Assembly: GCA_036269115.1 (NCBI GenBank)
Contig: DATAST010000063.1
Location: 19,674-83,673 of the forward strand
DNA length: 64,000 bases
From: Verrucomicrobiia bacterium
GTDB taxonomy: Bacteria; Verrucomicrobiota; Verrucomicrobiia; Limisphaerales; UBA11358
Reading direction: 5' to 3'
In this document: positions 1 through 64,000 of the stretch, piece after piece
Numbering within the stretch: the first letter of the stretch is position 1
How the letters are laid out: each line of letters begins with the position of its first letter
Position numbers and translations under genes: made by a program
Notes under the pieces: model-generated
The model's database searches: none
The model's input: only the letters and a program-made list of their open reading frames with translations
Told to the model about the DNA's origin: nothing

Positions 1-6
1 GCTGGC

Positions 7-1007
7 CTAGGCCTCTGCGCATGGCACGGCGCGATGAGGTCCTTGCCATTTCGGATCAAAGGCTTGGCCGTGCTTAAGGACTCCATAAATCAATCGCAGC
101 AGTTTGCGCATGGCGGCGCAGATCACCGTTTTGCCGCTTTTCCCCCGGGCGCGCAATCGCTCAGCCTGCGCGCGGATGATCGGGTTGGATCTGGAAGCGG
201 TGACCGCGGCCATGTAGAGCGCCGCTCGCAAGGGACGCGAGCCCATTTTGCTGACGTGCGCAACGCCGCGAACGCTTTTGCCGCTGTCTTTTTTGCGCGG
301 ATCCAGTCCAGCCAGGGCCACCGCTTGACCGGCGTGGTCCAATTGCTCAGGAGGAGGCAATTCGGCCACCGCAGTGGCAGCAGTGATGAGACCAACGCCG
401 CTGATCGTGTCCACCAATTCCACTTGCCGGTTCAGTTCCTGATGTTCTTTGAGGAATGTGGCGAGGGTGGCTTCGATTTCTTGGATGGTTTTGTCGAGTT
501 GGCGAACGTGACGCCGGAGCAGCCGGGCCAGAGTTTTGGATTCGGTATGCAGACGATTTTGCAGACGCGAGCGTTGGCTGACCAGAAATTGACGCAGGCG
601 GGTCAGTTCTTGCAATTGCCGCCGCTCGGGGGGAAGAGGCGTCCAAAGCCGGGGTTTCTGGGTGGCGCAGAATCGGGCAATGATCTGGGCGTCAAGCGCG
701 TCGTTTTGGGTGCGCACCAGCAGGCTATCAGCATAGCGGCGGATGCGGCGCGGATTGACCACGCTGACCTGATGCCCTTGCTGATGGAGAAAAGCGGCCA
801 GGGCTTCGCCGTAACGGCTAGTGGCTTCCATGCAGGCATGCACTTGAGGGCACCCTCCTGGCGCAGCCAGCGCTGGAGTTGCTTGAAGCCAGTCGGGCTG
901 TTGGGGAACTGGTGTTGGGCAAGCAGTTGATCTTGCTGTGGATGACGCAGGCAAACGTCGAACTTGTCTTTGCTGATATCAATGCCAAGAATGTAATAGA
1001 CTTTCAT
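7..1007 (-). pseudogene. IS110-family (DEDD/RuvC-like + Tnp) recombinase, split by a single-base frameshift at ~848-850
   Basis: The N-terminus MKVYYILGIDISK (ATG at 1007) lies in ORF 603..1025. VHACMEAT, NDALDA, SGVG, KDSGKS, LRAALYMAA and AAMRKLL lie in ORF 7..954. Adding one C to the minus-strand GCCC run joins the frames (GAPQVH). Confidence 0.9.
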
Positions 1008-1039
1008 GTTATTGGATACGGACATGAGGTCTGGCTTGG

Positions 1040-1200
1040 GGAGGCTTCGGGCGCGAACTGGCTTGTAGAGGATCTGACGTGCATACAGGCACGCCGATCT
1101 GGATACGGTTCGTTCTGGCCGAAGACGGAGAGCTGGGTCCGATCTCCGCAGGAGCTCTTGTGGCTCAAGCGCGGCTTGGGTTTACCCAGCTCCCCTCCTC
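1040..1200 (-). ncRNA. Putative IS110 bridge RNA (target-binding loop ~1128-1195, donor-binding loop ~1054-1118)
   Basis: Two stem-enclosed internal loops each carry an inner hairpin. AGCCGCGCT (1168-1176) equals the left flank + core (1248-1256). CTACAAG (1062-1068) is the reverse complement of core + left end (1243-1249). Boundaries are approximate. Confidence 0.7.
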
Positions 1201-1332
1201 AAGCGTCCTCAAGGTGTCACCTTAATCGGCAACAGCCCAAACCTACAAGCGCGGCTGTGCTGAAAGCCAGCCGCAACGGCATAGCAAGCCGAAAATCCGA
1301 AAATCCACACCTCATCGCCAAGCCTCTTCGCT

Positions 1333-1515
1333 TAGAGCGTTTTAAAAAATAATGTGGCCGTTCGGAGCGAGGATTTTTGGTGTTTTGGCGAGGCTTCAGC
1401 GAAGGAGCATGTTTGAAAACCCTTTGACTAAAGCTGAAACGACGCCAAAACCCAAAAAGACCGCTTCCCCTTCTTTTTCTTCCCGAATGGCTACAGTATT
1501 GTTTAAAACGCTCTA
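1333..1515. mobile_element. MITE, copy 1 (179 bp plus TA duplication; IS630/Tc1-like signature)
   Basis: Terminal inverted repeats GAGCGTTTTAAA(A/C)AATA match at 16/17, with TA on both sides. Near-identical to 59351-59595 in the opposite orientation. Confidence 0.8.
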
Positions 1516-1708
1516 AACGGCTTCCTCCTGCGCCAGGCTTCGGCGGCGGGACGGCGGACGAGCCGGAGGGCAGCGCGCCTCGTGATGGGACATTGGCGCA
1601 CTGCGGCCACCGCGGTTCGCCAGATCGGAAAAGATGAAAAGGCAACATACCATTAGCCATCTCTGACCCATCTCTGACCTCTTCATGATGAGCACGTCTG
1701 TCCCCCGC

Positions 1709-1900
1709 AACCCGCAACGACTCTTTCAATTGTTTGGGATTGTAAAAGTTCAACGGCAACGCCTGCACTTGCGCGCCAAATGGATTTTCGCGATTCAAGG
1801 AGTTCGTCAGGGTGATGACAGCGTGACCCGCATCAAGCAAGCGGCGGGCGATGTAACGCCCGGGGTAACCAAACGCTCCTTTTACTACGGCAAGCTTTAT
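1709..1900 (-). pseudogene. 5' fragment of an NAD(P)-binding SDR/epimerase-like gene
   Basis: The frame reads (I)KLAVVKGAFGYPGRYIARRLLDAGHAVITLTNSLNRENPFG..., a Rossmann GxxGxxG-type start. The start codon is ATA and the homology stops after ~60 codons. Confidence 0.7.
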
Positions 1901-2124
1901 GAGAGACTTGCAGTGAATCTATCCTGATGGAGCTTGGTGATATCTATAATGATGGCGCCAAGAAGCGGAGGCCAAAAATTTCAAAAGAAAAACGACATAT
2001 TCGGTTCATAGCGAATGCAAAGGGACCTCGGAATCGTGACGTTTCATGGGGCAGCTTTCGTTTCAAAAGGACAATGCCATGGGTTGATCCTTTCACGACC
2101 GCATTGTACAGGATTGTTGTAATT

Positions 2125-2670
2125 CTATTGACTTGCTTCATTTGAGACGGACGCATTGGATACGTAAAAATCCCCGTCGGCTGACATTATAATCCAATTG
2201 GTACCTTGCCTCACCTCCAGGAGGCGGTCATGTCTGCGTGTCTGAGGTAACAGAATCGCTGACGTCCTATACAAAAAGTCCTTGTCCGTTGAGCTTAATA
2301 CACCAGTCTCTATATAATCAGACAAATTTGTAAACGTTGCATTTGGATGAGCCTCACAATAAGCATTTATCTTTATCCTCACAGTATGTATGGACGACAA
2401 AAACTCAGCGTAGCTATGCACGCCTCGATCAAAATTCCGCCAAGAATAAATGTGTAGCAACGTAGCCGATCCTACTATAAACATAACACATGCACCGAGA
2501 GCGCGCGCCTTGGTCGTTCTCGCGGCCCAGACCATTGTTATGGAAAACAACACACCGATAAAAATAGAAAACACACGAAGTGGGAATTGGTGTATCCAAA
2601 CGAGGTTGTAGAAAATATAGGCACAACTAAAGGCAAGTCCAAGCCAAAACAATATCTTGCGTATTTTCAT
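2125..2670 (-). CDS. Hypothetical membrane protein, candidate immunity protein for the upstream RHS toxin
   Basis: MKIRKILFWLGL... has about three hydrophobic segments plus a soluble C-terminal part. It is AT-rich and starts 7 nt after the RHS stop. Confidence 0.6.
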   Translation of the reverse strand: MKIRKILFWLGLAFSCAYIFYNLVWIHQFPLRVFSIFIGVLFSITMVWAARTTKARALGACVMFIVGSATLLHIYSWRNFDRGVHSYAEFLSSIHTVRIKINAYCEAHPNATFTNLSDYIETGVLSSTDKDFLYRTSAILLPQTRRHDRLLEVRQGTNWIIMSADGDFYVSNASVSNEASQ

Positions 2671-2677
2671 GTAAAAG

Positions 2678-4195
2678 CTAGCCCGCCGTAGGTATCCAAT
2701 CAGAATATACGGGCGGCAGTACGTTTGGAAATTCTTTGTTAACAGTGTCAATGAATATAAAGCTTGGAAATGGATATGTTGGATAAGCTGGATCGTTCAA
2801 ATTTTGATTAGTCGTCATGATATGCCACCTTTTGCACGGCCCGACGTGCACAATTTGCCCATCTTGAACACAGACGCGACAAACTTCAAAATGAAGACAC
2901 GTACTAAAAGCCCGTGGCTTATCATTGAAGAGCGCTGACGATTCTCCTGGAGGACCAAGCAGCGGCAAGGTGTCTCGGTAATACGGGGTGCTGCTGAAGC
3001 GCCCGCTGTCAACACGCGGAAACCCGCCGAAAGTTAAGCCTATTCCCTCGTCGTAGAGATTTCCGCCAATAACAACTTGGATGTATTTAATTGTTGTCCC
3101 ATGACAAGGGCGTGCATTCCAGGTGGTCACGCCGGTCGTAAGGCCGAAAGGATCGAACTGATTAATTTCCTCATTTCTGACCAAAGCGTACAAGTTCAGA
3201 CCGCCTCTTTCTTGAATGGGGTCCCTGTTTAGCCATCGTCCCAAGTTCGGATCATAAAAGCGTCTTTCGTAATAATATAACGCTGAATTATCATTCCAAT
3301 ACTTAGATGAAAACCGATACTTGTTAAAATTCATCAAAGGCCCGCTCATGGCAAGTGTGTTGCCGAAAGGGTCATAAAGATATTTTGCGGCAAGCTGCTG
3401 ATTCGGGAAAATGAGGGCAGTGACGTTGCCATTGCCGTCCGCGTGGTAAAACGCCGTAGTCGGTGCACCGGGAATCTCTTGACCAAAGGTCGTCCGCGCG
3501 AGCAACCCACCGATGCCGCCGGCACCTTGTAAGCTCCCGCTTAGGTCCAGCCCGCGTGAATAACTGACCATCGGAACGTTGCCCGCATTGCGTTCCTCGA
3601 TGACCACGCTTCCATCGTAAATGAAATGGACTTCATTGGTCAGCAGATACGAGTTGGAAGAAGGAAGATAGGCGTAATTGCGTTCGATTCTTCGGCGCAT
3701 CTTGCCGTCGTAAGCAAAACTGTTGCTCCAGACGTTGGTGAGCCATGCCGCAATCAATTCATTTTCGTCGTCATAGGCGAAATTCCTGTAGCCATCGTTT
3801 GTGAGATTGCCGTTCAGGTCATAACCGTACGTGTTTGTCCCGAGCAGGTTTACCGTGATCGAATTTGTCGAAAAGTTCAGGGAGCTGTCTTCGCCGATGG
3901 CTGCGTAAATGTTTACTCCGTTGGTTGGCGTGAATCCGCCCAAAGCGAATGTCCCGTCCGCGTAGCGATTAGCGGTCAAACCATTAACCGTCACGCTCGT
4001 GGCCGGAATTGTCGTTGTCCCGGCCACCGTGAGCGTTCCCTGGTTGGTGGCGATCGTCAATTCGTTCAGATTATTGACGTTAAACGTTTGGATCAGGGCG
4101 TTGTTTGTCCGGAAATTCGCCGAGGCAACGCGAGCCCGTCCAGTAAATGATCCAGAGTTTGCCATAACCAAGCCTTCATGTTCTTCCTCGCGCAA
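2678..4195 (-). CDS. RHS/YD-repeat protein, N-terminally truncated, with a C-terminal toxin-like domain
   Basis: YGYDLNGNL and YLYDPFG repeats, the core YYERRFYDPNLGRWLNRDPI...GGLNLY, and the DPFGL boundary followed by ~155 aa of unrelated sequence. Confidence 0.85.
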   Translation of the reverse strand: MREEEHEGLVMANSGSFTGRARVASANFRTNNALIQTFNVNNLNELTIATNQGTLTVAGTTTIPATSVTVNGLTANRYADGTFALGGFTPTNGVNIYAAIGEDSSLNFSTNSITVNLLGTNTYGYDLNGNLTNDGYRNFAYDDENELIAAWLTNVWSNSFAYDGKMRRRIERNYAYLPSSNSYLLTNEVHFIYDGSVVIEERNAGNVPMVSYSRGLDLSGSLQGAGGIGGLLARTTFGQEIPGAPTTAFYHADGNGNVTALIFPNQQLAAKYLYDPFGNTLAMSGPLMNFNKYRFSSKYWNDNSALYYYERRFYDPNLGRWLNRDPIQERGGLNLYALVRNEEINQFDPFGLTTGVTTWNARPCHGTTIKYIQVVIGGNLYDEGIGLTFGGFPRVDSGRFSSTPYYRDTLPLLGPPGESSALFNDKPRAFSTCLHFEVCRVCVQDGQIVHVGPCKRWHIMTTNQNLNDPAYPTYPFPSFIFIDTVNKEFPNVLPPVYSDWIPTAG

Positions 4196-4306
4196 CCGAG
4201 ACTTTGAGCTTAACAGAACGTTTTAATTTGTCCATTAGATTTCAAATACTTGAAGAAAATTGACATTGTTGTAAGGCGAAGGTGGAAGCCTCCGGGTTTA
4301 GGGAGG

Positions 4307-4349
4307 GTTCTAAAAAGTGTCAAAAGGTGGCAAATAAACCCGTTGAACA
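4307..4349. repeat. 43-bp dispersed repeat, copy A (copy B at 54103-54145)
   Basis: GTTCTAAAAAGTGTCAAAAGGTGGCAAATAAACC..TTGAACA is present at both sites. Confidence 0.85.
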
Positions 4350-4656
4350 TGGTCTGGGAGTGTGAGCATATGGGAGTGGGGACGAAACTAACGCCGAACG
4401 CCGAAGGAAGAAAAGGAAAAGTTGGAAGAGGAAACTGATTAAAATGAAGAACGTAGAAAAACAGAAGCAGCACGGCTCAAGAACCAACACAGCCGGACAC
4501 GGCAACGTGCGGCACTGGTGGGCCACACGCACCAGGGGCAGCGCCGCTGCGATCCGATGCTTTCACTCGCAGCTGGGACGGAGTGCGCTCCGGCCAGGCC
4601 CTTCGCCGCTATTCTCGGACCGCTTCAACGCTTTATCGCCAGTGGCGCTGCCACCA

Positions 4657-5055
4657 TTTCACCGCTCTTGCCGCGGCGTAGCGCAACGAAGACGGGTCAA
4701 CGGCCCGCACCGAACTGTCTCCGGGCAAAATGCAATGGACAATTCAATTCCGTCACAAGAATCATGACCATAAGATGTTATGCAGGCATGGAACAATTGA
4801 ATTGTCCCAAACATTCCCGATTGATGGGGGGACAGTTCTCTGCCAAAACGCCCTTCCAAATATCACAAATACAAGGCATTTCCGCTTTCATCCCTTCCCA
4901 TTCATCCCATCTGTCCCTTTTTCGCGGCCAAAACGCATCGGGACTGACAAATAGATGGCCGCAGACCAAAATCGCACTATCGTGCGGCGGGGCAGTTAGT
5001 GGCTTGTTTTTTGGGCGGTTTACCCCGGAAGGACACGCATGGCCGGATTCTGTGT
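4657..5055. repeat. ~400-bp non-coding dispersed repeat, copy A (copy B at 54414-54830)
   Basis: Long colinear high-identity match, with an internal 13-bp inverted repeat GGACAATTCAATT/AATTGAATTGTCC. Confidence 0.9.
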
Positions 5056-5700
5056 GCATATGATCTTGAGAATGAGGAAAACTGCCAAAACAAACAGGGA
5101 CGTTCCGCCCAGCCTATGCCGCCGCGGCAATACTTCTCTGCCCGCCCCTCCTGTCCGCTATAGCCGCAGTCGCGACGGCGGAAGCCTTGGCGAAGTTGGG
5201 TCATCCTCTTCCTCATCGTCATCGTCAATTCGTTCTTATGTCTTGTCGCGCCGTCTGCCCGTTTCAACGCTTCACCGCTTCAACGCCACGAACTGTTTCT
5301 ATAATCTTTCTTCACAGGTTTTCCCCTATTTCGAACTGTCCCACCTTCAAGCGAATGGGACAGTTGCTGGTTCGTCGCAAGAATTTAAAGAACAACAAGT
5401 TGCACGAAAATGGAGGATCCGAAACACAAAAAAAATTCCCGATTGATGGTGGGACAGTTCGCCTGGTCAATATCTTGACAAAAATAACAAAGAAGAGCTG
5501 CCGGATTCAAGCGAGCGAGCCAATCGCAGGTTTCCAAACCTGCGAGTCGTCCGAACGCAAGCGACTGCCGGGATTTTTCAGGTATATAGTTCAAACGCAT
5601 TGAAAATTTTCGAGAACGCCGCACAAAAGAGGTCGGCAATATTTTCCCACCACTTGCTTAGTCATTTCAGAAAGCCGCGGTTTTATTGGGTTTTTCACAC

Positions 5701-5716
5701 TGGCACCATCGTTGCT
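5701..5716 (+). promoter_or_regulatory. Sigma-54 promoter (-24/-12) of the flgB operon
   Basis: TGGCAC-catcg-TTGCT is an exact consensus, 22 nt upstream of the flgB ATG. Confidence 0.85.
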
Positions 5717-5738
5717 TAGCAATGGGTGGACGATTTTC

Positions 5739-6119
5739 ATGATCGACGCTTTGTTTAACCAACCGAATTATCTGGCGGCCAAAAAAACGCTGGATGCGGT
5801 GGTTCTGCGGCAGGAAGCGATCGCGAACAATATCGCCAATTTGGAAACGCCGGGCTACAAGCGCGTGGATCTTGCGCCGTCATTCGAAACGGAACTGGAG
5901 CGGGCCTGCGCCTCTGGCGATTCTGGAGATTTGAATTCACTGAAGCCCACGCTGGCCGTGGATTCTACGGCTACGGCGAGCAGTTTGGACGGCAATACGG
6001 TGCATTTGCAGAACGAGTTGATGGAAATGAATCAAAATGCGGTGGCGCATTCCCTTGAAACGCAGCTGATCAGCGGCACGTTGCAACGGATGCAGATGGC
6101 GATCACGGGCAAAGATTGA
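5739..6119 (+). CDS. flgB: Flagellar basal-body rod protein FlgB
   Basis: RQEAIANNIANLETPGYKRVD and LDGNTV motifs; first gene of the cluster. Confidence 0.95.
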   Translation: MIDALFNQPNYLAAKKTLDAVVLRQEAIANNIANLETPGYKRVDLAPSFETELERACASGDSGDLNSLKPTLAVDSTATASSLDGNTVHLQNELMEMNQNAVAHSLETQLISGTLQRMQMAITGKD

Positions 6120-6165
6120 AGATGAACACTTTTCATAGTTTGAGAATGAGGATGATAAGAGGTTT

Positions 6166-6594
6166 ATGATTCAAACCCTCACTGGCATCCAAAACACGGC
6201 GGCGGCGTTGTCCGCCGAACAAACGCGGCTGGATGTCATTTCAGAAAATATTGCCAATGCCAACACAACTCATGGGGTGGACGGCAAACCGTACCAACGG
6301 CAGGTGGTCGTATTCGAATCGGCCTTGCAGAACGCGATGAATGCTGATGGTGGCGTTCAAATGCCAGCGGTCCAGGTGGCGCGCATCGAAAAAGAGGATG
6401 TTCCTCCCATCAAAATTTATGATCCAGGCAATCCGGCCGCCGATGAGAGCGGCATGGTATCGATGCCGAACATTAACATTAACGAAGAAATGGCCGACAT
6501 GATTTCGGCCTCGCGCACGTATGAGGCCAATTTGGCTGTGGCAAAAAATGCCCGGACGATGGCCATGGAGACACTATCGATTGGTAAACACTGA
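6166..6594 (+). CDS. flgC: Flagellar basal-body rod protein FlgC
   Basis: RLDVISENIANANTT, PYQRQ, YDPGNP, MPNIN and SRTYEAN motifs. Confidence 0.97.
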   Translation: MIQTLTGIQNTAAALSAEQTRLDVISENIANANTTHGVDGKPYQRQVVVFESALQNAMNADGGVQMPAVQVARIEKEDVPPIKIYDPGNPAADESGMVSMPNININEEMADMISASRTYEANLAVAKNARTMAMETLSIGKH

Positions 6595-6636
6595 TCACCG
6601 GTACTATGAGAGCACGCTAAAGCGTGGACACCGAAC

Positions 6637-7011
6637 ATGACGCCACCGATTCCAGCGATAAATCCGGTTACAGGCGGCGGAATGCCGTTGAGCGCGATGA
6701 CGCCGGAAGCGACGCCGTTGCCCTCGGCGCGCATTGAAATGCCGGAGGAACTGAGGGAGGCGGCTCAAACCACGGCCGCTTCTCCGACGGCCGATTCCTT
6801 CTCGTCCATGTTAGGGCAGATGGTGTCTGACGTGAACACGCAGCAGAAAGTCTCCGCCCAGGCGGTCAGTGCTTTGCAGAGCGGGCAAAATGTGCCGCTG
6901 CATCAGGCGGTTATCTCTATGGAAGAGGCAAATGTGTCGTTTCAATTGATGGTAGAGGTCAGGAACCGGTTGATGGATGCATACCAGGAGATCATGCGGA
7001 TGCAGATTTAG
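6637..7011 (+). CDS. fliE: Flagellar hook-basal body protein FliE
   Basis: C-terminus VEVRNRLMDAYQEIMRMQI; start codon uncertain. Confidence 0.95.
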   Translation: MTPPIPAINPVTGGGMPLSAMTPEATPLPSARIEMPEELREAAQTTAASPTADSFSSMLGQMVSDVNTQQKVSAQAVSALQSGQNVPLHQAVISMEEANVSFQLMVEVRNRLMDAYQEIMRMQI

Positions 7012-7030
7012 TGTGCCGAGAAATTAGTCA

Positions 7031-8650
7031 ATGAATCAAAATCTTTCGAAATTGCTGGCGCAGTTGCGCGCCATTTGGAGCCAGCTTGGGGCCAGCCAGA
7101 AAATGACCGTGTTGGCGGCGACGTTTGTGCTCGTGGGCGGGTTGTCGGCGCTCTCCATATGGTCGTCCCGCGCCGACTATGGCCTGCTTTACGGCGGACT
7201 GTCCGACAGCGAAGCGGCCAAAGTCATTGCCGCGCTCGACGACGCCAAGGTCTCCTATAAAACCGGCAATGGTTCGATCTACGTTCCAACCGACAAAGTT
7301 TACACACTGCGGATGGAGCTGGCTGGAAAAGGCATTCCCAGCGGCGATGGCGTGGGATTCGAGATATTTGACAAGCCAAATTTTGGGATCTCGGACTTCG
7401 TGCAACACGCCAATTATACCCGTGCCATCGAGGGTGAACTGGCGCGAACGATCGGCCAGCTTGATGATGTGGAAGCCGCTCGGGTGATGATTGTGCAGCC
7501 GGAAAACCGTTTGTTGCTCGACAAAAGCACGTATCCCACGGCTTCGGTTTTTGTGCATGTGCGAAGCCATTCGGAATTGTCGCAGCAGTCCATCAATTCG
7601 ATTCGTTTTCTCGTGGCGAACTCGGTGGAAGGCCTTAAGCCCAACCACGTGGCGGTGGTGGACAATCTGGGCAACGTGCTCGCTGAGAATACCGACGATG
7701 GCTCGCTCACTGGCCTGACGGACACCCAATTGGCCGCGCGGCGCAATTTGGAACAATATCTGGCCAAAAAAGCGCAGGACATGCTTGAAAAAGTCGTCGG
7801 CCCCGGCCAGGCGGTCGTGCGGGTCTCGGCGGACATCAATTATGACACGATGACGCAGACGCAAGAGAAGTTCGACCCGGACGGCCAGGTCATCCGCACC
7901 GAAACTAAGAACGAAGAAAATAACGATTCCAGTACCGCGAACACGGCTTCAGGACCAGTGGGAATCACCGCCAACATCAACACGAACTCAACGCAAGCCG
8001 CAAACAGCCCGGTCAATAATTCCCAGAACCACAAGACCACTTCGACCACCGAATACGAAATCGGCAAGACGACGAGCAGCCTTGTCCAGAACGCCGGGGG
8101 GATCAAGCGATTGACGGCTTCGGTGACGGTGTCGGAGCAAATGGAAGGCACAGGCGCGGACCGCAAGCCAGTAGCGCGGACGCCCGAACAAATTGATGAA
8201 TTGACCAAGCTGGTGTCGAGTGCGCTCGGCATCGATGCGACCCGTGGCGACACAGTTTCGCTCGAAGAGCTGCCGTTTAATGATGACTACGCGACCGGCA
8301 TCACGACTGAGTTGAACAAAGAGCAGCAACAGGATTTTTGGATTGGCCTCGGGCGCAACGCCGTTTATCCGGTCCTGGGAATCGCAGCTTTGTTTGTTTT
8401 ACTGCGCACATTCAAGCGCACGCCCATCCAGGAAATTCCTATCGGTGTTCCCGTGGGCCGGCTCATTGCGAAACAAAATGGCAATGGCAATGGCAACGGC
8501 AACGGTCATGGGCATCACGGCGACGATTTCGAGCCCCAGCCGGGAGTTGTGACGGTGGAAGTTTTGAACCGTTTAATCAAAGAGAATCCCGCGAACATGA
8601 CCCAGGCCATTCGCGATTGGATGAATAAAGGCCGAACCTCGGAGAATTAA
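7031..8650 (+). CDS. fliF: MS-ring protein FliF
   Basis: GFEIFDKPNFGISDF, RAIEGELART, ARVMIV and ASVFV motifs; two TM segments. Confidence 0.97.
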   Translation: MNQNLSKLLAQLRAIWSQLGASQKMTVLAATFVLVGGLSALSIWSSRADYGLLYGGLSDSEAAKVIAALDDAKVSYKTGNGSIYVPTDKVYTLRMELAGKGIPSGDGVGFEIFDKPNFGISDFVQHANYTRAIEGELARTIGQLDDVEAARVMIVQPENRLLLDKSTYPTASVFVHVRSHSELSQQSINSIRFLVANSVEGLKPNHVAVVDNLGNVLAENTDDGSLTGLTDTQLAARRNLEQYLAKKAQDMLEKVVGPGQAVVRVSADINYDTMTQTQEKFDPDGQVIRTETKNEENNDSSTANTASGPVGITANINTNSTQAANSPVNNSQNHKTTSTTEYEIGKTTSSLVQNAGGIKRLTASVTVSEQMEGTGADRKPVARTPEQIDELTKLVSSALGIDATRGDTVSLEELPFNDDYATGITTELNKEQQQDFWIGLGRNAVYPVLGIAALFVLLRTFKRTPIQEIPIGVPVGRLIAKQNGNGNGNGNGHGHHGDDFEPQPGVVTVEVLNRLIKENPANMTQAIRDWMNKGRTSEN

Positions 8651-8652
8651 AA

Positions 8653-9705
8653 ATGCCAGCCACCGTTGAACCCACGGAAGCCCCGGCCGAAGCCGGAGCG
8701 TTGAACAAAACTCAAAAGCTCGCCGCGTTGCTGGTCATGCTCGGGTCCGATAGCGCAGCTGTGATACTTAAGCAGTTCCAGCCCCGTGAAATCGAAGCGG
8801 TCTCCCGCGAAATGACACGCTTCAATTTGATTACGCGTGGCCAACAGCAGGAAATTCTCATGGAATTTTCAGATGTCGCCGTGGCGGCCAGCACGTCGGT
8901 TTCGGCCGGCGTGGAAGTAACGCGCAATACGCTCGAAAAAGCGCTGGGCAGTTTCAAAGCAAGCGATGTTTTGGGCCGCATCACGTCCATTCGCGCGCCA
9001 GTTGGGGCGATGCAGGGCATTGCCGAAATGGATCCGCGTCACATTTTTAACCTGTTAAGGGACGAAAGAGCGCAGGCGATTACCTTTATCATCAGCCATC
9101 TCTCCCCTGAAAAAGCCGCCCAGGTCTTGAATCTATTGCGGCCTGAACAGCGCGAGCAGGTCATTGAACGGCTGGCGACCCTTGCGCCGACGCCGGTTGA
9201 AGTTGGTGAAAAAGTGGTCGCCGTGCTGAATGCCAAGCTGGGCGTCAAACAAACGCGCGCATTGGAACAAACCGGCGGCATCACGAGCGTGGCCGATTTG
9301 CTGAATGCGATGGACAAGACGGTGAGCAAATCGTTGCTGACGAACATCGAAGGACGTAACCCGGATTTGTCTCAGGCCATCCGCAAGAAGATGTTTACCT
9401 TCGAAGACCTGCTCTCATTGGATCCTCCGTATATCCAACGCATCATGCGCGAAATTGATACGCGCGACCTGACGGTTGCCCTCAAGAAAGCCACCGAACC
9501 GCTCAAGCGGCTGCTCCTGTCCAACATTTCGCGCCGCGCCGCCGCGTCAGTGCAGGAAGAAATGGCGTTTTTGGGCCACGTCAAAGCCCGCGATATCGAG
9601 GCAGCCCAATTCCGGATCATTGATATTGTCCGCAAATTGGAGGCCGAAGGGGAGATTGAGATAGACGCATCAAAATCTGCCGAGTCCGAGTATGAAATGG
9701 TCTAA
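8653..9705 (+). CDS. fliG: Motor switch protein FliG
   Basis: QKLAALLVMLG, GGITSVADLLN, MFTFEDL and EAAQFRII motifs. Confidence 0.97.
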   Translation: MPATVEPTEAPAEAGALNKTQKLAALLVMLGSDSAAVILKQFQPREIEAVSREMTRFNLITRGQQQEILMEFSDVAVAASTSVSAGVEVTRNTLEKALGSFKASDVLGRITSIRAPVGAMQGIAEMDPRHIFNLLRDERAQAITFIISHLSPEKAAQVLNLLRPEQREQVIERLATLAPTPVEVGEKVVAVLNAKLGVKQTRALEQTGGITSVADLLNAMDKTVSKSLLTNIEGRNPDLSQAIRKKMFTFEDLLSLDPPYIQRIMREIDTRDLTVALKKATEPLKRLLLSNISRRAAASVQEEMAFLGHVKARDIEAAQFRIIDIVRKLEAEGEIEIDASKSAESEYEMV

Positions 9706-10276
9706 AACCGTCACGTTCCAGCAACCCGTCGCCGACGTGCGCCTGGTGGCCAGGGTTCCGGCTGTCGAGGCGCCGGACCCGGGGCGCGAGCGTGAGAAGG
9801 CCGCTTATGAGCAAGGCCGACGTGATGCGGAGCAGCATTTGGAGCAGCAACTTTTGCAGCATCGCAATGAGATCGTGGAGTTGCAGAACGGCGTTGTTCA
9901 TTCGATGTGCGAACTGCTGCCCAAGATGAGGCATGAGATGGAATCGGCCCTGATTCAGCTTTCCCTGGAATCGGCGCAAAAAATTGTCGGCGGCCTGCCG
10001 ATTAACGCAAAGATAGTCGAAAAAGTTGTGCGCGAAGCGCTTGACCAGGTCCAGGACACGGCAGAAGTTGCCGTTCAACTTCATCCCGACGATTTCGCGC
10101 TGTTGCGAAAGCACAAGTCGCCGTTGCTGAAGGATTCTTCGGAAACCGGTCCGATTCGCTTTGTCGCCTCGGCTGAAGTCGGTCGTGGAGGGTGCATCGT
10201 GCAGACGCGATTTGGGCTCGTGGACGCATCGCGCGAGACCAAGATTGAGCAACTTCGGAAGGCGGTGAATTTATGA
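9692..10276 (+). CDS. fliH: Flagellar export ATPase regulator FliH
   Basis: AYEQG, LHPDD and GGCIVQTRFGLVDA motifs; lies between fliG and fliI. Confidence 0.92.
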   Translation: MKWSKTVTFQQPVADVRLVARVPAVEAPDPGREREKAAYEQGRRDAEQHLEQQLLQHRNEIVELQNGVVHSMCELLPKMRHEMESALIQLSLESAQKIVGGLPINAKIVEKVVREALDQVQDTAEVAVQLHPDDFALLRKHKSPLLKDSSETGPIRFVASAEVGRGGCIVQTRFGLVDASRETKIEQLRKAVNL

Positions 10277-11652
10277 CCGCAACGACATCCACTCCGGCGA
10301 GCAATCGCCTGAGTCACGCAATTCAACGCGTTCGCGATGCTCGAGTGACTGAAACGTGCGGACGGGTGGTGCAACTCATTGGGTTGGTCGTGGAATCTGA
10401 AGGTCCGCATGCCGCTGTTGGTGAAGTTTGTCACATCCAATCCGGAAAGCACGGTGCGACAACGCTGGCAGAGGTGGTTGGATTTCGGAACCATCATTTG
10501 CTGCTCATGCCGCTGGGAGAAATCCATGGGATTCATCCTGGCAGCGAAGTCATTGCCACAGGCACGCCATTGCGCGTGGCGGTGGGGAGCGCGCTCAAAG
10601 GACGCGTGATTGACGGATTGGGCAATCCGATTGACGGCCTTGGCCGGGTCGCAGCTGAGCAAAGTGTGGGATTGAAACTAAGCCCGCCGCATCCTTTGAA
10701 GCGGCAGCGCATCACGGATGTCTTTCAAACTGGAATCAAAGCGATTGATACATTTGTGCCCTGCGGACGCGGCCAGAGGCTCGGTATTTTTTCCGGCAGC
10801 GGTGTCGGCAAATCCACTTTATTGGGAATGATGGCCTCCCAGGCTGAGGCGGACGTCAACGTCATAGCGCTGATTGGCGAGCGCGGACGCGAGGTGCGGG
10901 AATTCCTGGAGCGGGACCTGGATGAGCGCGGCAGGAAAAAATCGGTGGTGATCGTGGCCACTTCCAATGAACCCGCCCTCAACCGGGTCAAAGGAGCCTT
11001 TCTTGCGATGGCTGTCGCGGAATATTTCCGGGACCACGGCCAGAACGTGTTATTGATGATGGACTCGGTCACGCGTTTTGCGATGGCGCAACGCGAAATC
11101 GGCCTGGCAGTAGGCGAGCCGCCAACGACGCGCGGATACACGCCGTCGGTTTTTTCGCTGCTGCCGCAATTGCTGGAGCGCGCCGGAACTAGTGAGCGCG
11201 GTTCCATCACTGGATTATTTACGGTGCTCGTGGAAGCGGATGATATGAATGACCCAATCGCGGATGCCACACGCTCTATCCTCGACGGTCACATCGTATT
11301 GACCCGTGAACTGGCGACGCAAAATCATTATCCGGCGATTGATGTTCTGGAGAGCGTCAGCCGGCTAAATCGCGACTTGTTAAATGCGGAACAACAAAAC
11401 CGGGCGGTTGTGGCCCGCGAACATCTGGCCGTCTATCGCAAAAACCAGGACTTGATCAACATCGGCGCGTATCCGGCCGGGACAAACCCGGCGATTGACC
11501 AGGCCATCCGGCTCAACGGCCCGCTGATCCGATTTTTGCGGCAGGGGGTCGCGGAAGGCTTTTCAGCCGCCCAGAGCTGGAGCCTCCTCACGACCACGCT
11601 TACTCCGGCCGCACCCGAAAAGGCACCCGCGCCAAAAACTAAATCGCAATGA
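10273..11652 (+). CDS. fliI: Flagellar export ATPase FliI
   Basis: GSGVGKST Walker A, ALIGERGREV, LLMMDSVTRFA and HYPAIDVL motifs. Confidence 0.98.
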   Translation: MTATTSTPASNRLSHAIQRVRDARVTETCGRVVQLIGLVVESEGPHAAVGEVCHIQSGKHGATTLAEVVGFRNHHLLLMPLGEIHGIHPGSEVIATGTPLRVAVGSALKGRVIDGLGNPIDGLGRVAAEQSVGLKLSPPHPLKRQRITDVFQTGIKAIDTFVPCGRGQRLGIFSGSGVGKSTLLGMMASQAEADVNVIALIGERGREVREFLERDLDERGRKKSVVIVATSNEPALNRVKGAFLAMAVAEYFRDHGQNVLLMMDSVTRFAMAQREIGLAVGEPPTTRGYTPSVFSLLPQLLERAGTSERGSITGLFTVLVEADDMNDPIADATRSILDGHIVLTRELATQNHYPAIDVLESVSRLNRDLLNAEQQNRAVVAREHLAVYRKNQDLINIGAYPAGTNPAIDQAIRLNGPLIRFLRQGVAEGFSAAQSWSLLTTTLTPAAPEKAPAPKTKSQ

Positions 11653-12128
11653 AAACATTTCGCTTTCCCCTTGAACCGTTGCGGGTCTTGCGCCGGCAAA
11701 AGGAGCGGGTTGCCCAACAACGTTACGCGCGGTTGTTGACCGCCTCCAATACGGCCGCCGTACAGTTGGAAAAGGCAACCGGCGAACTGGCCCGGGGCCG
11801 GGAGGTTTATACGCGGGAACTGAACGAGGGCGTGACCGCCGCGAGAATCATGAATTTGCGGACCTGGTGCATGGCGTTGGAAATCCACCAGCACGAGCGC
11901 AGGGCGGCATTTACGGAAGCGCGTCGAATCTCGCAAGTTGCGCTCAATGAAATGAACGGCGCGCGACGTGAACGCGAGGGATTGGATCGTTTTTATGAAA
12001 AAGCCCGGCGCGCCCACGCGCGGGAAACGTTGCGCGAAGAACAAAAGAATTTCGATGAACTGGCAGTGCAAATGGCGGGCGCAGGCCTGTTGCAGTCCAG
12101 TTTGGCTGACAATTTATCACAAGCATGA
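11649..12128 (+). CDS. fliJ: Flagellar export chaperone FliJ
   Basis: MKTFRFPLEPL start, coiled-coil character, EEQKNFDELA end; follows fliI. Confidence 0.9.
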   Translation: MKTFRFPLEPLRVLRRQKERVAQQRYARLLTASNTAAVQLEKATGELARGREVYTRELNEGVTAARIMNLRTWCMALEIHQHERRAAFTEARRISQVALNEMNGARREREGLDRFYEKARRAHARETLREEQKNFDELAVQMAGAGLLQSSLADNLSQA

Positions 12129-12718
12129 TTCGCTTTCTAAAATCCGGCTGGTTCGTCGCCTTGCTTGGGGGCGTCCTATATATGGCGACCACGATATTCG
12201 TTTTGAGTTCGTCGAAATTTGCGGGCGCGCAGTTTATCAAGCCGGATTATTCGGCCAGCGATGACCCGTCCTGGAGATTCCGGAACCCGGAATTCAATGA
12301 ATGGATTTCACAAGTCCAAAATGAGAAGGCCCGGCTGGACCTGCGCGAACAGCAAATGGACGAATGGCAAAAGCGGCTTAATACGGAGCTTCAGGAAATG
12401 TCCCTGGTTACGAAGACGGTATGGCAGCTGCAATCGAATTTCGACCGGGACGTCGTGCGCTTTAAATCGCAGGAAACCACCAATGTGAAACTGCAAGCCA
12501 AGCTGATCTCCGCCATGACGCCCGAGGGCGCGGTTTCCATGTTTGCTCAAATGCCCGACGACAACGTCGTCCGCATCTTGTTCGTCATGAAGCCGGACGA
12601 GGCGAGCGCAATCCTCGACACATTGAGCAAATCCGGCGAAGCCAGGAGAGCAGCGCTGCTGACTGAACGCCTTCACCAGGTGCTGCCAGACGCAACGCCG
12701 GCGGCTGCAACCTTCTAG
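12125..12718 (+). CDS. MotE/FlbB/YlxF-like protein (MgtE N-terminal-like domain)
   Basis: N-terminal TM helix, a coiled coil, then AMTPEGAV...LFVMKPDEASAIL. Its position between fliJ and fliK is that of Bacillus ylxF. Confidence 0.7.
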   Translation: MIRFLKSGWFVALLGGVLYMATTIFVLSSSKFAGAQFIKPDYSASDDPSWRFRNPEFNEWISQVQNEKARLDLREQQMDEWQKRLNTELQEMSLVTKTVWQLQSNFDRDVVRFKSQETTNVKLQAKLISAMTPEGAVSMFAQMPDDNVVRILFVMKPDEASAILDTLSKSGEARRAALLTERLHQVLPDATPAAATF

Positions 12719-12722
12719 AGCT

Positions 12723-14288
12723 GTGACAAATTTAAACATATTGGCGATGGCGAATTCGGGTGCGCCGCAAAACAGCGAGGCAGGGCAAGCCGACCCAGCC
12801 GCCTCCGCGGGCGGTGCCGGTGCCTTTGCGGATTTGATGGCCCAGGCATTGTCTGCCGGATCGCAGCTTCCAAAGGGGAATCCGCTTGCGGGTCAAATCG
12901 ACGTCGAGATTGGCGGCAACAACGAAACGCCGTTGCCTAAACTTCCGGCACAGCTTCCGAATCCTAACGCCGGGAAGAACCCATTGAAGGTTGTCTCTTT
13001 ACAGGAATTAGCGGGACATTCTGTTGCCCCCCTGGTGACAGGAACGAAGCCCGACGCACAGGGGAGCGTCGTAACTGTGGGCAAATCCGTGGAAAAAGGT
13101 GGCGAGAACACTAAAGGCCCAAAGGATTCACCATCGCAGCCAGGACAAGCGAGTGCGCCTCCCGGTCTTCCGGGAATTCCGACGAACCAAATTATTGCGG
13201 CGGTGCCGCTACCTAATTTTGTTCCCGTACAACCTGTAAAATTGAAACCGGACCCGGCATCGGCTGGCCCAAAATTGCCCGCCCCCGATGAAGGCCCAGC
13301 CTTAGCGGCCGCGGCAGGGCAAACGAAGAAAATTTCCGGGACGGTCCCGAACGTTTCCACTTCGCGGTCCCCGTTGAAAGAGGTTGTTTCCGCAGGCGAA
13401 CCGCCTACCGCCGCCATGTCGAGTTCAATAACTACGAAAGTTGTCGGAACGACGGAGAAAAATGAAGAACCAGCGACTCCACTCGATGCGTCAGTGAATC
13501 TCTCGCAGGTAAAATTAACTCCAGATCGCGCCGATCATCCATCGACAACTCAAATTGCTGCGGGTGAGCGGGATGCCGAATCGCCGCCTGACACTAATGG
13601 CATATCCATTGCTAAACAGGACATAACGGTGAAACACACGGAAAAAGCGAACAATATTGCCGGGCAAACTGAGAAAGTTTTGCCGGGTAACGCAAGTCTT
13701 GCGGCGCAGGCGAGCTCGCGGTTGCCGGTTTCGGTTCATCCGGAACAAGTAGCGGCGACAGCTCAAATAAGTTCGGATGCGCCGGAGGATTCAAGTGCCG
13801 CTTCGGTAATGACGGTTCAAGCAGCGCCAACGGTGTCTGCCCCCAACGCGCCGGTGGTGGAGCGCATGCAGGAGATGATGACGCTGAATGCAGTTCGATT
13901 AAGCGATTCCGGGAACAATTCGATGCAAGTGGTCATTAAACCCGACTCCGGAACGGAATTGTCTTTGGAATTGCGCCAGCATGGAGGCAGTGTTGAAGTC
14001 CAGGCAGTCCTGCAACAAGGCGATTTTCATCACTTGAACCAGCAATGGCAGGATCTTCAGCATCGCCTTGGCCTGCGCGGCATTCAGCTCGCGCCTTTGG
14101 CGGATAATGCGACCGGTTCGCACGCCGGCGCGGACGGATCCTTTCAACAAAGACAGCAAAAAACCGCTGAGGCGGTCGATAATTTTCATTTTGCCGCTGC
14201 GCCCGCAACGCCGATTGTTCCGACGATGGCGCAAGCGCCGGTCATCGAGCCGGCCCGAGCGCCGCACGGTTGGGAGACATGGGCCTAG
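12723..14288 (+). CDS. fliK: Hook-length control protein FliK
   Basis: Long Pro/Ala/Ser-rich region with a C-terminal T3S4-like segment (MQVVIKP...LELRQHGGSVEV); directly precedes flgD. Confidence 0.8.
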   Translation: MTNLNILAMANSGAPQNSEAGQADPAASAGGAGAFADLMAQALSAGSQLPKGNPLAGQIDVEIGGNNETPLPKLPAQLPNPNAGKNPLKVVSLQELAGHSVAPLVTGTKPDAQGSVVTVGKSVEKGGENTKGPKDSPSQPGQASAPPGLPGIPTNQIIAAVPLPNFVPVQPVKLKPDPASAGPKLPAPDEGPALAAAAGQTKKISGTVPNVSTSRSPLKEVVSAGEPPTAAMSSSITTKVVGTTEKNEEPATPLDASVNLSQVKLTPDRADHPSTTQIAAGERDAESPPDTNGISIAKQDITVKHTEKANNIAGQTEKVLPGNASLAAQASSRLPVSVHPEQVAATAQISSDAPEDSSAASVMTVQAAPTVSAPNAPVVERMQEMMTLNAVRLSDSGNNSMQVVIKPDSGTELSLELRQHGGSVEVQAVLQQGDFHHLNQQWQDLQHRLGLRGIQLAPLADNATGSHAGADGSFQQRQQKTAEAVDNFHFAAAPATPIVPTMAQAPVIEPARAPHGWETWA

Positions 14289-14311
14289 TATCCAATGAAA
14301 TGAAATAAATT

Positions 14312-14767
14312 ATGTCCACCACATCCGCTGTAAATACACAGTATAACAATGTTGCCAGTAACGCGACCTCAAGCGATAGCGTTTCCGGGGGGCCGCAGCA
14401 AACACTGTCGCAAAATGATTTCCTGAAGCTATTGGTGGCCCAAATGGAAAACCAGGACCCGCTGCAGCCACAGTCCGACACTCAGATGGCCGCGCAGATG
14501 GCCCAATTCACTTCGCTGACGCAGACGACGGCGATGTCGTCCTCACTTTCCGCGATGCAGGCGAACAGTTTGATTGGCGCCACGGTTGTATTGCAGGAAC
14601 CGGACTCGAATCAGACAACCAGCGGTGTGGTTCAATCCGTCGTGATGGGAGCTGAATCGTCCGATGGGACGCCTCAAGTCGTGGTGAATGGAATTTCGTA
14701 CGATTTAAGCCAGGTACTGGCCGTTACGCCGACGGTCGCCCAAACACCCACGTCATCGTCAAACTAA
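14312..14767 (+). CDS. flgD: Hook capping protein FlgD
   Basis: DFLKLLVAQMENQDPLQP and AQMAQF motifs. Confidence 0.97.
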   Translation: MSTTSAVNTQYNNVASNATSSDSVSGGPQQTLSQNDFLKLLVAQMENQDPLQPQSDTQMAAQMAQFTSLTQTTAMSSSLSAMQANSLIGATVVLQEPDSNQTTSGVVQSVVMGAESSDGTPQVVVNGISYDLSQVLAVTPTVAQTPTSSSN

Positions 14768-14789
14768 ACCATCAACCAAAAACAAAACT

Positions 14790-15611
14790 ATGCTTCTTTC
14801 AATGGATTCGGGCGTGAGCGCCCTTGATCAATTCCAGCAGGACCTGGATGTGATTGGAAACAACATCGCGAACGTGGACACGGTCGGGTTCAAGTCGGCC
14901 AACGTCGAATTCGCGGACGCGTTGAGCCAGACCATTGGTTCAAACGCAGCCGGCTCTGAACAAGTCGGGACCGGTGTCGTTACCAGTTCCATTACCAACA
15001 CGTTCACCCAGGGTTCCATCACCAACACCGGTGTGCCCAGCAATCTGGCCATCAATGGAAACGGCTTTTTTGTGGTCAAGGACCCCTCGAGCCAGGAACA
15101 GTATGTCACACGTGATGGTGATTTTTCGGTCAACTCCAGCGGCTATCTTGTAACCAGCAACGGAATGATGGTCCAGGGCATCACCCCGCCCGGCGGCACA
15201 GCCACCGGCAACATCCAGATTTCAAACGCCCTCGCGCCCGGCGGTAATACCTCCGCGGTCCAAAGCTACACGATTGGCTCCGATGGGACGGTGAATATTC
15301 TATTGGCGGACGGCACTGAATTCGCGGGCGGACAAATTACGCTGCAAAATTTCACGTCCCCAACGCAGCTCATCAGTGTGGGTAACAACCTTTACAACGG
15401 AATGGCCAACGCCGGACCATTGGCGGCGGCGGTCGCTCCCGGCAGCAATGGCCTGGGCAACCTGGTATCGGGCTCATTGGAAATGTCTAACGTGGATTTG
15501 GCCAGCCAGCTCACCGACCTCATCACCGCGCAGCGTGGATTTGAAGCAAACGCTCAAACCGTTACCACTAGTAATGAGATTCTCCAGGATCTCGTGAATT
15601 TGAAGCACTGA
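14790..15611 (+). CDS. flgE: Hook protein FlgE (short, 273 aa)
   Basis: LDVIGNNIANVDTVGFK, LAINGNGFF, YVTRDGDF, LEMSNVDLA and AQRGFEAN motifs; follows flgD. Confidence 0.93.
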   Translation: MLLSMDSGVSALDQFQQDLDVIGNNIANVDTVGFKSANVEFADALSQTIGSNAAGSEQVGTGVVTSSITNTFTQGSITNTGVPSNLAINGNGFFVVKDPSSQEQYVTRDGDFSVNSSGYLVTSNGMMVQGITPPGGTATGNIQISNALAPGGNTSAVQSYTIGSDGTVNILLADGTEFAGGQITLQNFTSPTQLISVGNNLYNGMANAGPLAAAVAPGSNGLGNLVSGSLEMSNVDLASQLTDLITAQRGFEANAQTVTTSNEILQDLVNLKH

Positions 15612-15615
15612 TTTC

Positions 15616-16167
15616 ATGCCCGAAGAAGACGTCAAAGCAGAGGAAAAGGCCGAAGAGGCGGCGCCGTCAGCTGCCGCCCCAAAGTCTGGCGGTTTTGGGT
15701 CATGGCTACCGCTCATCATTACGATCATATTGATGCCGGCCCTGGCTTTCGGAGTGGCCCAATTTGTTATTTTGCCGCAGCTCCAAAAAGGACTTGGCAT
15801 CAAGACCGAAACCCCGTCCAGCAGCAGCAGTAGTAGCGAATCCAAAAAAGAATCCCCGGGAGCCAAACAGCAAACCGTGATGATGAATAAAATGCTGGTG
15901 AATGTGGCCGGCACCATGGGCGCGCGGTATCTGCTGGTCAGCATTTCGGTGGCCGGAACGGCAACCGACTTCAAGGACAAGATGACGGAACACGACGCGC
16001 AATTGCGGGACATGGCGTGCGGAGCATTGGCGACCAAGACGCTTGCCGACCTGGAAAAGCCCGGGGCAAGGAATTTGATACGCACCGAATTGATCAACGG
16101 ATTTAACAATATCCTTGGGGATTCGATGGTGCAGGACATTTATTTCACCGAGTTTGCCATCCAATAA
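15616..16167 (+). CDS. fliL: Flagellar protein FliL
   Basis: Single TM helix, LVNVAG...RYL, and C-terminal IYFTEFAIQ. Confidence 0.93.
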   Translation: MPEEDVKAEEKAEEAAPSAAAPKSGGFGSWLPLIITIILMPALAFGVAQFVILPQLQKGLGIKTETPSSSSSSSESKKESPGAKQQTVMMNKMLVNVAGTMGARYLLVSISVAGTATDFKDKMTEHDAQLRDMACGALATKTLADLEKPGARNLIRTELINGFNNILGDSMVQDIYFTEFAIQ

Positions 16168-16169
16168 AA

Positions 16170-17120
16170 ATGAGCGATGCCGCACCACCCAGTGAAGTTT
16201 TTGTGCTGACGGCCAAAGGTGGCCGTGAACGCCGGCCGGCCGGGGACATTCGCGGACACGATTTCCGGCAGTCCGGATTTCTTGCGCCCAGCGAATTGCG
16301 TCGGATTCGGCAGCGGCATGAGCAATTTATTCGTTCGCTCGCGGCGCGGCTCGCTATTTTTCTGCGACTGGAATTCAGCCTCCAACTTTCAAAGGTCCAG
16401 ATCGGCGGGTACCAGAATTTCGTCGAGAATCTGCCGAGCCCGACTCACATCACATTATTCAAGACTGATCCGCTCAAAGGGGTGGGGCTGCTGGTGATTC
16501 CGCCGCGACTGGGTTTGACTTTGGTGGATCGTTTGCTGGGCGGCGCCGGGCAAAGCACGGAAGAACCACGTGAATTGAGTGAAATTGAAACGGCCCTGAT
16601 TGACCAGGTCGCTTCGCTGATCATTGGCGAGTGGTGCAATCACTGGCCGGAAATGCGCGGCCTGCAGCCGTCGCTCCTGGGCCATGAAAACAACAGCCGC
16701 TATTTGCAAACCGCGGCGCCGGATACTGCGATGTTGATTTTGACCATGAACGGCGGTGTTGGCGAACAGTCAGAACCGATTCAGATCGTTTTCCCGTACG
16801 CGACCGTCGAACCTCTTGTTCGGTTGCTTTCACCGTCACTGCCGGCGGCCGAGACGCCCGCGCGCGCATCGCGCCCGAAGTGGAACACACAATTCAATGA
16901 GATCAGGGTGCCCGTTGTTGCCGAATGGCAGGGCTTAAGAATGTCTGCCGGCGAAATCTTACGGCTCAAAGCAGGGGATTTGATCGCCCTGGACCCTGCT
17001 TGCGCCGCGCAAGTGCACCTGCGCTTGAACCAGGTACCCAGGTTTATCGGACGTCCCGGGACCTCCGGCGGCAAGTGGGCCGTGCAGTTGACCGCCATTA
17101 ACAACAATACTATTTCATGA
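16170..17120 (+). CDS. fliM: Motor switch protein FliM, lacking the N-terminal CheY-binding peptide
   Basis: HDFRQ, VDRLLGGAG, RELSEIE and a C-terminal SpoA domain; no LSQxEIDALL motif. Confidence 0.93.
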   Translation: MSDAAPPSEVFVLTAKGGRERRPAGDIRGHDFRQSGFLAPSELRRIRQRHEQFIRSLAARLAIFLRLEFSLQLSKVQIGGYQNFVENLPSPTHITLFKTDPLKGVGLLVIPPRLGLTLVDRLLGGAGQSTEEPRELSEIETALIDQVASLIIGEWCNHWPEMRGLQPSLLGHENNSRYLQTAAPDTAMLILTMNGGVGEQSEPIQIVFPYATVEPLVRLLSPSLPAAETPARASRPKWNTQFNEIRVPVVAEWQGLRMSAGEILRLKAGDLIALDPACAAQVHLRLNQVPRFIGRPGTSGGKWAVQLTAINNNTIS

Positions 17121-17392
17121 ACGCTACCGCCGAGAATCCGGCAAATCTGAATGTCGTCCTGGACGTGCCCGTAAGCCTGACCATCGAACTGGGCGGTTGC
17201 CAGCTGCCGATGCGGGAAATTCTGCAACTGAACATTGGTTCGGTCGTTCAGCTCGATAAACCCGCCGATGCTCCGGTCGAACTGAGTGTCAATGGAAAGC
17301 TGATCGCTCGCGGCGAAGTTGTGGTCATCGAAGACCGCTTTGGCGTCAAAATCACCGAGGTCATTGGCAGCTCAAATCCTGTGCCGGCGTAA
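17117..17392 (+). CDS. fliN: Motor switch protein FliN
   Basis: LDVPVSLTIELG and NGKLIARGEVVVIEDRFGVKITE motifs. Confidence 0.97.
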   Translation: MNATAENPANLNVVLDVPVSLTIELGGCQLPMREILQLNIGSVVQLDKPADAPVELSVNGKLIARGEVVVIEDRFGVKITEVIGSSNPVPA

Positions 17393-17866
17393 ATGAATAT
17401 TGACCGGACAAAAAATCTTTGCCGCTGGATCGGATACCTCGTAAGCCCATTTTTTCTGACGTTGACCGCTTGCGGCGGCCAAACCAATGTCGTCACCACG
17501 CCTTTCATTGCGCCGGCGCTGCCTGATGCCGGAGTTTCGCTTTTGCGTGTGGCCGGGGCCATGGTTCTGGTCATTGGGATTTTTTTGGGCGGTGTATGGA
17601 TGTTCAAAAACTGGCGGCGTCTGGCACTGCAACAGGGTCGGGGCCCGAAGTTGCAGGTGCTGGAAACGCGTCCGCTGGGCGGACGGAATGCGATCTACGT
17701 ACTGGCTTACGAACAACAGCGGTTTTTAGTTTCAGCGTCGCCTTCGGGCGTCAGTCTATTGAGTCATTTGCCTGCTGCGACCGATAATGAGGCAGCGGAT
17801 GGAGCGCCCGGGGTTTCCAGGCCGGCGTTTACGCAAGTGCTCGCGCAGGTGCTTAAAGGCAAATGA
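17393..17866 (+). CDS. fliO: Flagellar biosynthesis protein FliO/FliZ
   Basis: TM helix followed by LQVLETRPLGGRNAIYVL; lies between fliN and fliP. Confidence 0.88.
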   Translation: MNIDRTKNLCRWIGYLVSPFFLTLTACGGQTNVVTTPFIAPALPDAGVSLLRVAGAMVLVIGIFLGGVWMFKNWRRLALQQGRGPKLQVLETRPLGGRNAIYVLAYEQQRFLVSASPSGVSLLSHLPAATDNEAADGAPGVSRPAFTQVLAQVLKGK

Positions 17867-18639
17867 AAAAGCACCTCAAATTCCTTGGTTGCCTGGCGCT
17901 ATTTGTCTTTTTGACGCTGACAGCGTCAGCGCAGACAAATTCCGCGGCAACGAGCAGCGCCGCCGGTTTCGTTCCGGTTTCCATTACCCTGGGAGGCAGC
18001 AATGAGACGCCGGACGTGGACGTGAGCATCCGAATATTGTTTTTCCTGACGCTGCTCACGCTGGCGCCTTCAATTCTCCTCTTGATGACCTGTTTTACGC
18101 GCATCGTCATTGTTCTTTCGTTTGTGCGCAGCGCGTTGCAATTGCAGGGGACCCCGGCGAACCAAATCATCATCGGGCTATCCCTGTTCATGACGTATTT
18201 CATCATGGCGCCGGTTTGGGACAACATCAATCAGCAGGCAGTCGTCCCGTATCGGGCGCACCAAATTTCGAGCCAGGAAGCGTTGGACCGGGCATCGGGC
18301 CAGATGCGGACGTTTATGCTCAAACAAACGCGGCCCGCCGACGTGGAGCTTTTTGTTTCAATGGCGAAAATGCAGCCGACGTCACCGGACCAATTGCCCA
18401 TCCGGGTGGTCACTCCCGCGTTCATTGTCAGCGAACTTCGCACGGCCTTCCAAATGGGCTTTTTGATTTATGTGCCGTTCATTTTGATAGACATCGTGGT
18501 GGCCACGGTGCTGATGAGCATGGGAATGATGATGATGCCTCCCATGATGGTCTCGCTTCCTTTGAAATTGTTATTGTTTGTGCTCGTGGACGGCTGGGCG
18601 TTGGTCGTGCAATCGCTCGTCCGGAGCTTCGGAACCTGA
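17863..18639 (+). CDS. fliP: Export gate protein FliP
   Basis: MTCFTRIVIVL, PANQIIIGL, PAFIVSELRTAF and MMMPP...LPLKLLLFVLVDGW motifs. Confidence 0.98.
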   Translation: MKKHLKFLGCLALFVFLTLTASAQTNSAATSSAAGFVPVSITLGGSNETPDVDVSIRILFFLTLLTLAPSILLLMTCFTRIVIVLSFVRSALQLQGTPANQIIIGLSLFMTYFIMAPVWDNINQQAVVPYRAHQISSQEALDRASGQMRTFMLKQTRPADVELFVSMAKMQPTSPDQLPIRVVTPAFIVSELRTAFQMGFLIYVPFILIDIVVATVLMSMGMMMMPPMMVSLPLKLLLFVLVDGWALVVQSLVRSFGT

Positions 18640-18646
18640 ATTTTTT

Positions 18647-18916
18647 ATGAACCCTGAATTCGCAATCGAGTTATTGAAGAGCATGATCTACCAGGCGCTG
18701 AGCATCGCGGCGCCGATTCTGATCGCGGCGATGGTTATCGGCCTGGCGGTCAGCTTGTTTCAGGCCGTGACCACTATCCACGAGCAAACGCTGACGTTTG
18801 TTCCCAAGGCCATCGGTGTTATTGGAATTCTTCTGCTGCTCATGCCGTGGATTGTGCGTTCGTTGGTAGAATTTACCATCGGCGTCATCCAGAAAATGCC
18901 GCAAATGGCGCAGTAG
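18647..18916 (+). CDS. fliQ: Export gate protein FliQ
   Basis: VSLFQAVTTIHEQTLTFVPK motif; start taken at the internal ATG (MNPEF). Confidence 0.97.
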   Translation: MNPEFAIELLKSMIYQALSIAAPILIAAMVIGLAVSLFQAVTTIHEQTLTFVPKAIGVIGILLLLMPWIVRSLVEFTIGVIQKMPQMAQ

Positions 18917-19681
18917 ATGTCCGTGGATTTTTACAACTGGATGCTGGTGTTTTTGAGGCTTGGGGCATTTCTATTCGTGCTGCCGTTCTTTTCAATGATG
19001 AATTTTCCAGTGACTTTGCGCGTCGCCCTCGGCGCCCTTGGAGCACTGCTGATAGCGCCAACGTTGCCGGCGTTTCATCTGGAGAAGCTGGATTTTCTTT
19101 CGTTGTTTGGAGTCATGATCCAGGAAATCGGTGTTGGACTGCTGCTCGGCTTTGTTTCCTGCATGATTTTCTATGCGGTCGAGCTGGCGGGAAATTTTAT
19201 TTCCACTGAGTTGGGATTGAACACAGCCGCCATTCTGGACCCGGTGAGCGGGCAGTCTTCCCAGTTGGCCGGAACCACGTTGCTCTTTCTCGCTACGGTC
19301 ATCATGTTGACGCTTAACCTGCATCACTGGATTTTATTGGGCTTTCAGGAAACATACACGGTCCTGCCCATGGGAGGCGTGCACCTTAACGATGCGGCGT
19401 TTGAAACTGTGGTTTCCGGGACGAGCCACATTTTCATGATCGCCCTCCAGATCTCAGCGCCGGTGATAGCGGTTTCGTTTGTGATCACGCTCATATTTTC
19501 CGTTCTCAGCCGCGCGGTTCCGGAAATGAATGTTTTTTCCGAAATGTTCGGGTTCAGGATCATAGGCGGATTGATTGTTTTTGGCTTCACCCTCCAGCTT
19601 TCCGCCCAATATGTCGTCAATTATTTAAATCGGCTGCCGCAGGATTTGCTATCGGTGGCCCAAATGCTCGGAGGCAAATAA
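18917..19681 (+). CDS. fliR: Export gate protein FliR
   Basis: VFLRLGAF...PFF, ELAGNFI, LNLHHW and SRAVPEMNVF motifs. Confidence 0.97.
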   Translation: MSVDFYNWMLVFLRLGAFLFVLPFFSMMNFPVTLRVALGALGALLIAPTLPAFHLEKLDFLSLFGVMIQEIGVGLLLGFVSCMIFYAVELAGNFISTELGLNTAAILDPVSGQSSQLAGTTLLFLATVIMLTLNLHHWILLGFQETYTVLPMGGVHLNDAAFETVVSGTSHIFMIALQISAPVIAVSFVITLIFSVLSRAVPEMNVFSEMFGFRIIGGLIVFGFTLQLSAQYVVNYLNRLPQDLLSVAQMLGGK

Positions 19682-19682
19682 T

Positions 19683-20765
19683 ATGCCCGACCAAACGGGG
19701 GAAAAGACTGAGCAACCGACACCACGCAGGCTGGAAGACGCGATCAAAAGAGGTCAGATCGCCCGAAGCAGCGAGGTCCAGACCGTATTTGTGCTTATGG
19801 GCGCGCTGGCAGCGATGGCGTTTGCCGGCCGCGAAATTTGGCAGCAGTTTGTCAGCGTTATCGTCCTGACTCTCGGTCACCTGCATGACACCACCGTCAC
19901 GATGGACTCATTGCAAGGCTATGGCGTCAGCGGGGTTTTTGTTTTATTGAAATGCGTGGGGCCAATCGTCCTGGCGACCGCGCTCGCGGGACTGGTTGCA
20001 GGCGGCATTCAAAATAGATTTAATACAGCCTCAGAGGTCCTGACCCCCAATTGGGAGCGCGTGAATCCGGTGGAAGGCTTTAAGCGGTTGTTCTCAGTTC
20101 GAATGTTTGTTCCCACACTGGTCGGGATCGTAAAGTTCGTTTTCATTCTGGCTGTGACCTGGAGCGAGATCCGCACCGTCATGAATGATCCGGTTTTCAC
20201 ATCAGCGGTCAGCGCCTGGCGCCTGGCGCAATTCCTGGGACAAACGTGCCTGCAAATTTTTCTCCGCGTCGGTCTGGGGCTCTTTGTCATCGCCGCCGCT
20301 GATTATGGATATCAATTCTGGCGGACCAACCGCGATTTGATGATGACCAAAGAGGAGTTGAAGGAGGAAATGAAAAACTCCGAAGTCAACCAGCGAGTCA
20401 AAACGGCCCGGCGAAAGCGCCGGATGGCGTCCAAAGCAAAGGCGTTGGCGGAAGTTCCAAAGGCGGACGTCGTGTTGACCAATCCGACTCATATCGCCAT
20501 CGCTCTTCGTTATGATCGCAAAACCATGCGGGCGCCAAAAGTGATCGCCAAAGGCATCCGCCTGAACGCGCAAAAAATCCGTGAGATCGCGCAACAACAT
20601 CAGGTCCCGATCGTGGAAAACAAACCGCTGGCCCGGATGCTTTTCAAACATGGACGAGTCGGTGGCGAGATTCCTGCTGAACTCTACGCGGCGGTGGCGG
20701 AAATCCTTGCGTGGGTGTACCGGGTCAACCGCTATCGGTATTACGCGGAGCAAAACCAAACTTAA
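19683..20765 (+). CDS. flhB: Export switch protein FlhB
   Basis: EKTEQPTPRRL start and an intact NPTH autocleavage site. Confidence 0.98.
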   Translation: MPDQTGEKTEQPTPRRLEDAIKRGQIARSSEVQTVFVLMGALAAMAFAGREIWQQFVSVIVLTLGHLHDTTVTMDSLQGYGVSGVFVLLKCVGPIVLATALAGLVAGGIQNRFNTASEVLTPNWERVNPVEGFKRLFSVRMFVPTLVGIVKFVFILAVTWSEIRTVMNDPVFTSAVSAWRLAQFLGQTCLQIFLRVGLGLFVIAAADYGYQFWRTNRDLMMTKEELKEEMKNSEVNQRVKTARRKRRMASKAKALAEVPKADVVLTNPTHIAIALRYDRKTMRAPKVIAKGIRLNAQKIREIAQQHQVPIVENKPLARMLFKHGRVGGEIPAELYAAVAEILAWVYRVNRYRYYAEQNQT

Positions 20766-20771
20766 AAACGA

Positions 20772-22886
20772 ATGGGTGCATTGAGTGACAGAATGCGGAA
20801 ATTGCTGCGATACGGCGATTTATGGCTGGTTGTGGCGCTGCTGGGCACGATCCTGTTGCTGATTTTGCCGGTTGCGCCGGCCATTTTGGATTTGTTGCTG
20901 ACCGGTAGTATCAGCATTTCGCTGCTAACACTGCTGGTCATTCTTTACCTGCGGACTCCGGCAGAATTTACCGGGTTCCCCACGCTGCTGCTTTTCATCA
21001 CCCTGTACCGCCTCGGCCTCAACGTTGCCGCGACCCGTTTGATTTTATTAAACGGTTATGCCGGCCACATCATCCAGGCGTTTGGCAATTTTGTGGTGCA
21101 GGGAAATTACGTCGTCGGCCTCGTCGTCTTTTTAATTCTGGTCCTGATCAATTTTGTGGTCATCACCAAGGGCGCCGGCCGTATTGCGGAAGTGGCCGCC
21201 CGGTTTACGCTGGACGCATTGCCCGGCAAACAGATGGCGATTGACGCTGAATTGAATGCGGGACTCATCAATGAAGCAGAGGCCCGAAGCCGGCGCCGGG
21301 TGTTGGAGGAGGAATCGGATTTTTACGGCGCCATGGACGGTGCCAGCAAGTTTGTCCGGGGAGACGCCGTCGCGGCCATTCTGATTACGCTCATCAATAT
21401 CATCGGCGGATTCGCGGTGGGTATTGTGCAAAAAGGAATGACCGTTAGCGAGGCGCTGCAACATTTTACGATTTTATCCATTGGCGACGGCCTGGTATCG
21501 CAGGTTCCGGCGCTGATCACGTCAACTGCGGCGGGCATTTTGATTACGCGGGCCACGGCGAAGAACGATCTTGGCCGGGAATTGGGCCGCCAATTGTTGT
21601 TTTATCCAAAGGCATTGACGATTCTTTCGGTAATGCTTGGCGTGTTGTCGATCGTCCCTGGCCTGCCGATGCTGCCATTTCTGACGCTGGCGATTTTGAC
21701 GGGAATGCTTTCGTATTCGATTCATCGGCACGGCACACCGGAATTGGCGGGGCCGGGCGCGCCGGCCCTGGGTGGGGGTTATGCCAAACCGGGTGAAACT
21801 AAAGCGGTGGGGCGTCCGCTTGGCAGCGAGGCAAAGCCCTCCGACAAGATCGAAAACCTGCTGACCCTCGATACGCTCCAAATTGAATTGGGCTACGGTC
21901 TGGTGGCCCTGGCGGACACAAAAAAGGGCGGTGATTTGCTGGACCGCGTTACCGGCGTGCGGCGGAATTTCGCGCAGGAAATGGGCGTATTGGTTCCCGC
22001 AATCCGCTTGCGTGACAATTTGCAATTGGGGACGAATGAGTATCGATTTTTGCTTAAGGGCAATCCCGTGGCCCAGGGCCAAATCATGCCGGGCCATTGG
22101 CTGGCAATGAATGCGACGAACAGCAAGACGACTTTGAAAGGCGTTCCAACGGTCGAACCGGTTTTTCAACTTCCGGCGACATGGGTGACCAACATCGAGC
22201 GGAAATCCGCCGAGATGGCCGGGTATACTGTCGTGGACGCGCCTTCGGTGCTGGTCACGCACCTTTCAGAAACGGTCCGTCGCAGGTGCCATGAAATTCT
22301 GACGCGCCAGGATGTGCAGGTCCTGCTCGACCACCTCAAGCAAACGAATCCTGCCGTAGTGAACGAATTGATTCCGGCGCAATTGAGCATTGGACAGGTT
22401 CAACGGATACTGCAGAACCTCCTGGCCGAAGGAATTTCAATTCGTAATCTTGCGGGAATCCTGGAAAAAGTCGGCGATTACGCGGCTTCCACCAAAAATC
22501 CTGACGAACTTTCCGAATTCGCACGGCGCGCTCTCGGGGCGCAAATCACCAAGCCGTTTCAGACGGCAAACGGGGCGTTGCGGGCCATTACAATGGACCC
22601 AAGGCTTGAACAACAATTGGCGCAGGGCGTACGGCAATCGGTTTCGGAAGTCGCTCTGGTGATTGAACCCAGGCTCGCCCGGCACGTGATCGAGACGCTG
22701 TCGAGGTTTGTGCAGCAGATGATTTCGGCCGGCCAACATCCAGTGATTTTGTGCCCGCCCCAATTGCGCCTGGCGTTCCGGAGGTTTTTTGAAAGCTCCT
22801 TCAGCGACCTGGCGGTGTTGTCTTATTCGGAAATTCCGTCCCGGGTCCAAATTCACAACGCGGCGGTGCTTCCCTTTGCCGAATAA
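20772..22886 (+). CDS. flhA: Export protein FlhA
   Basis: GAGRIAEVAARFTLDALPGKQMAIDA, FYGAMDGASKFVRGDA and VSQVPAL motifs. Confidence 0.98.
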   Translation: MGALSDRMRKLLRYGDLWLVVALLGTILLLILPVAPAILDLLLTGSISISLLTLLVILYLRTPAEFTGFPTLLLFITLYRLGLNVAATRLILLNGYAGHIIQAFGNFVVQGNYVVGLVVFLILVLINFVVITKGAGRIAEVAARFTLDALPGKQMAIDAELNAGLINEAEARSRRRVLEEESDFYGAMDGASKFVRGDAVAAILITLINIIGGFAVGIVQKGMTVSEALQHFTILSIGDGLVSQVPALITSTAAGILITRATAKNDLGRELGRQLLFYPKALTILSVMLGVLSIVPGLPMLPFLTLAILTGMLSYSIHRHGTPELAGPGAPALGGGYAKPGETKAVGRPLGSEAKPSDKIENLLTLDTLQIELGYGLVALADTKKGGDLLDRVTGVRRNFAQEMGVLVPAIRLRDNLQLGTNEYRFLLKGNPVAQGQIMPGHWLAMNATNSKTTLKGVPTVEPVFQLPATWVTNIERKSAEMAGYTVVDAPSVLVTHLSETVRRRCHEILTRQDVQVLLDHLKQTNPAVVNELIPAQLSIGQVQRILQNLLAEGISIRNLAGILEKVGDYAASTKNPDELSEFARRALGAQITKPFQTANGALRAITMDPRLEQQLAQGVRQSVSEVALVIEPRLARHVIETLSRFVQQMISAGQHPVILCPPQLRLAFRRFFESSFSDLAVLSYSEIPSRVQIHNAAVLPFAE

Positions 22887-22889
22887 ACC

Positions 22890-23909
22890 ATGAAAACTTT
22901 AGCCATTACCGCTGAGAATCCAAACGCGGCACTTGAGCGGGTTAACGAGGCGCTTGGCCCGGAAGCCGTTATCGTGAGCGTGCGCAAGCTGCCTCCTAAA
23001 GGTTTGTCATGGCTTTGGCAGCGGAACCAACGAGTCGAAGTAACCGCCTGCGTCCCGGAAATGCCGGTCGTTCAAAAGCAAATGGTTCCCGCGATGGAAC
23101 GTTCGATTCCTCCTTCCCCGGACCGCATGGCCGTCGCCAGGAGAACGCCAAAACCATCAGACGGACGGTGGCGAAGCATCGGTTGGCTCGAGTCCAACGG
23201 GCTTCTTCCGGCCTTTACGCGCCAACTGGAAGAGAAAGTACAATTATTATATGGCGGAAAACCGTTGCCCGCGATGCAGTCCGAATGGACGGCCATCACC
23301 GATTTGATCATTTGCCATTGGCTCCCGGCCCGTCACTCGGGTGCCGGCCGGCCTCACGTATTCATCGGTCCGCCGGGTTCCGGGAAGACAACGGCGCTGT
23401 GCAAATGGATGGCATCGACCGTTTTGTCGAATGATCAGGACATCCATGTCTGGAGGTTGGATGCCGACAGCGCAAATAATTCTGAATTATTGGAATTGCA
23501 TTGTGAGTTAATGGGCGTGCCCGTTCATCGCTTTTGGGATGACCGCAACAGCGCGGGGGACCTGCAGTTTGTGGACCTGCCTGGTGTGGAAATCCGTAAT
23601 ACGGATGCGATGTCCGCCTTGAGAGATCATCTATCCATCCTCCCGGACCCGCACGTGCACCTGGTCCTGAACGCCGCCTACGAGAGTTCAATATTGTTCG
23701 AGCAATTCCGCGCCTTCGAATCGTTTCGCCCGGAAGACATCATCTTCACGCATTTGGATGAGGAACATCGCCGCGTGAAGCTTTGGAATTTTGTGTTAGG
23801 CACAAAATGTCCCATCAGTTTTCTTGGAGCCGGGCAAAAAATTCCCGGTGAATTCCGGCGCGCGGAACCGGCGTTGTTATTTCCTCAAAAAAGCACCGAT
23901 AAATGCTGA
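22890..23909 (+). CDS. flhF: FlhF SRP-like GTPase, divergent
   Basis: N-terminal LGPEAVIVSVRK, P-loop GPPGSGKTT and GQKIP; follows flhA. Confidence 0.85.
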   Translation: MKTLAITAENPNAALERVNEALGPEAVIVSVRKLPPKGLSWLWQRNQRVEVTACVPEMPVVQKQMVPAMERSIPPSPDRMAVARRTPKPSDGRWRSIGWLESNGLLPAFTRQLEEKVQLLYGGKPLPAMQSEWTAITDLIICHWLPARHSGAGRPHVFIGPPGSGKTTALCKWMASTVLSNDQDIHVWRLDADSANNSELLELHCELMGVPVHRFWDDRNSAGDLQFVDLPGVEIRNTDAMSALRDHLSILPDPHVHLVLNAAYESSILFEQFRAFESFRPEDIIFTHLDEEHRRVKLWNFVLGTKCPISFLGAGQKIPGEFRRAEPALLFPQKSTDKC

Positions 23910-23961
23910 ATTCGTGACTGCGGAGCCGCTGGCAACCGGAATGCTAAACAGTTGATTAGGA

Positions 23962-24204
23962 ATGAAGTCGTTTATGATTTTGTGGGCCATGGTCGGGCTC
24001 CTGACAGGCATTGGTTTCAGTCTCGCGAGCGATTGCTCCTGGTCCACCGCCTTTTGGCGGGGATGTGTGGGCGCTCTGGGGGCGGCGCTGCTGGCGCGAT
24101 GGTGGACGGGCGTCTGGCTGGACAGCTTGCGCGACGCGATCAGACAACGACAATACCGGCGGCCCATCGCGGCGCCTAAAACCAGGCCCAATTCAAAGAC
24201 GTGA
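23962..24204 (+). CDS. Small hypothetical membrane protein (80 aa)
   Basis: Two hydrophobic segments; its stop overlaps the fliA start (GTGA). Confidence 0.65.
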   Translation: MKSFMILWAMVGLLTGIGFSLASDCSWSTAFWRGCVGALGAALLARWWTGVWLDSLRDAIRQRQYRRPIAAPKTRPNSKT

Positions 24205-25031
24205 GTACCAGCGCAACAGCGGACAGTATCGCCGTAGCCAATCCGGGCCCGACAACCCAGGAACTGTGGAGGCGTTACCATAAGCGCAGCGATTCCGACG
24301 TCGAGAATGCACTGATCGTAAAATATCTACCGCTGGTATCATCCATCGCCGCGCGCCTGGCAATGAATCTGCCTGAGCACGTGGCACAGGATGACCTTTA
24401 TAGTTCCGGCCTGGTGGGGTTGTTGCAGGCGGTCCGGAATTATGACCCCGCCTGCGGCGCATCATTCGAGACCTACGCCCGGACCCGAATTCGCGGTGCG
24501 ATGCTCGACGAATTGCGCAAAATGGACTGGGTTCCCCGCACGATTCATGAAAAAGCGCGAAAAGTCCAGGATGTGATGGCACGGCTTGAGCAGAAATTAG
24601 GCGAGGCGCCCACCGAGGCGCAGATGGCGGCGGCAATGAAATTGTCCATGTCCGAGTACGGCAAATTGCTCGATCAAATTCGGCCCGTGGCTTTCGTGTG
24701 CCTGGACACGGTATCATCGGAAAATGACACCGGAGATTTGTATGAAGTAGTTGCCAATACCGCGGAGGAATCGCCGCTGGAACAAATTTCCCGGCAGGAA
24801 TTGAAGAAGGTTATTTTGGCGCGGCTCAAGGAAATGCCGGATGTGCCGCGCAAAGTGCTGGCTCTTTATTACGGCGAAGGATTGCATTTGCGGGAAATTG
24901 CCGAGGCGATCGGCCTGACCGAGTCGCGCATTTGTCAAATCCACGCGCAGGCTATCCTTTCTATCCGGGTATACCTCCAGCGGTTTGAGGCTGGGCTTGT
25001 GAAACAGCATGGAACGATAAACAGCTCATGA
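24201..25031 (+). CDS. fliA: Flagellar sigma factor (sigma-28) FliA
   Basis: DLYSSGLVGL, FETYARTRIRGAMLDELRKMDWVPR and LTESRICQIH motifs. Confidence 0.97.
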   Translation: MSTSATADSIAVANPGPTTQELWRRYHKRSDSDVENALIVKYLPLVSSIAARLAMNLPEHVAQDDLYSSGLVGLLQAVRNYDPACGASFETYARTRIRGAMLDELRKMDWVPRTIHEKARKVQDVMARLEQKLGEAPTEAQMAAAMKLSMSEYGKLLDQIRPVAFVCLDTVSSENDTGDLYEVVANTAEESPLEQISRQELKKVILARLKEMPDVPRKVLALYYGEGLHLREIAEAIGLTESRICQIHAQAILSIRVYLQRFEAGLVKQHGTINSS

Positions 25032-25885
25032 TCATACTTGTCGGTATTTTTATTGTAGTAATTTGTGTTTTCGGCGGATTTGTTTTCGGCGGCGGGCACC
25101 TGCTTGTATTGGTTCATCCTAACGAGCTCATCATCATTGGCGGCGGTGCATTGGGTGCGCTGGTCATTATGTCGCCACGGAAGGTGCTGGTGGATATTGT
25201 CCGCGGCCTGGCTACATGCATGAAGGGAGCGCCGCACAATCGGGCCGCCTATGAGGACCTGTTCAAGGTGCTTTACGAATTGTTTCAAACCGGGCGCCGC
25301 AAAGGGATGATTGCGCTCGAAGAACACGTCCTGGACCCGGCAAACAGCTCTATCTTCAAAAAATATCCTGTTTTCATGAACAATAAGGATGCCGTTGAAT
25401 TTCTTTGCGGCAGTTTGCGGCCAATCATTGACGGCAAAGTCAAGCCGGAGCAATTGCGGCTGCTATTGGATACCGAAATCGAACAGCTCGAGGTTGAGTC
25501 TCACGCGCCAATCAACGTCCTGGCCAAGACGGCTGATTCGATGCCCGGTTTTGGCATTGTTGCCGCCGTGTTGGGGATCATCATTACGATGGCCTCAATT
25601 TCCGGGCCGGTCGAACAAATCGGCATCGAAGTGGCCGCCGCCCTGGTGGGGACCTTTCTGGGCATTTTGCTCGCCTACGGTTTTTTGAATCCACTGGCCA
25701 CGAATCTTGAATTCGTTACGTCTGCGGAATTGGAATACATTCGCTGCATCAGGGCCTGCGTCATTGGTTATGCGGGTGGAATGGCCCCGGTCACGGCCGT
25801 GGAGTTAGGGAGGCGCGGTTTGAACAGCGAATTGCGTCCTTCAGCCGAAGAGATGGAAGAATTGTTCAAATCGGTCAAAACCTAA
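25028..25885 (+). CDS. motA: Stator protein MotA
   Basis: ELIIIGGGALG, RRKGMIALE, PGFGIVAAVLG, ALVGTFLGILLAYG and VELGRR motifs. Confidence 0.97.
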   Translation: MIILVGIFIVVICVFGGFVFGGGHLLVLVHPNELIIIGGGALGALVIMSPRKVLVDIVRGLATCMKGAPHNRAAYEDLFKVLYELFQTGRRKGMIALEEHVLDPANSSIFKKYPVFMNNKDAVEFLCGSLRPIIDGKVKPEQLRLLLDTEIEQLEVESHAPINVLAKTADSMPGFGIVAAVLGIIITMASISGPVEQIGIEVAAALVGTFLGILLAYGFLNPLATNLEFVTSAELEYIRCIRACVIGYAGGMAPVTAVELGRRGLNSELRPSAEEMEELFKSVKT

Positions 25886-25888
25886 GCG

Positions 25889-26665
25889 ATGAAAAAGCCA
25901 CATAGGGAACACGGCGTTTGGAAGGTGGCCTACGCGGATTTTACCACCGCTATGATGGCGCTCTTCCTTTGTCTTTGGCTCACGTCGCAGGACCAGAAAA
26001 TCAAGGACGCAGTGGAGAGAGCATTCCGAAATCCGTTTTCCTCGGTCACCAAGGAATCTGTCGGCATTATTCCCAGCGCGGACGCCAATGCCACGTACCA
26101 GCAACAGGGGCATTTTCAATCTGTTTCAGCCGTCGAAATGGAAACCATGCGGCATTTGAGCGACGACTTGAGCAAATTGCTGAAACAGGATGAGAACGTG
26201 ACCAGCGTAAAGATTGAGCTGACGCCTGAAGGGCTGGACATCAACATCTTTGACCGTTCACGAAAACCGATATTCAATCCGGGCACGGCCAGATTTACTG
26301 ATTATGGCTCGTGGGTTTTCAGCACGCTGGCATGGGAGGTTTCGCGATACACAACATTTCGTATCGAGCTGGAGGGCCATACGGAGTCGAAAAAGGAAAA
26401 TGGAACCGCCGCTCGCGACGGATGGGACTTATCGACGGATCGCGCCAACGCGGCCCGGCGGGTTCTCGCTGAGAACGGCGTGCTCGAAAAACAGTTCTCC
26501 AAAATATCCGGTTTTGCCGACCGCGTGCCCATGGCCGGTTATGCGCCAACGGATGAAATCAACCGGCGCGTAACGGTTCTGCTCAAGCTCAAAGAATCCG
26601 TTAATGCGGTTTCCAGTACGCCAGACGTCGACAGGCCCACTGATCTCCCCAATGACACCCGCTAG
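25889..26665 (+). CDS. motB: Stator protein MotB
   Basis: WKVAYADFTTAMMALF TM motif and an OmpA-like domain (EGHT, LSTDRAN, NRRV). Confidence 0.96.
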   Translation: MKKPHREHGVWKVAYADFTTAMMALFLCLWLTSQDQKIKDAVERAFRNPFSSVTKESVGIIPSADANATYQQQGHFQSVSAVEMETMRHLSDDLSKLLKQDENVTSVKIELTPEGLDINIFDRSRKPIFNPGTARFTDYGSWVFSTLAWEVSRYTTFRIELEGHTESKKENGTAARDGWDLSTDRANAARRVLAENGVLEKQFSKISGFADRVPMAGYAPTDEINRRVTVLLKLKESVNAVSSTPDVDRPTDLPNDTR

Positions 26666-27053
26666 AACTAACGAATTTGTCCCCCTGGTTGCCGCCGCGC
26701 CGTCGGGTGACTCGCGAGAATTTCAAATCACGGTGATTCCGCAAAACGGACATGCGCAGCCGTTTGAATCGCTGGGGACGAAGCCGGCAGGCAGCTCATC
26801 AAATAAAAATGGCGAGCCGCAATTAACCGTGCAACGCGATGGAAACCGAATTACCCATATCCGCATCCAGTGCAATTGCGGCCAGATCCACGACATTGCG
26901 TGCGCCTATGAGGAACCGGCAAAGGTCGAAAAGGCCCCGGGTCCCGGCAAGGCGGTAGAATTCGAATTGACTCCTGATGCCGAGAAGCCCCCTAAGTCCG
27001 GAAAGTCTCCCAAGCCAGCAAAGCCAGCAAAGCCCGCGAAGTCAAAGGCATAG
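26652..27053 (+). CDS. Hypothetical protein with CxC...C motif and Lys/Pro-rich tail
   Basis: HIRIQCNCGQIHDIAC and a KPAKPAKPAK tail; start taken at MTPART, which overlaps the motB end. Confidence 0.7.
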   Translation: MTPARTNEFVPLVAAAPSGDSREFQITVIPQNGHAQPFESLGTKPAGSSSNKNGEPQLTVQRDGNRITHIRIQCNCGQIHDIACAYEEPAKVEKAPGPGKAVEFELTPDAEKPPKSGKSPKPAKPAKPAKSKA

Positions 27054-27138
27054 CGGCTACCCGGCAAAATCTGCTCGCGGTCGCGGAATCTTTTTCCGCT
27101 GGCAGGACAAACGTTGTAAAAAGCCAATAAAAACGCCG

Positions 27139-27154
27139 TGGCACATGTGTTGCT
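27139..27154 (+). promoter_or_regulatory. Sigma-54 promoter (-24/-12) of the flgF operon
   Basis: TGGCAC-atgtg-TTGCT is an exact consensus, 15 nt upstream of the flgF ATG. Confidence 0.85.
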
Positions 27155-27169
27155 GAGCGATCGCTGGTT

Positions 27170-27910
27170 ATGGATGTGAGCCTCTATCAAGCCGCTGCCG
27201 CGATGCATGCCACGGCACAATGGCAGGACTTGATTGCCGAAAACCTGGCATCTTCCCAAATCTCGGGCGGCCGCAAACGCGACGTTGTATTTTCTGATAT
27301 TCAAGCGGGGGCGAACAGTGGTGTGCCCGGAAATCCGAACTATTACATCCCCACGGTGACCACAGTCACAAATTTTCACCCTGGGGAATTGCACGTGAGC
27401 AGCAACCCCATGGATTTTGCGCTGGAAGGCCCGGGGTTTTTTACGATTCAATTGCCGAACGGCCAGGCCGCCTACACTCGCGGCGGCGAATTCCAATTGA
27501 ATTCGCAGGGACAGTTGGTCACGAACCAAGGCTATCAGGTCATGGGCGAGTCGGGGCCGGTGCACGTCAACCCCAACAGTTCAGATCGCATCACTATTTC
27601 CGCCACGGGAGAAGTGAGCCAGGGATCGCAACAGGTCGGGAAACTCAAATTGGTTGAATTTAATAATCCGGGATTGCTGACGACGATTGGCTCGCAGGAT
27701 TTTCAAGCGACTAATGCTGCCGCGGTCCCGCATCCGGCGGCTTTGACAAAGGTCCGTCAAGGGTTTCTGGAAGCGGCCAACAGTTCGCCCACCAGGGAAA
27801 TGTCGGGATTGGTCACTGCCATGCGAATGTTTGAAGCGAACCAAAAGGTGATGCAGGCAGACAGTGACCGCATGAACCACACTATTACTGAACTCGGAGG
27901 AACCACCTAG
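27170..27910 (+). CDS. flgF: Basal-body rod protein FlgF
   Basis: QDLIAENLA, DFALEGPGFF, YTRGGEF and QGFLEAAN motifs; precedes flgG. Confidence 0.92.
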   Translation: MDVSLYQAAAAMHATAQWQDLIAENLASSQISGGRKRDVVFSDIQAGANSGVPGNPNYYIPTVTTVTNFHPGELHVSSNPMDFALEGPGFFTIQLPNGQAAYTRGGEFQLNSQGQLVTNQGYQVMGESGPVHVNPNSSDRITISATGEVSQGSQQVGKLKLVEFNNPGLLTTIGSQDFQATNAAAVPHPAALTKVRQGFLEAANSSPTREMSGLVTAMRMFEANQKVMQADSDRMNHTITELGGTT

Positions 27911-27914
27911 AACT

Positions 27915-28697
27915 ATGCTCCGCGCACTTTATTCCGCTGCTGCCGGGATGGATTCCCAGCAAATGAACCTGGACGTCATCTCCAACAACCTGGCAAACGT
28001 CAACACCACCGGCTACAAGGAGAGCAAACTGCAGTTCCAGGATTTGCTTTACGAGACGACGCGGGCGGCGGGATCTCAGCAGGGCGGCGGTAATGAATTG
28101 CCCGGCAGCTTGCAAATCGGGCAGGGGGCCATTCCAATCGCAACCGAACGCATTTTTACCCAGGGCGATCTTTCGCAAACAGGCGGAAATCTGGATATCG
28201 CCATCCAGGGAGCGGGATTTTTCCAGGTGCAGATGCCCGACGGGACATTGGCCTATACTCGAGACGGCGCTTTCAAAACAAATTCCGAAGGACAGGTCGT
28301 TACCAGTGACGGTTACCCTGTACAGGGCGGATTTGAACCCGTTCCCGCTGGCACCACCAATATCACGATTTCCGCCAGCGGCGCCATCACCTATACGACG
28401 GCCAGCGGTACGACCAGTTCTCAAATTCAATTGGCCAATTTCAATAACCCGGGAGGACTACAGGCGCTCGGGCAAAATCTATACAAAGAGACCCAGGCTT
28501 CCGGAACCGCGGAGCTCGGGCAACCCACGCAAAACGGTTTGGGTGAATTGCAACAGGGTTATCTCGAGCTATCCAACGTCAGCGTCGTGCAGGAAATGGT
28601 CAATCTCATCCTGGCTCAGCGGGCCTACGAAGTAAACTCGAAGGCCGTCCAGGCTGCCGACCAAATGATGCAGGACAGCAACAATCTCCAAAGGTAA
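27915..28697 (+). CDS. flgG: Distal rod protein FlgG
   Basis: MLRALYSAAAGM, ISNNLANVNTTGYK, FQDLLY and LELSNVSVVQEMV motifs. Confidence 0.97.
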   Translation: MLRALYSAAAGMDSQQMNLDVISNNLANVNTTGYKESKLQFQDLLYETTRAAGSQQGGGNELPGSLQIGQGAIPIATERIFTQGDLSQTGGNLDIAIQGAGFFQVQMPDGTLAYTRDGAFKTNSEGQVVTSDGYPVQGGFEPVPAGTTNITISASGAITYTTASGTTSSQIQLANFNNPGGLQALGQNLYKETQASGTAELGQPTQNGLGELQQGYLELSNVSVVQEMVNLILAQRAYEVNSKAVQAADQMMQDSNNLQR

Positions 28698-29636
28698 ATG
28701 AAAAGGATTATCGTCGCATTCCTTTGCATCGGGGCTGCTTATTGTCTCCAGGCATCGGATCCCGCGGCCCTTCAGCTTGCGTCGGCGGCGCAAGTGACGG
28801 GCAGTGGAGTCTTTCTTCAACAACTCGTTACTTCCGGCGAACCGTTGCCTAATGTCCGCCTTTGCGATGCGCCGGCGGTTGGCGCCACGGTCGAACTTTC
28901 TCGCGCGCAAATCAACGACCTTTTGGCTGCTGCCGCGCCGGCCTGGGTGACCACCAATTGGGCGGGCGCGGACACTGTTCGCGTTCTTCGCCGCAGCCGA
29001 ACCTTGAACGAGGCGGATATGCTTGCTCTTTTGACGGCCCGGCTTCAGCAGGACTTCGTCAAAGACCAGGGCGACCTGGAATTGAACCTTTCGGAACCGT
29101 GGAACCCGCCCGTCCTTCCGGACGAGCCCCTTACAGTAAAGATTCTGGAAGCGCCGGCGTCGGGCGTAGCCCCGTTGTTTATCGTGCGGTTTCAACTGTG
29201 TACCGCGACTGGAACCGTGGGTACCTGGGGAGTTTCGCTTCGTGCCCACATATGGCGTGATGTCTGGGTGGCGCACTCGGACCTGGTCCGGGGGGAATCG
29301 GCCGCCGACGCGGACATCGTCCGCGACCGCCGTGACGTCCTGAGTACCCATGCGCCATTGGCTGATTTTTCGCCGGGCGATACCACGCTCGAACTTGCGG
29401 GATCGGTTTCGGCGAACAACATTTTGCTCGCGCGCGACTTCAAACTTCGGGCGGTCATCCGTCGCGGGCAGGTGGCGGACGCGGTTGTGGCGGATGGCGC
29501 GCTCAATATAACCATGAAAGTCGAAGCGTTGGAAGACGGCGCTCCGGGACAGATGATTCACTTTCGTAATCCGACTTCACAACGCAGCCTCACCGGCAAA
29601 GTGCTGGACGAACACACCATTCAAGTCTCGTTATGA
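28698..29636 (+). CDS. flgA: P-ring assembly chaperone FlgA
   Basis: Signal peptide, SAF-like domain, and C-terminal VIRRGQV...ALEDGAPG...RN. Confidence 0.9.
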   Translation: MKRIIVAFLCIGAAYCLQASDPAALQLASAAQVTGSGVFLQQLVTSGEPLPNVRLCDAPAVGATVELSRAQINDLLAAAAPAWVTTNWAGADTVRVLRRSRTLNEADMLALLTARLQQDFVKDQGDLELNLSEPWNPPVLPDEPLTVKILEAPASGVAPLFIVRFQLCTATGTVGTWGVSLRAHIWRDVWVAHSDLVRGESAADADIVRDRRDVLSTHAPLADFSPGDTTLELAGSVSANNILLARDFKLRAVIRRGQVADAVVADGALNITMKVEALEDGAPGQMIHFRNPTSQRSLTGKVLDEHTIQVSL

Positions 29637-30265
29637 ATACAGAATCCATTGTTAAAAAATTAAGCGGCATCGTGGTTCTGGCGATTTTGCTGATTCCCGC
29701 AACCGGCCGATGCCAATCGGTGTGGTGCGATGGCACGTCGAAGTCCATCGTTGCCGATAAGCGAAGCGTGAACGTTGGCGATATTCTCACCATCGCCATT
29801 TCAGAATCCAGCACGGCGAATAAAAATAACGCAACCAGCACAGAGCGGAAATCCAGCCTCGCTGCGGCGATTTCGGCGTTTCTTTATCCGGCGGGCGCGA
29901 CCTCGCTTTTGACCAAGAGCGGCCAACTGCCGGCGATGGCGTACAACTCGGACCATATTCACAACGGCAGCGGGACCATCAGTGACTCAGAGACGATCGT
30001 AGCGCAGATTGCGGTTCGTATCATGGATGTCCTGCCCAATGGAAATCTCGTCGTCGAAGGCAAGCGCGAAACTTCCTTCAGCCAGGAGAACCAGACTATC
30101 GTATTGCGTGGTGTTATCCGCCCGGAAGACGTCCTGAGTGATAACACAGTGTTCAGCTACAACGTCGCCGACGCCACCATACAGATCATTGGCAAAGGAA
30201 CGGTCTCTGACAGCCAAAACAAGGGATGGTTCAACCGGATTTGGGACAAAATCAATCCATTCTAA
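29633..30265 (+). CDS. flgH: L-ring protein FlgH
   Basis: DKRSVNVGDILTI, VMDVLPNGNLVVEG and GVIRPEDV motifs. Confidence 0.93.
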   Translation: MNTESIVKKLSGIVVLAILLIPATGRCQSVWCDGTSKSIVADKRSVNVGDILTIAISESSTANKNNATSTERKSSLAAAISAFLYPAGATSLLTKSGQLPAMAYNSDHIHNGSGTISDSETIVAQIAVRIMDVLPNGNLVVEGKRETSFSQENQTIVLRGVIRPEDVLSDNTVFSYNVADATIQIIGKGTVSDSQNKGWFNRIWDKINPF

Positions 30266-31441
30266 ATGATTCGCCCACGATTGATTGAAAATTGTTTTGT
30301 TGAGACACGCATCCGTGCGGCGCTACGAAGTCGCTGCATGGTCGCGTTTGCAATTTTGCTCCTTACGTTGTTTTCGTTCCAAGCGCCTGCGGACGACGTC
30401 CGTGTCGGCGATATTGCCACGGTCGCCGGGGCTCGTGACAATCAATTGAACGGTTTTGGGCTGGTCGTCGGGTTGGCTGGCGATGGCGACAAAGATCCGA
30501 TTTATACCCAGAAGTCCATCGCGAATATGCTCCAGCGTTATGGCATCAACGTCCAATCGCTCGTCACACAAATATCCGCGAAAAATGTCGCCGTCGTTAT
30601 AGTGACCGCCGATATTCCAGCGTTCGCCAAGCCCGGCGCGCGGATTGACGTTCAAGTGTCCTCCATGGGCGATGCCAAGTCGCTTCAGGGGGGCGTGTTA
30701 CTGCAAACGCCATTAATGGGCGCGGACAACAAGGTCTATGCCGTGGCACAGGGGCCGATTGCGGTCGGCGGGTTTACCGTCGGGAACGGAGGCGGTGGTG
30801 GCGCGTCAGTGACCAAAAATTTTCCGACCGTGGGCCAGATCATTGGTGGCGCGATTGTTGAAAAGGAAATTCCGACGACGATCGTGTGCAATAATAATGT
30901 CGAACTTCTGTTACGGAACCCCAGCTTCATTTCCGCTGCGCTCATGGCAGATGCGATCAATAATGTCTTCGCCAATTCTGCCCAGGCATTGGACGCGACC
31001 TCAGTCCGGGTTCACATGCCGGAAGGCACGCAAAACGACCTGGTGAGCTTTATTGCGCGCCTCGACGACGTTGAAATGACTCCGGATGTGCCCGCGCGCG
31101 TCATAATCAATGAACGGACAGGCACGATTGTGGCGACCTCCAATATTCATATTTCAAGCTGCGCCGTGGCCTGCGGCAACATCACCATTAGTATTAGTTC
31201 GACGCCAAGTGTTTCGCAGCCGGCTCCGTTCAGCCGGACTGGAAGCACCGTTTTGACGTCGCAAACGACCACCCAGGTAACGGAAAACAAAACATCCATG
31301 GTCGCGCTCCCGGAACTGCCGACGGTGGAGCAGGTGGCCACTGCCCTCAATTCACTCGGCGTCACGCCGCGCGATATGATGGCAATATTTCAGGCGATGA
31401 AACAGGCCGGGGCATTGCAGGCCGAATTGGACATCCGTTAA
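30266..31441 (+). CDS. flgI: P-ring protein FlgI
   Basis: RDNQLNGFGLVVGLAGDGD, KNVAVVIVTA, SLQGGVLLQTPL and VIINERTGTIV motifs; start uncertain. Confidence 0.97.
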   Translation: MIRPRLIENCFVETRIRAALRSRCMVAFAILLLTLFSFQAPADDVRVGDIATVAGARDNQLNGFGLVVGLAGDGDKDPIYTQKSIANMLQRYGINVQSLVTQISAKNVAVVIVTADIPAFAKPGARIDVQVSSMGDAKSLQGGVLLQTPLMGADNKVYAVAQGPIAVGGFTVGNGGGGGASVTKNFPTVGQIIGGAIVEKEIPTTIVCNNNVELLLRNPSFISAALMADAINNVFANSAQALDATSVRVHMPEGTQNDLVSFIARLDDVEMTPDVPARVIINERTGTIVATSNIHISSCAVACGNITISISSTPSVSQPAPFSRTGSTVLTSQTTTQVTENKTSMVALPELPTVEQVATALNSLGVTPRDMMAIFQAMKQAGALQAELDIR

Positions 31442-31443
31442 TT

Positions 31444-31836
31444 ATGAATCTCCTGCCCATTCAACCTCCTGTTACTGACGCAAATGTTCCGGTTGAAGAC
31501 CTGGCTGGGAATAAGCACCTGACTAAGCAGCAGAAAATTCACGAAGCCAGCCAGCAGTTTGAGGCCATCCTGTTGCAGCAAATTCTTTCCGAAATGCAAA
31601 AACCGCTGGCAACGGATTCCACGGATGATTCCACGGCCGCGGGCATTTACCAGGACACCGCCTCCAATGCGCTGGCGCAAAGTATTTCAAAAGCCGGTGG
31701 CTTCGGATTTGCCAAAATATTTGAAGAACAGCTGACTCCGCATGATGCCACGCGTCACCAGACGGCATCCGCGGCTCATTCTGAAAATCAAACTGGAAAG
31801 ATCGTTGGAACGCATTCCGCTAAAGTTCATGAATGA
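31444..31836 (+). CDS. flgJ: FlgJ, rod-binding domain only (no muramidase)
   Basis: EASQQFEAILLQQILSEM and GFGFAKIFEEQL motifs; 130 aa. Confidence 0.88.
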   Translation: MNLLPIQPPVTDANVPVEDLAGNKHLTKQQKIHEASQQFEAILLQQILSEMQKPLATDSTDDSTAAGIYQDTASNALAQSISKAGGFGFAKIFEEQLTPHDATRHQTASAAHSENQTGKIVGTHSAKVHE

Positions 31837-32326
31837 TTTGTTACACAACCTGATCGAAGCCTTGCGTGAAGAGTTGAAGCAATATGGCGAAATGCTTGCC
31901 GTGCTGGAGCAACAGCAGCAGGCCGTGATGCAACGCCAGACCGGCGACGTTTTGCAAAACGTCGCCGAGGTGAACGCGCAATCCAATGTCATCGCGGCGG
32001 TCCGCCATGAACGCGAACAGCATCGTCGCAACGTTGCCCGAATGCTGGACCTGGACGATAACGCCGGTTTTGCGGTGATCATCCCGCAGTTGCCTGCTGA
32101 CTATCGCCCGCTGGTCCAGGCATTGGTCAGCGAAAACAATGCTTTGTTGGTTCGCATTCAACAGCGCGCCCGGCAGAACCATTTGCTGTTGAGCCATGCG
32201 GTCGAAATGTTGCAGCAGCTGATGAATGCCGTTTTTCCCGGCGGCGCGCCCAGGACCTATGACAGCGCGGGCCGTCTCCCGCAGAATCTGCCGCCGCGAC
32301 AATCCATTTACGAACAGGTGTGCTAG
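31829..32326 (+). CDS. flgN: Export chaperone FlgN
   Basis: Helical protein with the ENNALL motif, located between flgJ and flgK; start at MNDLL. Confidence 0.85.
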   Translation: MNDLLHNLIEALREELKQYGEMLAVLEQQQQAVMQRQTGDVLQNVAEVNAQSNVIAAVRHEREQHRRNVARMLDLDDNAGFAVIIPQLPADYRPLVQALVSENNALLVRIQQRARQNHLLLSHAVEMLQQLMNAVFPGGAPRTYDSAGRLPQNLPPRQSIYEQVC

Positions 32327-32349
32327 CGTTGCGATAGAAAACTAAAATT

Positions 32350-33771
32350 ATGTTAGGTCTATTTGGCACATTAAATTTGGCCGGGCAATCCATGGAAACC
32401 CAGATGACGGGCGTGTCCGTGACCGGGCAAAATCTGGCCAACGTCAACACCCCGGGCTATACGCGACAAACCGTCGATATCCAAACCAGCCCGGATATTA
32501 CGACCGGCATTGGGCCGCAGGGAACCGGCGCCGAGGCGGTCTCCATTCAACAGGCGGTTGACGCGTTGCTGAACGGCCAAATTCAGGGCCAGCAAAGCGT
32601 CAACGGCTATTGGAATGCGCAGCAAACCGGGTTGCAGACGGTTCAGGATCAGCTGAATGAATTTCTCAGCAGCACGGGCAATTCGTCCTCAACGACGGGC
32701 AGTACCAATAGTTCAGGCATTTCCACGCTGCTCAGTAATTTCTTCAACGATTTTCAAAGCGTAGCGACTTCCCCCACGTCCATCGCCGCGCGCCAGACAC
32801 TTATCAGCGACGCCCGGACACTGGCGTCGGCGTTTAACCAAACCAGTGCGGGCCTGGCCCAGCAGAACGCGCTGCTGAATACTTCGTTGGGCAATGATGT
32901 CGATTCGGCCAACCAGCTGTTGTCCGGGATTGCCAGTTTGAATCAGCAAATTTCCGCGGCCGAATTCGGCGGCGGCAACGCGAACGATTTGTTGGATGAA
33001 CAGCGGCAGGACCTGAATAACCTGGCGCAGCTTGCCGATGTCACGACCACTACCGGGACAAACGGCGCCGTAAACGTGAGCATAGACGGGCAGGCTCTCG
33101 TTTCCGGCAGCCAGGTGTTGGACACGCTTCAGACATACGATCCGGGCAGTGGCAATCTGCTCGTTCAAACGGCCACTGGCGGCGTGTCTTTGACGTTAAC
33201 CGGTGGTTCCATGCAAGGCACTATTGACGCGCGTGATGGCGCTTTGGCCAGCCTTCAAAACAGCGTTAATACATTTGCTTCGTCGCTCATCACTCAGGTC
33301 AACTCCATTTACAGCGGAGGCTATGATCTGACGGGCGCAACCGGCGCGAATTTCTTTACCGGTTCCGACGCCGGGAGCATCGCCGTGAACACGGCCCTGA
33401 TTAACGATCCTTCCTCATTTCAAGCCTCGGGATCGGCAACGTCGAGCGGCGATAATACCGTAGCGTTGGAACTCGCGGAATTGGCGGATTCGCCCCAATC
33501 GAATTTGCAGAATGAAACGTTCGGCGATTCATTTGACCAAACGGTCGGAGATTTTGGACATGCTTTACAAACCGCAAACAACCAGGTCAGCAACCAAACT
33601 GCCGTGATGAATATGCTGACCAACCAACAGGCCTCCGTCAGTGGCGTCAGCCTTGACCAGGAAATGACCAATCTGTTGAGCTTCCAGCAGGCGTACGAGG
33701 CTTCCGCTGAACTGGTGACCACCATCAACCAAATGATGGGGGACACCCTGTCAATGAAATCCGGCGCTTGA
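32350..33771 (+). CDS. flgK: Hook-associated protein FlgK
   Basis: GQNLANVNTPGYTRQ and SGVSLDQEMTNLLSFQQAYEASA motifs. Confidence 0.97.
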   Translation: MLGLFGTLNLAGQSMETQMTGVSVTGQNLANVNTPGYTRQTVDIQTSPDITTGIGPQGTGAEAVSIQQAVDALLNGQIQGQQSVNGYWNAQQTGLQTVQDQLNEFLSSTGNSSSTTGSTNSSGISTLLSNFFNDFQSVATSPTSIAARQTLISDARTLASAFNQTSAGLAQQNALLNTSLGNDVDSANQLLSGIASLNQQISAAEFGGGNANDLLDEQRQDLNNLAQLADVTTTTGTNGAVNVSIDGQALVSGSQVLDTLQTYDPGSGNLLVQTATGGVSLTLTGGSMQGTIDARDGALASLQNSVNTFASSLITQVNSIYSGGYDLTGATGANFFTGSDAGSIAVNTALINDPSSFQASGSATSSGDNTVALELAELADSPQSNLQNETFGDSFDQTVGDFGHALQTANNQVSNQTAVMNMLTNQQASVSGVSLDQEMTNLLSFQQAYEASAELVTTINQMMGDTLSMKSGA

Positions 33772-33779
33772 ATTAATTT

Positions 33780-34724
33780 ATGCGCGTAGCCACTGATTCC
33801 TACGTCAACACAATGATCGGCCAGGCGAATGCGCTGGCGGCTCAGTTGAGTAATTTGGAAAACGAGGTGACAACGGGGCTGAGCGTCCAGGCGCCGTCGG
33901 ACAATCCCGGCGCGATGGTCACGACGCTGAATGATCTGGCAAGCCAGTCGGCCGAGCAGCAATACAGCGGCAACGTCACGACGCTCCAGTCGCAGGCCAA
34001 TTCGATTTATAGCGTTTTGCAGTCGCTCCAAACCATTACCAGCCAGGCGCAGTCAATCGCCACTGAAGCGGGCAGCGGAACAACTTCTCAAACGACCTTA
34101 AATGATTATGCCAGCCAGGTCACGGCGTTGATTCAACAGGCGGTGCAATTAGTTAACAGCAAGGATCCGGAAACTGGCCAATATCTTTTCGGCGGCACGA
34201 ATTCCGGGCAACAGCCGTTCACCGTCGCCACGGATGCCAATGGAAACGTTACGGGTGTGACCTACCAGGGAAGTTCGACGGTGAACCAGACGGAAATTGG
34301 CTCGGGCATTACCGTATCGGTGGGTGTTCCCGGCGAGAACACTTCCGGCAGCGGTCCCAACGGTTTGATAACCGATAGCCGCACAGGGGCCGACTTGTTT
34401 AACCATCTCATCGCATTGCAAAATGACTTGTCGTCAGGCAACACGTCCGCCATTACCAGTACAGACACTCAGAACTTGCAGACTGACGAAGACAACATGA
34501 CCTATCAGGTCGCAAACAACGGCAATGTCCAAACCCGGTTGAATATGGCCTCTTCTTTTGCCTCCAGCCGGGCCACTTCACTGGACAAGGGAATTTCCAA
34601 TACGTCCGGCGCTGACGTGATCCAGACGATGGTTCAAATGAACGAGACACAAACGGCATATGAAGCAGCACTGGAAAGCACATCCAGGGTCATGCAGATT
34701 TCGCTCGTAAATTTCCTGGGATAG
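33780..34724 (+). CDS. flgL: Hook-associated protein FlgL
   Basis: MRVAT start, PSDNP, YLFGGT and AYEAALES...SLVNFL motifs. Confidence 0.96.
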   Translation: MRVATDSYVNTMIGQANALAAQLSNLENEVTTGLSVQAPSDNPGAMVTTLNDLASQSAEQQYSGNVTTLQSQANSIYSVLQSLQTITSQAQSIATEAGSGTTSQTTLNDYASQVTALIQQAVQLVNSKDPETGQYLFGGTNSGQQPFTVATDANGNVTGVTYQGSSTVNQTEIGSGITVSVGVPGENTSGSGPNGLITDSRTGADLFNHLIALQNDLSSGNTSAITSTDTQNLQTDEDNMTYQVANNGNVQTRLNMASSFASSRATSLDKGISNTSGADVIQTMVQMNETQTAYEAALESTSRVMQISLVNFLG

Positions 34725-34739
34725 AAAGCAGTTTTTAAA

Positions 34740-35180
34740 ATGAAATGGGACAATTCAACTGAAACGGAAGCAGCACCCGCGTCCGCGGGCAACCAAATCC
34801 GGCTGCCTGCGGGCATCCTGGGATTTGAGCACATCAAAGAGTACGTGCTGCTCGCGAACCCGGCGGAGATGCCATTTGCCTGGTTGCGCCCCGCCGAAAG
34901 CGCGCCACTTGCGTTTGTCGTCATTAATCCGTTCTATGCTATGCCGGATTATGCGCCGGATGTCCCGGATGCGGACGTAGAATTTCTTGGCCTCAAAGAG
35001 CCTGCGGACGCTCTTCTCTTCAGCATCGTCACGTTGCAAGGTTCAAACCGGGCCTCGCTCAATTTGAAAGGGCCCATCGTCGTCAATCGTCATACGCACA
35101 TCGGCAAACAGGTGATTATCGCGAACGCCTCGAATTATTCCGTGGAACATCCTTTGCCAGTGGCCGCCGCCACGGTGTAA
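34740..35180 (+). CDS. fliW: Flagellar assembly factor FliW
   Basis: GILGFEH, AFVVINPF and NLKGPIVVN motifs. Confidence 0.95.
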   Translation: MKWDNSTETEAAPASAGNQIRLPAGILGFEHIKEYVLLANPAEMPFAWLRPAESAPLAFVVINPFYAMPDYAPDVPDADVEFLGLKEPADALLFSIVTLQGSNRASLNLKGPIVVNRHTHIGKQVIIANASNYSVEHPLPVAAATV

Positions 35181-35191
35181 CATGCGATTCC

Positions 35192-35416
35192 ATGCTGATC
35201 CTTTCCAGAAAATCAGGCGAAAGTATCGTGATCGCCGGGAATATCCGCGTCAAAGTTGTGCGCGTCGAAGGCGAGACCGTCAAGATTGGCATCGAGGCGC
35301 CGTCTTCCGTTCCTGTTCATCGGCAGGAAGTTTACGACGAAATTCAGCGCAGCAACCAGCAGGCCGCGACGCCGCCCAGTACGCCGTTGCCGAAATTGAC
35401 ACCGCCAAAAAAATAG
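35192..35416 (+). CDS. csrA: Carbon storage regulator CsrA
   Basis: MLILSRKSGESIVI...VKIGIEAP..VPVHRQE. Confidence 0.98.
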   Translation: MLILSRKSGESIVIAGNIRVKVVRVEGETVKIGIEAPSSVPVHRQEVYDEIQRSNQQAATPPSTPLPKLTPPKK

Positions 35417-35540
35417 GCGGCTGCATCGGCGGCCCTTCGGTTCATAATTATTTCGTTATTGCTCGCCGCAAGGAAATCCGGCCGATTTACAGGTTCATCC
35501 TTGCGATGGATCCCACCATCATCCAAAACCGCGCTTCCAA

Positions 35541-38500
35541 ATGACTATGTCCATGAAAAAGAACGGTTCCACCTCGTTGGAATCCCCGGCCAGGACAAAT
35601 ACCAATGCGGGGACGACGGCTTCTAAACCGACGCTGCCAGCCGGTTCCTTGGAAAGACAAGATCAGCCAAACAAACCCGCCACCGCGGACTCTTTGGTTT
35701 CGGTCATTATCCCATGCTACAATCAGGCGCACTTTTTGACCGAGGCTGTCGAGAGCGTCATCCATCAAACATTTACTCACTGGGAAATTATTGTCGTCAA
35801 TGACGGCAGTCCGGATAATACCAAAGATGTATTCGAAAGCCTCGCGCGTCGTTGGCCCGGACGCACCTTGCGTTATCTGGAAAAACAAAATGGAGGTCTG
35901 GCCGATGCGCGTAACGCGGGTATCGCTATTGCCCGCGGTAAATACATTCTGCCGCTGGATGCAGATGACAAGGTGCATCCCGAGATGCTCTCAAAGACGG
36001 TGTCGTTGCTGGAAGCGACCCCGGATATCGCCATTGCCTACACGGACCTAATCCATTTCGGGGCCCGGAACGGTTTGGTGCAAGCGGCTGAATATGACTT
36101 CGCCGAAATCTGTAAGAATAACCGCCTTAACTATTGTTCGCTTTATCGCCGTGAAGCCTGGGAGACTGTGGGCGGTTATCAAACCGATATGCTTTGGCAG
36201 GGCTACGAGGACTGGAATTTCTGGATCGGCTGTGGGGAGCGTGGTTTTAAGGCAAAACGGATTCCTTTGCCTCTTTTGTTTTACCGCATTAAAGACAGCA
36301 GCATGTACACTGTCGCCTTGCAGCATGACCGGGAACTCCGCGCCGAGATTATCCTGAATCATCCGGGCCTTTATTCCCCCGAAACGGTTGCTGCGGCAAA
36401 GGCGCTTATTGATGAGGCCGGATTGACGCCGCGACTCAAGGCGGCGCAGCGTCCAAAACCCGCAATGCCACCGATCAAGAATGCCAGGCCGGAGGGCGGA
36501 GTCGCCGTTTCAAACCGATGGACCGTTTTTCCCGAGTCGCGATTGGCCCATCAGTTTTTGGACGGATTGGAAGGTCTCGAAATTGGAGGCAGCAGTCATA
36601 ATCCGTTTGGCCTGAAAACCAAAAACGTGGATTACACCGCAGACCTGATGACCGTCCATAAGGAGGAGGAAGTCAAAATGTGCGGTCGCGCCCTGAGCGT
36701 CGATATTGTAGCGCCCGGCGATGCGTTGCCTGTGGCAGATGGATCGCAGGATTTTGTCATTTCCTCGCATGTCATCGAACATTTTTTCGATCCGATAAAG
36801 GCAATCAAAGAATGGCTGCGCGTGGTCCGCCCGGGCGGCTTTATTTTTATCATCGCGCCCCATAAGGAACGCACGTTCGACAAAACCCGCACGCGAACGC
36901 CGTTGGCTGAACTACTCGACCGTCATTCCGGGAAAATCCCTCCGCCGGCTGTTGATACGCATCATCACTACACCATTTGGACTACCGAGGACTTGATCGA
37001 GTTATGCCGTCATTTGGAATGGAATGTAGTCGCTTGCCAGGACGTGGACGATAAAGTGGGAAATGGATTTACCGTGGTCATTCAAAACCCGCCGCGCGTG
37101 GTCTCTCCGAATGAAAATCAAGCCGATGCTGTGGCTATGAAATCAAAATCAGCGCAGCCGGACGCCCCGCTGGTCTCGGTCATCGTGCCCACGTTTAACC
37201 GCCCTGAACTGTTGGTCAAGGCGTTACGCAGTATTTTAAATCAGACATTCAGAAATTTCGAAATCATCGTGGTAAACGATTGCGGTTGCGACGTGGAACC
37301 CACGGTGGCGCAATTGGGTAATCAACCTATCATTTGCCTGCGGCATGAAACCAATCGGGGCCTCCCGGCCTCCCGTAACACTGGCCTGCGTGCCGCCCAC
37401 GGCAAGTATGTCGCCTACCTTGACGATGACGATCTGTACTATCCGGAACATCTGCAAACTCTGTTGAGTTATCTTGAATCGCATCCGGGAACGGTTGCCT
37501 ACACAGACGCCAATTGTACCCACCAGGAAAAAGTGAACGGCCAATGGACGACCGTCCGGCGGGACGTGCCTTATTCTTACGACTGGGACAATGACCGGAT
37601 TCTGGTTGAGAATTTCGTTCCCAGCTTATGTTTCATGCATGAAAAAGCGTTTCTGGAAAAATCCGGATATTTTGATGAAACGCTCCGCCGGCATGAAGAT
37701 TGGGATCTTTGGATCCGGCTGTCCCGGCACTTTTCGTTCGCGCACCTTCCGCGGGTGACGTGTGAATTTCTTCGGCGCAATGACGCATCGTCGATGACGA
37801 TGCAAAATCTTGCGCCCTTCGTGGAAACGATGAAGCGCGTTCACGCGAAGTGCGCCGCGTACACATCCGGCCGGCCGGATATCGAGGAATGTCAGAAGGC
37901 CAGGCTGGAAGACCTTGAGGAGTTGGCGCGCAGCCAGTCCAATCCGGCTAAATTCGCCGTCGGCGTTCTGACCATCGATCCGAAAGACACGGCGTGCGCT
38001 TACCTGAGGCTTACCGCGCCCCTCGGCCGCCTGCAGGATTGTCATGAAATCGTGAACTTATCGGTTTGTGATTTGAACAACGGAAAGCTAAAAATTGAAC
38101 CGCGTCTCCTGGGCATGGCCCGTGTCCTGGTAGTGCAGCGCGGCATGGCGGCTTGCTTGCCCTGGCAAACCTTGCGAAAGGCGATAACGAACGCAGCGGT
38201 AAGAATTATTTTTGAGCTCGATGACGCGCTCACCCTGATTCCGCGTGACCACCAGGGCTACCAATATTTCAAATCCATCCGACCTCGTGTCGAAGACTAT
38301 TTGGAAAATGCGGATATGGTGACGGTCTCGACGCCGAAACTGAAACAGCTTTATTCATACTTCAACGAAAACATTGAGGTGCTGCCCAATACCGTGGACG
38401 CCGGGGTCTGGCTCTCGCCGGAACGAAAACGTCCGGCAACCGAAAAAGTCTCCATTCTTTTCAGCGGCACTATCACGCATGAACATGATTTGGCGCTGAT

Positions 38501-41500
38501 CGAGAAAGCCATCGAACGAATCATTCACGAATTTCCCGAACGGGTGGAATTCCTGTTTTGGGGCAACGCGCCTGCCACCCTGAAGCATTTTCCACAAGTT
38601 AAGGCGGTTGGGAGCTTCATTCAGAAATACACGGATTATGCCCGGCAGCTCAAATCATTGTCCGTGGATTTGGCGCTCGTTCCTTTGGAGTTGACGCCCT
38701 TTAATCGCGCGAAATCGCCCATCAAATGGCTGGAATATTCGGCCTGCAGAATTCCGGCGATTTTCACCAACATTGAAGCCTACAGTCAGGTGGTAGAACA
38801 TCAAAAAACCGGATGGCTCGTGCCAAACACCACGGATGCGTGGTATGAGGCAATGAAAACGTTCATCCAGGACCGTGCATTGCGGCGGACCATCGCCGGG
38901 AATGCCCATCGAAAAGTGCTGTCTGAGTGCGCGTTACGGCCACATGCAAAGCTTTGGCTTCGAGCGTACGAAAAAGCTCTCTCGTCGCCGCCACGAAAGC
39001 CAGTGGATCGATCGCCACAGATTTCCATTATTATTCCCACCTTCAATAATATTGGCCTGACTCGCCAATGCATCAGCTCCATCTTGAGCAACACACCGCA
39101 AGGCCTCTATGAGATTGTCGTCGTGGATAACGCTTCCACCGACGGCACGCCGGCTTATCTTAAGCAGGAAGAAGACGCGGGCAACATGCGCGCCATACTC
39201 CAGTCGCGCAATTCCGGGTTCGCCAAGGGCTGCAATGTAGGAGCGAAGGCGGCGAAATGTCCCGTTCTGGTTTTTCTGAATAATGATACCGTGGTGACAG
39301 AAGGCTGGCTTAGCGCGCTTGTTACGGCCGCCAGGGAATCGAAAGCCGGGGTTGTCGGCGCGAAATTACTCTACGCAGACGGAACCATCCAGCATGCGGG
39401 AATTGAGTTTATCAATGGCATCCCCGACCATCCGCACCGTCATGCATCCGCAGACTTGCCGGCAGTAAACAAGCGGCGCGAACTGGACATGGTCACTGGC
39501 GCGTGTTTAACGACTTCGCGCGATTTATTTCTGTCCATCGGCGGTTTCGACGAAGTCTTCCAAAACGGCGTTGAAGATATCGATTACTGCCTGCGCGTGC
39601 GTGCTCTGGGCCACAAGGTGGTTTATGAGCCTCAATCAGTGGTCTACCATCTGGAAGGGCAGAGCAGGGGACGATTCGACCATGTTAAAGAGAATTTGAA
39701 AATTTTCTTCGAGCGGTGGTCCGGTTCCTTTAACAAGAATTTCTCCTTTATTGTTCCGTCAAAACCAAAGCCTATCCCCGCCAGCCGGAGTGTGTTGTTG
39801 TCCGACGATTCTTCGCCCGCTCCGGTTAAAGCCGAAAAGCCAATTGTCGTTTCATGGGAAGGCTCATTTCTCGATTACGGCAGCTTGTCCCATGTTAATC
39901 GTGAACTGGCCGGGCAATTGCGAAGCGCGTCTAACTTAAAAATCCATTGCCTGCCGATAGACCGATCGGGAGCGGCGCCTGCTGGAAAAGTTTGGCCGGA
40001 ACTGGCGCAGCATCTTTCCGCTCAAGTGGTCGTCCCTGATGTAACCGTGCGCCATGCCTGGCCGCCCAATTGGACCCGTCCGGTTGCCGGCAAACTTGCG
40101 GTCATCCAGCCCTGGGAATTTGGCTCTCTGCCGCGCCAATGGGTGAGCCAGGCGCAGCACGTGGACGAATTTTGGGTTCCATCGCATTACGTCCGAGATG
40201 TGTATATGGCTTCGGGCATTCCGGGGCATAAAGTAATAGTCGTGCCGAACGGCGTGGATGGGGAAAAATTTAATCCGCAGGCCGCGCCGATGAAATTGGC
40301 CACGCAGAAAAAATTCAAATTCCTGTTTGTGGGCGGAACGATTGGACGCAAAGGGCCGGATTTGTTGTTGCAGGCCTATCTGAAACAGTTCACCGATGCG
40401 GATGATGTTTGCCTGGTGATCAAAGATTTTGGAGGCGGTGGTGTTTATGCGGGACAAACGTTTGAAAAACAAATTCGTGCCGCGCAATCGGTCGCGCATG
40501 CGCCGGAAATTCTCTACCTGAACGAAGAACTGGCACCCGACTCGTTGCCCGGACTTTACACTGCGTGTGATTGCCTGGTTCTGCCGTATCGTGGCGAAGG
40601 TTTCGGCTTGCCAGTCCTTGAGGCAATGGCTTGTGGCCTGCCTGTCATTGTCACCGCAGGCGGAGCGACGGATGATTTTGTCCGGGCTGGATTTGGCTGG
40701 CGCATTCCCGCCGGCCGCAAAGTTTTCGGCCGCGAGGTTAGCGGCATGGAACTGGCCGGGGATGGCTGGTTGCTCGAACCCGACCTCGCCGCGCTTGGCG
40801 GCGCTATGCATGGCGCATTTGCAAATCCGGCAGAGGCACGCGAGCGCGGGCGTCACGCAAGCTTGCATGCGCGGGAAAACTGGTCGTGGAAAAAATCCGC
40901 CTCCATCGTCGCCGACCGAATTCGTAGCCTCGTAGGGCAGGCATCTTGCCTGCCAGTTAGGGCGGCTTCCAGCCGCCCGTTGCCACCCGTCGCCCTTCTT
41001 GGGAACTTGAACGAAGCCCGCGAATTCTTCGGAGTCAAAAAACTTGAAGGCGCATGGAATGCCGCACTAAAGGCAATCGCCTGCCGTCCATATCATCCTG
41101 AGGCATACTTATTACTGGCGGAAATCTCAATTGCAGCGGGCGACGCCGCGAGGGCCCGTCAATGCGCGCAACATGCCCGCGCGCTTGCACCTGGTTGGAG
41201 TTCGGCGAAGCAATTCCTTAATCGGCCACTCAAAGGCGGCGCAAAATTGGCGTGGCTAAAACCTCCGGATGCGATCCAAAATTCAAAAACAAAGGTCCAA
41301 AGCCTATCGGTATGTTTGATCGCTAAGAACGAAGAAAAATTCCTCGCCCAATGCCTTAAATCGATTCGCGACGTTGCGAAACAGTTGATCGTCGTGGATA
41401 CGGGTTCATCGGACCGAACCATCGAGATTGCAAAGGAATTTGGCGCTGAAGTTTATTCTCACGATTGGAACGATGATTTCTCCGCTGCTCGCAATGTGGC

Positions 41501-42914
41501 GCTCGAGCATGCCACGGGCGATTGGATTCTGATACTGGACGCGGATGAAGAACTTGTGGCCGCACAACACACTAAATTGCAATCCGATATCAATAACGCG
41601 GGAGTGATCGCCTATCGTTTGCCCCTGGTCAATGCAGGCCAGGAAGCCGAGGGGCAAAGCTATGTGCCGCGCCTGTTTCGCAATGTGCCCGGCGCGTTCT
41701 TTGCCGGACGGATTCACGAACAGGTGTTCCCGAGCCTCCTGCCTCTGTGCAAATCGTGGGGATTGAAAACGGCGATGGGCTTCGCCCGGATTTTGCACCA
41801 CGGCTACAGCAAGGAAACCGCGGCTGGAAAGATCGCGCGCAACTTGCCATTGCTCCGTAGAGCCTGTGAGGAAAATCCGCGCGACATGAACCTGGTGATG
41901 AATCTCGGCCTGGAACTCGTGCGGTCGGATAACCTGGCGGAAGGCATCGAGAAATACCGCGAAGCGTTCACTCTGATGTCGGAACTGCCGGCGTCCGATG
42001 TCGCGCCGGAACTGCGCGAGGTCCTGCTGACGCAATTTACCAGTCATCTTTACAAAGCTCACCGTCATGAAGAGGTGGTTGGTATCCTAAGCTCGCAGGC
42101 GTCCAAAAAAGGCGGACTCACAGCCTCGTTGCACCTGGCGTTGGGGCTTTCACAATTCGAATTGAGGATTTATCCCGAAGCGGCGGAGCAAATGCGCCAG
42201 TGCCTCGCCAAACGGAATCAGCCGGCCCTGTCGCCCATTAACAAAGATATTCTCACGGCCATGCCAAACCATTGCCTGGCTTTGGCCCTGGCCAAAAGTA
42301 ACGACCCGGCGAACGCCGAAAAGGCGTTCCAGGCTGCGTTGTCCGAACCCGGTCACGGCGAAAATATCGTATTGGATTATGCCAAATTCCTCGTCGGCTC
42401 GAACCGGCCCGTCGATGCATTGCAGAAACTGCATGAACTTGTCGCCTCGAATTGCCGTAATGCCATCATTTGGCGCACGGGCGCTGAAATCGCCCTGGGC
42501 CGTCCGGACTTTTTGAAATTCGCGCTCGATTGGACCGGTGAGGCCATGCGGTACGTGGAGGACGACTCGCTCATTATCGCTCAACGCGCCGAAGCCGTAA
42601 TGCTGAGTGGAGATACTGCGGCAGCGGCCCAATTATGGGAGAAGGTTTGGGACAACGGCCAACAGCCGCGTGCGCTCGCGGCGTTAATCCTGTGCGAGAC
42701 GATCGGTTCTGAAAATATCCACGTACCCGACGACGGTCCACAGGAAGCGTCCGCAAGCCGCGAATTCATCGCATGGTACCAGAAATTAATCACGATGCGC
42801 GCAAATACGGTTGCCAATGCATTGAACGGCCAATTGGACCGACTATCCCGCGTGCTGCCCACCGCCGCTAAAAAAATCGAGACTGCTCTGGCATCAACAC
42901 TCACCTGTGCGTAG
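35541..42914 (+). CDS. 2457-aa multidomain glycosyltransferase/methyltransferase (GT2-MTase-GT2-GT-B-GT2-GT4-TPR-GT2-TPR)
   Basis: Four GT2 starts (VSVIIPCYN, VSVIVPTFN, ISIIIPTFN, LSVCLIAKNEE). One SAM-MTase (LEIGG...SHVIEH). Two GT-B units (ELDD...KWLEYSA; YRGEGFGLPVLEAMACG). TPR-like helices. Confidence 0.93.
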   Translation: MTMSMKKNGSTSLESPARTNTNAGTTASKPTLPAGSLERQDQPNKPATADSLVSVIIPCYNQAHFLTEAVESVIHQTFTHWEIIVVNDGSPDNTKDVFESLARRWPGRTLRYLEKQNGGLADARNAGIAIARGKYILPLDADDKVHPEMLSKTVSLLEATPDIAIAYTDLIHFGARNGLVQAAEYDFAEICKNNRLNYCSLYRREAWETVGGYQTDMLWQGYEDWNFWIGCGERGFKAKRIPLPLLFYRIKDSSMYTVALQHDRELRAEIILNHPGLYSPETVAAAKALIDEAGLTPRLKAAQRPKPAMPPIKNARPEGGVAVSNRWTVFPESRLAHQFLDGLEGLEIGGSSHNPFGLKTKNVDYTADLMTVHKEEEVKMCGRALSVDIVAPGDALPVADGSQDFVISSHVIEHFFDPIKAIKEWLRVVRPGGFIFIIAPHKERTFDKTRTRTPLAELLDRHSGKIPPPAVDTHHHYTIWTTEDLIELCRHLEWNVVACQDVDDKVGNGFTVVIQNPPRVVSPNENQADAVAMKSKSAQPDAPLVSVIVPTFNRPELLVKALRSILNQTFRNFEIIVVNDCGCDVEPTVAQLGNQPIICLRHETNRGLPASRNTGLRAAHGKYVAYLDDDDLYYPEHLQTLLSYLESHPGTVAYTDANCTHQEKVNGQWTTVRRDVPYSYDWDNDRILVENFVPSLCFMHEKAFLEKSGYFDETLRRHEDWDLWIRLSRHFSFAHLPRVTCEFLRRNDASSMTMQNLAPFVETMKRVHAKCAAYTSGRPDIEECQKARLEDLEELARSQSNPAKFAVGVLTIDPKDTACAYLRLTAPLGRLQDCHEIVNLSVCDLNNGKLKIEPRLLGMARVLVVQRGMAACLPWQTLRKAITNAAVRIIFELDDALTLIPRDHQGYQYFKSIRPRVEDYLENADMVTVSTPKLKQLYSYFNENIEVLPNTVDAGVWLSPERKRPATEKVSILFSGTITHEHDLALIEKAIERIIHEFPERVEFLFWGNAPATLKHFPQVKAVGSFIQKYTDYARQLKSLSVDLALVPLELTPFNRAKSPIKWLEYSACRIPAIFTNIEAYSQVVEHQKTGWLVPNTTDAWYEAMKTFIQDRALRRTIAGNAHRKVLSECALRPHAKLWLRAYEKALSSPPRKPVDRSPQISIIIPTFNNIGLTRQCISSILSNTPQGLYEIVVVDNASTDGTPAYLKQEEDAGNMRAILQSRNSGFAKGCNVGAKAAKCPVLVFLNNDTVVTEGWLSALVTAARESKAGVVGAKLLYADGTIQHAGIEFINGIPDHPHRHASADLPAVNKRRELDMVTGACLTTSRDLFLSIGGFDEVFQNGVEDIDYCLRVRALGHKVVYEPQSVVYHLEGQSRGRFDHVKENLKIFFERWSGSFNKNFSFIVPSKPKPIPASRSVLLSDDSSPAPVKAEKPIVVSWEGSFLDYGSLSHVNRELAGQLRSASNLKIHCLPIDRSGAAPAGKVWPELAQHLSAQVVVPDVTVRHAWPPNWTRPVAGKLAVIQPWEFGSLPRQWVSQAQHVDEFWVPSHYVRDVYMASGIPGHKVIVVPNGVDGEKFNPQAAPMKLATQKKFKFLFVGGTIGRKGPDLLLQAYLKQFTDADDVCLVIKDFGGGGVYAGQTFEKQIRAAQSVAHAPEILYLNEELAPDSLPGLYTACDCLVLPYRGEGFGLPVLEAMACGLPVIVTAGGATDDFVRAGFGWRIPAGRKVFGREVSGMELAGDGWLLEPDLAALGGAMHGAFANPAEARERGRHASLHARENWSWKKSASIVADRIRSLVGQASCLPVRAASSRPLPPVALLGNLNEAREFFGVKKLEGAWNAALKAIACRPYHPEAYLLLAEISIAAGDAARARQCAQHARALAPGWSSAKQFLNRPLKGGAKLAWLKPPDAIQNSKTKVQSLSVCLIAKNEEKFLAQCLKSIRDVAKQLIVVDTGSSDRTIEIAKEFGAEVYSHDWNDDFSAARNVALEHATGDWILILDADEELVAAQHTKLQSDINNAGVIAYRLPLVNAGQEAEGQSYVPRLFRNVPGAFFAGRIHEQVFPSLLPLCKSWGLKTAMGFARILHHGYSKETAAGKIARNLPLLRRACEENPRDMNLVMNLGLELVRSDNLAEGIEKYREAFTLMSELPASDVAPELREVLLTQFTSHLYKAHRHEEVVGILSSQASKKGGLTASLHLALGLSQFELRIYPEAAEQMRQCLAKRNQPALSPINKDILTAMPNHCLALALAKSNDPANAEKAFQAALSEPGHGENIVLDYAKFLVGSNRPVDALQKLHELVASNCRNAIIWRTGAEIALGRPDFLKFALDWTGEAMRYVEDDSLIIAQRAEAVMLSGDTAAAAQLWEKVWDNGQQPRALAALILCETIGSENIHVPDDGPQEASASREFIAWYQKLITMRANTVANALNGQLDRLSRVLPTAAKKIETALASTLTCA

Positions 42915-42999
42915 CAGCGGACATGAGTCCGCTCTGACTAAACAAAGCGCTCAAGTATCCTGGTTGGTTGGATTAATGGATTGGGGCGACCTATATGTG

Positions 43000-43875
43000 G
43001 GGCAAGGCGTCCGCTAGCGAATGGTAGGGCGGAAGTGCCCTTCCGCCAGGCACACGGCGTAAGCTGGGTGCCGTTCAACATTCGGCTTCCCTGTTTGTCC
43101 GATCAGAGAAACGTCAGCCGCTGATTGTAAAATCGTGCGAAATGACTGCCAGTGGCGCTGCCACCGAAACACGCGAAAGGATAAAACTGCATTCGTCATG
43201 CAAAAGGCAAAAGGCGCAAGTGGCGCTATCACCGGCCGCGCGAACCATTTTTGCCGCCGTTTCACATTTTACGTGTATATGCGAGTAAATGAGGAAACGG
43301 CGACAGACAATTGCGTAAACAGGCCGTCTCTATTGAGAACTTTGGCAAAACAGGACGTGTAAATGAGACGGTGATTTTTTGTCCGCTGAAACGGCGAAAA
43401 CATCGAGCGCGAAATGCGCGAAAGGGATTAGCCACAAAAGAGGCACAAAGACCGCAAAAGAAAATCTTTATCCAACCGAGATACGCGGGTCTCTGGCCTC
43501 CGGAGCGCCAGGGCGAAGGAGGCTAGCTAAAAGCCCGTCAGGGCTGACATATATGTAGCCCAGGACAAGCGATTCTTCGAGCGCCGTCCTGGGTTAACCA
43601 TCAAAGAAAATCAGCCGCTGACTGCGAAACCGCGCGCCTGTCCGCTCGTAGCTTCTGAGCGAAGGCGGAAGAGCGCGACTCTGATCTGCGGCCTCCCCTC
43701 CGCTCTTTCAACCGCGAAATGACTGCAAGTGGCGCTGCCACCGCAAATCTGATCTACGGCTCTGCCCTTTGCACCTGACCCCTGCACCTTCGCACAAGGC
43801 TACGGAGGGCAGGCCCTCCTTCGCGCAAGGCTTCCAGCCTACGCCAAGCTTCGGCGAACGAGACGGAGGGCAGGC
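43000..43875. repeat. Field of short REP-like palindromes
   Basis: GTGGCGCTGCCAC at 43152 and 43729 (also 4642, and reversed at 58382). CCTTCGC..AAGGCT(T/A)CGG modules also occur near 1520 and 53190-53240. Further hairpins are present. Confidence 0.7.
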
Positions 43876-43897
43876 AAGTTTCCATTTTTACATATAT

Positions 43898-44056
43898 GGT
43901 GTGGAAACTGGAAACTTCGGGAAACGAATTTGGAAACGAAGTTGTTTCGAGAACCGAGAAGCGCGTTTTTGCTGGCGAATTTGAGCATGACAGGAAACAA
44001 GCGAAGTCGCGCCGGGAGGAAACTTCGAGGTGTTTTTTGACGGTCCGAAGTTTCCT
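43898..44056. repeat. 159-bp direct repeat, copy 1 (copy 2 at 48344-48502)
   Basis: Same length and high identity, with iterated GGAAAC and a GGAAACTTCGG/CCGAAGTTTCC inverted pair. Confidence 0.9.
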
Positions 44057-44480
44057 TCGGCGGGCGCGCGGGCGCCGCAGTGGCGGCCCAATCCATAATC
44101 CTGCCAGGCCCGGTGCCATCATCGGGCGAGACTTTGGTTTGTCGGATGGATTGGCGGGTTCGGGGACCCGGCCCAAAGGTTGGCTCAACTGGAAAAAATC
44201 CCGCGAAAAATCTCTCCCACAGGACCCCAGAGTACAATCGGCCTCAAAGGGAGGTGGCTAAATCACCGCTTACAGTTCATGTAGTTTCCGACTGTAAAGA
44301 CCTGCTGAGTCACTTCTGATCCCAAAGTCGTATCCGTAGCGGTGCTGCTCGAATTTGCCGGTATATAATGAATATAAGAATACACCATTAGTCATCTCTG
44401 CCCCTTCACGGCTGCTGACGCGTTATAGGAAAAGCTCATGTTCGCCGCGACCCAGTGGCATACGTGCAATTCAAACATAA

Positions 44481-44534
44481 TTTATCGTTTAACGATAAAA
44501 AAGTGTTGACACGCGGGATTTTTAAGTTTACGAT
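44481..44534 (+). promoter_or_regulatory. Palindromic operator plus sigma-70 promoter of the DUF2975-HTH operon
   Basis: TTTATCGTT-T-AACGATAAA (44481-44499), then TTGACA (44506-44511), 17 nt, TACGAT (44529-44534). Confidence 0.8.
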
Positions 44535-44581
44535 GCGTCGTTGAATGTGAAATTAACCATTAATATTTAGATTATGAGATT

Positions 44582-45085
44582 ATGAAAAATTCTCAAAACA
44601 AAGCGGATATCATCAGAGTAAGCAAAATCATCAGGAACTTTTTGTTTGCCGGATTGGTTTTTTGGGCCATAGCAATTCCCGCGGGGTTGTTTTCCTACAT
44701 CGGCTCATGGGTCGGGACCGGGACACTCACGCCGGGAGCACACTATTTGCACGTTGGCAGAGCCTTGCTAATGGTGCTCTGCATGACCGCAAATTTAAAG
44801 CTCTTCCGTTTCTTTGACCGGCTCAAGAATGGGTATTTGTTCGATGCGAAAACCGTCCGTTATTTAGATCACGCTGGCAGATGGATTGTGGCACTTTGGT
44901 TTTTTGAGATTTTGTTCCACGGAATCGGACATCAATTCGGCCAGATTGGAAGTCAGTTTTTCCCAAAATCAATTGGATGGGGGGATTTTGGCGGCAGTTT
45001 GTTCGCGGGTTTAACGCTCATTTTCGTGGCCTGGTTGCTGAAGGAGGCGCAGGAACTCCAGCAGGAAACGGAATTAACCGTTTAA
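44582..45085 (+). CDS. DUF2975-like membrane protein
   Basis: Four TM segments, LKNGYLFDAKTVRYL, and C-terminal KEAQELQQETELTV. Confidence 0.85.
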   Translation: MKNSQNKADIIRVSKIIRNFLFAGLVFWAIAIPAGLFSYIGSWVGTGTLTPGAHYLHVGRALLMVLCMTANLKLFRFFDRLKNGYLFDAKTVRYLDHAGRWIVALWFFEILFHGIGHQFGQIGSQFFPKSIGWGDFGGSLFAGLTLIFVAWLLKEAQELQQETELTV

Positions 45086-45089
45086 GTTT

Positions 45090-45338
45090 ATGCCTATCAT
45101 TGTCAATCTGGACGTGGTCCTCGCGCAACGGAAAATGCGGCTCAATGAGTTGGCTGAAGCCGTGGACATTACGCCGCAAAATCTGTCCATCCTCAAAACC
45201 GGAAAAGCCAAGGCGATCCGATTCAGTACACTTGAAGCGCTCTGCGGAACGCTCGCATGTCAACCCGGGGAAATTTTAGAATTTCGCCCTAAAACCCCGA
45301 TAAAGAAAGTTGCCTCTCAAGAGGGTGTAGAGCACTGA
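45090..45338 (+). CDS. XRE-family HTH regulator (YozG-like)
   Basis: MPIIVNLDVVL...ITPQNLSILKTGKAKAIRFSTL...CQPGEIL. Confidence 0.93.
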   Translation: MPIIVNLDVVLAQRKMRLNELAEAVDITPQNLSILKTGKAKAIRFSTLEALCGTLACQPGEILEFRPKTPIKKVASQEGVEH

Positions 45339-45407
45339 AGTCCAGCAGATTCAAGAAATTGAAAGACGCTTGCTCGAATCGAGAAACTTGATATGAATAG
45401 AGCACCT

Positions 45408-45463
45408 CAGAGTGGCCGGTTTTGATTCAACCCGGTTGGCTGGTTTTGAAGTGACCGGTGACA
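45408..45463 (+). mobile_element. Isolated IS21-family terminal sequence
   Basis: Ends in ...GGTTTTGAAGTGACCGGTGACA (reverse complement TGTCACCGGTCACTTCAAAACCAGCCA), with an internal doubled TGGC(C/T)GGTTTTGA; nearly identical to 48285-48341. Confidence 0.75.
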
Positions 45464-45907
45464 GTAATTGTCCGATGAAGCAGAATATCATGACCAACTG
45501 CCGCCTGGTCAAATAGCCCTACTCATAGTCATTTCCACATGATTCAGCCGACCTCAAAACGAACAATGCATGCTATGGGCGACCACTTTATCGACCCAAT
45601 GAAACCGAACCGTTATTTTTGGGCTGGGGCGGTTTCTGAACGATTCCAAAGGTGGCGACACCTGAAGAAATCTTAAAAACAGGCAGTCGCGATTTCGACG
45701 AATATACCCAACAAGCAGCTTGAACTGAATACGCTCCGGGACGGCTCAAGTCGAAAAATCATGCGCCGCTCTTTCCAAATCATCCGCCAGTCGCGCTACG
45801 AGCGAATCACCGCCCACGTACCATCCACGTTGCAACGCTTTCCATTGTTCCTTAATCGGTGCCCCCTTCACCGTCAACTAAGGTTCCCATCTCTGCCTCC
45901 TTTACAG

Positions 45908-46906
45908 TCAGGCGCTGCGGATCCTGGCATAGGCGTAACAATCGCGGGGCTTTGGAGAAACATTCGGGTGAATCGCCCATGACTTAAGAATTCCCTCGCG
46001 CTCAAATCCAGCCTTTTCAAGCACCCGGGCGGAAGCACCATTCTCTACATCGCAAACTGCCCAGACGCGAAATACCGACGGCTGCGTAAATGCCCATTCG
46101 ACCACTGCTTGCACCGCCTCAGTCATGAATCCGCGATTCCAATATTGACGCGCCAGGACGTAGCCGATTTCGATTCCATTTCTCTTCGGCCAGGCGGAAA
46201 TTGCCCCGACGACCTTACTGTCGGTGCGGTTACAGAGCATCCAGGGGATCTCATCCCCGGATTGCCAACCGGCGAGTCGGCGTTCGATGGCAGTCTGCGC
46301 GTCACTCAACGTTTTGTGTGGCTGCCAGCTGAGGTATCGAGTCACTTCGGCATCCTGGCCGTAGGCGGAAAAAACGAGCGGCGCATCGTCGCGGCGGGGT
46401 CTCCGCAATAATAACCGCGCCGTGTTGAGCGTTTCCGGGGCTTTGGGCTTCGGCGCATTGTCAGGTGGCGTCCAATCAAACCACGGACCAATTAATTTGC
46501 TTGCCGGAATCTGCGACCAATATTTAACCAACATCGCTGCCTTTTTGACCGACTTGGCAACATCTGGTTCGGAAAACAACGCCTCGGCATCCCTTAAAAC
46601 CTGTGGCCGGCCGAACTGCGCGATTAAGTAAAAAGGCAATTTTTTCAAACTCGCCTCGAAATTACCGTGCCCTAGTTGTTCAATCGCCTCTCGACATGTG
46701 ATAGGGCAGGGTGGCTCCAAAGCGAGCAATAAATTGGTTGCGTTTTCGTATACCGGCCATCGATAAGCCAGGCAGTCGGATGCTATGGCAAAGAGAACGC
46801 GGAAGACCTCCTGCTGGTCCTGGTTTCGCAACGTCCCGGCCAACTCAACGAGCTGGCCAGTGCTTTTTACCTCGGCTATTTGCCTGGAAAGGGCTTCGGC
46901 GTTCAT
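45908..46906 (-). CDS. Unknown N-terminal domain fused to a RimJ/RimL-type GNAT acetyltransferase
   Basis: C-terminal LNTARLLLRRP, EIGYVLARQYWNRGFMTEAV and NGASARVLEKAGF. Start set at MNAEAL; the ORF is open further upstream. Confidence 0.85.
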   Translation of the reverse strand: MNAEALSRQIAEVKSTGQLVELAGTLRNQDQQEVFRVLFAIASDCLAYRWPVYENATNLLLALEPPCPITCREAIEQLGHGNFEASLKKLPFYLIAQFGRPQVLRDAEALFSEPDVAKSVKKAAMLVKYWSQIPASKLIGPWFDWTPPDNAPKPKAPETLNTARLLLRRPRRDDAPLVFSAYGQDAEVTRYLSWQPHKTLSDAQTAIERRLAGWQSGDEIPWMLCNRTDSKVVGAISAWPKRNGIEIGYVLARQYWNRGFMTEAVQAVVEWAFTQPSVFRVWAVCDVENGASARVLEKAGFEREGILKSWAIHPNVSPKPRDCYAYARIRSA

Positions 46907-47116
46907 ACACGTGGCGACCTCTTCATGGGGTGACCTGATGGCCATTTCCCATTTTTGAGGGGCTCTCGACAAACTTTCCTGATTTTGAATCCCGCTCGAA
47001 GTACAACGTCCGTATTTGCCGCTTAGGAATGCCCTTATCTCTGGCATCCTCCCAGTAGACGCCTGGTCCATAATCATAAAGAGAGACAGTAACACTGTCA
47101 TCCTTTCCCCAAACAT

Positions 47117-47161
47117 CATTAAAGGAAAAGTATATAAGATGTTCGTGTCAGGTCTGTTGGG
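47117..47161. repeat. 45-bp site, copy 1 (copy 2 at 53458-53502; 42/45 identical)
   Basis: CATTAAARGAAAAKTATATAAGATGTTCKTGTCAGGTCTGTTGGG at both positions. Confidence 0.9.
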
Positions 47162-47175
47162 GCAAGTTGCTTTGT

Positions 47176-47340
47176 GACGTACCCACCGCCGGAGCCATCC
47201 TCGACCCGTTCCTGCACCACGCCCAGGTCATCGCCATCACCGGCAAAAGTTATCGCGTCAAGGAAGCGCCGGTGGTTGCCCAGGAAAACAAGAAAAGCAG
47301 AAAGTCCAACGAGCCTTCGACCGCCGGGGCCGCGAGCTAA
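47176..47340 (+). pseudogene. istB: C-terminal fragment of IS21 helper ATPase IstB
   Basis: The frame reads DVPTAGAILDPFLHHAQVIAITGKSYRVKEA, matching the IstB AILDRxLHHxxxxxxxGxSYR motif. Confidence 0.8.
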
Positions 47341-47477
47341 GGCTCGCAGCTCGGCCCCGGCTCGTTTTAACTCGCTGCTTGAGGATTATGGGAAACACTC
47401 GATTTATGGTCCGAGTCAGCCATACTGACGACATGGTGTTCGGCAGCACGAGAGCATTTTGCGGCCGACTCCGTCAA

Positions 47478-48254
47478 ATGAGCAATATGAAATCTCTCTA
47501 CCGGTTCGTGCTTGCTGCTGCGTTCCTGCTCGGTTTGACCGGCATCGCCGCCGCACGCATCGTTAGTATTTGGTCGTATCAAGAACTTCTTGAGAAATCT
47601 ACCTTGGTGGTCATCGCCACTCCTGCGGCCACCAACGATACCAAAGAGCATATCGACCTCCCAGGCTTCAATGGCGAGCATGTCATAGGCGTCGAAACCA
47701 GATTTACCATTTCCGCTGTTCTCAAGGGCAATAAGGCGCTAAGGGCTATTGTCCTTCACCATTACCGCACCGCCGATGGCGTAAATTATGCTCACGTTGT
47801 TAACGGCCCGAGTTTTGTCTACTTCGCCGCCCCTGGCGAAAATCCGACATCGATTCACCGGACGTATGTTCTATTCCTCCTGCGGGAAGCTGATGGCCGC
47901 TACGCGCCAGTGGTCGGGCAGACGGACCCGGGACTTGCAGTCAAGGAACTTGAAGGTGTGTACGCGAGCGCAGTTACTGAAACCCAGACGAAGCTTGGAA
48001 TCGACATCGCGAACGCTCTCAGGCAATGCCAGTCGATCCGCGCCGGAATGACACGCGCAGAGCTTTCCAAGGTTTTTTACACTGAAGGTGGACTTTCGAC
48101 CGTGACGCATCGGACTTACGTTTATCGCGATTGTCCATACATCAAGGTTGATGTTGATTTTGCCCCTTCAGCTCCGAAGCAGGATGTGGAAAAGCCGACT
48201 GATAATGTAATCAGAATCTCGAAGCCGTATCTGGACTGGAGTGTCGCTGATTGA
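47478..48254 (+). CDS. Hypothetical exported protein, apparently two domains
   Basis: Signal-peptide-like MKSLYRFVLAAAFLLGLTGIAAA within an uninterrupted ORF; start uncertain. Confidence 0.75.
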   Translation: MSNMKSLYRFVLAAAFLLGLTGIAAARIVSIWSYQELLEKSTLVVIATPAATNDTKEHIDLPGFNGEHVIGVETRFTISAVLKGNKALRAIVLHHYRTADGVNYAHVVNGPSFVYFAAPGENPTSIHRTYVLFLLREADGRYAPVVGQTDPGLAVKELEGVYASAVTETQTKLGIDIANALRQCQSIRAGMTRAELSKVFYTEGGLSTVTHRTYVYRDCPYIKVDVDFAPSAPKQDVEKPTDNVIRISKPYLDWSVAD

Positions 48255-48284
48255 AAGGGACGCCTAACACCGCGCAGGGGCCAG

Positions 48285-48341
48285 CAGAGTGGCTGGTTTT
48301 GATTCGACCCCGGCTGGCTGGTTTTGAAGTGACCGGTGACA
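48285..48341 (+). mobile_element. IS21-family right terminal sequence
   Basis: Same sequence as 45408-45463, downstream of the istB fragment in the expected orientation. Confidence 0.75.
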
Positions 48342-48343
48342 AG

Positions 48344-48502
48344 GGTGTGGAAACTGGAAACTTTGGGAAACGAATTTGGAAACGAAGTTGTTTCCAGGAC
48401 TGAGAAGCGCGCTTTTGCTGGCGAATTTGAGCATGACAGGAAACAAGCGAAGTCGCGCCGGGAGGAAACTTCGAAGGGTTTTTTGACGGTCCGAAGTTTC
48501 CT
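48344..48502. repeat. 159-bp direct repeat, copy 2
   Basis: Matches 43898-44056 and begins 2 nt after the IS21 end. Confidence 0.9.
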
Positions 48503-48792
48503 CCAGCAGGGCGGGTGGGCGGGTTGGCACCGCGGCCAGGACGCCTTATTTGAATTTACCTCCGATAAGGAGAAGATGCTTGAGTTTTTCAAGAGTCTGG
48601 CCCAACAACGTTTTCGTTTCGTGTAACGCCGAATCAAGATCGGCAATCGATGCACGCTGAGCGGCAGATTCGTTTTCTGCCTGCGCCTTAACTGCCGTGC
48701 GCCTGCGCGAAACTGAGCTGCGGCCGTTCCATCATGGCGAAAGCAGTGGTGCTTTTTATTGTTTGCGTTATTCAACAGCGTTATAAAGTGAG

Positions 48793-49876
48793 ATGCCGAA
48801 CATGAACACCAGTAACGATTTTAAGAATCTCCAGGTGATTATTTTTGCAATGCGACCCGGCCGTCTTGCAATGTTTGAAAGGGCTGGAACCGTTGACGAA
48901 GACCATCTTGATGAATTGGATATTCCTGTTGATAACACCCAGTTTGTCGAACCGGTTGAATATTTTGAGCGAAGTAAAAACCAGCCGCTCATATGTTTGA
49001 TTTGCGATGAACAGAAGATCCTGCGCTATTTGGCCAAGGGTAACCGAAGAGGAACAGTTCGCTTTTCAGCAACAAAAGGATGCGGTGCTTTTGTCCTTTC
49101 AATTCGCCGGGTTGGATCGTAAGCGGCACCTGAATTTCTACTATGAAACGAGTGCTCCGCCCAAATCATATTTAGAAGGCCTTTCAAAATCGCGCCTACG
49201 CGAAGATGCGATGATTGATAACGACCTCAATCGATTTCCTGGGTTTAAAGAAATCAAAAGATTCGTTCAGAATGCAGTGCAGTTTACGGATAATAGAGTA
49301 GTTCTGACCGTGTTGTTGGTTAATCGGCAGCCCTTGGAAACGCTCATTGGTACTGATTTGATTTACTATAACGAGACTTTCAAATCATTCGTAATGGTCC
49401 AATACAAAGCGATGGAAAAAGAGGGAAGCGATTCGGTTTTTAGAATACCAAATCTCGGTCTCAACCGTGAAATTGACAACATGCGTGCCTTTTTCGATGA
49501 GATGCAGTCCATTCCAGCTGACCAAGCAAAGGAGCCGACAGGATTTCGATTCCATTACAACCCATTTTTCCTAAAATTCTGTCCTCGGACAATTGAAAGA
49601 CCGGACGAAGTTGAACTGACACCGGGCATGTACATGCCAATAGATTATTGGGCTCGCCTTAGTTCTGGCTCTCACCTTCAAGGGGAAAGCGGTGGAAAGG
49701 CGCTACGTTTTGAAAATGCTGGCCGATACATGAACAACTCAGACTTTGCGACATTGGTTAGCAAAGCATGGATAGGAACCCACATTGAACACTCCGCAAT
49801 AATCGAAAAGGTTGTGCGCCAAACGTTGGAAACAGGGAAATCCGTTACCATAGCACATGTGCGGCAAGATAGCTGA
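48793..49876 (+). pseudogene. Hypothetical gene split across two frames near 49050; C-terminal part has a PD-(D/E)xK-like motif
   Basis: Protein-like sequence in 48793.. up to YLAKGNRRGT continues in the 49007 frame (FQQQKDAV...GTDLIYYN...FVMVQYK). Confidence 0.6.
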
Positions 49877-49883
49877 GTCAGCT

Positions 49884-51302
49884 TTAGGTTGTGCGCTTGA
49901 CGGTAAGTATCGGCGATTTTCCAAGCACCGTCACCGTTTTCGATGCCCGTGTCAGGCAGACGTACAAAGCCTCGGCGTCCGGGAAGTCGGCAGCGTTTAG
50001 AATTAACGCATGGTCAAATTCAAGCCCTTTGACGAGTAATGGCGTGGCGAGGCACTTTGACCACGGCTTTCGTCCAATCTTGCGGATATGGTCCCGATGA
50101 CGCCAGGATGCCTCATGCAAAGGACGTTCTGTGGCACCCGCAGCCTCTTGCGCGGCTTGACGCAAACCGGACCAAATTTCCCTGCTTTTAAACATTGGCT
50201 TTTCTTCGAGAGCGAGGTAGGCGTCCATCACCGCCACGATAGTTCTGGTATCCTGTGATTCCCGAACTGTCTCCAGTGTGGCCGCAAGGTGCTTTAAATC
50301 TGGCCGTCTCGCGCGCGTCGGTTTCCCATCAATGACGGATTTCAGCACTGAATCTAAAAGTGCGGGAATTCGGGTCAGCCATTTTTCCGCGAATTCGCCG
50401 AGTACTTTTACCCGTGCCGGACCGGTGGCAACGTCAATTTTTTCAGCCCATCTCATCAAATCTTCTGCGTGGGCGTCTTCAAAAACGACGTAACGGTTTT
50501 GAAGGTGACCAGCCAAAAAGTGACATTGCTCCCGCCGCTGATATAAACCCACAACCGTTTCCGTCCCCACTTTCATTTTTTCAAGGCATTCACTTAAGGC
50601 TTGTCGTGCGGGGTCGCACTGTACGAATCGTACGCTGCCAACCTTCTGCAAATCTATGTCGCCGCCTTTAATCAGTGTTCGGCGGATTTCCAGTAGCCAT
50701 TTTCCCAACGGCTCGTTTTTCCCAACCCAGCGGTGGGGCGTTCTCAACTCACCAATAAGAGGAAATGTCTTTGCCACGGTTTCCCACGGCAGAGCGTGGG
50801 CCTTGTTCACTTTCGAAAACACGGATTGCAGCGGGTCCCCAAGTACCCGGCAGGGCAAAATGGAGGCGAGCGATTCGATCATGCTGTGCTGTCCCTTGCA
50901 GCAATCCTGGTACTCATCGACAAACACGCCTGCATAGGAAACCTGAAGCACTTCGCGGGCGACCCGCGCACACAAAATCTTTTTTGCCGCCGGACGTAAA
51001 AGTTGCCATTCCTCTCCTTTAGGCGTCAGCGTGTTCCAACCGCTTAACGTCGGAAATGCGGTGGCGTAGCGCAGGGCAAACGCATCGAGTGTGGCGATTC
51101 GATACGAATCCGGAGGCACGGCCATTATCGACATTCTGTCACGGATCGCTCTCACCCCCGCATGGGTATGGGTCAAGATCAGTTGCCTCCCGGTACAATG
51201 CAATGTGGCCTCAGAAATCAAATGCGTTTTACCGCATCCCGCCGGGGCCACTACCAGGGCGTGTTTACCACATGCCAAGACTTTTGCGAAGTCATCAGCC
51301 AT
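49884..51302 (-). CDS. UvrD/SF1 helicase, GajB-like
   Basis: APAGCGKT, LTHT, FVDEYQD, GDPLQSVF, VKGLEFD and YVCLTRA motifs; overlaps the end of the upstream nuclease gene. Confidence 0.9.
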   Translation of the reverse strand: MADDFAKVLACGKHALVVAPAGCGKTHLISEATLHCTGRQLILTHTHAGVRAIRDRMSIMAVPPDSYRIATLDAFALRYATAFPTLSGWNTLTPKGEEWQLLRPAAKKILCARVAREVLQVSYAGVFVDEYQDCCKGQHSMIESLASILPCRVLGDPLQSVFSKVNKAHALPWETVAKTFPLIGELRTPHRWVGKNEPLGKWLLEIRRTLIKGGDIDLQKVGSVRFVQCDPARQALSECLEKMKVGTETVVGLYQRREQCHFLAGHLQNRYVVFEDAHAEDLMRWAEKIDVATGPARVKVLGEFAEKWLTRIPALLDSVLKSVIDGKPTRARRPDLKHLAATLETVRESQDTRTIVAVMDAYLALEEKPMFKSREIWSGLRQAAQEAAGATERPLHEASWRHRDHIRKIGRKPWSKCLATPLLVKGLEFDHALILNAADFPDAEALYVCLTRASKTVTVLGKSPILTVKRTT

Positions 51303-53031
51303 AAATCCACGCCGCCAAGGCTGATAATAGCTTTTCAGTCGGCTTACCTTTGAGGTTCGACATCGCGGAGCCTACTATTTCACCAAGACGGATGCCCAAC
51401 GTAACATCTTTAAACCAGCCAGCTTTCTTCCCGCCGAATTTGCCGGCTTTCGCAGCGGCGCCAATCGCAGAACGAAGTTGCGTTTCAGTGAGGCCAGCCT
51501 TCAGCCAGCTCTCGAATGAGTTTAGGTGCCCAGCCAATTTTTTGTCGGAAAATTCCGAAACGTGCGAATTAATAGCATCGGGACCGTACTCCTCAATGGC
51601 GGCATTGATTATTTCTTGTACCGATTCCACCGGCAAATCCACCATCAGACGCTGTTCTGTGGACATTTTGCCTTCCCATAGAAACGGCACAACGCCAGCC
51701 TTATTCAAGGTATTTGCGTCAGGCTCAATAGGTTCGTCTGTGTCTGCCAGCAACGCAACGTCGTAGCCAATCCTTTTCAATTCCAATGCGCATGCCGGTG
51801 CAGCGGTTCGCCCTTTGCCATCTATGTAAACGAAACCAACGTTGACAGGATGCTGGCCTCCTTTTTCTTTCGTCCAGTGCCGCATTAGCCCACGAATTAA
51901 TCCGACCTCAGTGGCGCCTTCGCACAATAATAGCTTCCGCCCTAAAAAAGCGAGCGGCTGTGTCCGCGCAACTCCCTGAAGATTGTCCAAATGGTCTTTA
52001 CCTGCCTGCGTAATCGTGGTCTCGCCACCTTTGGTTCGCACGAAATACAAATCGCCTACCGGTAAAGCGATAATTGATGTGGGCGAATGGGTAGTGAAGA
52101 TTATCTGACCCCCCGTCCGCGGTTTTCCATCGGCGGTGAGAGTTAATCGTTCAATCAAATGGCGAATGCGATGCGGTTCCAGACCGTACTCAATCTCGTC
52201 CAACAGCAAGATTGAATATTTACCAATTCCACTTTGTTGAATCCCCAACGCAACCAATCGTTTTGTGCCCAATCCCCACAATCGCATTGGCACGTTGGCC
52301 TCGTGCAATCCAAGCACTGAATTTCCCATTGCGAAACCACTGCCATCCAATCCCGGCTTCAAATCTTTAAAATCAGCGCCTAAAAAACGCGCGGCATCCA
52401 ACGTTGCCTTTGCCGCTTCTTGCAGTTCGGGCATCTTCGCGCCCGCCACCACTTGGCGCGCCTTTCGCGCAACCTCCACAAAAGTTTGCGTGGTCGAAGC
52501 GCTTTTGGCTGTCAATTTCGACAAAGCTGAACCGCGACCCCACGTAAGATGCCGGTCCACATCCTCTCCCAGACGTGTCACCCCAAGCTTTTCGCGGTCC
52601 TGCCACCCAATCCGCTTCGGCTCTCCCTGGCTGTCTTTAACAATTTCCCAAACGGGCTCCAAAGTTTTGTCGATGGTGAGTTTCAGCGTCAGGGCCATTT
52701 CACATTTGTCGTCCGGGTCGTCCACAACGCCATTCACCGGATGTATGCCACGTACGAAAAGTCCAAATTTATCTGGTTCGGCAATTAGTTCCTTCGGAAA
52801 TTCCGTAAGTGTTACTTTGATTGCGATGGGTTTCTCCACGTCTCCATTGTGAAAATCGGCATCAGAGACTTGCAGGTTCGAGCGTGGCGACAACGCAAAT
52901 TCAATTGCATCCAAAATGGTCGTTTTTGTGGAGTCGTTCGGACCAATTAACGAAACGATCCGTCCGTTTAGGAACCATTTGAAGTTCCTAATCCCCCTGA
53001 AGTTCTCTATCTGGACCTGGCGAATCTGCAT
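51295..53031 (-). CDS. OLD-family ATP-dependent nuclease (ABC ATPase + TOPRIM), GajA-like
   Basis: IENFRGI, GPNDSTKTT, LLLDEIEYGLEP, TTHSP, TOPRIM CEGATE and DTD motifs; start at MQIRQV. Confidence 0.9.
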   Translation of the reverse strand: MQIRQVQIENFRGIRNFKWFLNGRIVSLIGPNDSTKTTILDAIEFALSPRSNLQVSDADFHNGDVEKPIAIKVTLTEFPKELIAEPDKFGLFVRGIHPVNGVVDDPDDKCEMALTLKLTIDKTLEPVWEIVKDSQGEPKRIGWQDREKLGVTRLGEDVDRHLTWGRGSALSKLTAKSASTTQTFVEVARKARQVVAGAKMPELQEAAKATLDAARFLGADFKDLKPGLDGSGFAMGNSVLGLHEANVPMRLWGLGTKRLVALGIQQSGIGKYSILLLDEIEYGLEPHRIRHLIERLTLTADGKPRTGGQIIFTTHSPTSIIALPVGDLYFVRTKGGETTITQAGKDHLDNLQGVARTQPLAFLGRKLLLCEGATEVGLIRGLMRHWTKEKGGQHPVNVGFVYIDGKGRTAAPACALELKRIGYDVALLADTDEPIEPDANTLNKAGVVPFLWEGKMSTEQRLMVDLPVESVQEIINAAIEEYGPDAINSHVSEFSDKKLAGHLNSFESWLKAGLTETQLRSAIGAAAKAGKFGGKKAGWFKDVTLGIRLGEIVGSAMSNLKGKPTEKLLSALAAWIYG

Positions 53032-53230
53032 AAATCGGCCTCGGCTACATGTGAAGGCGCATTTTCGCCGCAAAAACCGGGAATTTCTAGGTAAATCTTC
53101 TTCGCGGCGGTCGCAAATATATGCGAGCAATAGCAAAAGCCAGCAATCATTGCCTGTTTCAAAAAGTTTCAAATACATCCGCCTTCGCTCAGAAGCTTCC
53201 GCCTTCGCTTAAAGGCTTCCTCCTGCGCCA

Positions 53231-53366
53231 AGGCTTCGGCGAACAAGACGGCGAACAAGACGGCGGACAAGATGGCGCGACAGGGGTGCGCATAAATGCC
53301 GTGAGTGCCAAGCACGAAAGAGACAAGAGACAGAATTTAACCCCAAAGATCTTAACCCCAAAGATC
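53231..53366. repeat. Short tandem repeats: 12-mer CGGCGAACAAGA x~3.5 and 15-mer TTAACCCCAAAGATC x2
   Basis: Directly visible at ~53231-53272 and 53337-53366. Confidence 0.85.
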
Positions 53367-53457
53367 ACAAAGAACGCAGAGGATTATTCGCGGCAAAATC
53401 GATTTCCTTCCTGGTTTCCTTCATTCCTCATTGTTTTATCCGCAGCTCCTGCCTAAA

Positions 53458-53502
53458 CATTAAAAGAAAATTATATAAGATGTTCTTGTCAGGTCTGTTG
53501 GG
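53458..53502. repeat. 45-bp site, copy 2
   Basis: 42/45 identical to 47117-47161; supplies the stop codon of ORF 53489-53935. Confidence 0.9.
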
Positions 53503-53935
53503 CTAATCTAGCCCCTTTAGCTGAGTTGACGATGCTTTCGGTCCCCACACGGGAGTCGATGCGGCCATATCTACAGATGAATGGATAGCCCTCGATGTCC
53601 ACGCCCTCGGGATGCCCAATTGGGTGCTTTCCGTTCGGTTTGACTGGCTTTTTACTGACTATGAAATTTGCCGCGGAATGGTTGTCGATCTTCCAATCCG
53701 AACCATCCAGCCGCAGCAGCAACGACACGATGAGTCCTTTGTATCGCTCGTGGCCGGATATGGTCTCGCCATAGACTCCGACTACTCGGCCGTTCTCCTC
53801 AATTGCGCCTGAAATCTTCAAAGCGAAAGGACTTGGGTCGTTGATGAATTCATAGCGGCCCTGGCCATGGACGATTTGAATATCTTCCGACGGCGTCACC
53901 GTTACAACGGAACCAATTTGCGCAATCGAGGGCAT
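53489..53935 (-). CDS. Hypothetical protein (148 aa)
   Basis: ATG-started ORF with protein-like composition and no recognised motif. Confidence 0.6.
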   Translation of the reverse strand: MPSIAQIGSVVTVTPSEDIQIVHGQGRYEFINDPSPFALKISGAIEENGRVVGVYGETISGHERYKGLIVSLLLRLDGSDWKIDNHSAANFIVSKKPVKPNGKHPIGHPEGVDIEGYPFICRYGRIDSRVGTESIVNSAKGARLAQQT

Positions 53936-54102
53936 ATTAAAGTTTCCGGGCTTTCCGGGATGACCCGATGGAGATCAATATCGCCGATCCATTGCGAAAA
54001 TCGAATGCTTTCGGTCATCCTTCGGCCGGATAGTTAAAAATCATTTACTCGGCGCCCCCTTCAGGCCACGGTTTTTGCGAGGCTTACGCAGAGTTCCAAA
54101 AA

Positions 54103-54145
54103 GTTCTAAAAAGTGTCAAAAGGTGGCAAATAAACCTATTGAACA
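54103..54145. repeat. 43-bp dispersed repeat, copy B
   Basis: Matches 4307-4349. Confidence 0.85.
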
Positions 54146-54413
54146 CGTCGTTAGCGCGTGAGAAAATGCCACTGTGAAGGATACTATTTCCGACAGTGCA
54201 AGTCCCATGGGGAATCATTGTCATCGTCATCGTCGACACCGGTTAAGAGGAGGCATCTTCGTAGTCCGCATCTTTCGTGTGTTTCGTCCTTTTGCCCGCA
54301 CGCGGCTTGGAACAGGATGTCGGAAAAACAGAGTTCTTATGTTCTCTGCACGCTTTCGCGGTAGCTCTGGATCGACCCTTCGCATTCTTCGCGGCCTTCG
54401 CGCGACCAATCCG

Positions 54414-54830
54414 TTTCAACGCTCTTGCCGCGGCGAAGCGCAGCGAAGACGGGTCAACATTTCAACGCCTCAACGACGTCCGCACCGAACTGTCTCCGCG
54501 CAAAATGCAATGGACAATTCAATTCCGTCACAAGAATCATGATCATAAGACGTTACACAGATACGGAACAATTGAATTGTCCCAAACAATCCCTCTTGAT
54601 GGGGGGACAGTTCCCTGCCAAAACGCTCTTCCAAATATCACAAATACAAGGCATTTCCGCTTCCATCCCTTCCCATTCATCCCATCTGTCCCTTTTTCGC
54701 GGCCAAAACGCATCGGGGCTGACAAATAGATGGCCGCAGATCAAAATCGCACTATCGTGCGGCGGGGCACTTAGCGGCTTGTTTTTTGGGCGGTTTACCC
54801 TGGAAGGACAGGCATGGCCGGATTCTGTGT
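54414..54830. repeat. ~400-bp non-coding dispersed repeat, copy B
   Basis: Matches 4657-5055, with one ~18-bp indel near the 5' end. Confidence 0.9.
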
Positions 54831-54940
54831 ACCCAACAGTGCCGGGCGGATGCGCTTGGGCAATCCGTTGTAGATAAAAATGAGTTCGTGATGTAGCATC
54901 CCGGCTGAAACAAGGGACGCATAGAAAAAGGTTCAAGTAT

Positions 54941-57871
54941 ATGCCAATTAATCTGACCATTGATGGCGCCGTCGTGGAAGCCAGGCCGATGGAGCGAATT
55001 CTGGAATTACTAAACCGAATCGGCGCAAAACTTCCCCAGGTTTGTTATCATCCCCAACTCGGTCCGATTCAGACCTGCGACACGTGCATGGTTGAAGCGA
55101 ATGGGAAACTCGTTCGCGCGTGCGCGACGTTGGTTGAAGCCGGGATGGAGATTTCAACGACTTCGACCCGCGCAACGTCGGCCCAACGCCAGGCCTTTGA
55201 TCGGATTTTAGCCGATCACCTGCTGTATTGCACCGTGTGTGACAACAATAATGGCAATTGCACGGTCCATAACACGACCAGGCTTCTTGCGATTGAACAT
55301 CAACAGATTCCGTTCAAGCCCAAGCCGTATGCGGTCGACTCAACAAACCCATTTTATCACTACGATCCCAGTCAATGCATCCTTTGCGGACGATGCGTCG
55401 AGGCGTGCCAGAATGTGCAGGTGAATGAAACGTTGACGATTGATTGGGAAGATCCAAACCCGCGGGTATTGTGGGATGGCGGCAAGGCGATAGGGGAGTC
55501 GAGTTGTGTTTCTTGCGGTCATTGTGTGACGGTTTGTCCGTGTAATGCTTTGATGGAAAAGTCCATGCTCGGCCAGGCGGGATTTTTAACCGGTCTGCCG
55601 AAATTGGCCCTGGATGGAATGATTGATCTCGTCAAGGCCGTTGAACCGGATACCGGCTACGGGGCGATCCTAAAAGTTTCTGAATCTGAGGCGGCCATGA
55701 GGGAGTCGCGGATTCGTCGGACCAAAACTGTTTGCACCTATTGCGGGGTTGGTTGCAGTTTTGATGTTTGGACAAAAGACAGGCATATCCTGAAGGTGGC
55801 TCCTTCCGAGGGTCCGACCAACGGAATTTCAACCTGTATCAAAGGCAAGTTCGGGTGGGATTTCGTCAATAGCGCCGACCGGCTCACCCGGCCACTGATT
55901 CGTGAGGGTGGCAAGTTTCGACAGGTAAGCTGGGACGAAGCGCTGGATTTGATTGCCCGCCGGTTCAATGAAATCAAATCACGGAACGGCCCGGATTCGC
56001 TGGCATTTATCTCATCGTCCAAGTGCACAAACGAAGAAAGTTACCTGATGCAGAAGCTGGCGCGTGCCGTGATTGGCACGAACAACATGGACAATTGTTC
56101 CCGTTACTGCCAGTCGCCGGCGACGATGGGTCTTTTCCGCACGGTAGGTTATGGCGGCGACTCAGGTTCCATCAAGGACATAGAGCAAGCGGACCTCGTG
56201 GTCATCATCGGCAGCAACACCGCGGAGAGTCACCCGGTATTGGCAACCCGCGTCAAGCGGGCGCATAAACTGCGCGGCCAAAAGCTCGTCGTTTTTGATT
56301 TGCGCGAGCACGAAATGGCCAGGCGGGCCGACTTGTTCCTGCGCCCAAAGCCTGGGACCGACCTGGTCTGGCTCTCGGCGGTCACGCGCTATCTTTTGGA
56401 AAATGGATTGGCGAAGACTGAATTCCTGGAGAAGTGGGTGAATGGCCTGGAGGAATACCGGAAGAGCCTTGAGCCGTTTACCCTGGAATTTGCGGCGGAA
56501 AAATGCGGTTTGCCGATTGAGACATTGAAGCAGGTCGCACATCTGATTTCGGATGCCGGAAAAGTTTGCGTCCTTTGGGCCATGGGTGTCACACAGCACA
56601 GCATGGGTTCGGATACTTCAACGGCGATTTCGAATCTGCTGCTGGTGACCGGCAACTACATGCGCCCAGGCACGGGCGCATACCCGTTGCGCGGGCACAA
56701 CAATGTGCAGGGCGCCAGCGATCATGGGGCCATGCCCAACAATCTGCCGGGTTATCAATCGATAAACGACCCGGAGGCACGGGCACGGTTTGAAGCCGCG
56801 TGGAAGGTGAAGCTACCGACTACCAAGGGGCTGGATAATCATGAGATGATCGATGCGATTCATGACGGCAAGCTCAAGGCGATGTATTTATTTGGTGAAG
56901 AAATCAGCCTGGTGGATTCCAATTCAAATGTTGTCAACGATGCTCTTTCAAAACTCGAGTTTTTTGTAGTTCAGGATATTTTTTTCAGCCACACCTGTCG
57001 TTATGCGGATGTCGTCCTGCCCGCCAGTCCCAGCCTTGAAAAGGAAGGCACTTTTACCAGCACCGAGCGGCGGATTCAGAGGCTTTATCAGGTCTTCGAG
57101 CCTCTGGGCGAAAGCCGGCCCGACTGGCGGATCATTCAAGACGTGGCCAATCGCCTGGGCGCAGGCTGGGATTACCAGCATCCATCCGAAATCTACGACG
57201 AAATCGCCTCGTTGACGCCGCTCTTTGCGGGCGTCAATTACCAACGGTTGGAGGGCTATCATTCGTTACAATGGCCAGTGACTGCCGACGGGACCGACCA
57301 GCCGCTACTTTACACGAAACAATTTCATTTTCCGGACGGCAAAGCCAGGCTCTTTCCGGTGGCCTATTCCCAGCCCACCGAACAGCCGGACGAAGAATTC
57401 GATTTGCATCTGAACAACGGTCGTCTGCTCGAACATTTTCACGAAGGCAATCTCACCTATCGCAACCCGGGAATTGCCCAAAGAACCCCGGACACCTTTG
57501 TCGAAGTGTCACCCGAACTCGCAACTGAACGCGGCATCGAAAGCGGGACATGGGTTCAACTTATTTCACGCCACGGGCAGGTTCGCGTGCGGGCTCTGGT
57601 CACCGATAGGGTGAAGGGTCGGGAACTTTATATGCCTATGAACTCAACTGAGAGTCCCGTGAATCGGCTCACGAGCAGCAATACTGACAAGGTTACTCAT
57701 ACTCCGGCATATAAGGAAACGTCTGTGCAGCTTCACGTGCTGCCTGAAAAAGGCGAAAGTCCATTGCCCCGGACCAACCATCGATTTGGAGAACCCACTC
57801 CGCAAGACGGGGTTCAGGTTGAGCGAAAATGGAAACGGCCGGATTATCAAATGCCCGGTAATAAAGCGTAA
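54941..57871 (+). CDS. fdhF: Formate dehydrogenase alpha subunit, FdhF/YjgC-like (Cys type, with N-terminal Fe-S domains)
   Basis: 2Fe-2S and 4Fe-4S Cys motifs (CILCGRC, CVSCGHC), CTYCGVGC, SRYCQSPA, LRGHNNVQG and a molybdopterin C-terminal domain. Confidence 0.93.
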   Translation: MPINLTIDGAVVEARPMERILELLNRIGAKLPQVCYHPQLGPIQTCDTCMVEANGKLVRACATLVEAGMEISTTSTRATSAQRQAFDRILADHLLYCTVCDNNNGNCTVHNTTRLLAIEHQQIPFKPKPYAVDSTNPFYHYDPSQCILCGRCVEACQNVQVNETLTIDWEDPNPRVLWDGGKAIGESSCVSCGHCVTVCPCNALMEKSMLGQAGFLTGLPKLALDGMIDLVKAVEPDTGYGAILKVSESEAAMRESRIRRTKTVCTYCGVGCSFDVWTKDRHILKVAPSEGPTNGISTCIKGKFGWDFVNSADRLTRPLIREGGKFRQVSWDEALDLIARRFNEIKSRNGPDSLAFISSSKCTNEESYLMQKLARAVIGTNNMDNCSRYCQSPATMGLFRTVGYGGDSGSIKDIEQADLVVIIGSNTAESHPVLATRVKRAHKLRGQKLVVFDLREHEMARRADLFLRPKPGTDLVWLSAVTRYLLENGLAKTEFLEKWVNGLEEYRKSLEPFTLEFAAEKCGLPIETLKQVAHLISDAGKVCVLWAMGVTQHSMGSDTSTAISNLLLVTGNYMRPGTGAYPLRGHNNVQGASDHGAMPNNLPGYQSINDPEARARFEAAWKVKLPTTKGLDNHEMIDAIHDGKLKAMYLFGEEISLVDSNSNVVNDALSKLEFFVVQDIFFSHTCRYADVVLPASPSLEKEGTFTSTERRIQRLYQVFEPLGESRPDWRIIQDVANRLGAGWDYQHPSEIYDEIASLTPLFAGVNYQRLEGYHSLQWPVTADGTDQPLLYTKQFHFPDGKARLFPVAYSQPTEQPDEEFDLHLNNGRLLEHFHEGNLTYRNPGIAQRTPDTFVEVSPELATERGIESGTWVQLISRHGQVRVRALVTDRVKGRELYMPMNSTESPVNRLTSSNTDKVTHTPAYKETSVQLHVLPEKGESPLPRTNHRFGEPTPQDGVQVERKWKRPDYQMPGNKA

Positions 57872-57896
57872 TTTAAATCCTCAAATTTATTCTATT

Positions 57897-58373
57897 ATGT
57901 CGCAACCCATCCCTCTTGAAATTCCAGCGCGCGATCCACGTTCCGAATTACAAACCAAGCTTCAAAGCGCTCCCATCGAACACGCTGAAGCGTTGCTATC
58001 CGCTTACAAGGTTTTGCAGGGACTGCATGACCGTGGGGTGCTTGATCTAATGCAGGGAGCACTCGGCTCCAGTGACAAAGTCCTTGAAATTGTGGTGGGC
58101 GCGATGAATACGCCGGAATCTGTACGCGCAATTCGAAATGTGACGATCCTGGCAAAAATTCTCGGCAATATTGAGCCGGAGTTGCTCGAAGGTTTTGCGC
58201 GCTCACTGCCGGAAGCCATTGCCCTGACAAAAGCGCACGACGCAAAACCTCCGGGCCTCTGGGGAATCATGAAGCAGTTCAGAAATCAAAACGTTCGGCG
58301 TGGGTTGGTCCTGGTGAACTCATTGCTTGAAGCGTTTGGAAGGAATCTACCGTACAAACACCGCGGAGGGTAA
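57897..58373 (+). CDS. DUF1641 (YjgD/YrhD-like) protein
   Basis: LHDRGVLDL, PPGLWGIMKQ and VRRGL motifs; follows the YjgC-like FDH gene. Confidence 0.85.
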   Translation: MSQPIPLEIPARDPRSELQTKLQSAPIEHAEALLSAYKVLQGLHDRGVLDLMQGALGSSDKVLEIVVGAMNTPESVRAIRNVTILAKILGNIEPELLEGFARSLPEAIALTKAHDAKPPGLWGIMKQFRNQNVRRGLVLVNSLLEAFGRNLPYKHRGG

Positions 58374-58412
58374 GGACGGCGGTGGCAGCGCCACTTGCGA
58401 AGAGCGCCGTCG

Positions 58413-59294
58413 CTACCTGCGCACGCGATGGGCGCCGGAGTAAATGTTCATCCTTTGGCCGCGCAGAAATCCAATGAGCGTCTGGCCGCTATCGCGCGCA
58501 AATTCCACGGCAAGGCTGCTGGGCGCCGAGATGGCGGCAACGATGGGGACTCCGGCTGCGAGCGCTTTTTGCATCATCTCGAAGGAAGTGCGGCCGCTCA
58601 GAAGTAGAATATGCCGGCGAAGAGGCAACTGGTTCTTCAACAAGGCCCACCCAACGACCTTATCAAGCGCATTGTGCCTTCCCACGTCCTCACGAAGTAT
58701 CACAAGACGACCGGTCACATCAAACAAAGCGCACGCATGAAGACCACCGGTTCGCTTAAAGGTTTCCTGTGCCGAGGCAAGCGCCGACGGCAAGCGCCGA
58801 ATGATTTCCGTGCCCACTTCAAATTCGTCTTCGATAGCCGGAAATTGCCGCCGGACGGCTTCGATGGACGCCTTGCTGCAAATGCCACAACTGGAAGAAG
58901 TGAATACGTGCCGAGTCAATTGTTTCAAATCCAGGGAATGCGGCTGCTTAAGTTGCACGTTAACGACATTTCCTTCTATCAAGTCCGCGCGCGTGCCAGA
59001 GCTGCCGTTCGTCTCTCTTTTAACTTCGGTGGATTCCAGGCAATGTGGTTGAGGAATGATGTCGATCACTTCATCCGGGGAACGTATCAATCCTTCGGTG
59101 GCTAGAAATCCGGCTGCCAGCTCCCGGTCGTCGCCGGGTGTGCGCATAACGACCGCCACACTTTGGCCTTCGACCCGAATTTCGAGCGGCACCTCAGCGG
59201 CGAGGCAATCAAGTTCCGATGACGCAACCGGGCCGTCCACTCGTTGCATCGGGAATTTCTCGATCTGTCTGTCCGCGCCAGGCTTGATTTTCAT
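58413..59294 (-). CDS. fdhD: FDH sulfur-carrier accessory protein FdhD
   Basis: EVPLEI, MRTPG, SSCGICSK, TGGLHAC, EDVGRHNALDK and SAPSSLAV motifs. Confidence 0.96.
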   Translation of the reverse strand: MKIKPGADRQIEKFPMQRVDGPVASSELDCLAAEVPLEIRVEGQSVAVVMRTPGDDRELAAGFLATEGLIRSPDEVIDIIPQPHCLESTEVKRETNGSSGTRADLIEGNVVNVQLKQPHSLDLKQLTRHVFTSSSCGICSKASIEAVRRQFPAIEDEFEVGTEIIRRLPSALASAQETFKRTGGLHACALFDVTGRLVILREDVGRHNALDKVVGWALLKNQLPLRRHILLLSGRTSFEMMQKALAAGVPIVAAISAPSSLAVEFARDSGQTLIGFLRGQRMNIYSGAHRVRR

Positions 59295-59348
59295 GGCGGG
59301 ATTAATTTAGCACGTTGCGAGGACCGACAGCATGAATTTTCACCTCTT

Positions 59349-59597
59349 TAGAGCGGTTTAAAAAATACTGTAGCCATTCGGGAAGAAAAAGAAGAGGAAG
59401 CGGTCTTTTTGGGTTTTGGCGTCGTTTCAGCTTCCGCCTTCGCTCGGAAGCGGTTGTGTGAAAACTCATATTCAAACCATCGGAGCTACGGCGGACAGGC
59501 AATCACAGGGTTTTCAAACATGCTCCTTCGCTGAAGCCTCGCCAAAACACCAAAAATCCTCGCTCCGAACGGCCACATTATTTTTTAAAACGCTCTA
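59349..59597. mobile_element. MITE, copy 2 (245 bp plus TA duplication) carrying a 66-bp extra REP-like segment
   Basis: Inverted copy of 1335-1513 with the same terminal repeats and TA on both sides. Confidence 0.8.
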
Positions 59598-60663
59598 ACA
59601 TCTCCGCCGCCGGTCCATAACCTTGCGCAGCCGCGCGTTCAAAGCATGCGCGCGCCGCGGCGGCGTTGCCGAACACATTATAAAAAATGCCGAGATTGTA
59701 GTCGGCCAGAAACGTGCCCGAGCCCAGGACGCTTTTGTATTTGTCGGTTTCACCGAGTGTCAGGCAGCGCTGGAAGCTCTGTTCGATTTTTGGCAAATCC
59801 TTAATAAATTTCGCCGCGTTGCTGCGAATCAAATTCATGTAGAACAGTCCGCGCGCGAGGTAAAAGTCCGGAAAATCCGGCAATTGATTTTCCGATTTGG
59901 CGATAGCTTCCAACCCGAGGTCGAATTGTTTCAGTGCCATCGCCGCGTAAAGCAAATCCACAACAACATTGGGCGCGAAAGAATCGGTCCATTTCATTGT
60001 TGATAACGCCTTCTGCAAATACCGGAGAGCATTCCCCGGTTGATCCAACGACGTGTATTCGATCGCGAGCTGGTATGTCAGATAGGCATTCTCCGGTTCG
60101 CGCGCTAATTCGGCCAAAAGCAATTTCACGTTGCGGTCGGATTTTTGGCCGATGAGGTAGCCGTCGTGCGAGACTTCGGCTTGCAGATTTATCCGGGGCA
60201 GGGGAGAGACAACCTGTTCGTGGATCCGTCCATGAAAGCGCGCGCCACGAGGAAACAATCTCGCTACGTAGCTTTGGGAACGCAGCGTGTGACCGTTTCG
60301 GCGAAACTCACTGACGATCCTTAGCCGTCCAATCGCCGGGCCATTTTTGATGAATTCTCGAATTTCGCCCGCCAGGCCGTTGCCGGCATACTCGTCCGCG
60401 TCCAAAACGAGGATCCAGTTTCCAGTGGTCTGTTCGAGGGAAAAATTTCTGGCGGCGGAAAAATCGTCTACCCAATCGAAGCGCGAAATTTTGGCGCTGA
60501 ATTTCCTGGCGATCTCGACTGTGCCGTCGTTCGAACCGGTATCGGCGACGACGATTTCATCGGCCAGTGGACGGATACTTTCGAGGCAGCGGGCCAGGCA
60601 GCGCGCTTCGTTCCGAACGATCATCGCGACGGATAAATTCGGCTTCAGGAAAGAGACGTCCAT
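59578..60663 (-). CDS. GT2 + TPR glycosyltransferase (flagellin-modification type)
   Basis: LSVAMIVRNEARCL, ADTGSND, WVDDFSAARN, LDADE and GRIHEQ motifs, followed by TPR-like helices. Confidence 0.92.
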   Translation of the reverse strand: MDVSFLKPNLSVAMIVRNEARCLARCLESIRPLADEIVVADTGSNDGTVEIARKFSAKISRFDWVDDFSAARNFSLEQTTGNWILVLDADEYAGNGLAGEIREFIKNGPAIGRLRIVSEFRRNGHTLRSQSYVARLFPRGARFHGRIHEQVVSPLPRINLQAEVSHDGYLIGQKSDRNVKLLLAELAREPENAYLTYQLAIEYTSLDQPGNALRYLQKALSTMKWTDSFAPNVVVDLLYAAMALKQFDLGLEAIAKSENQLPDFPDFYLARGLFYMNLIRSNAAKFIKDLPKIEQSFQRCLTLGETDKYKSVLGSGTFLADYNLGIFYNVFGNAAAARACFERAAAQGYGPAAEMLERFKK

Positions 60664-61061
60664 GCGGACGGTTGCGCGAGACTGTACGAACCCTGGATGC
60701 GCTTGAGACGGCGGCCCGTGATTTCAAGTTCTTCGCGTTTGCTTATGGCCACTGCACGGGCGGCCTGGAGCAATTTTTTGTTCGATTCCAGCAGGGCCAT
60801 CAGTTCCAAAATCGTGGTGCGAAGTTGGTTTTCCTTCGCGGTATGGTCAACTTGGGAGCGCTTCCACTGGTCGCGAACTTGCTGAGTTATGGCCGTGATG
60901 GAGGGTTGCAGTTTTTTAATGGCGTTCTGGCACTCCGAGAGAAAAGCCCAATTGCGCCGGGATATGGCCTTTTGACATGCTTTGGCTAACCGGCGCCATT
61001 CCCGGTAAGCGTCAAATAATGAGCGCTCAGAAGTCATCTGGCTAATCGTGTTGCTATGCAA
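60645..61061 (-). CDS. FliT-like chaperone (putative)
   Basis: All-helical 138-aa protein immediately after fliS. Assignment rests on position and helical pattern only. Confidence 0.55.
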   Translation of the reverse strand: MHSNTISQMTSERSLFDAYREWRRLAKACQKAISRRNWAFLSECQNAIKKLQPSITAITQQVRDQWKRSQVDHTAKENQLRTTILELMALLESNKKLLQAARAVAISKREELEITGRRLKRIQGSYSLAQPSAWTSLS

Positions 61062-61482
61062 GATTTGCGAGAAGTTGGACCTCTTGGGGTTCCTGCGCCT
61101 GTTTACTCAGTATCTCGGCCCAGGAATCGCGCAATGGTTTCAAGTGCATGATGACTTCATCCACGCCGTCACGCCGTTTCTGTAAATTGCTTTTAAGCAG
61201 ACGATCTTCAAAATAACGGTACAGGTTTCGCAACGTGCCGGCCAGTTCGCCACCTTGTTCGAGATCCAGGGAATTGTTCAACAACCGGATGATGTCCACC
61301 GCGTGCCGCAAATTATTGTGGATTGTCTCATTTCGCTGGCGGGGATCAGTATATTCAAAACCCGCCAGGGAAGTGTGCAGCGAGCGAAGCGCCCGATCAA
61401 AAAGCATGAGGACCAGAAGCCCCGGCGACGCGGTTTGCGCGGCGATTTGAGTATACGATTTAAGCGGATTGAAATTATTCAT
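61054..61482 (-). CDS. fliS: Flagellin chaperone FliS
   Basis: TASPGLLVLMLFD, LDLEQGGELAGTLRNLYRY and LRDSW motifs. Confidence 0.95.
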   Translation of the reverse strand: MNNFNPLKSYTQIAAQTASPGLLVLMLFDRALRSLHTSLAGFEYTDPRQRNETIHNNLRHAVDIIRLLNNSLDLEQGGELAGTLRNLYRYFEDRLLKSNLQKRRDGVDEVIMHLKPLRDSWAEILSKQAQEPQEVQLLANLA

Positions 61483-61493
61483 GCCGTGTAGCC

Positions 61494-61766
61494 TTAGGAT
61501 TGCTGCGGGGCGGTGATGTTCTTTGCCAGGGTATTCGCCACGCGGTCCATCAAGTCATCGGGCGGATAACTGGGGTCCGCCAGCAAAGCCGCCGCGCGGT
61601 TGACCGCCTCCGGCCGAACCGTTGGCGTTTCCTTTAAAGTTTCTTCCAGGGCCTGTGTATGATCAAAAGACATAGCACTCACCGCCGACTGCGCAGGCTC
61701 CCGGCGGACAGGGGGCTGACTCACCGGAGTGTTTCCGGTGAGGCCGGCATTAAACTCAACCTCCAT
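61494..61766 (-). CDS. flgM: FlgM-like anti-sigma-28 factor
   Basis: 90 aa with a low-complexity N-terminus and C-terminal VRPEAVNRAAALLADPSY, resembling the FlgM R.E(K/R)V...Y motif. Confidence 0.65.
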   Translation of the reverse strand: MEVEFNAGLTGNTPVSQPPVRREPAQSAVSAMSFDHTQALEETLKETPTVRPEAVNRAAALLADPSYPPDDLMDRVANTLAKNITAPQQS

Positions 61767-61805
61767 AAAATTTTGTTTTCAAACAACCGTTATCAAATCA
61801 ATCTG

Positions 61806-61833
61806 TTATCGGTCAGAATGCCCAATGACTTTA
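61806..61833 (-). promoter_or_regulatory. Sigma-28 promoter upstream of flgM
   Basis: The minus strand reads TAAA-16 nt-ACCGATAA in the short intergenic gap (consensus TAAA-N15/16-GCCGATAA). Confidence 0.7.
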
Positions 61834-61840
61834 ATTTCTC

Positions 61841-62569
61841 TCATCTTTCAGGCAAGGTATTCAAGAGTTGATCAGCAGAAAATTGGCCAAAATAGCGCGG
61901 CGAATGGAAAATGTTCCATTGATCATCCAGGGCAGTTCGAGTGGGTGTATTGATGCACCATGCAAAGAAGGAATAAATATGAAAAGCGACGCTCTGATGA
62001 GGCTGCCGTTGTTTTTCATACTGTTGCGCGGCCTTCGCCACATCAGGATTGTTGGCGTCAAAAACCTCGTCCGCGGCCCATAAAATAGCGCCGGTTTTAA
62101 CGTCAGCCAGTTTAAAGCGCCAGCCGATGGCCAGCGGCGGGCTGGAACGGAATGTGGTCAAATGGCAAAAAAGGACCGCGTCGCATCCGTAATATTGTTT
62201 GAGACTGTCAAAAAAATTCAGCGGCAGCATTTCCTCCCCGGTCCAACTTCGATGCCCTGTGCAATTGCGAAGTGTCTGGGGATCGGCTGTGACCACTTCA
62301 AATTTGCGTGTCTTAATCAATTCGGCCTGCAGCACCGGAGTAAGCATTTGACAGGCGTCAGACATCGGGCCGGTGAACGTATCACCCGCGGGCGGCAGCA
62401 TCACCACCCGTTTCAAATCGAGAGGAAGGCTCGACGAAGCGAGCGAATGCGTCATGCGGATGTGGTGAACCGGCTTTGAGGAGGTCGAGGCGGTATCCGC
62501 GGCCACGGCCGCGTTAAGGCCTGGCAAAATGAAACCCGCAATAATTAAAGCAGTTGTTAAATATTTCAT
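61841..62569 (-). CDS. Hypothetical exported protein in the fliD operon (CsgG/TolB-N/FlgO-like alpha-beta pattern)
   Basis: Signal peptide, VVMLPP, LIKTRKFEVV, GCDAVLF and LADVKTGAILW; starts 4 nt after the fliD stop. Confidence 0.75.
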   Translation of the reverse strand: MKYLTTALIIAGFILPGLNAAVAADTASTSSKPVHHIRMTHSLASSSLPLDLKRVVMLPPAGDTFTGPMSDACQMLTPVLQAELIKTRKFEVVTADPQTLRNCTGHRSWTGEEMLPLNFFDSLKQYYGCDAVLFCHLTTFRSSPPLAIGWRFKLADVKTGAILWAADEVFDANNPDVAKAAQQYEKQRQPHQSVAFHIYSFFAWCINTPTRTALDDQWNIFHSPRYFGQFSADQLLNTLPER

Positions 62570-62573
62570 CGGC

Positions 62574-64000
62574 TTAAATTGATCCGTTGGTTACTTGCTC
62601 GGACAAATAAGTGAGCTCTTGGTTGCTTTGGGACTCGGCTTGTTCCATCGCCTCAAATTCGCTGGTCCATTGCGCTTCGTCAGTGGTTATCTGAGAATTC
62701 AAATTCGAAATCTGGGTGCTGATGTTATTGCTTTGCTGCGTGAGGCTGGCCTGATGGTTCGTGAGTGTGCCGTTCGTGCCGATGGTGTCGTTAAGGAAAT
62801 TATTAAGCTGCGTCGCGATCCCGTTTGTCGAATCATTGAAGAGTGTGCTGACGTTGTTCATGTTGCCCGACAGGGCGTTGTTCAGTGTGCTGGTGTCTAC
62901 CGCCAATGTGTTGTCCTTCCCATTGGTGGCGATGCCCAAATCCGACAACATGCTTATCGCGTTACCGGACAACGACGACACAGACCCCGCCACCAGCGAA
63001 CGCAAACTGGACGCAAGTTGACTGCTGGTTTGATCGGCCGTCAGAGTGCCGGGCGTCACTGAGCCGCTTGAAGAGGTTGTGACCAACTGCTGGCTGCTGA
63101 TGTCGTTCTGCACCGTATTATAGTCCGTTACAAACTGTTGAATGGCCGAGCTGATAGAGCTGGTGTCGCTAGTCACGTTCATGGTCACTGAACCGGTTTG
63201 CAGCGCGGTGACCGATAGACCGGAAATACTGGAACTGGCCGACGTAATCGTATTGGACTGACTGACCAATTGCTGTGTCCCTCCGTTCAGTGTATAGAGA
63301 AGGTTCTTGCCGTGTTGCAGCGTGCCGCCGGAAAGGCCGGTGGCTGCGAGAAAATTTCCAGTGACATCCTGCATGGAAACGCCCACATCACCCGTCGTAT
63401 TGTTGGTCAGGACAAACCGATTGTTGATGGAATCATACGAGGCCGTCACCCCGGCGGTTGAACTATTAATATTGTTCAGCACATCCTGAATGCTTTCGGT
63501 GCTCGCATTGTAATTGATGGTGACACCGTTGATCGCAAACGCGCCCTGGCCGCTGCCGCCGTCGGTGATCGGTGTGGCCAAATCGGCGTTGGACATCGTC
63601 CCTCCCAATTGCGCATGACCCAGGGCCGAAGTGCTGGTGACTGAATCAGTCCCGTTATTATACAATTGCGCGACCTGCAAAAAATTGCTCGTGTCCGCCG
63701 CGCTGCCCAGCACAACTTCACTATTATCACTGCTGGCCAGCGTAATTTTGTCCGCTGTCGTGCTGTAACTGGCGGTCACTTTTCCATCGGTAGCGGTAGA
63801 AATAGCGTTGAAAAGATCCTGCAAAGATTCCGTAGCTGAAACGGTGACCTGCTGGCCATCCACGGTGAAGGTCCCGGCGGTGACTGCCGATGAAAATCCG
63901 GCCGACCCGACCGTCACGTTGCTCAAATTGCCGTCCGGGCTAATGGCCTGGCTGATATTGCCCGAGCCGTAGATCTGTGCCGATGTCGCCAGCTGCGAAA
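62574..64000 (-). CDS. fliD: Filament cap protein FliD (5' end outside the window)
   Basis: IQQFVTDYN, LSDLGIAT, TLAVD..L..AL and EFEAME motifs; the frame stays open to position 64000. Confidence 0.93.
   Translation of the reverse strand, partial: SQLATSAQIYGSGNISQAISPDGNLSNVTVGSAGFSSAVTAGTFTVDGQQVTVSATESLQDLFNAISTATDGKVTASYSTTADKITLASSDNSEVVLGSAADTSNFLQVAQLYNNGTDSVTSTSALGHAQLGGTMSNADLATPITDGGSGQGAFAINGVTINYNASTESIQDVLNNINSSTAGVTASYDSINNRFVLTNNTTGDVGVSMQDVTGNFLAATGLSGGTLQHGKNLLYTLNGGTQQLVSQSNTITSASSSISGLSVTALQTGSVTMNVTSDTSSISSAIQQFVTDYNTVQNDISSQQLVTTSSSGSVTPGTLTADQTSSQLASSLRSLVAGSVSSLSGNAISMLSDLGIATNGKDNTLAVDTSTLNNALSGNMNNVSTLFNDSTNGIATQLNNFLNDTIGTNGTLTNHQASLTQQSNNISTQISNLNSQITTDEAQWTSEFEAMEQAESQSNQELTYLSEQVTNGSI

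What the first reader, a model, noticed from the sequence alone, without database searches (positions are those of the whole stretch)
1008..1256. IS110 bridge-RNA-like end whose four guide segments can be read and partly verified against its own junction
On the minus strand the non-coding end folds into two loops, each with an outer stem and an inner hairpin. Loop 1 (stem GAGCTGGGT/ACCCAGCTC) contains AGCCGCGCT and TGCGGAG. Loop 2 contains ACCGTATC and CTACAAG. AGCCGCGCT is identical (9/9) to the flank + CT core at 1248-1256, and CTACAAG pairs (7/7) with core + left end CTTGTAG at 1243-1249. This is the layout of the IS621 bridge RNA. It predicts a target of AGCCGCG-CT-CCGCA and a donor of ACCGTAT-CT-TGTAG, i.e. 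a natural programmable recombinase with a readable specificity.
Basis: partly seen in the sequence, partly recalled or inferred. Interest (0 to 1): 0.75.

Follow-up and report, generated by a model that had tools for sequence, protein, structure and literature searches.

The report
IS110 element with readable bridge RNA
This is a roughly 1.38-kb IS110-family insertion sequence sitting in a repeated hairpin element of a soil bacterium; its left end encodes a typical bridge RNA whose guide segments match its own junctions, so it is a correct but ordinary example of a system described in 2024, and this copy's recombinase gene is broken.

Summary

- **Structure:** On the minus strand, window 1233-1045 folds into two small 5' hairpins and two stem/internal-loop modules.
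- **Guide matches:** All four guide segments match the element's own junctions.
  - LTG: 9/9 with flank + CT.
  - RDG: 7/7 with CT + left end.
  - LDG: 8/9 with the right end, ACCGTAT-CT. This end lies about 120 nt outside the window and was retrieved from the genome.
  - RTG: CT + CCG exact.
- **Correction 1:** The predicted CCGCA is actually CCGTG.
- **Relatives:** In 31 relatives the left target guide tracks the flank (6.87/7 against 4.87 permuted, 0/10,000). The stems show compensatory changes, and a sigma-70-like promoter is rebuilt across the circle junction.
- **Target:** The target is a REP-like hairpin repeat, with about 60 matching sites in this genome.
- **Mobility:** In another soil study a near-identical copy occupies a different copy of that repeat, with CT at both ends.
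- **Correction 2:** This copy's recombinase has a frameshift and a premature stop, so it is not an active programmable recombinase.
- **Closest solved proteins:** ISCro4 and IS621.
- **Verdict:** A new member of a known kind, of modest interest.

The parts
1250..1294 (-). Left flank: the 3' part of a REP-like hairpin repeat (...GCGGCTGG-loop-CACAGCCGCG). The left target (LT) AGCCGCG lies at 1256-1250.
   Evidence: 15 other places in the genome match window 1294-1248, and all matches stop at 1248; about 97 REP-type copies, of which 65 carry AGCCGCG before CT-CC[G/A].
1248..1249 (-). Core dinucleotide CT at the left junction. The second copy of CT lies at the right junction, outside the window.
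   Evidence: CT is found at both junctions in 27 of 29 relatives with both ends.
1240..1245 (-). Candidate -10 hexamer TAGGTT. It would be completed by a -35 TTGAAA in the right end only when the element is circular (spacer 17).
   Evidence: TTGA[A/C]N-N17-TA[T/G]NTT is conserved across the reconstructed RE-LE junction in nearly all of the 29 loci listed (L019 lacks the -35). This is a consensus-level inference only.
1197..1233 (-). Two 5' hairpins: H1 at 1233-1216 and H2 at 1214-1197.
   Evidence: H2 is 99% paired with compensatory CG/UA changes (17 against 13 sequences). H1 varies in sequence but keeps pairing; its alignment is shifted in some rows.
1127..1195 (-). Target-binding loop module. 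It has a 12-bp outer stem and an inner hairpin at 1166-1152. LTG AGCCGCGCU lies at 1176-1168, RTG UGCGGAG at 1150-1144, and the handshake guide AU at 1143-1142.
   Evidence: the outer stem is 97.8% paired with 8 of 12 pairs compensatory, and the inner hairpin is 96.8% paired. LTG covaries with the flank. The AU handshake guide pairs with donor positions 6-7 (AT), as defined.
1045..1124 (-). Donor-binding loop module. It has an outer stem (CUUCGG/CCGAAG and GAAC/GUUC) and an inner hairpin at 1099-1071. LDG ACCGUAUCC lies at 1109-1101, RDG CUACAAG at 1068-1062, and the handshake guide CC at 1061-1060.
   Evidence: helix 6 is 92.7% paired and helix 7 is 80% paired. RDG CUACAAG goes with CTTGTAG, and AUACAAG goes with CTTGTAT. 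LDG is invariant except for its 9th base.
1..1007 (-). IS110-family recombinase gene (DEDD RuvC-like domain plus Tnp domain), broken in this copy. There is a frameshift in the C-run at 850-848 and a premature TAG at 9-7. The normal stop and the roughly 75-nt right end lie outside the window. In window-equivalent coordinates, LD ACCGTAT is at -120..-126, core CT at -127/-128 and RT CCGTG at -129..-133 (contig C63 19553-19540).
   Evidence: PF01548 and PF02371 are split over two frames; relative P0002 has Q where this copy has a stop; closest solved structures are ISCro4 (E 1e-54) and IS621 (E 2e-51); right junction.

Best explanation
The feature is the left end of a roughly 1,376-bp IS110-group insertion sequence. 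It runs on the minus strand from window 1247 to about 128 nt beyond the window start.

**The RNA.** The left end encodes a bridge RNA of about 190 nt with two 5' hairpins, a target-binding loop and a donor-binding loop.
- That site is the 3' arm and foot of a REP-like hairpin repeat present about 60-100 times in this genome.
- In the donor-binding loop, LDG ACCGUAUC and RDG CUACAAG recognise the joined ends ACCGTAT-CT-TGTAG of the excised circle.

**The inferred mechanism.** By analogy with IS621, the circle rebuilds a sigma-70-like promoter (TTGAAA-N17-TAGGTT) across the junction and so drives the RNA. A recombinase tetramer holding the RNA pairs target and donor, and the strands are exchanged at the CT core.

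**What is shown here:**
- the anatomy;
- all four guide-junction matches;
- covariation of guides with flanks and of stem pairs in relatives;
- an independent insertion of a near-identical copy into another copy of the same repeat;
- contigs from soil metatranscriptome libraries, belonging to close relatives, that span the predicted RNA.

**What is inferred:** the circular intermediate, promoter use, and catalysis.

This particular copy is inactive in cis, because its recombinase gene has a frameshift and a premature stop.
For: **Own junctions.**
- LTG matches 9/9, RDG 7/7 and LDG 8/9.
- RTG matches core + CCG exactly. Its remaining two bases could form G.T and U.G wobbles.

**Handshake guides.** As defined by Hiraizumi et al., the AU after the RTG pairs with donor positions 6-7 (AT), and the C after the RDG pairs with target G7. 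These guides are conserved in 27/32 and 32/32 loci respectively.

**Covariation with DNA outside the element.**
- Relatives with flanks AGTCGCG, ACCCGCG, GACCGCG, GTCGGCG, GTCCGCG, GCCGGCG, TTCGGCG, CGCCGCG, GTCTGCG, ATCTGCG and GCCTACG carry the same 7-mer in the loop.
- Permutation gives 0/10,000.
- RT positions 1-3 match the guide in 25/25, 25/25 and 20/25 loci.

**RNA structure.** 84% of cells are paired, against 33-47% for slid controls. 33 pairs show changes on both sides.

**Protein.** The two IS110 Pfam domains are present. The nearest solved structures are the bridge recombinases ISCro4 and IS621. Invariant D16/E67/D109/D112/S248 columns in the relatives' alignment are also present in this copy's two ORF pieces; their catalytic role is inferred, not tested here.

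**Junction promoter.** It is conserved in nearly all of the 29 loci listed.

**Mobility.**
- In runs X4 and X10, from another study, the REP copy at G000:C77 is occupied. That site is empty in this genome.
- The junctions there read AGCCGCGCT|TGTAG... and ...ACCGTAT|CTCCGTG, with CT present at both ends.
- That copy has an open frame at the C-run.

**Transcription of close relatives.** Contigs from four soil metatranscriptome libraries span window 1231-1035, 1214-1025, 1212-974 and 1178-946. They carry a compensatory U-A to C-G change in the donor-loop hairpin.
Against: - There is no RNA or activity evidence for this copy itself. The metatranscriptome contigs are 95-97% identical relatives, are unstranded, and may include DNA.
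- No contig spanning a circle junction was seen.
- The recombinase gene is broken twice, and the frameshift is reproduced in the assemblies of two runs.
- The 9th LDG base (C) does not match core T. The last two RTG bases do not match RT by Watson-Crick pairing.
- No Rfam family matched, so there is no independent curated RNA model.
- The promoter is only a consensus match, and its -10 (TAGGTT) is weaker than in relatives.
Confidence: 0.93

Rival explanations
1. The repeated segments are protein-binding subterminal repeats of the element. They would be DNA sites for the transposase rather than RNA guides, and the fold would be incidental.
For: The donor-side segments (ACCGTATC, [C/A]TACAAG) are almost invariant in the family, as protein sites would be. 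There is no direct RNA evidence for this copy.
Against: - The LTG tracks DNA that lies outside the element and differs between insertion sites. A protein site inside the element cannot explain that.
- The stems flanking the loops show many compensatory changes.
- The homologous proteins IS621 and ISCro4 are experimentally RNA-guided.
Confidence: 0.02
2. It is a dead relic. Both the RNA gene and the recombinase are non-functional remnants, and the junction matches merely record a past insertion.
For: The recombinase has a frameshift and a premature stop. The genome holds a single copy. The -10 TAGGTT is weaker than the TAGATT of the copy in run X4.
Against: - The RNA region is intact in every helix and guide, and is at least 99% identical to the copy in run X4, which has an open frame at the C-run and sits at a different site.
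- All of the conserved catalytic-position residues are retained, so the decay is recent.
- This rival concerns the state of this copy, not what the feature is. It is compatible with the main explanation.
Confidence: 0.6
3. It is an IS1111-group element with a seekRNA-type guide encoded in the right end, and the left-end fold is unrelated.
For: The Pfam domains are the same in both groups.
Against: - The non-coding left end is long (242 nt before the ATG), while the right end is short (about 75 nt after the normal stop).
- All four guides lie upstream of the gene.
- The nearest solved proteins are the IS110-group enzymes IS621 and ISCro4.
Confidence: 0.01

Closest known systems
IS621 of Escherichia coli (bridge RNA and bridge recombinase; Durrant et al. 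2024, PMC11208160; Hiraizumi et al. 2024, PMC11208158)
   Same: - The domain pair is the same, and the protein matches chain 8wt6 at E 2e-51.
- The RNA is encoded in the left end and has a 5' stem-loop region, a target-binding loop and a donor-binding loop.
- LTG and LDG are identical to the top strand, and RTG and RDG are complementary to it.
- The core is CT.
- Handshake dinucleotides follow the RTG and the RDG.
- A promoter is rebuilt across the RE-LE junction.
- The natural targets are REP hairpin repeats.
   Different: - The target is AGCCGCG-CT-CCG here, against ATCAGGC-CT-AC in IS621.
- The effective RTG is core + 3 here, against core + 2.
- There are two 5' hairpins here instead of one.
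- The recombinase has a roughly 30-residue C-terminal tail absent from IS621.
- No plasmid-borne IS110-family homologue reaches 60% protein identity to the close relative P0002 (best about 44%); identity to IS621 itself was not computed.
- The host is a soil bacterium whose nearest named relatives are Verrucomicrobiia MAGs.
ISCro4 bridge recombinase (PDB 9t56)
   Same: It is the best match among solved structures (E 1e-54, aligned over residues 10-325). The motifs GIDxSK, CMEATS, DAxDA and (E/D)SG are shared.
   Different: Sequence identity is distant. The RNA of ISCro4 was not compared here.
REP-targeting IS110 elements of Pseudomonas putida (ISPpu9, PMC12288879; ISPpu10, bioRxiv 10.64898/2026.03.19.712850, abstracts only)
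   Same: These are IS110-family elements that insert into one conserved repeated extragenic palindrome of their host.
   Different: The host phylum and the repeat are different. Their sequences were not compared here. The comparison rests on the papers' abstracts.

Membership tests
IS110 family, IS110 group (bridge recombinase plus bridge RNA) | Recombinase with an N-terminal DEDD RuvC-like domain and a C-terminal Tnp domain carrying the catalytic serine | tested here: met
   PF01548 and PF02371 are both found. Homology to IS621 and ISCro4 chains. Invariant D16, E67, D109, D112 and S248 in relatives are also present in this copy. The gene is split by a frameshift and truncated by a stop.
IS110 family, IS110 group (bridge recombinase plus bridge RNA) | Long non-coding left end encoding an RNA with a 5' stem-loop and two stem/internal-loop modules | tested here: met
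   Single-sequence fold z = -3.8. The alignment of 31 loci is 84% paired against 33-47% for slid controls, with compensatory changes in every module.
IS110 family, IS110 group (bridge recombinase plus bridge RNA) | First loop carries LTG (equal to top-strand LT + core) and RTG (complement of core + RT), and both covary with the insertion site | tested here: met
   Own copy: LTG 9/9 and RTG core + 3. Family: 6.87/7 against 4.87 permuted, 0/10,000; RT positions 1-3 match in 25/25, 25/25 and 20/25.
IS110 family, IS110 group (bridge recombinase plus bridge RNA) | Second loop carries LDG (equal to LD + core) and RDG (complement of core + RD), matching the element's own ends | tested here: met
   LDG 8/9 with the right end ACCGTAT-CT. 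RDG 7/7 with CT-TGTAG. The RDG C/A base covaries with the G/T at the left end. The 9th LDG base varies in the family.
IS110 family, IS110 group (bridge recombinase plus bridge RNA) | Conserved core dinucleotide present at both junctions, with no terminal inverted repeats | tested here: met
   CT is present at both junctions here and in the independent insertion, where the two junction contigs overlap by exactly CT. By eye, the ends TGTAGGTTTGG and ...ACACACCGTAT are not inverted repeats.
IS110 family, IS110 group (bridge recombinase plus bridge RNA) | Handshake guides: the dinucleotide after the RTG pairs with donor positions 6-7, and the dinucleotide after the RDG pairs with target positions 6-7 | tested here: met
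   AU pairs with donor AT (2/2). CC pairs with target CG at G7 only (1/2), as reported for wild-type IS621.
IS110 family, IS110 group (bridge recombinase plus bridge RNA) | Promoter reconstituted across the RE-LE junction of the circular form | tested here: inconclusive
   TTGAAA-N17-TAGGTT is found in the joined ends, and the arrangement is conserved in nearly all of the 29 loci listed. This is a consensus match only. Metatranscriptome contigs of relatives start about 9 nt after the -10.
IS110 family, IS110 group (bridge recombinase plus bridge RNA) | Circular intermediate and RNA-dependent recombination | not testable with these tools
   No circle-junction contig was seen in the runs laid. 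Activity needs an experiment.
Rfam curated RNA families | Match to a curated covariance model | tested here: not met
   No family reached even E = 1 in window 1-3000, and no hit resembled a bridge RNA. The library apparently holds no model that recognises this RNA.

The most novel reading that the evidence does not exclude
One REP copy (G000:C270, about position 53,535) reads ...GGGACAC-ACCGTAT-CT-CCGTG. Its left-target 7-mer AGCCGCG is replaced exactly by the element's left-donor 7-mer, with no element present. This is seen in the assemblies of three runs.

The ordinary reading is a deletion of a former insertion between two ACACA microhomologies. The more novel reading is that IS110 elements have a recombinase- or RNA-dependent excision or abortive pathway that leaves the donor half-site behind. 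That would convert a target into a site that can no longer be recognised by the target loop, a kind of target immunisation, and would leave a countable record of past insertions.
Probability: 0.1. Interest if true: 0.5.

Novelty: new member of a known kind. Interest (0 to 1): 0.3.

Why it matters
This shows that a bridge RNA's specificity can be read from raw sequence and verified against the element's own junctions, the empty sites in the genome, and an independent insertion in another sample.

It adds a well-documented natural example from a soil bacterium whose nearest named relatives are Verrucomicrobiia. The clade has a conserved donor (ACCGTAT-CT-TGTA[G/T]) and varied targets, and about 60-100 identical landing sites per genome.

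It does not change what is known about the mechanism. As a source of an enzyme it is only a pointer to intact relatives, because this copy is broken.

Tried and rejected
- **Rfam scan of window 1-3000 at E <= 10.** Only chance-level hits to eukaryotic miRNA and snoRNA models.
- **Relatives in reference genomes.** The scan of one genome per species found a single partial relative, a Verrucomicrobiia MAG at 82% identity. A search of 301 genomes of the same order found only one 45%-identical homologue. Relatives were therefore taken from metagenome contigs.
- **RNAalifold on the alignment.** It paired the left terminus with the RDG. This is the RNA-DNA guide relation mistaken for an intramolecular helix, so a manual structure was used instead.
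- **A long-range helix closing both loops, suggested by the single-sequence fold.** Dropped, because hairpin H2 has covariation support and uses the same bases.
- **The 11-nt identity AGCCGCGCTTG between the junction and the loop.** The extra TG is the foot of the inner hairpin and is not conserved in relatives (GCTAGAG in four), so it is not counted as a guide.
- **A joint in run X3 skipping window 996-1194.** It has a 20-nt side and 14% mismatches. Treated as another organism.
- **An Enterobacter plasmid IS110 element.** Fetched as a named comparator, but its left end was too different to align by eye. Not pursued.
- **Two 2026 preprints on half-match excision and REP dual-match logic.** They could not be opened.
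- **The empty state of this copy's own site in run X4.** Coverage was too low to show it.

Full report
**1. What is at the coordinates**

The window's first 1,249 bases carry an IS110-family element on the minus strand. The window lies at contig C63:19674-83673 of a 6.28-Mb, 285-contig genome.

- Two overlapping ORFs (1025-603 and 954-7) carry the two Pfam domains of the family, DEDD_Tnp_IS110 and Transposase_20. The first domain is split between the two frames.
- Upstream of the ATG at 1007, the minus strand reads flank ...CACAGCCGCG-CT-TGTAGGTTTGGG....
  - AGCCGCGCT at 1256-1248 and again at 1176-1168;
  - CTTGTAG at 1249-1243 and its complement CTACAAG at 1068-1062;
  - TGCGGAG at 1150-1144;
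  - ACCGTATC at 1109-1102.
- The quoted stem is part of a 12-bp helix (1195-1184 with 1138-1127).
- The 249-nt stretch folds at -100.4 kcal/mol, with z = -3.8 against dinucleotide shuffles.

**2.

The right end is not in the window, so I laid out the genome and read on.

- About 120 nt beyond the window start, the minus strand reads ...TTGAAATAACAC-ACCGTAT-CT-CCGTGAGAATTG.
- The donor-side prediction (right end ...ACCGTAT-CT) is therefore exact.
- The predicted right target CCGCA is in fact CCGTG. The first three bases agree, and the other two could only form G.T and U.G wobbles with UGCGGAG.
- The element is about 1,376 bp counting one CT.

**3. The target is a repeat**

The left flank belongs to a REP-like hairpin repeat.

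- 15 other places in the genome match window 1294-1248, and all of them stop at 1248.
- The uninterrupted site AGCCGCGCTCCGTG occurs 16 times, and AGCCGCGCTCCG occurs 73 times.
- About 97 copies have the 5' arm GCGGCTG within 45 nt. In these, the bases after CT are C (81), C (79) and G (70), then mixed.
- LT is the 3' arm of the hairpin, and the CT core sits at its foot.
- Joining the two flanks of this insertion reproduces the empty-site sequence seen elsewhere in the genome.

**4. Comparison with the published definition**

Durrant et al. [quoted passage not shown] The same applies to LDG and RDG. They also state that the LTG has nine bases, that the RTG has four in IS621 but is longer in some orthologues, that the circle rebuilds a promoter across the core, and that IS621 targets REP elements.

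Hiraizumi et al. 2024 add handshake guides. These are the two bases 3' of the RTG, which pair with donor top-strand positions 6-7 after exchange, and the two bases 3' of the RDG, which pair with target positions 6-7.

Here the RTG is followed by AU, and donor positions 6-7 are AT. The RDG is followed by CC, and target position 7 is G. The score is 2/2 and 1/2, and the one-pair pattern is the same as described for wild-type IS621.

**5. Relatives**

- A search of the large protein collection gave 860 proteins at E < 1e-30. Intact relatives are 353-359 aa long.
- A metagenome scan gave 80 loci.
- 31 loci share the donor-loop motif ACCGTATC and could be aligned over the left end.
- The left boundary CT|TGTA[G/T] is invariant.
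- The loop 7-mer follows the flank. AGTCGCG, ACCCGCG, GACCGCG, GTCGGCG, GTCCGCG, GCCGGCG, TTCGGCG, CGCCGCG, GTCTGCG, ATCTGCG and GCCTACG each appear both outside the element and in its loop.
- Over 15 distinct pairs, identity is 6.87/7 against 4.87 for permuted pairings, and no permutation of 10,000 reached the observed value.
- RDG CUACAAG goes with CTTGTAG, and AUACAAG goes with CTTGTAT.
- RT positions 1-3 match the guide in 25/25, 25/25 and 20/25 distinct loci, including changes to CCC, CCT and ACG. I did not tabulate RT positions 4-5 individually (the script stopped), but extending the comparison from 3 to 5 bases adds about as much identity as in permuted pairings.
- The 9th LDG base is C, U or A in different relatives. 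The C opposite core T in this copy is therefore typical of the family.

**6. RNA structure**

On the 31-sequence alignment, a structure of two 5' hairpins, the target-loop outer stem and inner hairpin, and the donor-loop outer stem and inner hairpin was tested.

| Measure | Result |
|---|---|
| Cells paired, whole structure | 84% |
| Cells paired, slid controls | 33-47% |
| Pairs with changes on both sides | 33 |
| Column shuffles reaching the observed covariation score | 0 of 500 |
| Target-loop outer stem | 97.8% paired, 8 of 12 pairs compensatory |

Two helices (H1 and the outermost donor stem) score lower because the sequence alignment is shifted there. No curated Rfam model matched.

**7. 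Promoter and transcription**

- Joining right and left ends gives TTGAAA-N17-TAGGTT. The same arrangement (TTGAC/TTGAA-N17-TATNTT, preceded by an A-tract) is found in nearly all of the 29 loci listed.
- In the integrated state the -35 position is occupied by REP sequence.
- Contigs from four soil metatranscriptome libraries of different studies, 95-97% identical to this left end, span window 1231-1035, 1214-1025, 1212-974 and 1178-946. None reaches the terminus or the flank.
- All four carry T>C at 1080 and A>G at 1091. Together these turn a U-A pair of the donor-loop hairpin into C-G.
- These contigs belong to relatives, are unstranded, and may contain DNA. They support transcription of the family's left end, not of this copy.

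**8. State of this copy, and mobility**

- The frame shifts in a run of three C (minus strand 850-848).
- A CAG codon of relatives is TAG here, 20 codons before the normal stop.
- The frameshift is reproduced in the contigs of runs X1 and X2, which may include the sample of origin.
- In run X4, from another study, a copy with only a handful of differences over the parts its contigs cover has that run one base longer, which keeps the frame open.
- The X4 copy sits elsewhere. In X4 and X10 the REP copy at G000:C77 is occupied, while the same site is empty in this genome. The left junction reads ...AGCCGCGCT|TGTAGATTTGGG and the right junction reads ...ACCGTAT|CTCCGTGAGAATT. The two junction contigs overlap by exactly CT.
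- This is an independent insertion into the same 14-mer, as the target loop specifies.
- The element is single-copy here, and its contig depth is similar to that of neighbouring contigs.

**9. Protein relatives**

The closest solved structures are ISCro4 transposase (9t56, E 1e-54) and IS621 transposase (8wt6, E 2e-51). Plasmid-borne IS110 transposases are at most about 44% identical. Columns invariant in the relatives' alignment, D16, E67, D109, D112 and S248, are present in this copy; their catalytic role is inferred from family knowledge, not tested here. The nearest named sources of relatives are Verrucomicrobiia and Verrucomicrobiae MAGs, and the runs that hold the sequence are soil metagenomes.

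**10. Verdict**

The interpretation as an IS621-type bridge RNA is right. The predicted donor is right, and the predicted target is right except for its last two bases.

It is a new member of a known kind. It would be a new IS by name, from a little-studied soil phylum, in a clade with a conserved donor and diverse REP-type targets.

This copy is a recently inactivated one. An open-frame, near-identical copy exists in another sample.

The one item that is not fully explained is a REP copy in which the left-target 7-mer is replaced by the element's left-donor 7-mer (see Noticed in passing and the section on the most novel reading).

Noticed in passing
G000:C270 about 53,503-53,548 (locus L101 positions 436-444); not in the window: One REP copy reads ...GAGCGGGACAC-ACCGTAT-CT-CCGTG. 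The usual AGCCGCG is replaced exactly by the element's left-donor 7-mer, and no element is present. Among REP-type copies, 65 have AGCCGCG and a few have single substitutions; this is the only one with ACCGTAT. The same sequence is present in contigs of runs X1, X2 and X3. The simplest reading is a former insertion deleted between the ACACA that precedes LT in the repeat and the ACACA that precedes LD in the right end.
   Followed up: partly
window about 1331-1518: A MITE-like repeat of about 187 bp with terminal inverted repeats (TTAGAGCGTTTTAAA ... TTTAAAACGCTCTAA) lies next to the REP copy. The genome holds about 55-60 copies at 95-98% identity. Summed word depth in the soil runs is very high, about 1,000-3,000.
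   Followed up: partly
window 1250-1320 and about 97 other places in G000: A REP-like family has the consensus ...TTTGGC[C/T]TGCGAAGCTGCTGCGGCTGG-(variable loop)-CACAGCCGCGCTCCG. It forms an 8-bp hairpin (TGCGGCTG/CAGCCGCG). Relatives of the element in metagenomes sit in similar hairpins with other 7-mers.
   Followed up: partly
G000:C69 3819-4622, C81 114911-115576, C138 22690-23070: Three further IS110-family recombinase genes or fragments are only 30-32% identical to this one. Their non-coding ends were not examined.
   Followed up: no
loci L022 and L023 (metagenome relatives): In these two relatives the right end reads ACCGTATCCTCCG, with one extra C before CT, and the dinucleotide after the RTG is UC or UU instead of AU. 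Two metatranscriptome contigs (runs X23 and X25) have C instead of U at the last LTG base (window 1168). This may be a variant register or core in a sub-clade.
   Followed up: no
window 996-1194, run X3: One low-depth contig of a diverged relative appears to skip 199 nt of the left end, which is most of both loops. The matching side is only 20 nt long, with many mismatches. It is probably another organism.
   Followed up: no

Follow-up and report, generated by a model that had tools for sequence, protein, structure and literature searches.

Genomic setting of the giant gene

The window, that is, the whole 64-kb stretch of DNA that was analysed, originates from an uncultured MAG of a soil bacterium of the Verrucomicrobiota. 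It contains a 37-kb run of flagellar genes, all of which lie on the plus strand. In order, the run comprises flgB to fliF, fliG, fliI, fliM, flhB, flhA, fliA, motA, flgG, flgA, flgH, flgI, flgN, flgK, flgL, fliW and csrA, and the run is closed by a giant gene, which is the subject of this study. The features of this part of the genome are:

34740..35180, plus strand: fliW, encoding the flagellin-sensing partner of CsrA (Pfam FliW, 119 bits)
35192..35416, plus strand: csrA, 74 aa (sequence from the ORF list, MLILSRKSGESIVIAGNIRVKV...)
35541..42914, plus strand: giant multi-glycosyltransferase gene, 2457 aa, product predicted to be soluble (ORF list, Pfam, hydrophobicity scan)
42893..59596, no strand: 16.7-kb segment that the closest relative lacks (blastn comparison with L027 and L003)
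59578..60663, minus strand: stand-alone GmaR-like GT2-TPR, 361 aa, paralogue of module 7 (GmaR match, alignment)
61054..61482, minus strand: fliS (annotation)
62574..63926, minus strand: fliD (annotation)
G000:C63:84567-84974, minus strand: flagellin gene, just past the end of the window (genome annotation)

The preliminary description had placed one uninterrupted open reading frame at the end of the flagellar operon, and this is what the ORF listing of the window contains: a single frame of 2,457 aa with an ATG start, located downstream of flgK-flgL-fliW-csrA. The database copy of the protein has 2453 aa, its start lying 4 codons further in. The gene immediately 5' of the giant gene is csrA, whose product is 83-87% identical to CsrA at the same position in the relatives L003 and L027; a 120-aa frame at 35182-35544, considered as a new gene, is a spurious, out-of-frame read across csrA, which it masks. 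On the other side, the giant gene is followed by DUF2975 and GNAT genes. Scans for promoter, terminator and sigma-54 patterns around the giant gene gave no signal above chance.

The 16.7-kb segment separates the giant gene from a convergent fliC-fliD-fliS-GT2 cluster; in L027, the giant gene and the stand-alone GT2 are only 57 nt apart. The flagellin gene is found 22 kb from the giant gene because of an insertion. It encodes the sole flagellin of the genome, which contains 26% serine and threonine, rising to 35-50% in residues 131-190.

The fusion could in principle be an assembly artefact or a chimera, which was ruled out. No internal DNA repeats able to cause misassembly were found within the giant gene, its four GT2 modules are merely 20-33% identical to each other, and the relatives P0003 and P0005-P0007, which stem from other samples and independent assemblies, have the same module order with 66-88% identity per module. 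Collinear relatives from independent assemblies show 70-85% identity.

Module architecture of the giant protein

A Pfam scan of the giant protein gave 24 matches. Together with structure prediction for the GT-B module, these reproduce exactly the domain order that had been proposed earlier: GT2, SAM-methyltransferase, GT2, GT-B, GT2, GT4, TPR, GT2 and TPR, thus six glycosyltransferase domains and one methyltransferase, the latter being the second module counted from the N-terminus. The modules are, all on the plus strand:

35700..36320, module 1: GT2 (GT-A), motifs DGS.D and LPLDADD (Pfam GT2 at aa 54-260; PF00535 from aa 54-166 on)
36528..37100, module 2: class-I SAM-methyltransferase, motifs GLEIGGS, SSHVIEHFFDP and RPGG (Pfam Methyltransf_11/23, Ubie; aa 359-497)
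37167..37739, module 3: GT2, motif YLDDDD (NCBIfam and Pfam stretches, aa 541-733; Pfam GT2 at aa 543-733)
37938..38960, module 4: divergent GT4-type GT-B glycosyltransferase (AF2 pLDDT 88, Foldseek; Pfam Glyco_trans_1_2 at aa 1000-1130)
39015..39716, module 5: GT2 of the Glyco_tranf_2_3 type, motifs FLNNDT and GFDE..NGVED (Pfam, conservation; aa 1159-1392)
39858..40970, module 6: GT4 with the EX7E motif GEGFGLPVLEAMA (Pfam, conservation; aa 1497-1787)
40971..41255, TPR arm 1 (Pfam TPR_2/TPR_19, aa 1842-1891; AF2 helices 6-84)
41256..41960, module 7: GmaR/SunS-like GT2, motifs DTGS.DRT and LDADEE (PDB sequence search, Foldseek; Pfam Glyco_tranf_2_4 at aa 1913-2134)
41961..42911, TPR arm 2: all-helical repeat of about 316 aa (AF2 pLDDT 89, OGT/SPY-like TPR matches; Pfam TPR at aa 2251-2326)

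The signature motifs of all seven catalytic modules are at least 95% conserved among homologues. Module 4 (aa 785-1160) is weak by Pfam score; its AF2 model adopts the GT4-type GT-B fold, and BshA, PglA and PimA are the top Foldseek matches, with MshA matched as well, at E-values of about 1e-13. PDB matches of module 2 to methyltransferases are weak, and PDB sequence searches with the methyltransferase, GT2c and GT4 modules returned generic family matches only. Module 5 marks the start of the part that is common to most relatives. The modules are connected by linkers of 21-97 aa, which are rich in proline, serine and lysine. In a hydrophobicity scan with 19-residue windows, no membrane-like segment was found outside the GT4 core, and the giant protein is accordingly predicted to be soluble and to lack membrane segments.

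The C-terminal TPR-GT2-TPR unit

The best PDB match of module 7 is GmaR (22ao_A; phmmer E-value 6.8e-26, residues 22-162 of the C-terminal piece used as query), followed by SunS/ThuS (8e-16 for SunS). The C-terminal unit was modelled by AF2 with a pLDDT of 89 and is all-helical from its residue 281 on; in Foldseek searches, it matches SunS and ThuS (7msn/7msk) with an E-value of 8e-14 and TM scores (target) of 0.57-0.66, and its arms match the TPR domains of OGT and SPINDLY. Outside the catalytic domain, the sequence search at E <= 0.01 gave no match to GmaR, and the helical part of GmaR was not among the top 50 fold matches. The module 7 motifs VVDTGS.DRT, W.DDF.AARN and LDADEE are at least 95% identical in 118 homologues and invariant in alignment A1. 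In the comparison with the SunS family, the giant protein reaches 75 bits with NCBIfam TIGR04195, well short of the model's cut-off of 350, and the Maf family (MAF_flag10) is absent among the 24 Pfam matches. The TPR-flanked catalytic domain is a GT-A rather than a GT-B as found in FlmG. The C-terminal unit belongs to the branch of GT2 enzymes that glycosylate proteins and peptides. The resemblance between the last GT2-TPR unit and the stand-alone enzyme, which had been noticed before, is borne out by an alignment with 40% identity over 230 aa and an E-value of 7e-41.

Distribution and synteny

Co-occurrence of the C-terminal unit (the core) and FliW, used as flagellar marker, was determined in 301 genomes of the order. 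Both were present in 128 genomes, the core alone in 5, FliW alone in 20 and neither in 148, whereby these counts ignore kinship. FliW is encoded by 128 of the 133 core-positive genomes, the core is absent from 148 of the 153 FliW-negative ones, and the five genomes with the core and without FliW are all 66-82% complete. The C-terminal unit is thus present in 86% of the flagellated genomes (128 of 148) and in about 43% of all 301. Individual genera show the same pattern: g1 has two genomes with both genes and five with neither, and g173 has three with both and one with neither. In 70 of the 71 cases in which the two genes share a contig, fliW lies upstream of the C-terminal unit in the same orientation, at a distance of up to 6 kb in 50. 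A flagellin gene is present in 16 of 20 loci of the order, mostly in the arrangement fliW-csrA-fliC-[accessory]-GT, and a 55%-identical relative is encoded by fliW-csrA-fliC-giant with other flagellar genes absent nearby.

In the preliminary description, the giant gene was said to be accompanied by neither sugar-nucleotide synthesis nor export genes. This holds for the window, where none were seen flanking it; however, in the loci of relatives, fliC and the GT gene are separated by genes that encode a CMP-sugar synthetase, UDP-sugar dehydrogenases and a sugar C-methyltransferase. The absence of nucleotide-sugar genes near the giant gene is therefore a local feature and not one of the whole family.

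A search of genome contigs for related loci with a single protein query returned one locus. Among 300 evenly sampled genomes from the remainder of the phylum, only small GT2-TPR or GT4 matches were found, which indicates that the family is centred on a single order. No paper describing this giant glycosyltransferase family was found in a literature search, and the large family is apparently undescribed.

Family forms and cassette exchange

Members of the family range from a minimal enzyme of about 650 aa over split genes to fusions of up to 5,118 aa, and clustering at 50% identity divides them into more than 150 groups. The C-terminal unit is the sole part found in every relative, and in 141 of the 150 best cluster representatives it lies no more than 30 residues from the C-terminus; GT4 and GT2c are present in most relatives, and the outer modules vary. 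In its minimal form, the C-terminal unit is encoded on its own by a gene for about 650 aa located directly after fliC, with no other glycosyltransferase gene nearby. Split forms are found in distant relatives, with proteins of 1172 and 612 aa in L011 and of 2070 and 660 aa in L012. It had been proposed that orthologues split into separate genes would point to an assembly artefact or a recent fusion. Such split genes do exist, but the conclusion attached to them did not hold: fused forms occur across the whole order and are collinear in independent assemblies, which argues for an old continuum of fusion and fission rather than for an artefact or a recent one-off event.

The N-terminal cassettes differ between close relatives despite flagellar genes that are 78-87% identical. 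The front half of the giant protein is exchanged among close relatives by cassette replacement.

Proposed function and alternatives

Flagellin glycosylation is well known and is normally performed by separate small enzymes. We consider it likely that the giant protein is a soluble cytoplasmic megaenzyme, which O-glycosylates flagellin before export and combines a conserved primer and docking end with variable extender modules. A whole glycan-building pathway thus appears to be fused to a protein-recognising primer in one soluble polypeptide. This explanation builds on the architecture, the conserved motifs, the homology of the end unit, the flagellar linkage and the cassette replacement, from which we infer that flagellin is the substrate and module 7 the primer, as well as the length of the glycan, its donor sugars and the order in which the modules act. 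The link to flagellin suggested earlier is strengthened by synteny, by co-occurrence with flagella and by the homology to GmaR, and modification in the cytoplasm, also suggested earlier, fits a soluble protein without membrane segments at a locus where no export genes were seen. The C-terminal unit would dock flagellin and add the first sugar to serine or threonine residues of the S/T-rich central region; the previous suggestion that the last GT2-TPR unit may attach the first sugar gains weight from the presence of this unit in every relative and its solitary occurrence right after fliC. The six other modules (GT4, GT2, GT-B, GT2, methyltransferase and GT2), tethered via the Pro/Ser/Lys-rich linkers, would then extend and methylate the first sugar, yielding an oligosaccharide about six or seven residues long from donors that are presumably common cytoplasmic nucleotide sugars. 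The position behind fliW-csrA may link synthesis of the giant enzyme to flagellin production, and swapping of the N-terminal extender block would result in different glycans in close relatives.

An unlikely alternative concerns the priming step: in the host genome, the stand-alone GmaR-like GT2-TPR could prime and the giant protein extend, with the end unit of the latter docking or adding a second sugar or site. The stand-alone enzyme is a slightly better match to GmaR (E-value 1.4e-29), lies within the same operon-like cluster as flagellin and has been retained by the two closest relatives, again next to the giant gene. However, its orthologues are found in just 2 of the 301 genomes of the order, so that most of the order has no GmaR-like enzyme at the locus other than the C-terminal unit; the wide occurrence of that unit in flagellated genomes and its solo form also argue against priming by the stand-alone enzyme, and a pure docking role is at odds with the conservation of DxD and the other catalytic motifs.

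It is less probable still that the target is another exported flagellar protein, such as FlgL, FlgK, FliD or the hook, instead of or besides the filament flagellin. The giant gene is here preceded by flgK-flgL-fliW-csrA and not by fliC, and the linkage statistics point to the flagellar system and not to flagellin itself. In most of the 20 loci, however, the glycosyltransferase gene is located right after at least one fliC, some loci are devoid of hook-associated genes nearby, and the closest characterised enzyme modifies flagellin. Moreover, FliW and CsrA are flagellin-specific regulators, which form the partner switch of Bacillus subtilis.

Some relatives carry the JGI label 'O-antigen biosynthesis protein', and fusions of several glycosyltransferases with a methyltransferase-terminator are typical of ABC transporter-dependent pathways (Klebsiella O7 ORF6, PMC11231755; WbdD, PMC3482155), which would suit a cell-envelope polysaccharide or O-antigen-type synthase that merely adjoins flagellar genes. 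This is very improbable: genes for an ABC transporter, Wzx/Wzy or a polyprenyl-phosphate primer were not seen in the window or the annotated flanks of relatives, the presence of the gene follows flagella even within genera and its position downstream of fliW is nearly constant, and the end unit groups with protein- and peptide-glycosylating enzymes. A membrane polysaccharide synthase was rejected for now, as hydrophobic segments and transporter genes are missing.

A regulatory role of the C-terminal helical domain, for instance binding of FliW or CsrA to couple glycosylation capacity to flagellin translation, would supplement rather than replace the flagellin-glycosylating function and has the lowest probability of all. 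In its favour, GmaR is bifunctional (PMC9638930), the gene is fixed directly after fliW-csrA across the order and TPR arm 2 is long and conserved; against it, no similarity to the linker and antirepressor domains of GmaR was detected.

Comparison with known systems

GmaR of Listeria monocytogenes is a flagellin O-GlcNAc transferase and MogR antirepressor (PDB 22ao), for which TPR-mediated flagellin binding has been proposed (PMC9638930). Like the C-terminal unit, it consists of a GT2 catalytic domain followed by TPR or helical repeats, and like the giant gene, it is encoded at a flagellar locus; GmaR itself is cytoplasmic and modifies flagellin. However, it has 637 aa and one catalytic domain and adds one GlcNAc, whereas the giant protein possesses an extra N-terminal TPR arm on this unit and six more fused catalytic modules, and lacks a detected linker or antirepressor part. 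SunS and ThuS likewise combine a GT-A with a helical-repeat domain that holds the peptide or protein substrate, but their substrates are small ribosomal peptides from neighbouring genes, to which the sugar is S-linked; the giant locus has no glycocin precursor or dedicated transporter nearby. For FlmG of Caulobacter crescentus, TPR-mediated flagellin binding has been demonstrated experimentally, and its fused glycosyltransferase modifies flagellin in the cytoplasm before export, as proposed here (PMC7591256); in contrast, its TPR is N-terminal and its GT-B domain transfers pseudaminic acid. Maf proteins have another fold; module 7 shares no homology with Maf or FlmG, each of which is a single-glycosyltransferase enzyme.

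Several glycosyltransferases, sometimes with a methyltransferase, are combined in one polypeptide in Klebsiella O7 ORF6 (PMC11231755), E. coli O9a WbdA/WbdD (PMC3482155) and the Geobacillus S-layer enzyme WsaE (PMC2943079). As in the giant family, modules of these systems are variably split or fused, in their case between serotypes. Unlike the giant protein, they act at the membrane on glycans that are lipid-linked, employ coiled-coil rulers and terminators, are encoded alongside transporters and have two to four modules, compared to seven catalytic modules and a protein-substrate end unit. The giant locus also differs from O-polysaccharide loci by its flagellar linkage and lack of export genes, and the annotated neighbours, both at this locus and at those of relatives, include neither a Wzm/Wzt transporter nor a lipid-carrier priming enzyme.

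Implications

If the flagellin-glycosylating reading is right, the hypervariable cassette behind csrA probably diversifies the flagellar surface of soil bacteria, which may matter for phages, grazers and immune-type recognition, and the enzymes would offer self-contained cytoplasmic parts for the engineering of protein O-glycosylation. It is tempting to speculate, although we regard this version as rather doubtful, that the protein is a substrate-anchored, roughly collinear assembly line: the C-terminal unit would clamp a flagellin monomer and prime it, the modules would act from the C- to the N-terminus, and recombination at the linkers between modules behind csrA would swap the outer cassette and reprogram the outer sugars between strains, by analogy with O-antigen loci, but inside a single reading frame. 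Such an order matches the conservation gradient, with an end unit shared by all relatives and variable outer modules; if true, the domain order would reveal the sequence of the glycan and could be used to alter it.

The fused form is widespread within one order, and, again provided that the flagellin-glycosylating reading is right, the series of minimal, split and fused forms represents a natural test of glycosyltransferase fusion and of substrate-tethered order or processivity. In a tree of the shared unit, computed from a homologue set biased to long proteins, the size classes are scattered, with 12 changes between them.

Architecture of the giant glycosyltransferase

The preliminary description had read the giant gene (35541..42914, + strand) as a single uninterrupted frame with the domain order GT2, methyltransferase, GT2, GT-B, GT2, GT4, TPR, GT2, TPR, and this order was indeed seen with Pfam and NCBIfam. 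The frame encodes 2457 aa; a database entry with identical sequence begins four codons downstream of the called start.

Domains of the giant protein (Pfam and NCBIfam)
aa 54-260, first GT2
aa 359-497, class-I SAM methyltransferase
aa 543-733, second GT2
aa 1000-1130, Glyco_trans_1_2 (fourth domain, weak)
aa 1159-1392, third GT2
aa 1497-1787, GT4
aa 1842-1891, TPR (arm 1)
aa 1913-2134, GT2 of the Glyco_tranf_2_4/SunS type
aa 2251-2326, TPR (arm 2)

The region containing the weak fourth domain (aa 785-1160) is predicted to fold as a two-Rossmann GT-B (pLDDT 88), which in the PDB most resembles BshA, PglA, PimA, MshA and SdgB, all of them GT4 enzymes (E ~1e-13); the proposed count of six glycosyltransferase domains and one methyltransferase is therefore correct. 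The signature motifs of all seven catalytic modules are at least 95% identical among 11-118 homologues, including the DxD-type motifs of the four GT2 domains, EX7E of the GT4 domain and GLEIGGS / SSHVIEHFFDP / RPGG of the methyltransferase. The linkers between the modules are rich in Pro, Ser and Lys, and no membrane-helix-grade hydrophobicity was found along the protein, apart from the buried core of the GT4 domain. Since the gene contains no internal DNA repeats and pairwise identity among the four GT2 domains is only 20-33%, misassembly and recent internal duplication were ruled out.

The C-terminal unit

Among all solved structures, the best match of the last 557 residues is Listeria GmaR (E 6.8e-26), followed by SunS (8e-16) and a ThuS-type enzyme (5e-11), all of which are glycosyltransferases acting on proteins or peptides. 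In an AF2 model of aa 1811-2457 (pLDDT 89), the GT-A domain is flanked by a short TPR arm on its N-terminal side and a long helical-repeat arm on its C-terminal side, and a Foldseek search with this model placed SunS/ThuS on top (E 8e-14), with OGT and SPINDLY TPR domains next. By sequence, the end unit is best described as a GmaR-like protein glycosyltransferase. GmaR itself has the layout GT-TPR-linker-antirepressor (637 aa; PMC9638930), and no similarity between the end unit and GmaR was found outside the catalytic domain, which is why the unit was not assigned as a GmaR orthologue. The suggested resemblance to the stand-alone GT2-TPR protein was borne out: the two are paralogues with 40% identity (E 7e-41), and the stand-alone protein also matches GmaR (E 1.4e-29).

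Linkage to flagellar genes

On the + strand, one run of flagellar genes extends from about 5.7 to 42.9 kb and ends in the giant gene. It comprises flgB, flgC, fliE, fliF, fliG, fliI, fliM, flhB, flhA, fliA, motA, flgG, flgA, flgH, flgI, a rod-binding protein gene, flgN, flgK, flgL and fliW. The minus strand carries another cluster, with the stand-alone GT2-TPR gene, fliS, a 242-aa gene, fliD and, just beyond the window end, the genome's only flagellin gene. The flagellin (266 aa) consists of 26% Ser+Thr overall and of 35-50% across residues 131-190.

Further genes of the two clusters
35192-35416, + strand, csrA (74 aa), between fliW and the giant gene
59578-60663, - strand, stand-alone GT2-TPR gene (361 aa)
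61841-62569, - strand, conserved 242-aa gene with no Pfam match, between fliD and fliS

ORF callers favouring the longest frame would overlook csrA; the 120-aa frame at 35182-35544, which runs out of frame over csrA and has no Pfam match, was rejected as spurious. A sigma-54-like box (TGGAACATCCTTTGC, one mismatch; 35143-35157, + strand) falls where fliW ends, 35 nt upstream of csrA; this pattern occurs in the window at chance level (7 observed, 6.85 expected), and the box is only a lead towards a promoter of csrA and the giant gene. Within the flagellar operon, a 521-aa ORF (12723-14288, + strand) has no Pfam match at E <= 1e-5 and, judged by its position, may encode a divergent FliK or hook-related protein. 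Homologues of the 242-aa protein (29-70% identity) were found in the fetched loci L003, L019, L024, L025 and L027, where they adjoin fliD or, if both genes are visible, sit between fliD and fliS; the order may thus have a flagellar-locus protein that is as yet uncharacterised.

The core, i.e. the TPR-GT2-TPR end unit, has a strong match in 133 of the 301 genomes of the order, whereas 300 genomes sampled evenly across the phylum yielded no other full core; the family's distribution centres on a single order. FliW occurs in 148 of the 301 genomes, 128 of which also contain the core, while 20 have FliW only, five the core only and 148 neither (Fisher p 1e-55, phylogeny ignored). All five core-only assemblies are 66-82% complete. 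The two traits also go together within genera: both are present in two and absent from five genomes of genus g1, and present in three and absent from one of genus g173. When core and fliW share a contig (n=71), fliW is co-oriented and upstream in 70 cases, and the gap is below 6 kb in 50. As a rule, the 20 loci fetched from the order have the arrangement fliW-csrA-fliC-[0-15 kb]-GT. Among the genes in this gap are those for a CMP-sugar cytidylyltransferase with an RraA-like fusion, two UDP-sugar dehydrogenases, an NDP-hexose C-methyltransferase, methyltransferases and a GT29-like protein, a set that by sequence makes up a flagellin glycosylation island. One pair recurs between fliC and the giant gene (L019:10034-12775, L020:9922-12586 and probably L017:10323-13166), consisting of the cytidylyltransferase fused to an RraA-like/aldolase domain (~440 aa) and a Pfam-less protein of ~455 aa; it suggests a CMP-activated acidic sugar in these relatives.

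Proposed mechanism

The domain layout, conserved motifs, homologies, flagellar linkage and exchanged cassettes of the giant gene are observed; the mechanism built on them, with flagellin as substrate, the priming step, the size of the glycan, its donor sugars and the order in which the modules act, is inferred. The conserved C-terminal unit would dock flagellin via its TPR arms and prime Ser/Thr, and the tethered GT4, GT2, GT-B, GT2, methyltransferase and GT2 modules would build on this sugar in the cytoplasm, ahead of type-III export. TPR docking of flagellin has been demonstrated for FlmG (PMC7591256) and proposed for GmaR. As the stand-alone type occurs in only two of the 301 genomes of the order, the role of general primer would fall to the C-terminal unit, with the stand-alone enzyme as a local addition; in the window's genome, either could act as primer. 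Among known systems, the catalytic unit comes nearest to GmaR, the fold of the end unit to SunS/ThuS and the logic to FlmG/Maf, with WsaE and multi-module O-polysaccharide enzymes nearest in the fusion of glycosyltransferase and methyltransferase modules (PMC11231755, PMC3482155, PMC2943079); none of them unites a protein-substrate primer with at least six extender modules in one soluble chain. A published description of the giant family was not found in the literature searched.

Family forms and cassette replacement

A word-based search returned 862 relatives (1,382-4,300 aa), the majority labelled Verrucomicrobiae. When nine segments of the giant protein were mapped onto the best 120 of these, 116 showed the ending GT4-TPR-GT2-TPR, all complete sequences ended in TPR-GT2-TPR, and in most the third GT2 preceded the shared ending. 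The N-terminal part is variable and, according to precomputed Pfam lists, can contain GT11, FkbM methyltransferase, GT29, protein kinase, pyruvyl transferase, HAD or radical-SAM domains. In an exhaustive profile search, 9,872 cluster representatives matched TPR-GT2-TPR at E <= 1e-30; the best 150 of them, all below 1e-187, range from ~450 to 5,089 aa (median 1,862), and in 141 the unit ends at most 30 residues from the C-terminus. The fetched loci include a minimal form (a 644-720-aa TPR-GT2-TPR gene immediately after fliC, with no other GT nearby), split forms (1172 + 612 aa; 2070 + 660 aa), a 5,118-aa fusion and a tandem double unit. The latter, in genome G364 (L024:173-5152), is one ORF of 1659 aa (GT4-TPR-GT2-TPR-TPR-GT2-TPR); beyond the flagellar genes, the same contig carries a separate minimal copy (679 aa; L024:17960-19999).

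A tree built on the shared unit groups the giant protein with P0019 (2,053 aa) and then with P0003 (3,221 aa). DNA similarity to the P0019 locus extends to the last base of csrA (35415), is undetectable from 35416 to 39272, and returns inside the third GT2 to continue to the gene end; protein similarity returns earlier, near the start of the third GT2. The swapped block is GT2-MTase-GT2-GT-B in the window versus a methyltransferase and a different GT-B in P0019. The P0003 locus carries the window's cassette at 79.5% identity plus an extra 2.6 kb immediately after csrA, where a methyltransferase and a GT11 domain are encoded alongside an unknown region. Three genomes with ~80% identical flagellar genes thus have three different front halves, a pattern suggesting that modules are gained, lost or exchanged at a hotspot behind csrA.

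P0003 (L003-L004; GCA_035503455.1, DATJTK010000120.1; 78% identical) carries the acidobacterial NCBI label 'Candidatus Sulfotelmatobacter sp.'. The flagellar genes and giant GT of its contig are collinear with their counterparts in Verrucomicrobiia MAGs, at 71-88% identity; DATJTK010000120.1 is probably mis-binned.

An inserted 16.7-kb segment

The closest relative is L027, a MAG from soil with the label Verrucomicrobiia bacterium, whose flanking flagellar proteins are 78-87% identical. Only 57 nt separate the end of its giant gene from the GT2-TPR gene, and window positions 42893-59596 have no counterpart in L027; this 16.7-kb segment is therefore an insertion separating two convergent flagellar operons. 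Its cargo comprises DUF2975, a 403-aa GNAT protein, a complete Gabija pair, a formate-dehydrogenase-type molybdoenzyme of 976 aa and fdhD.

Gabija genes of the segment
49884-51302, GajB (405 bits)
51295-53178, GajA (563 bits)
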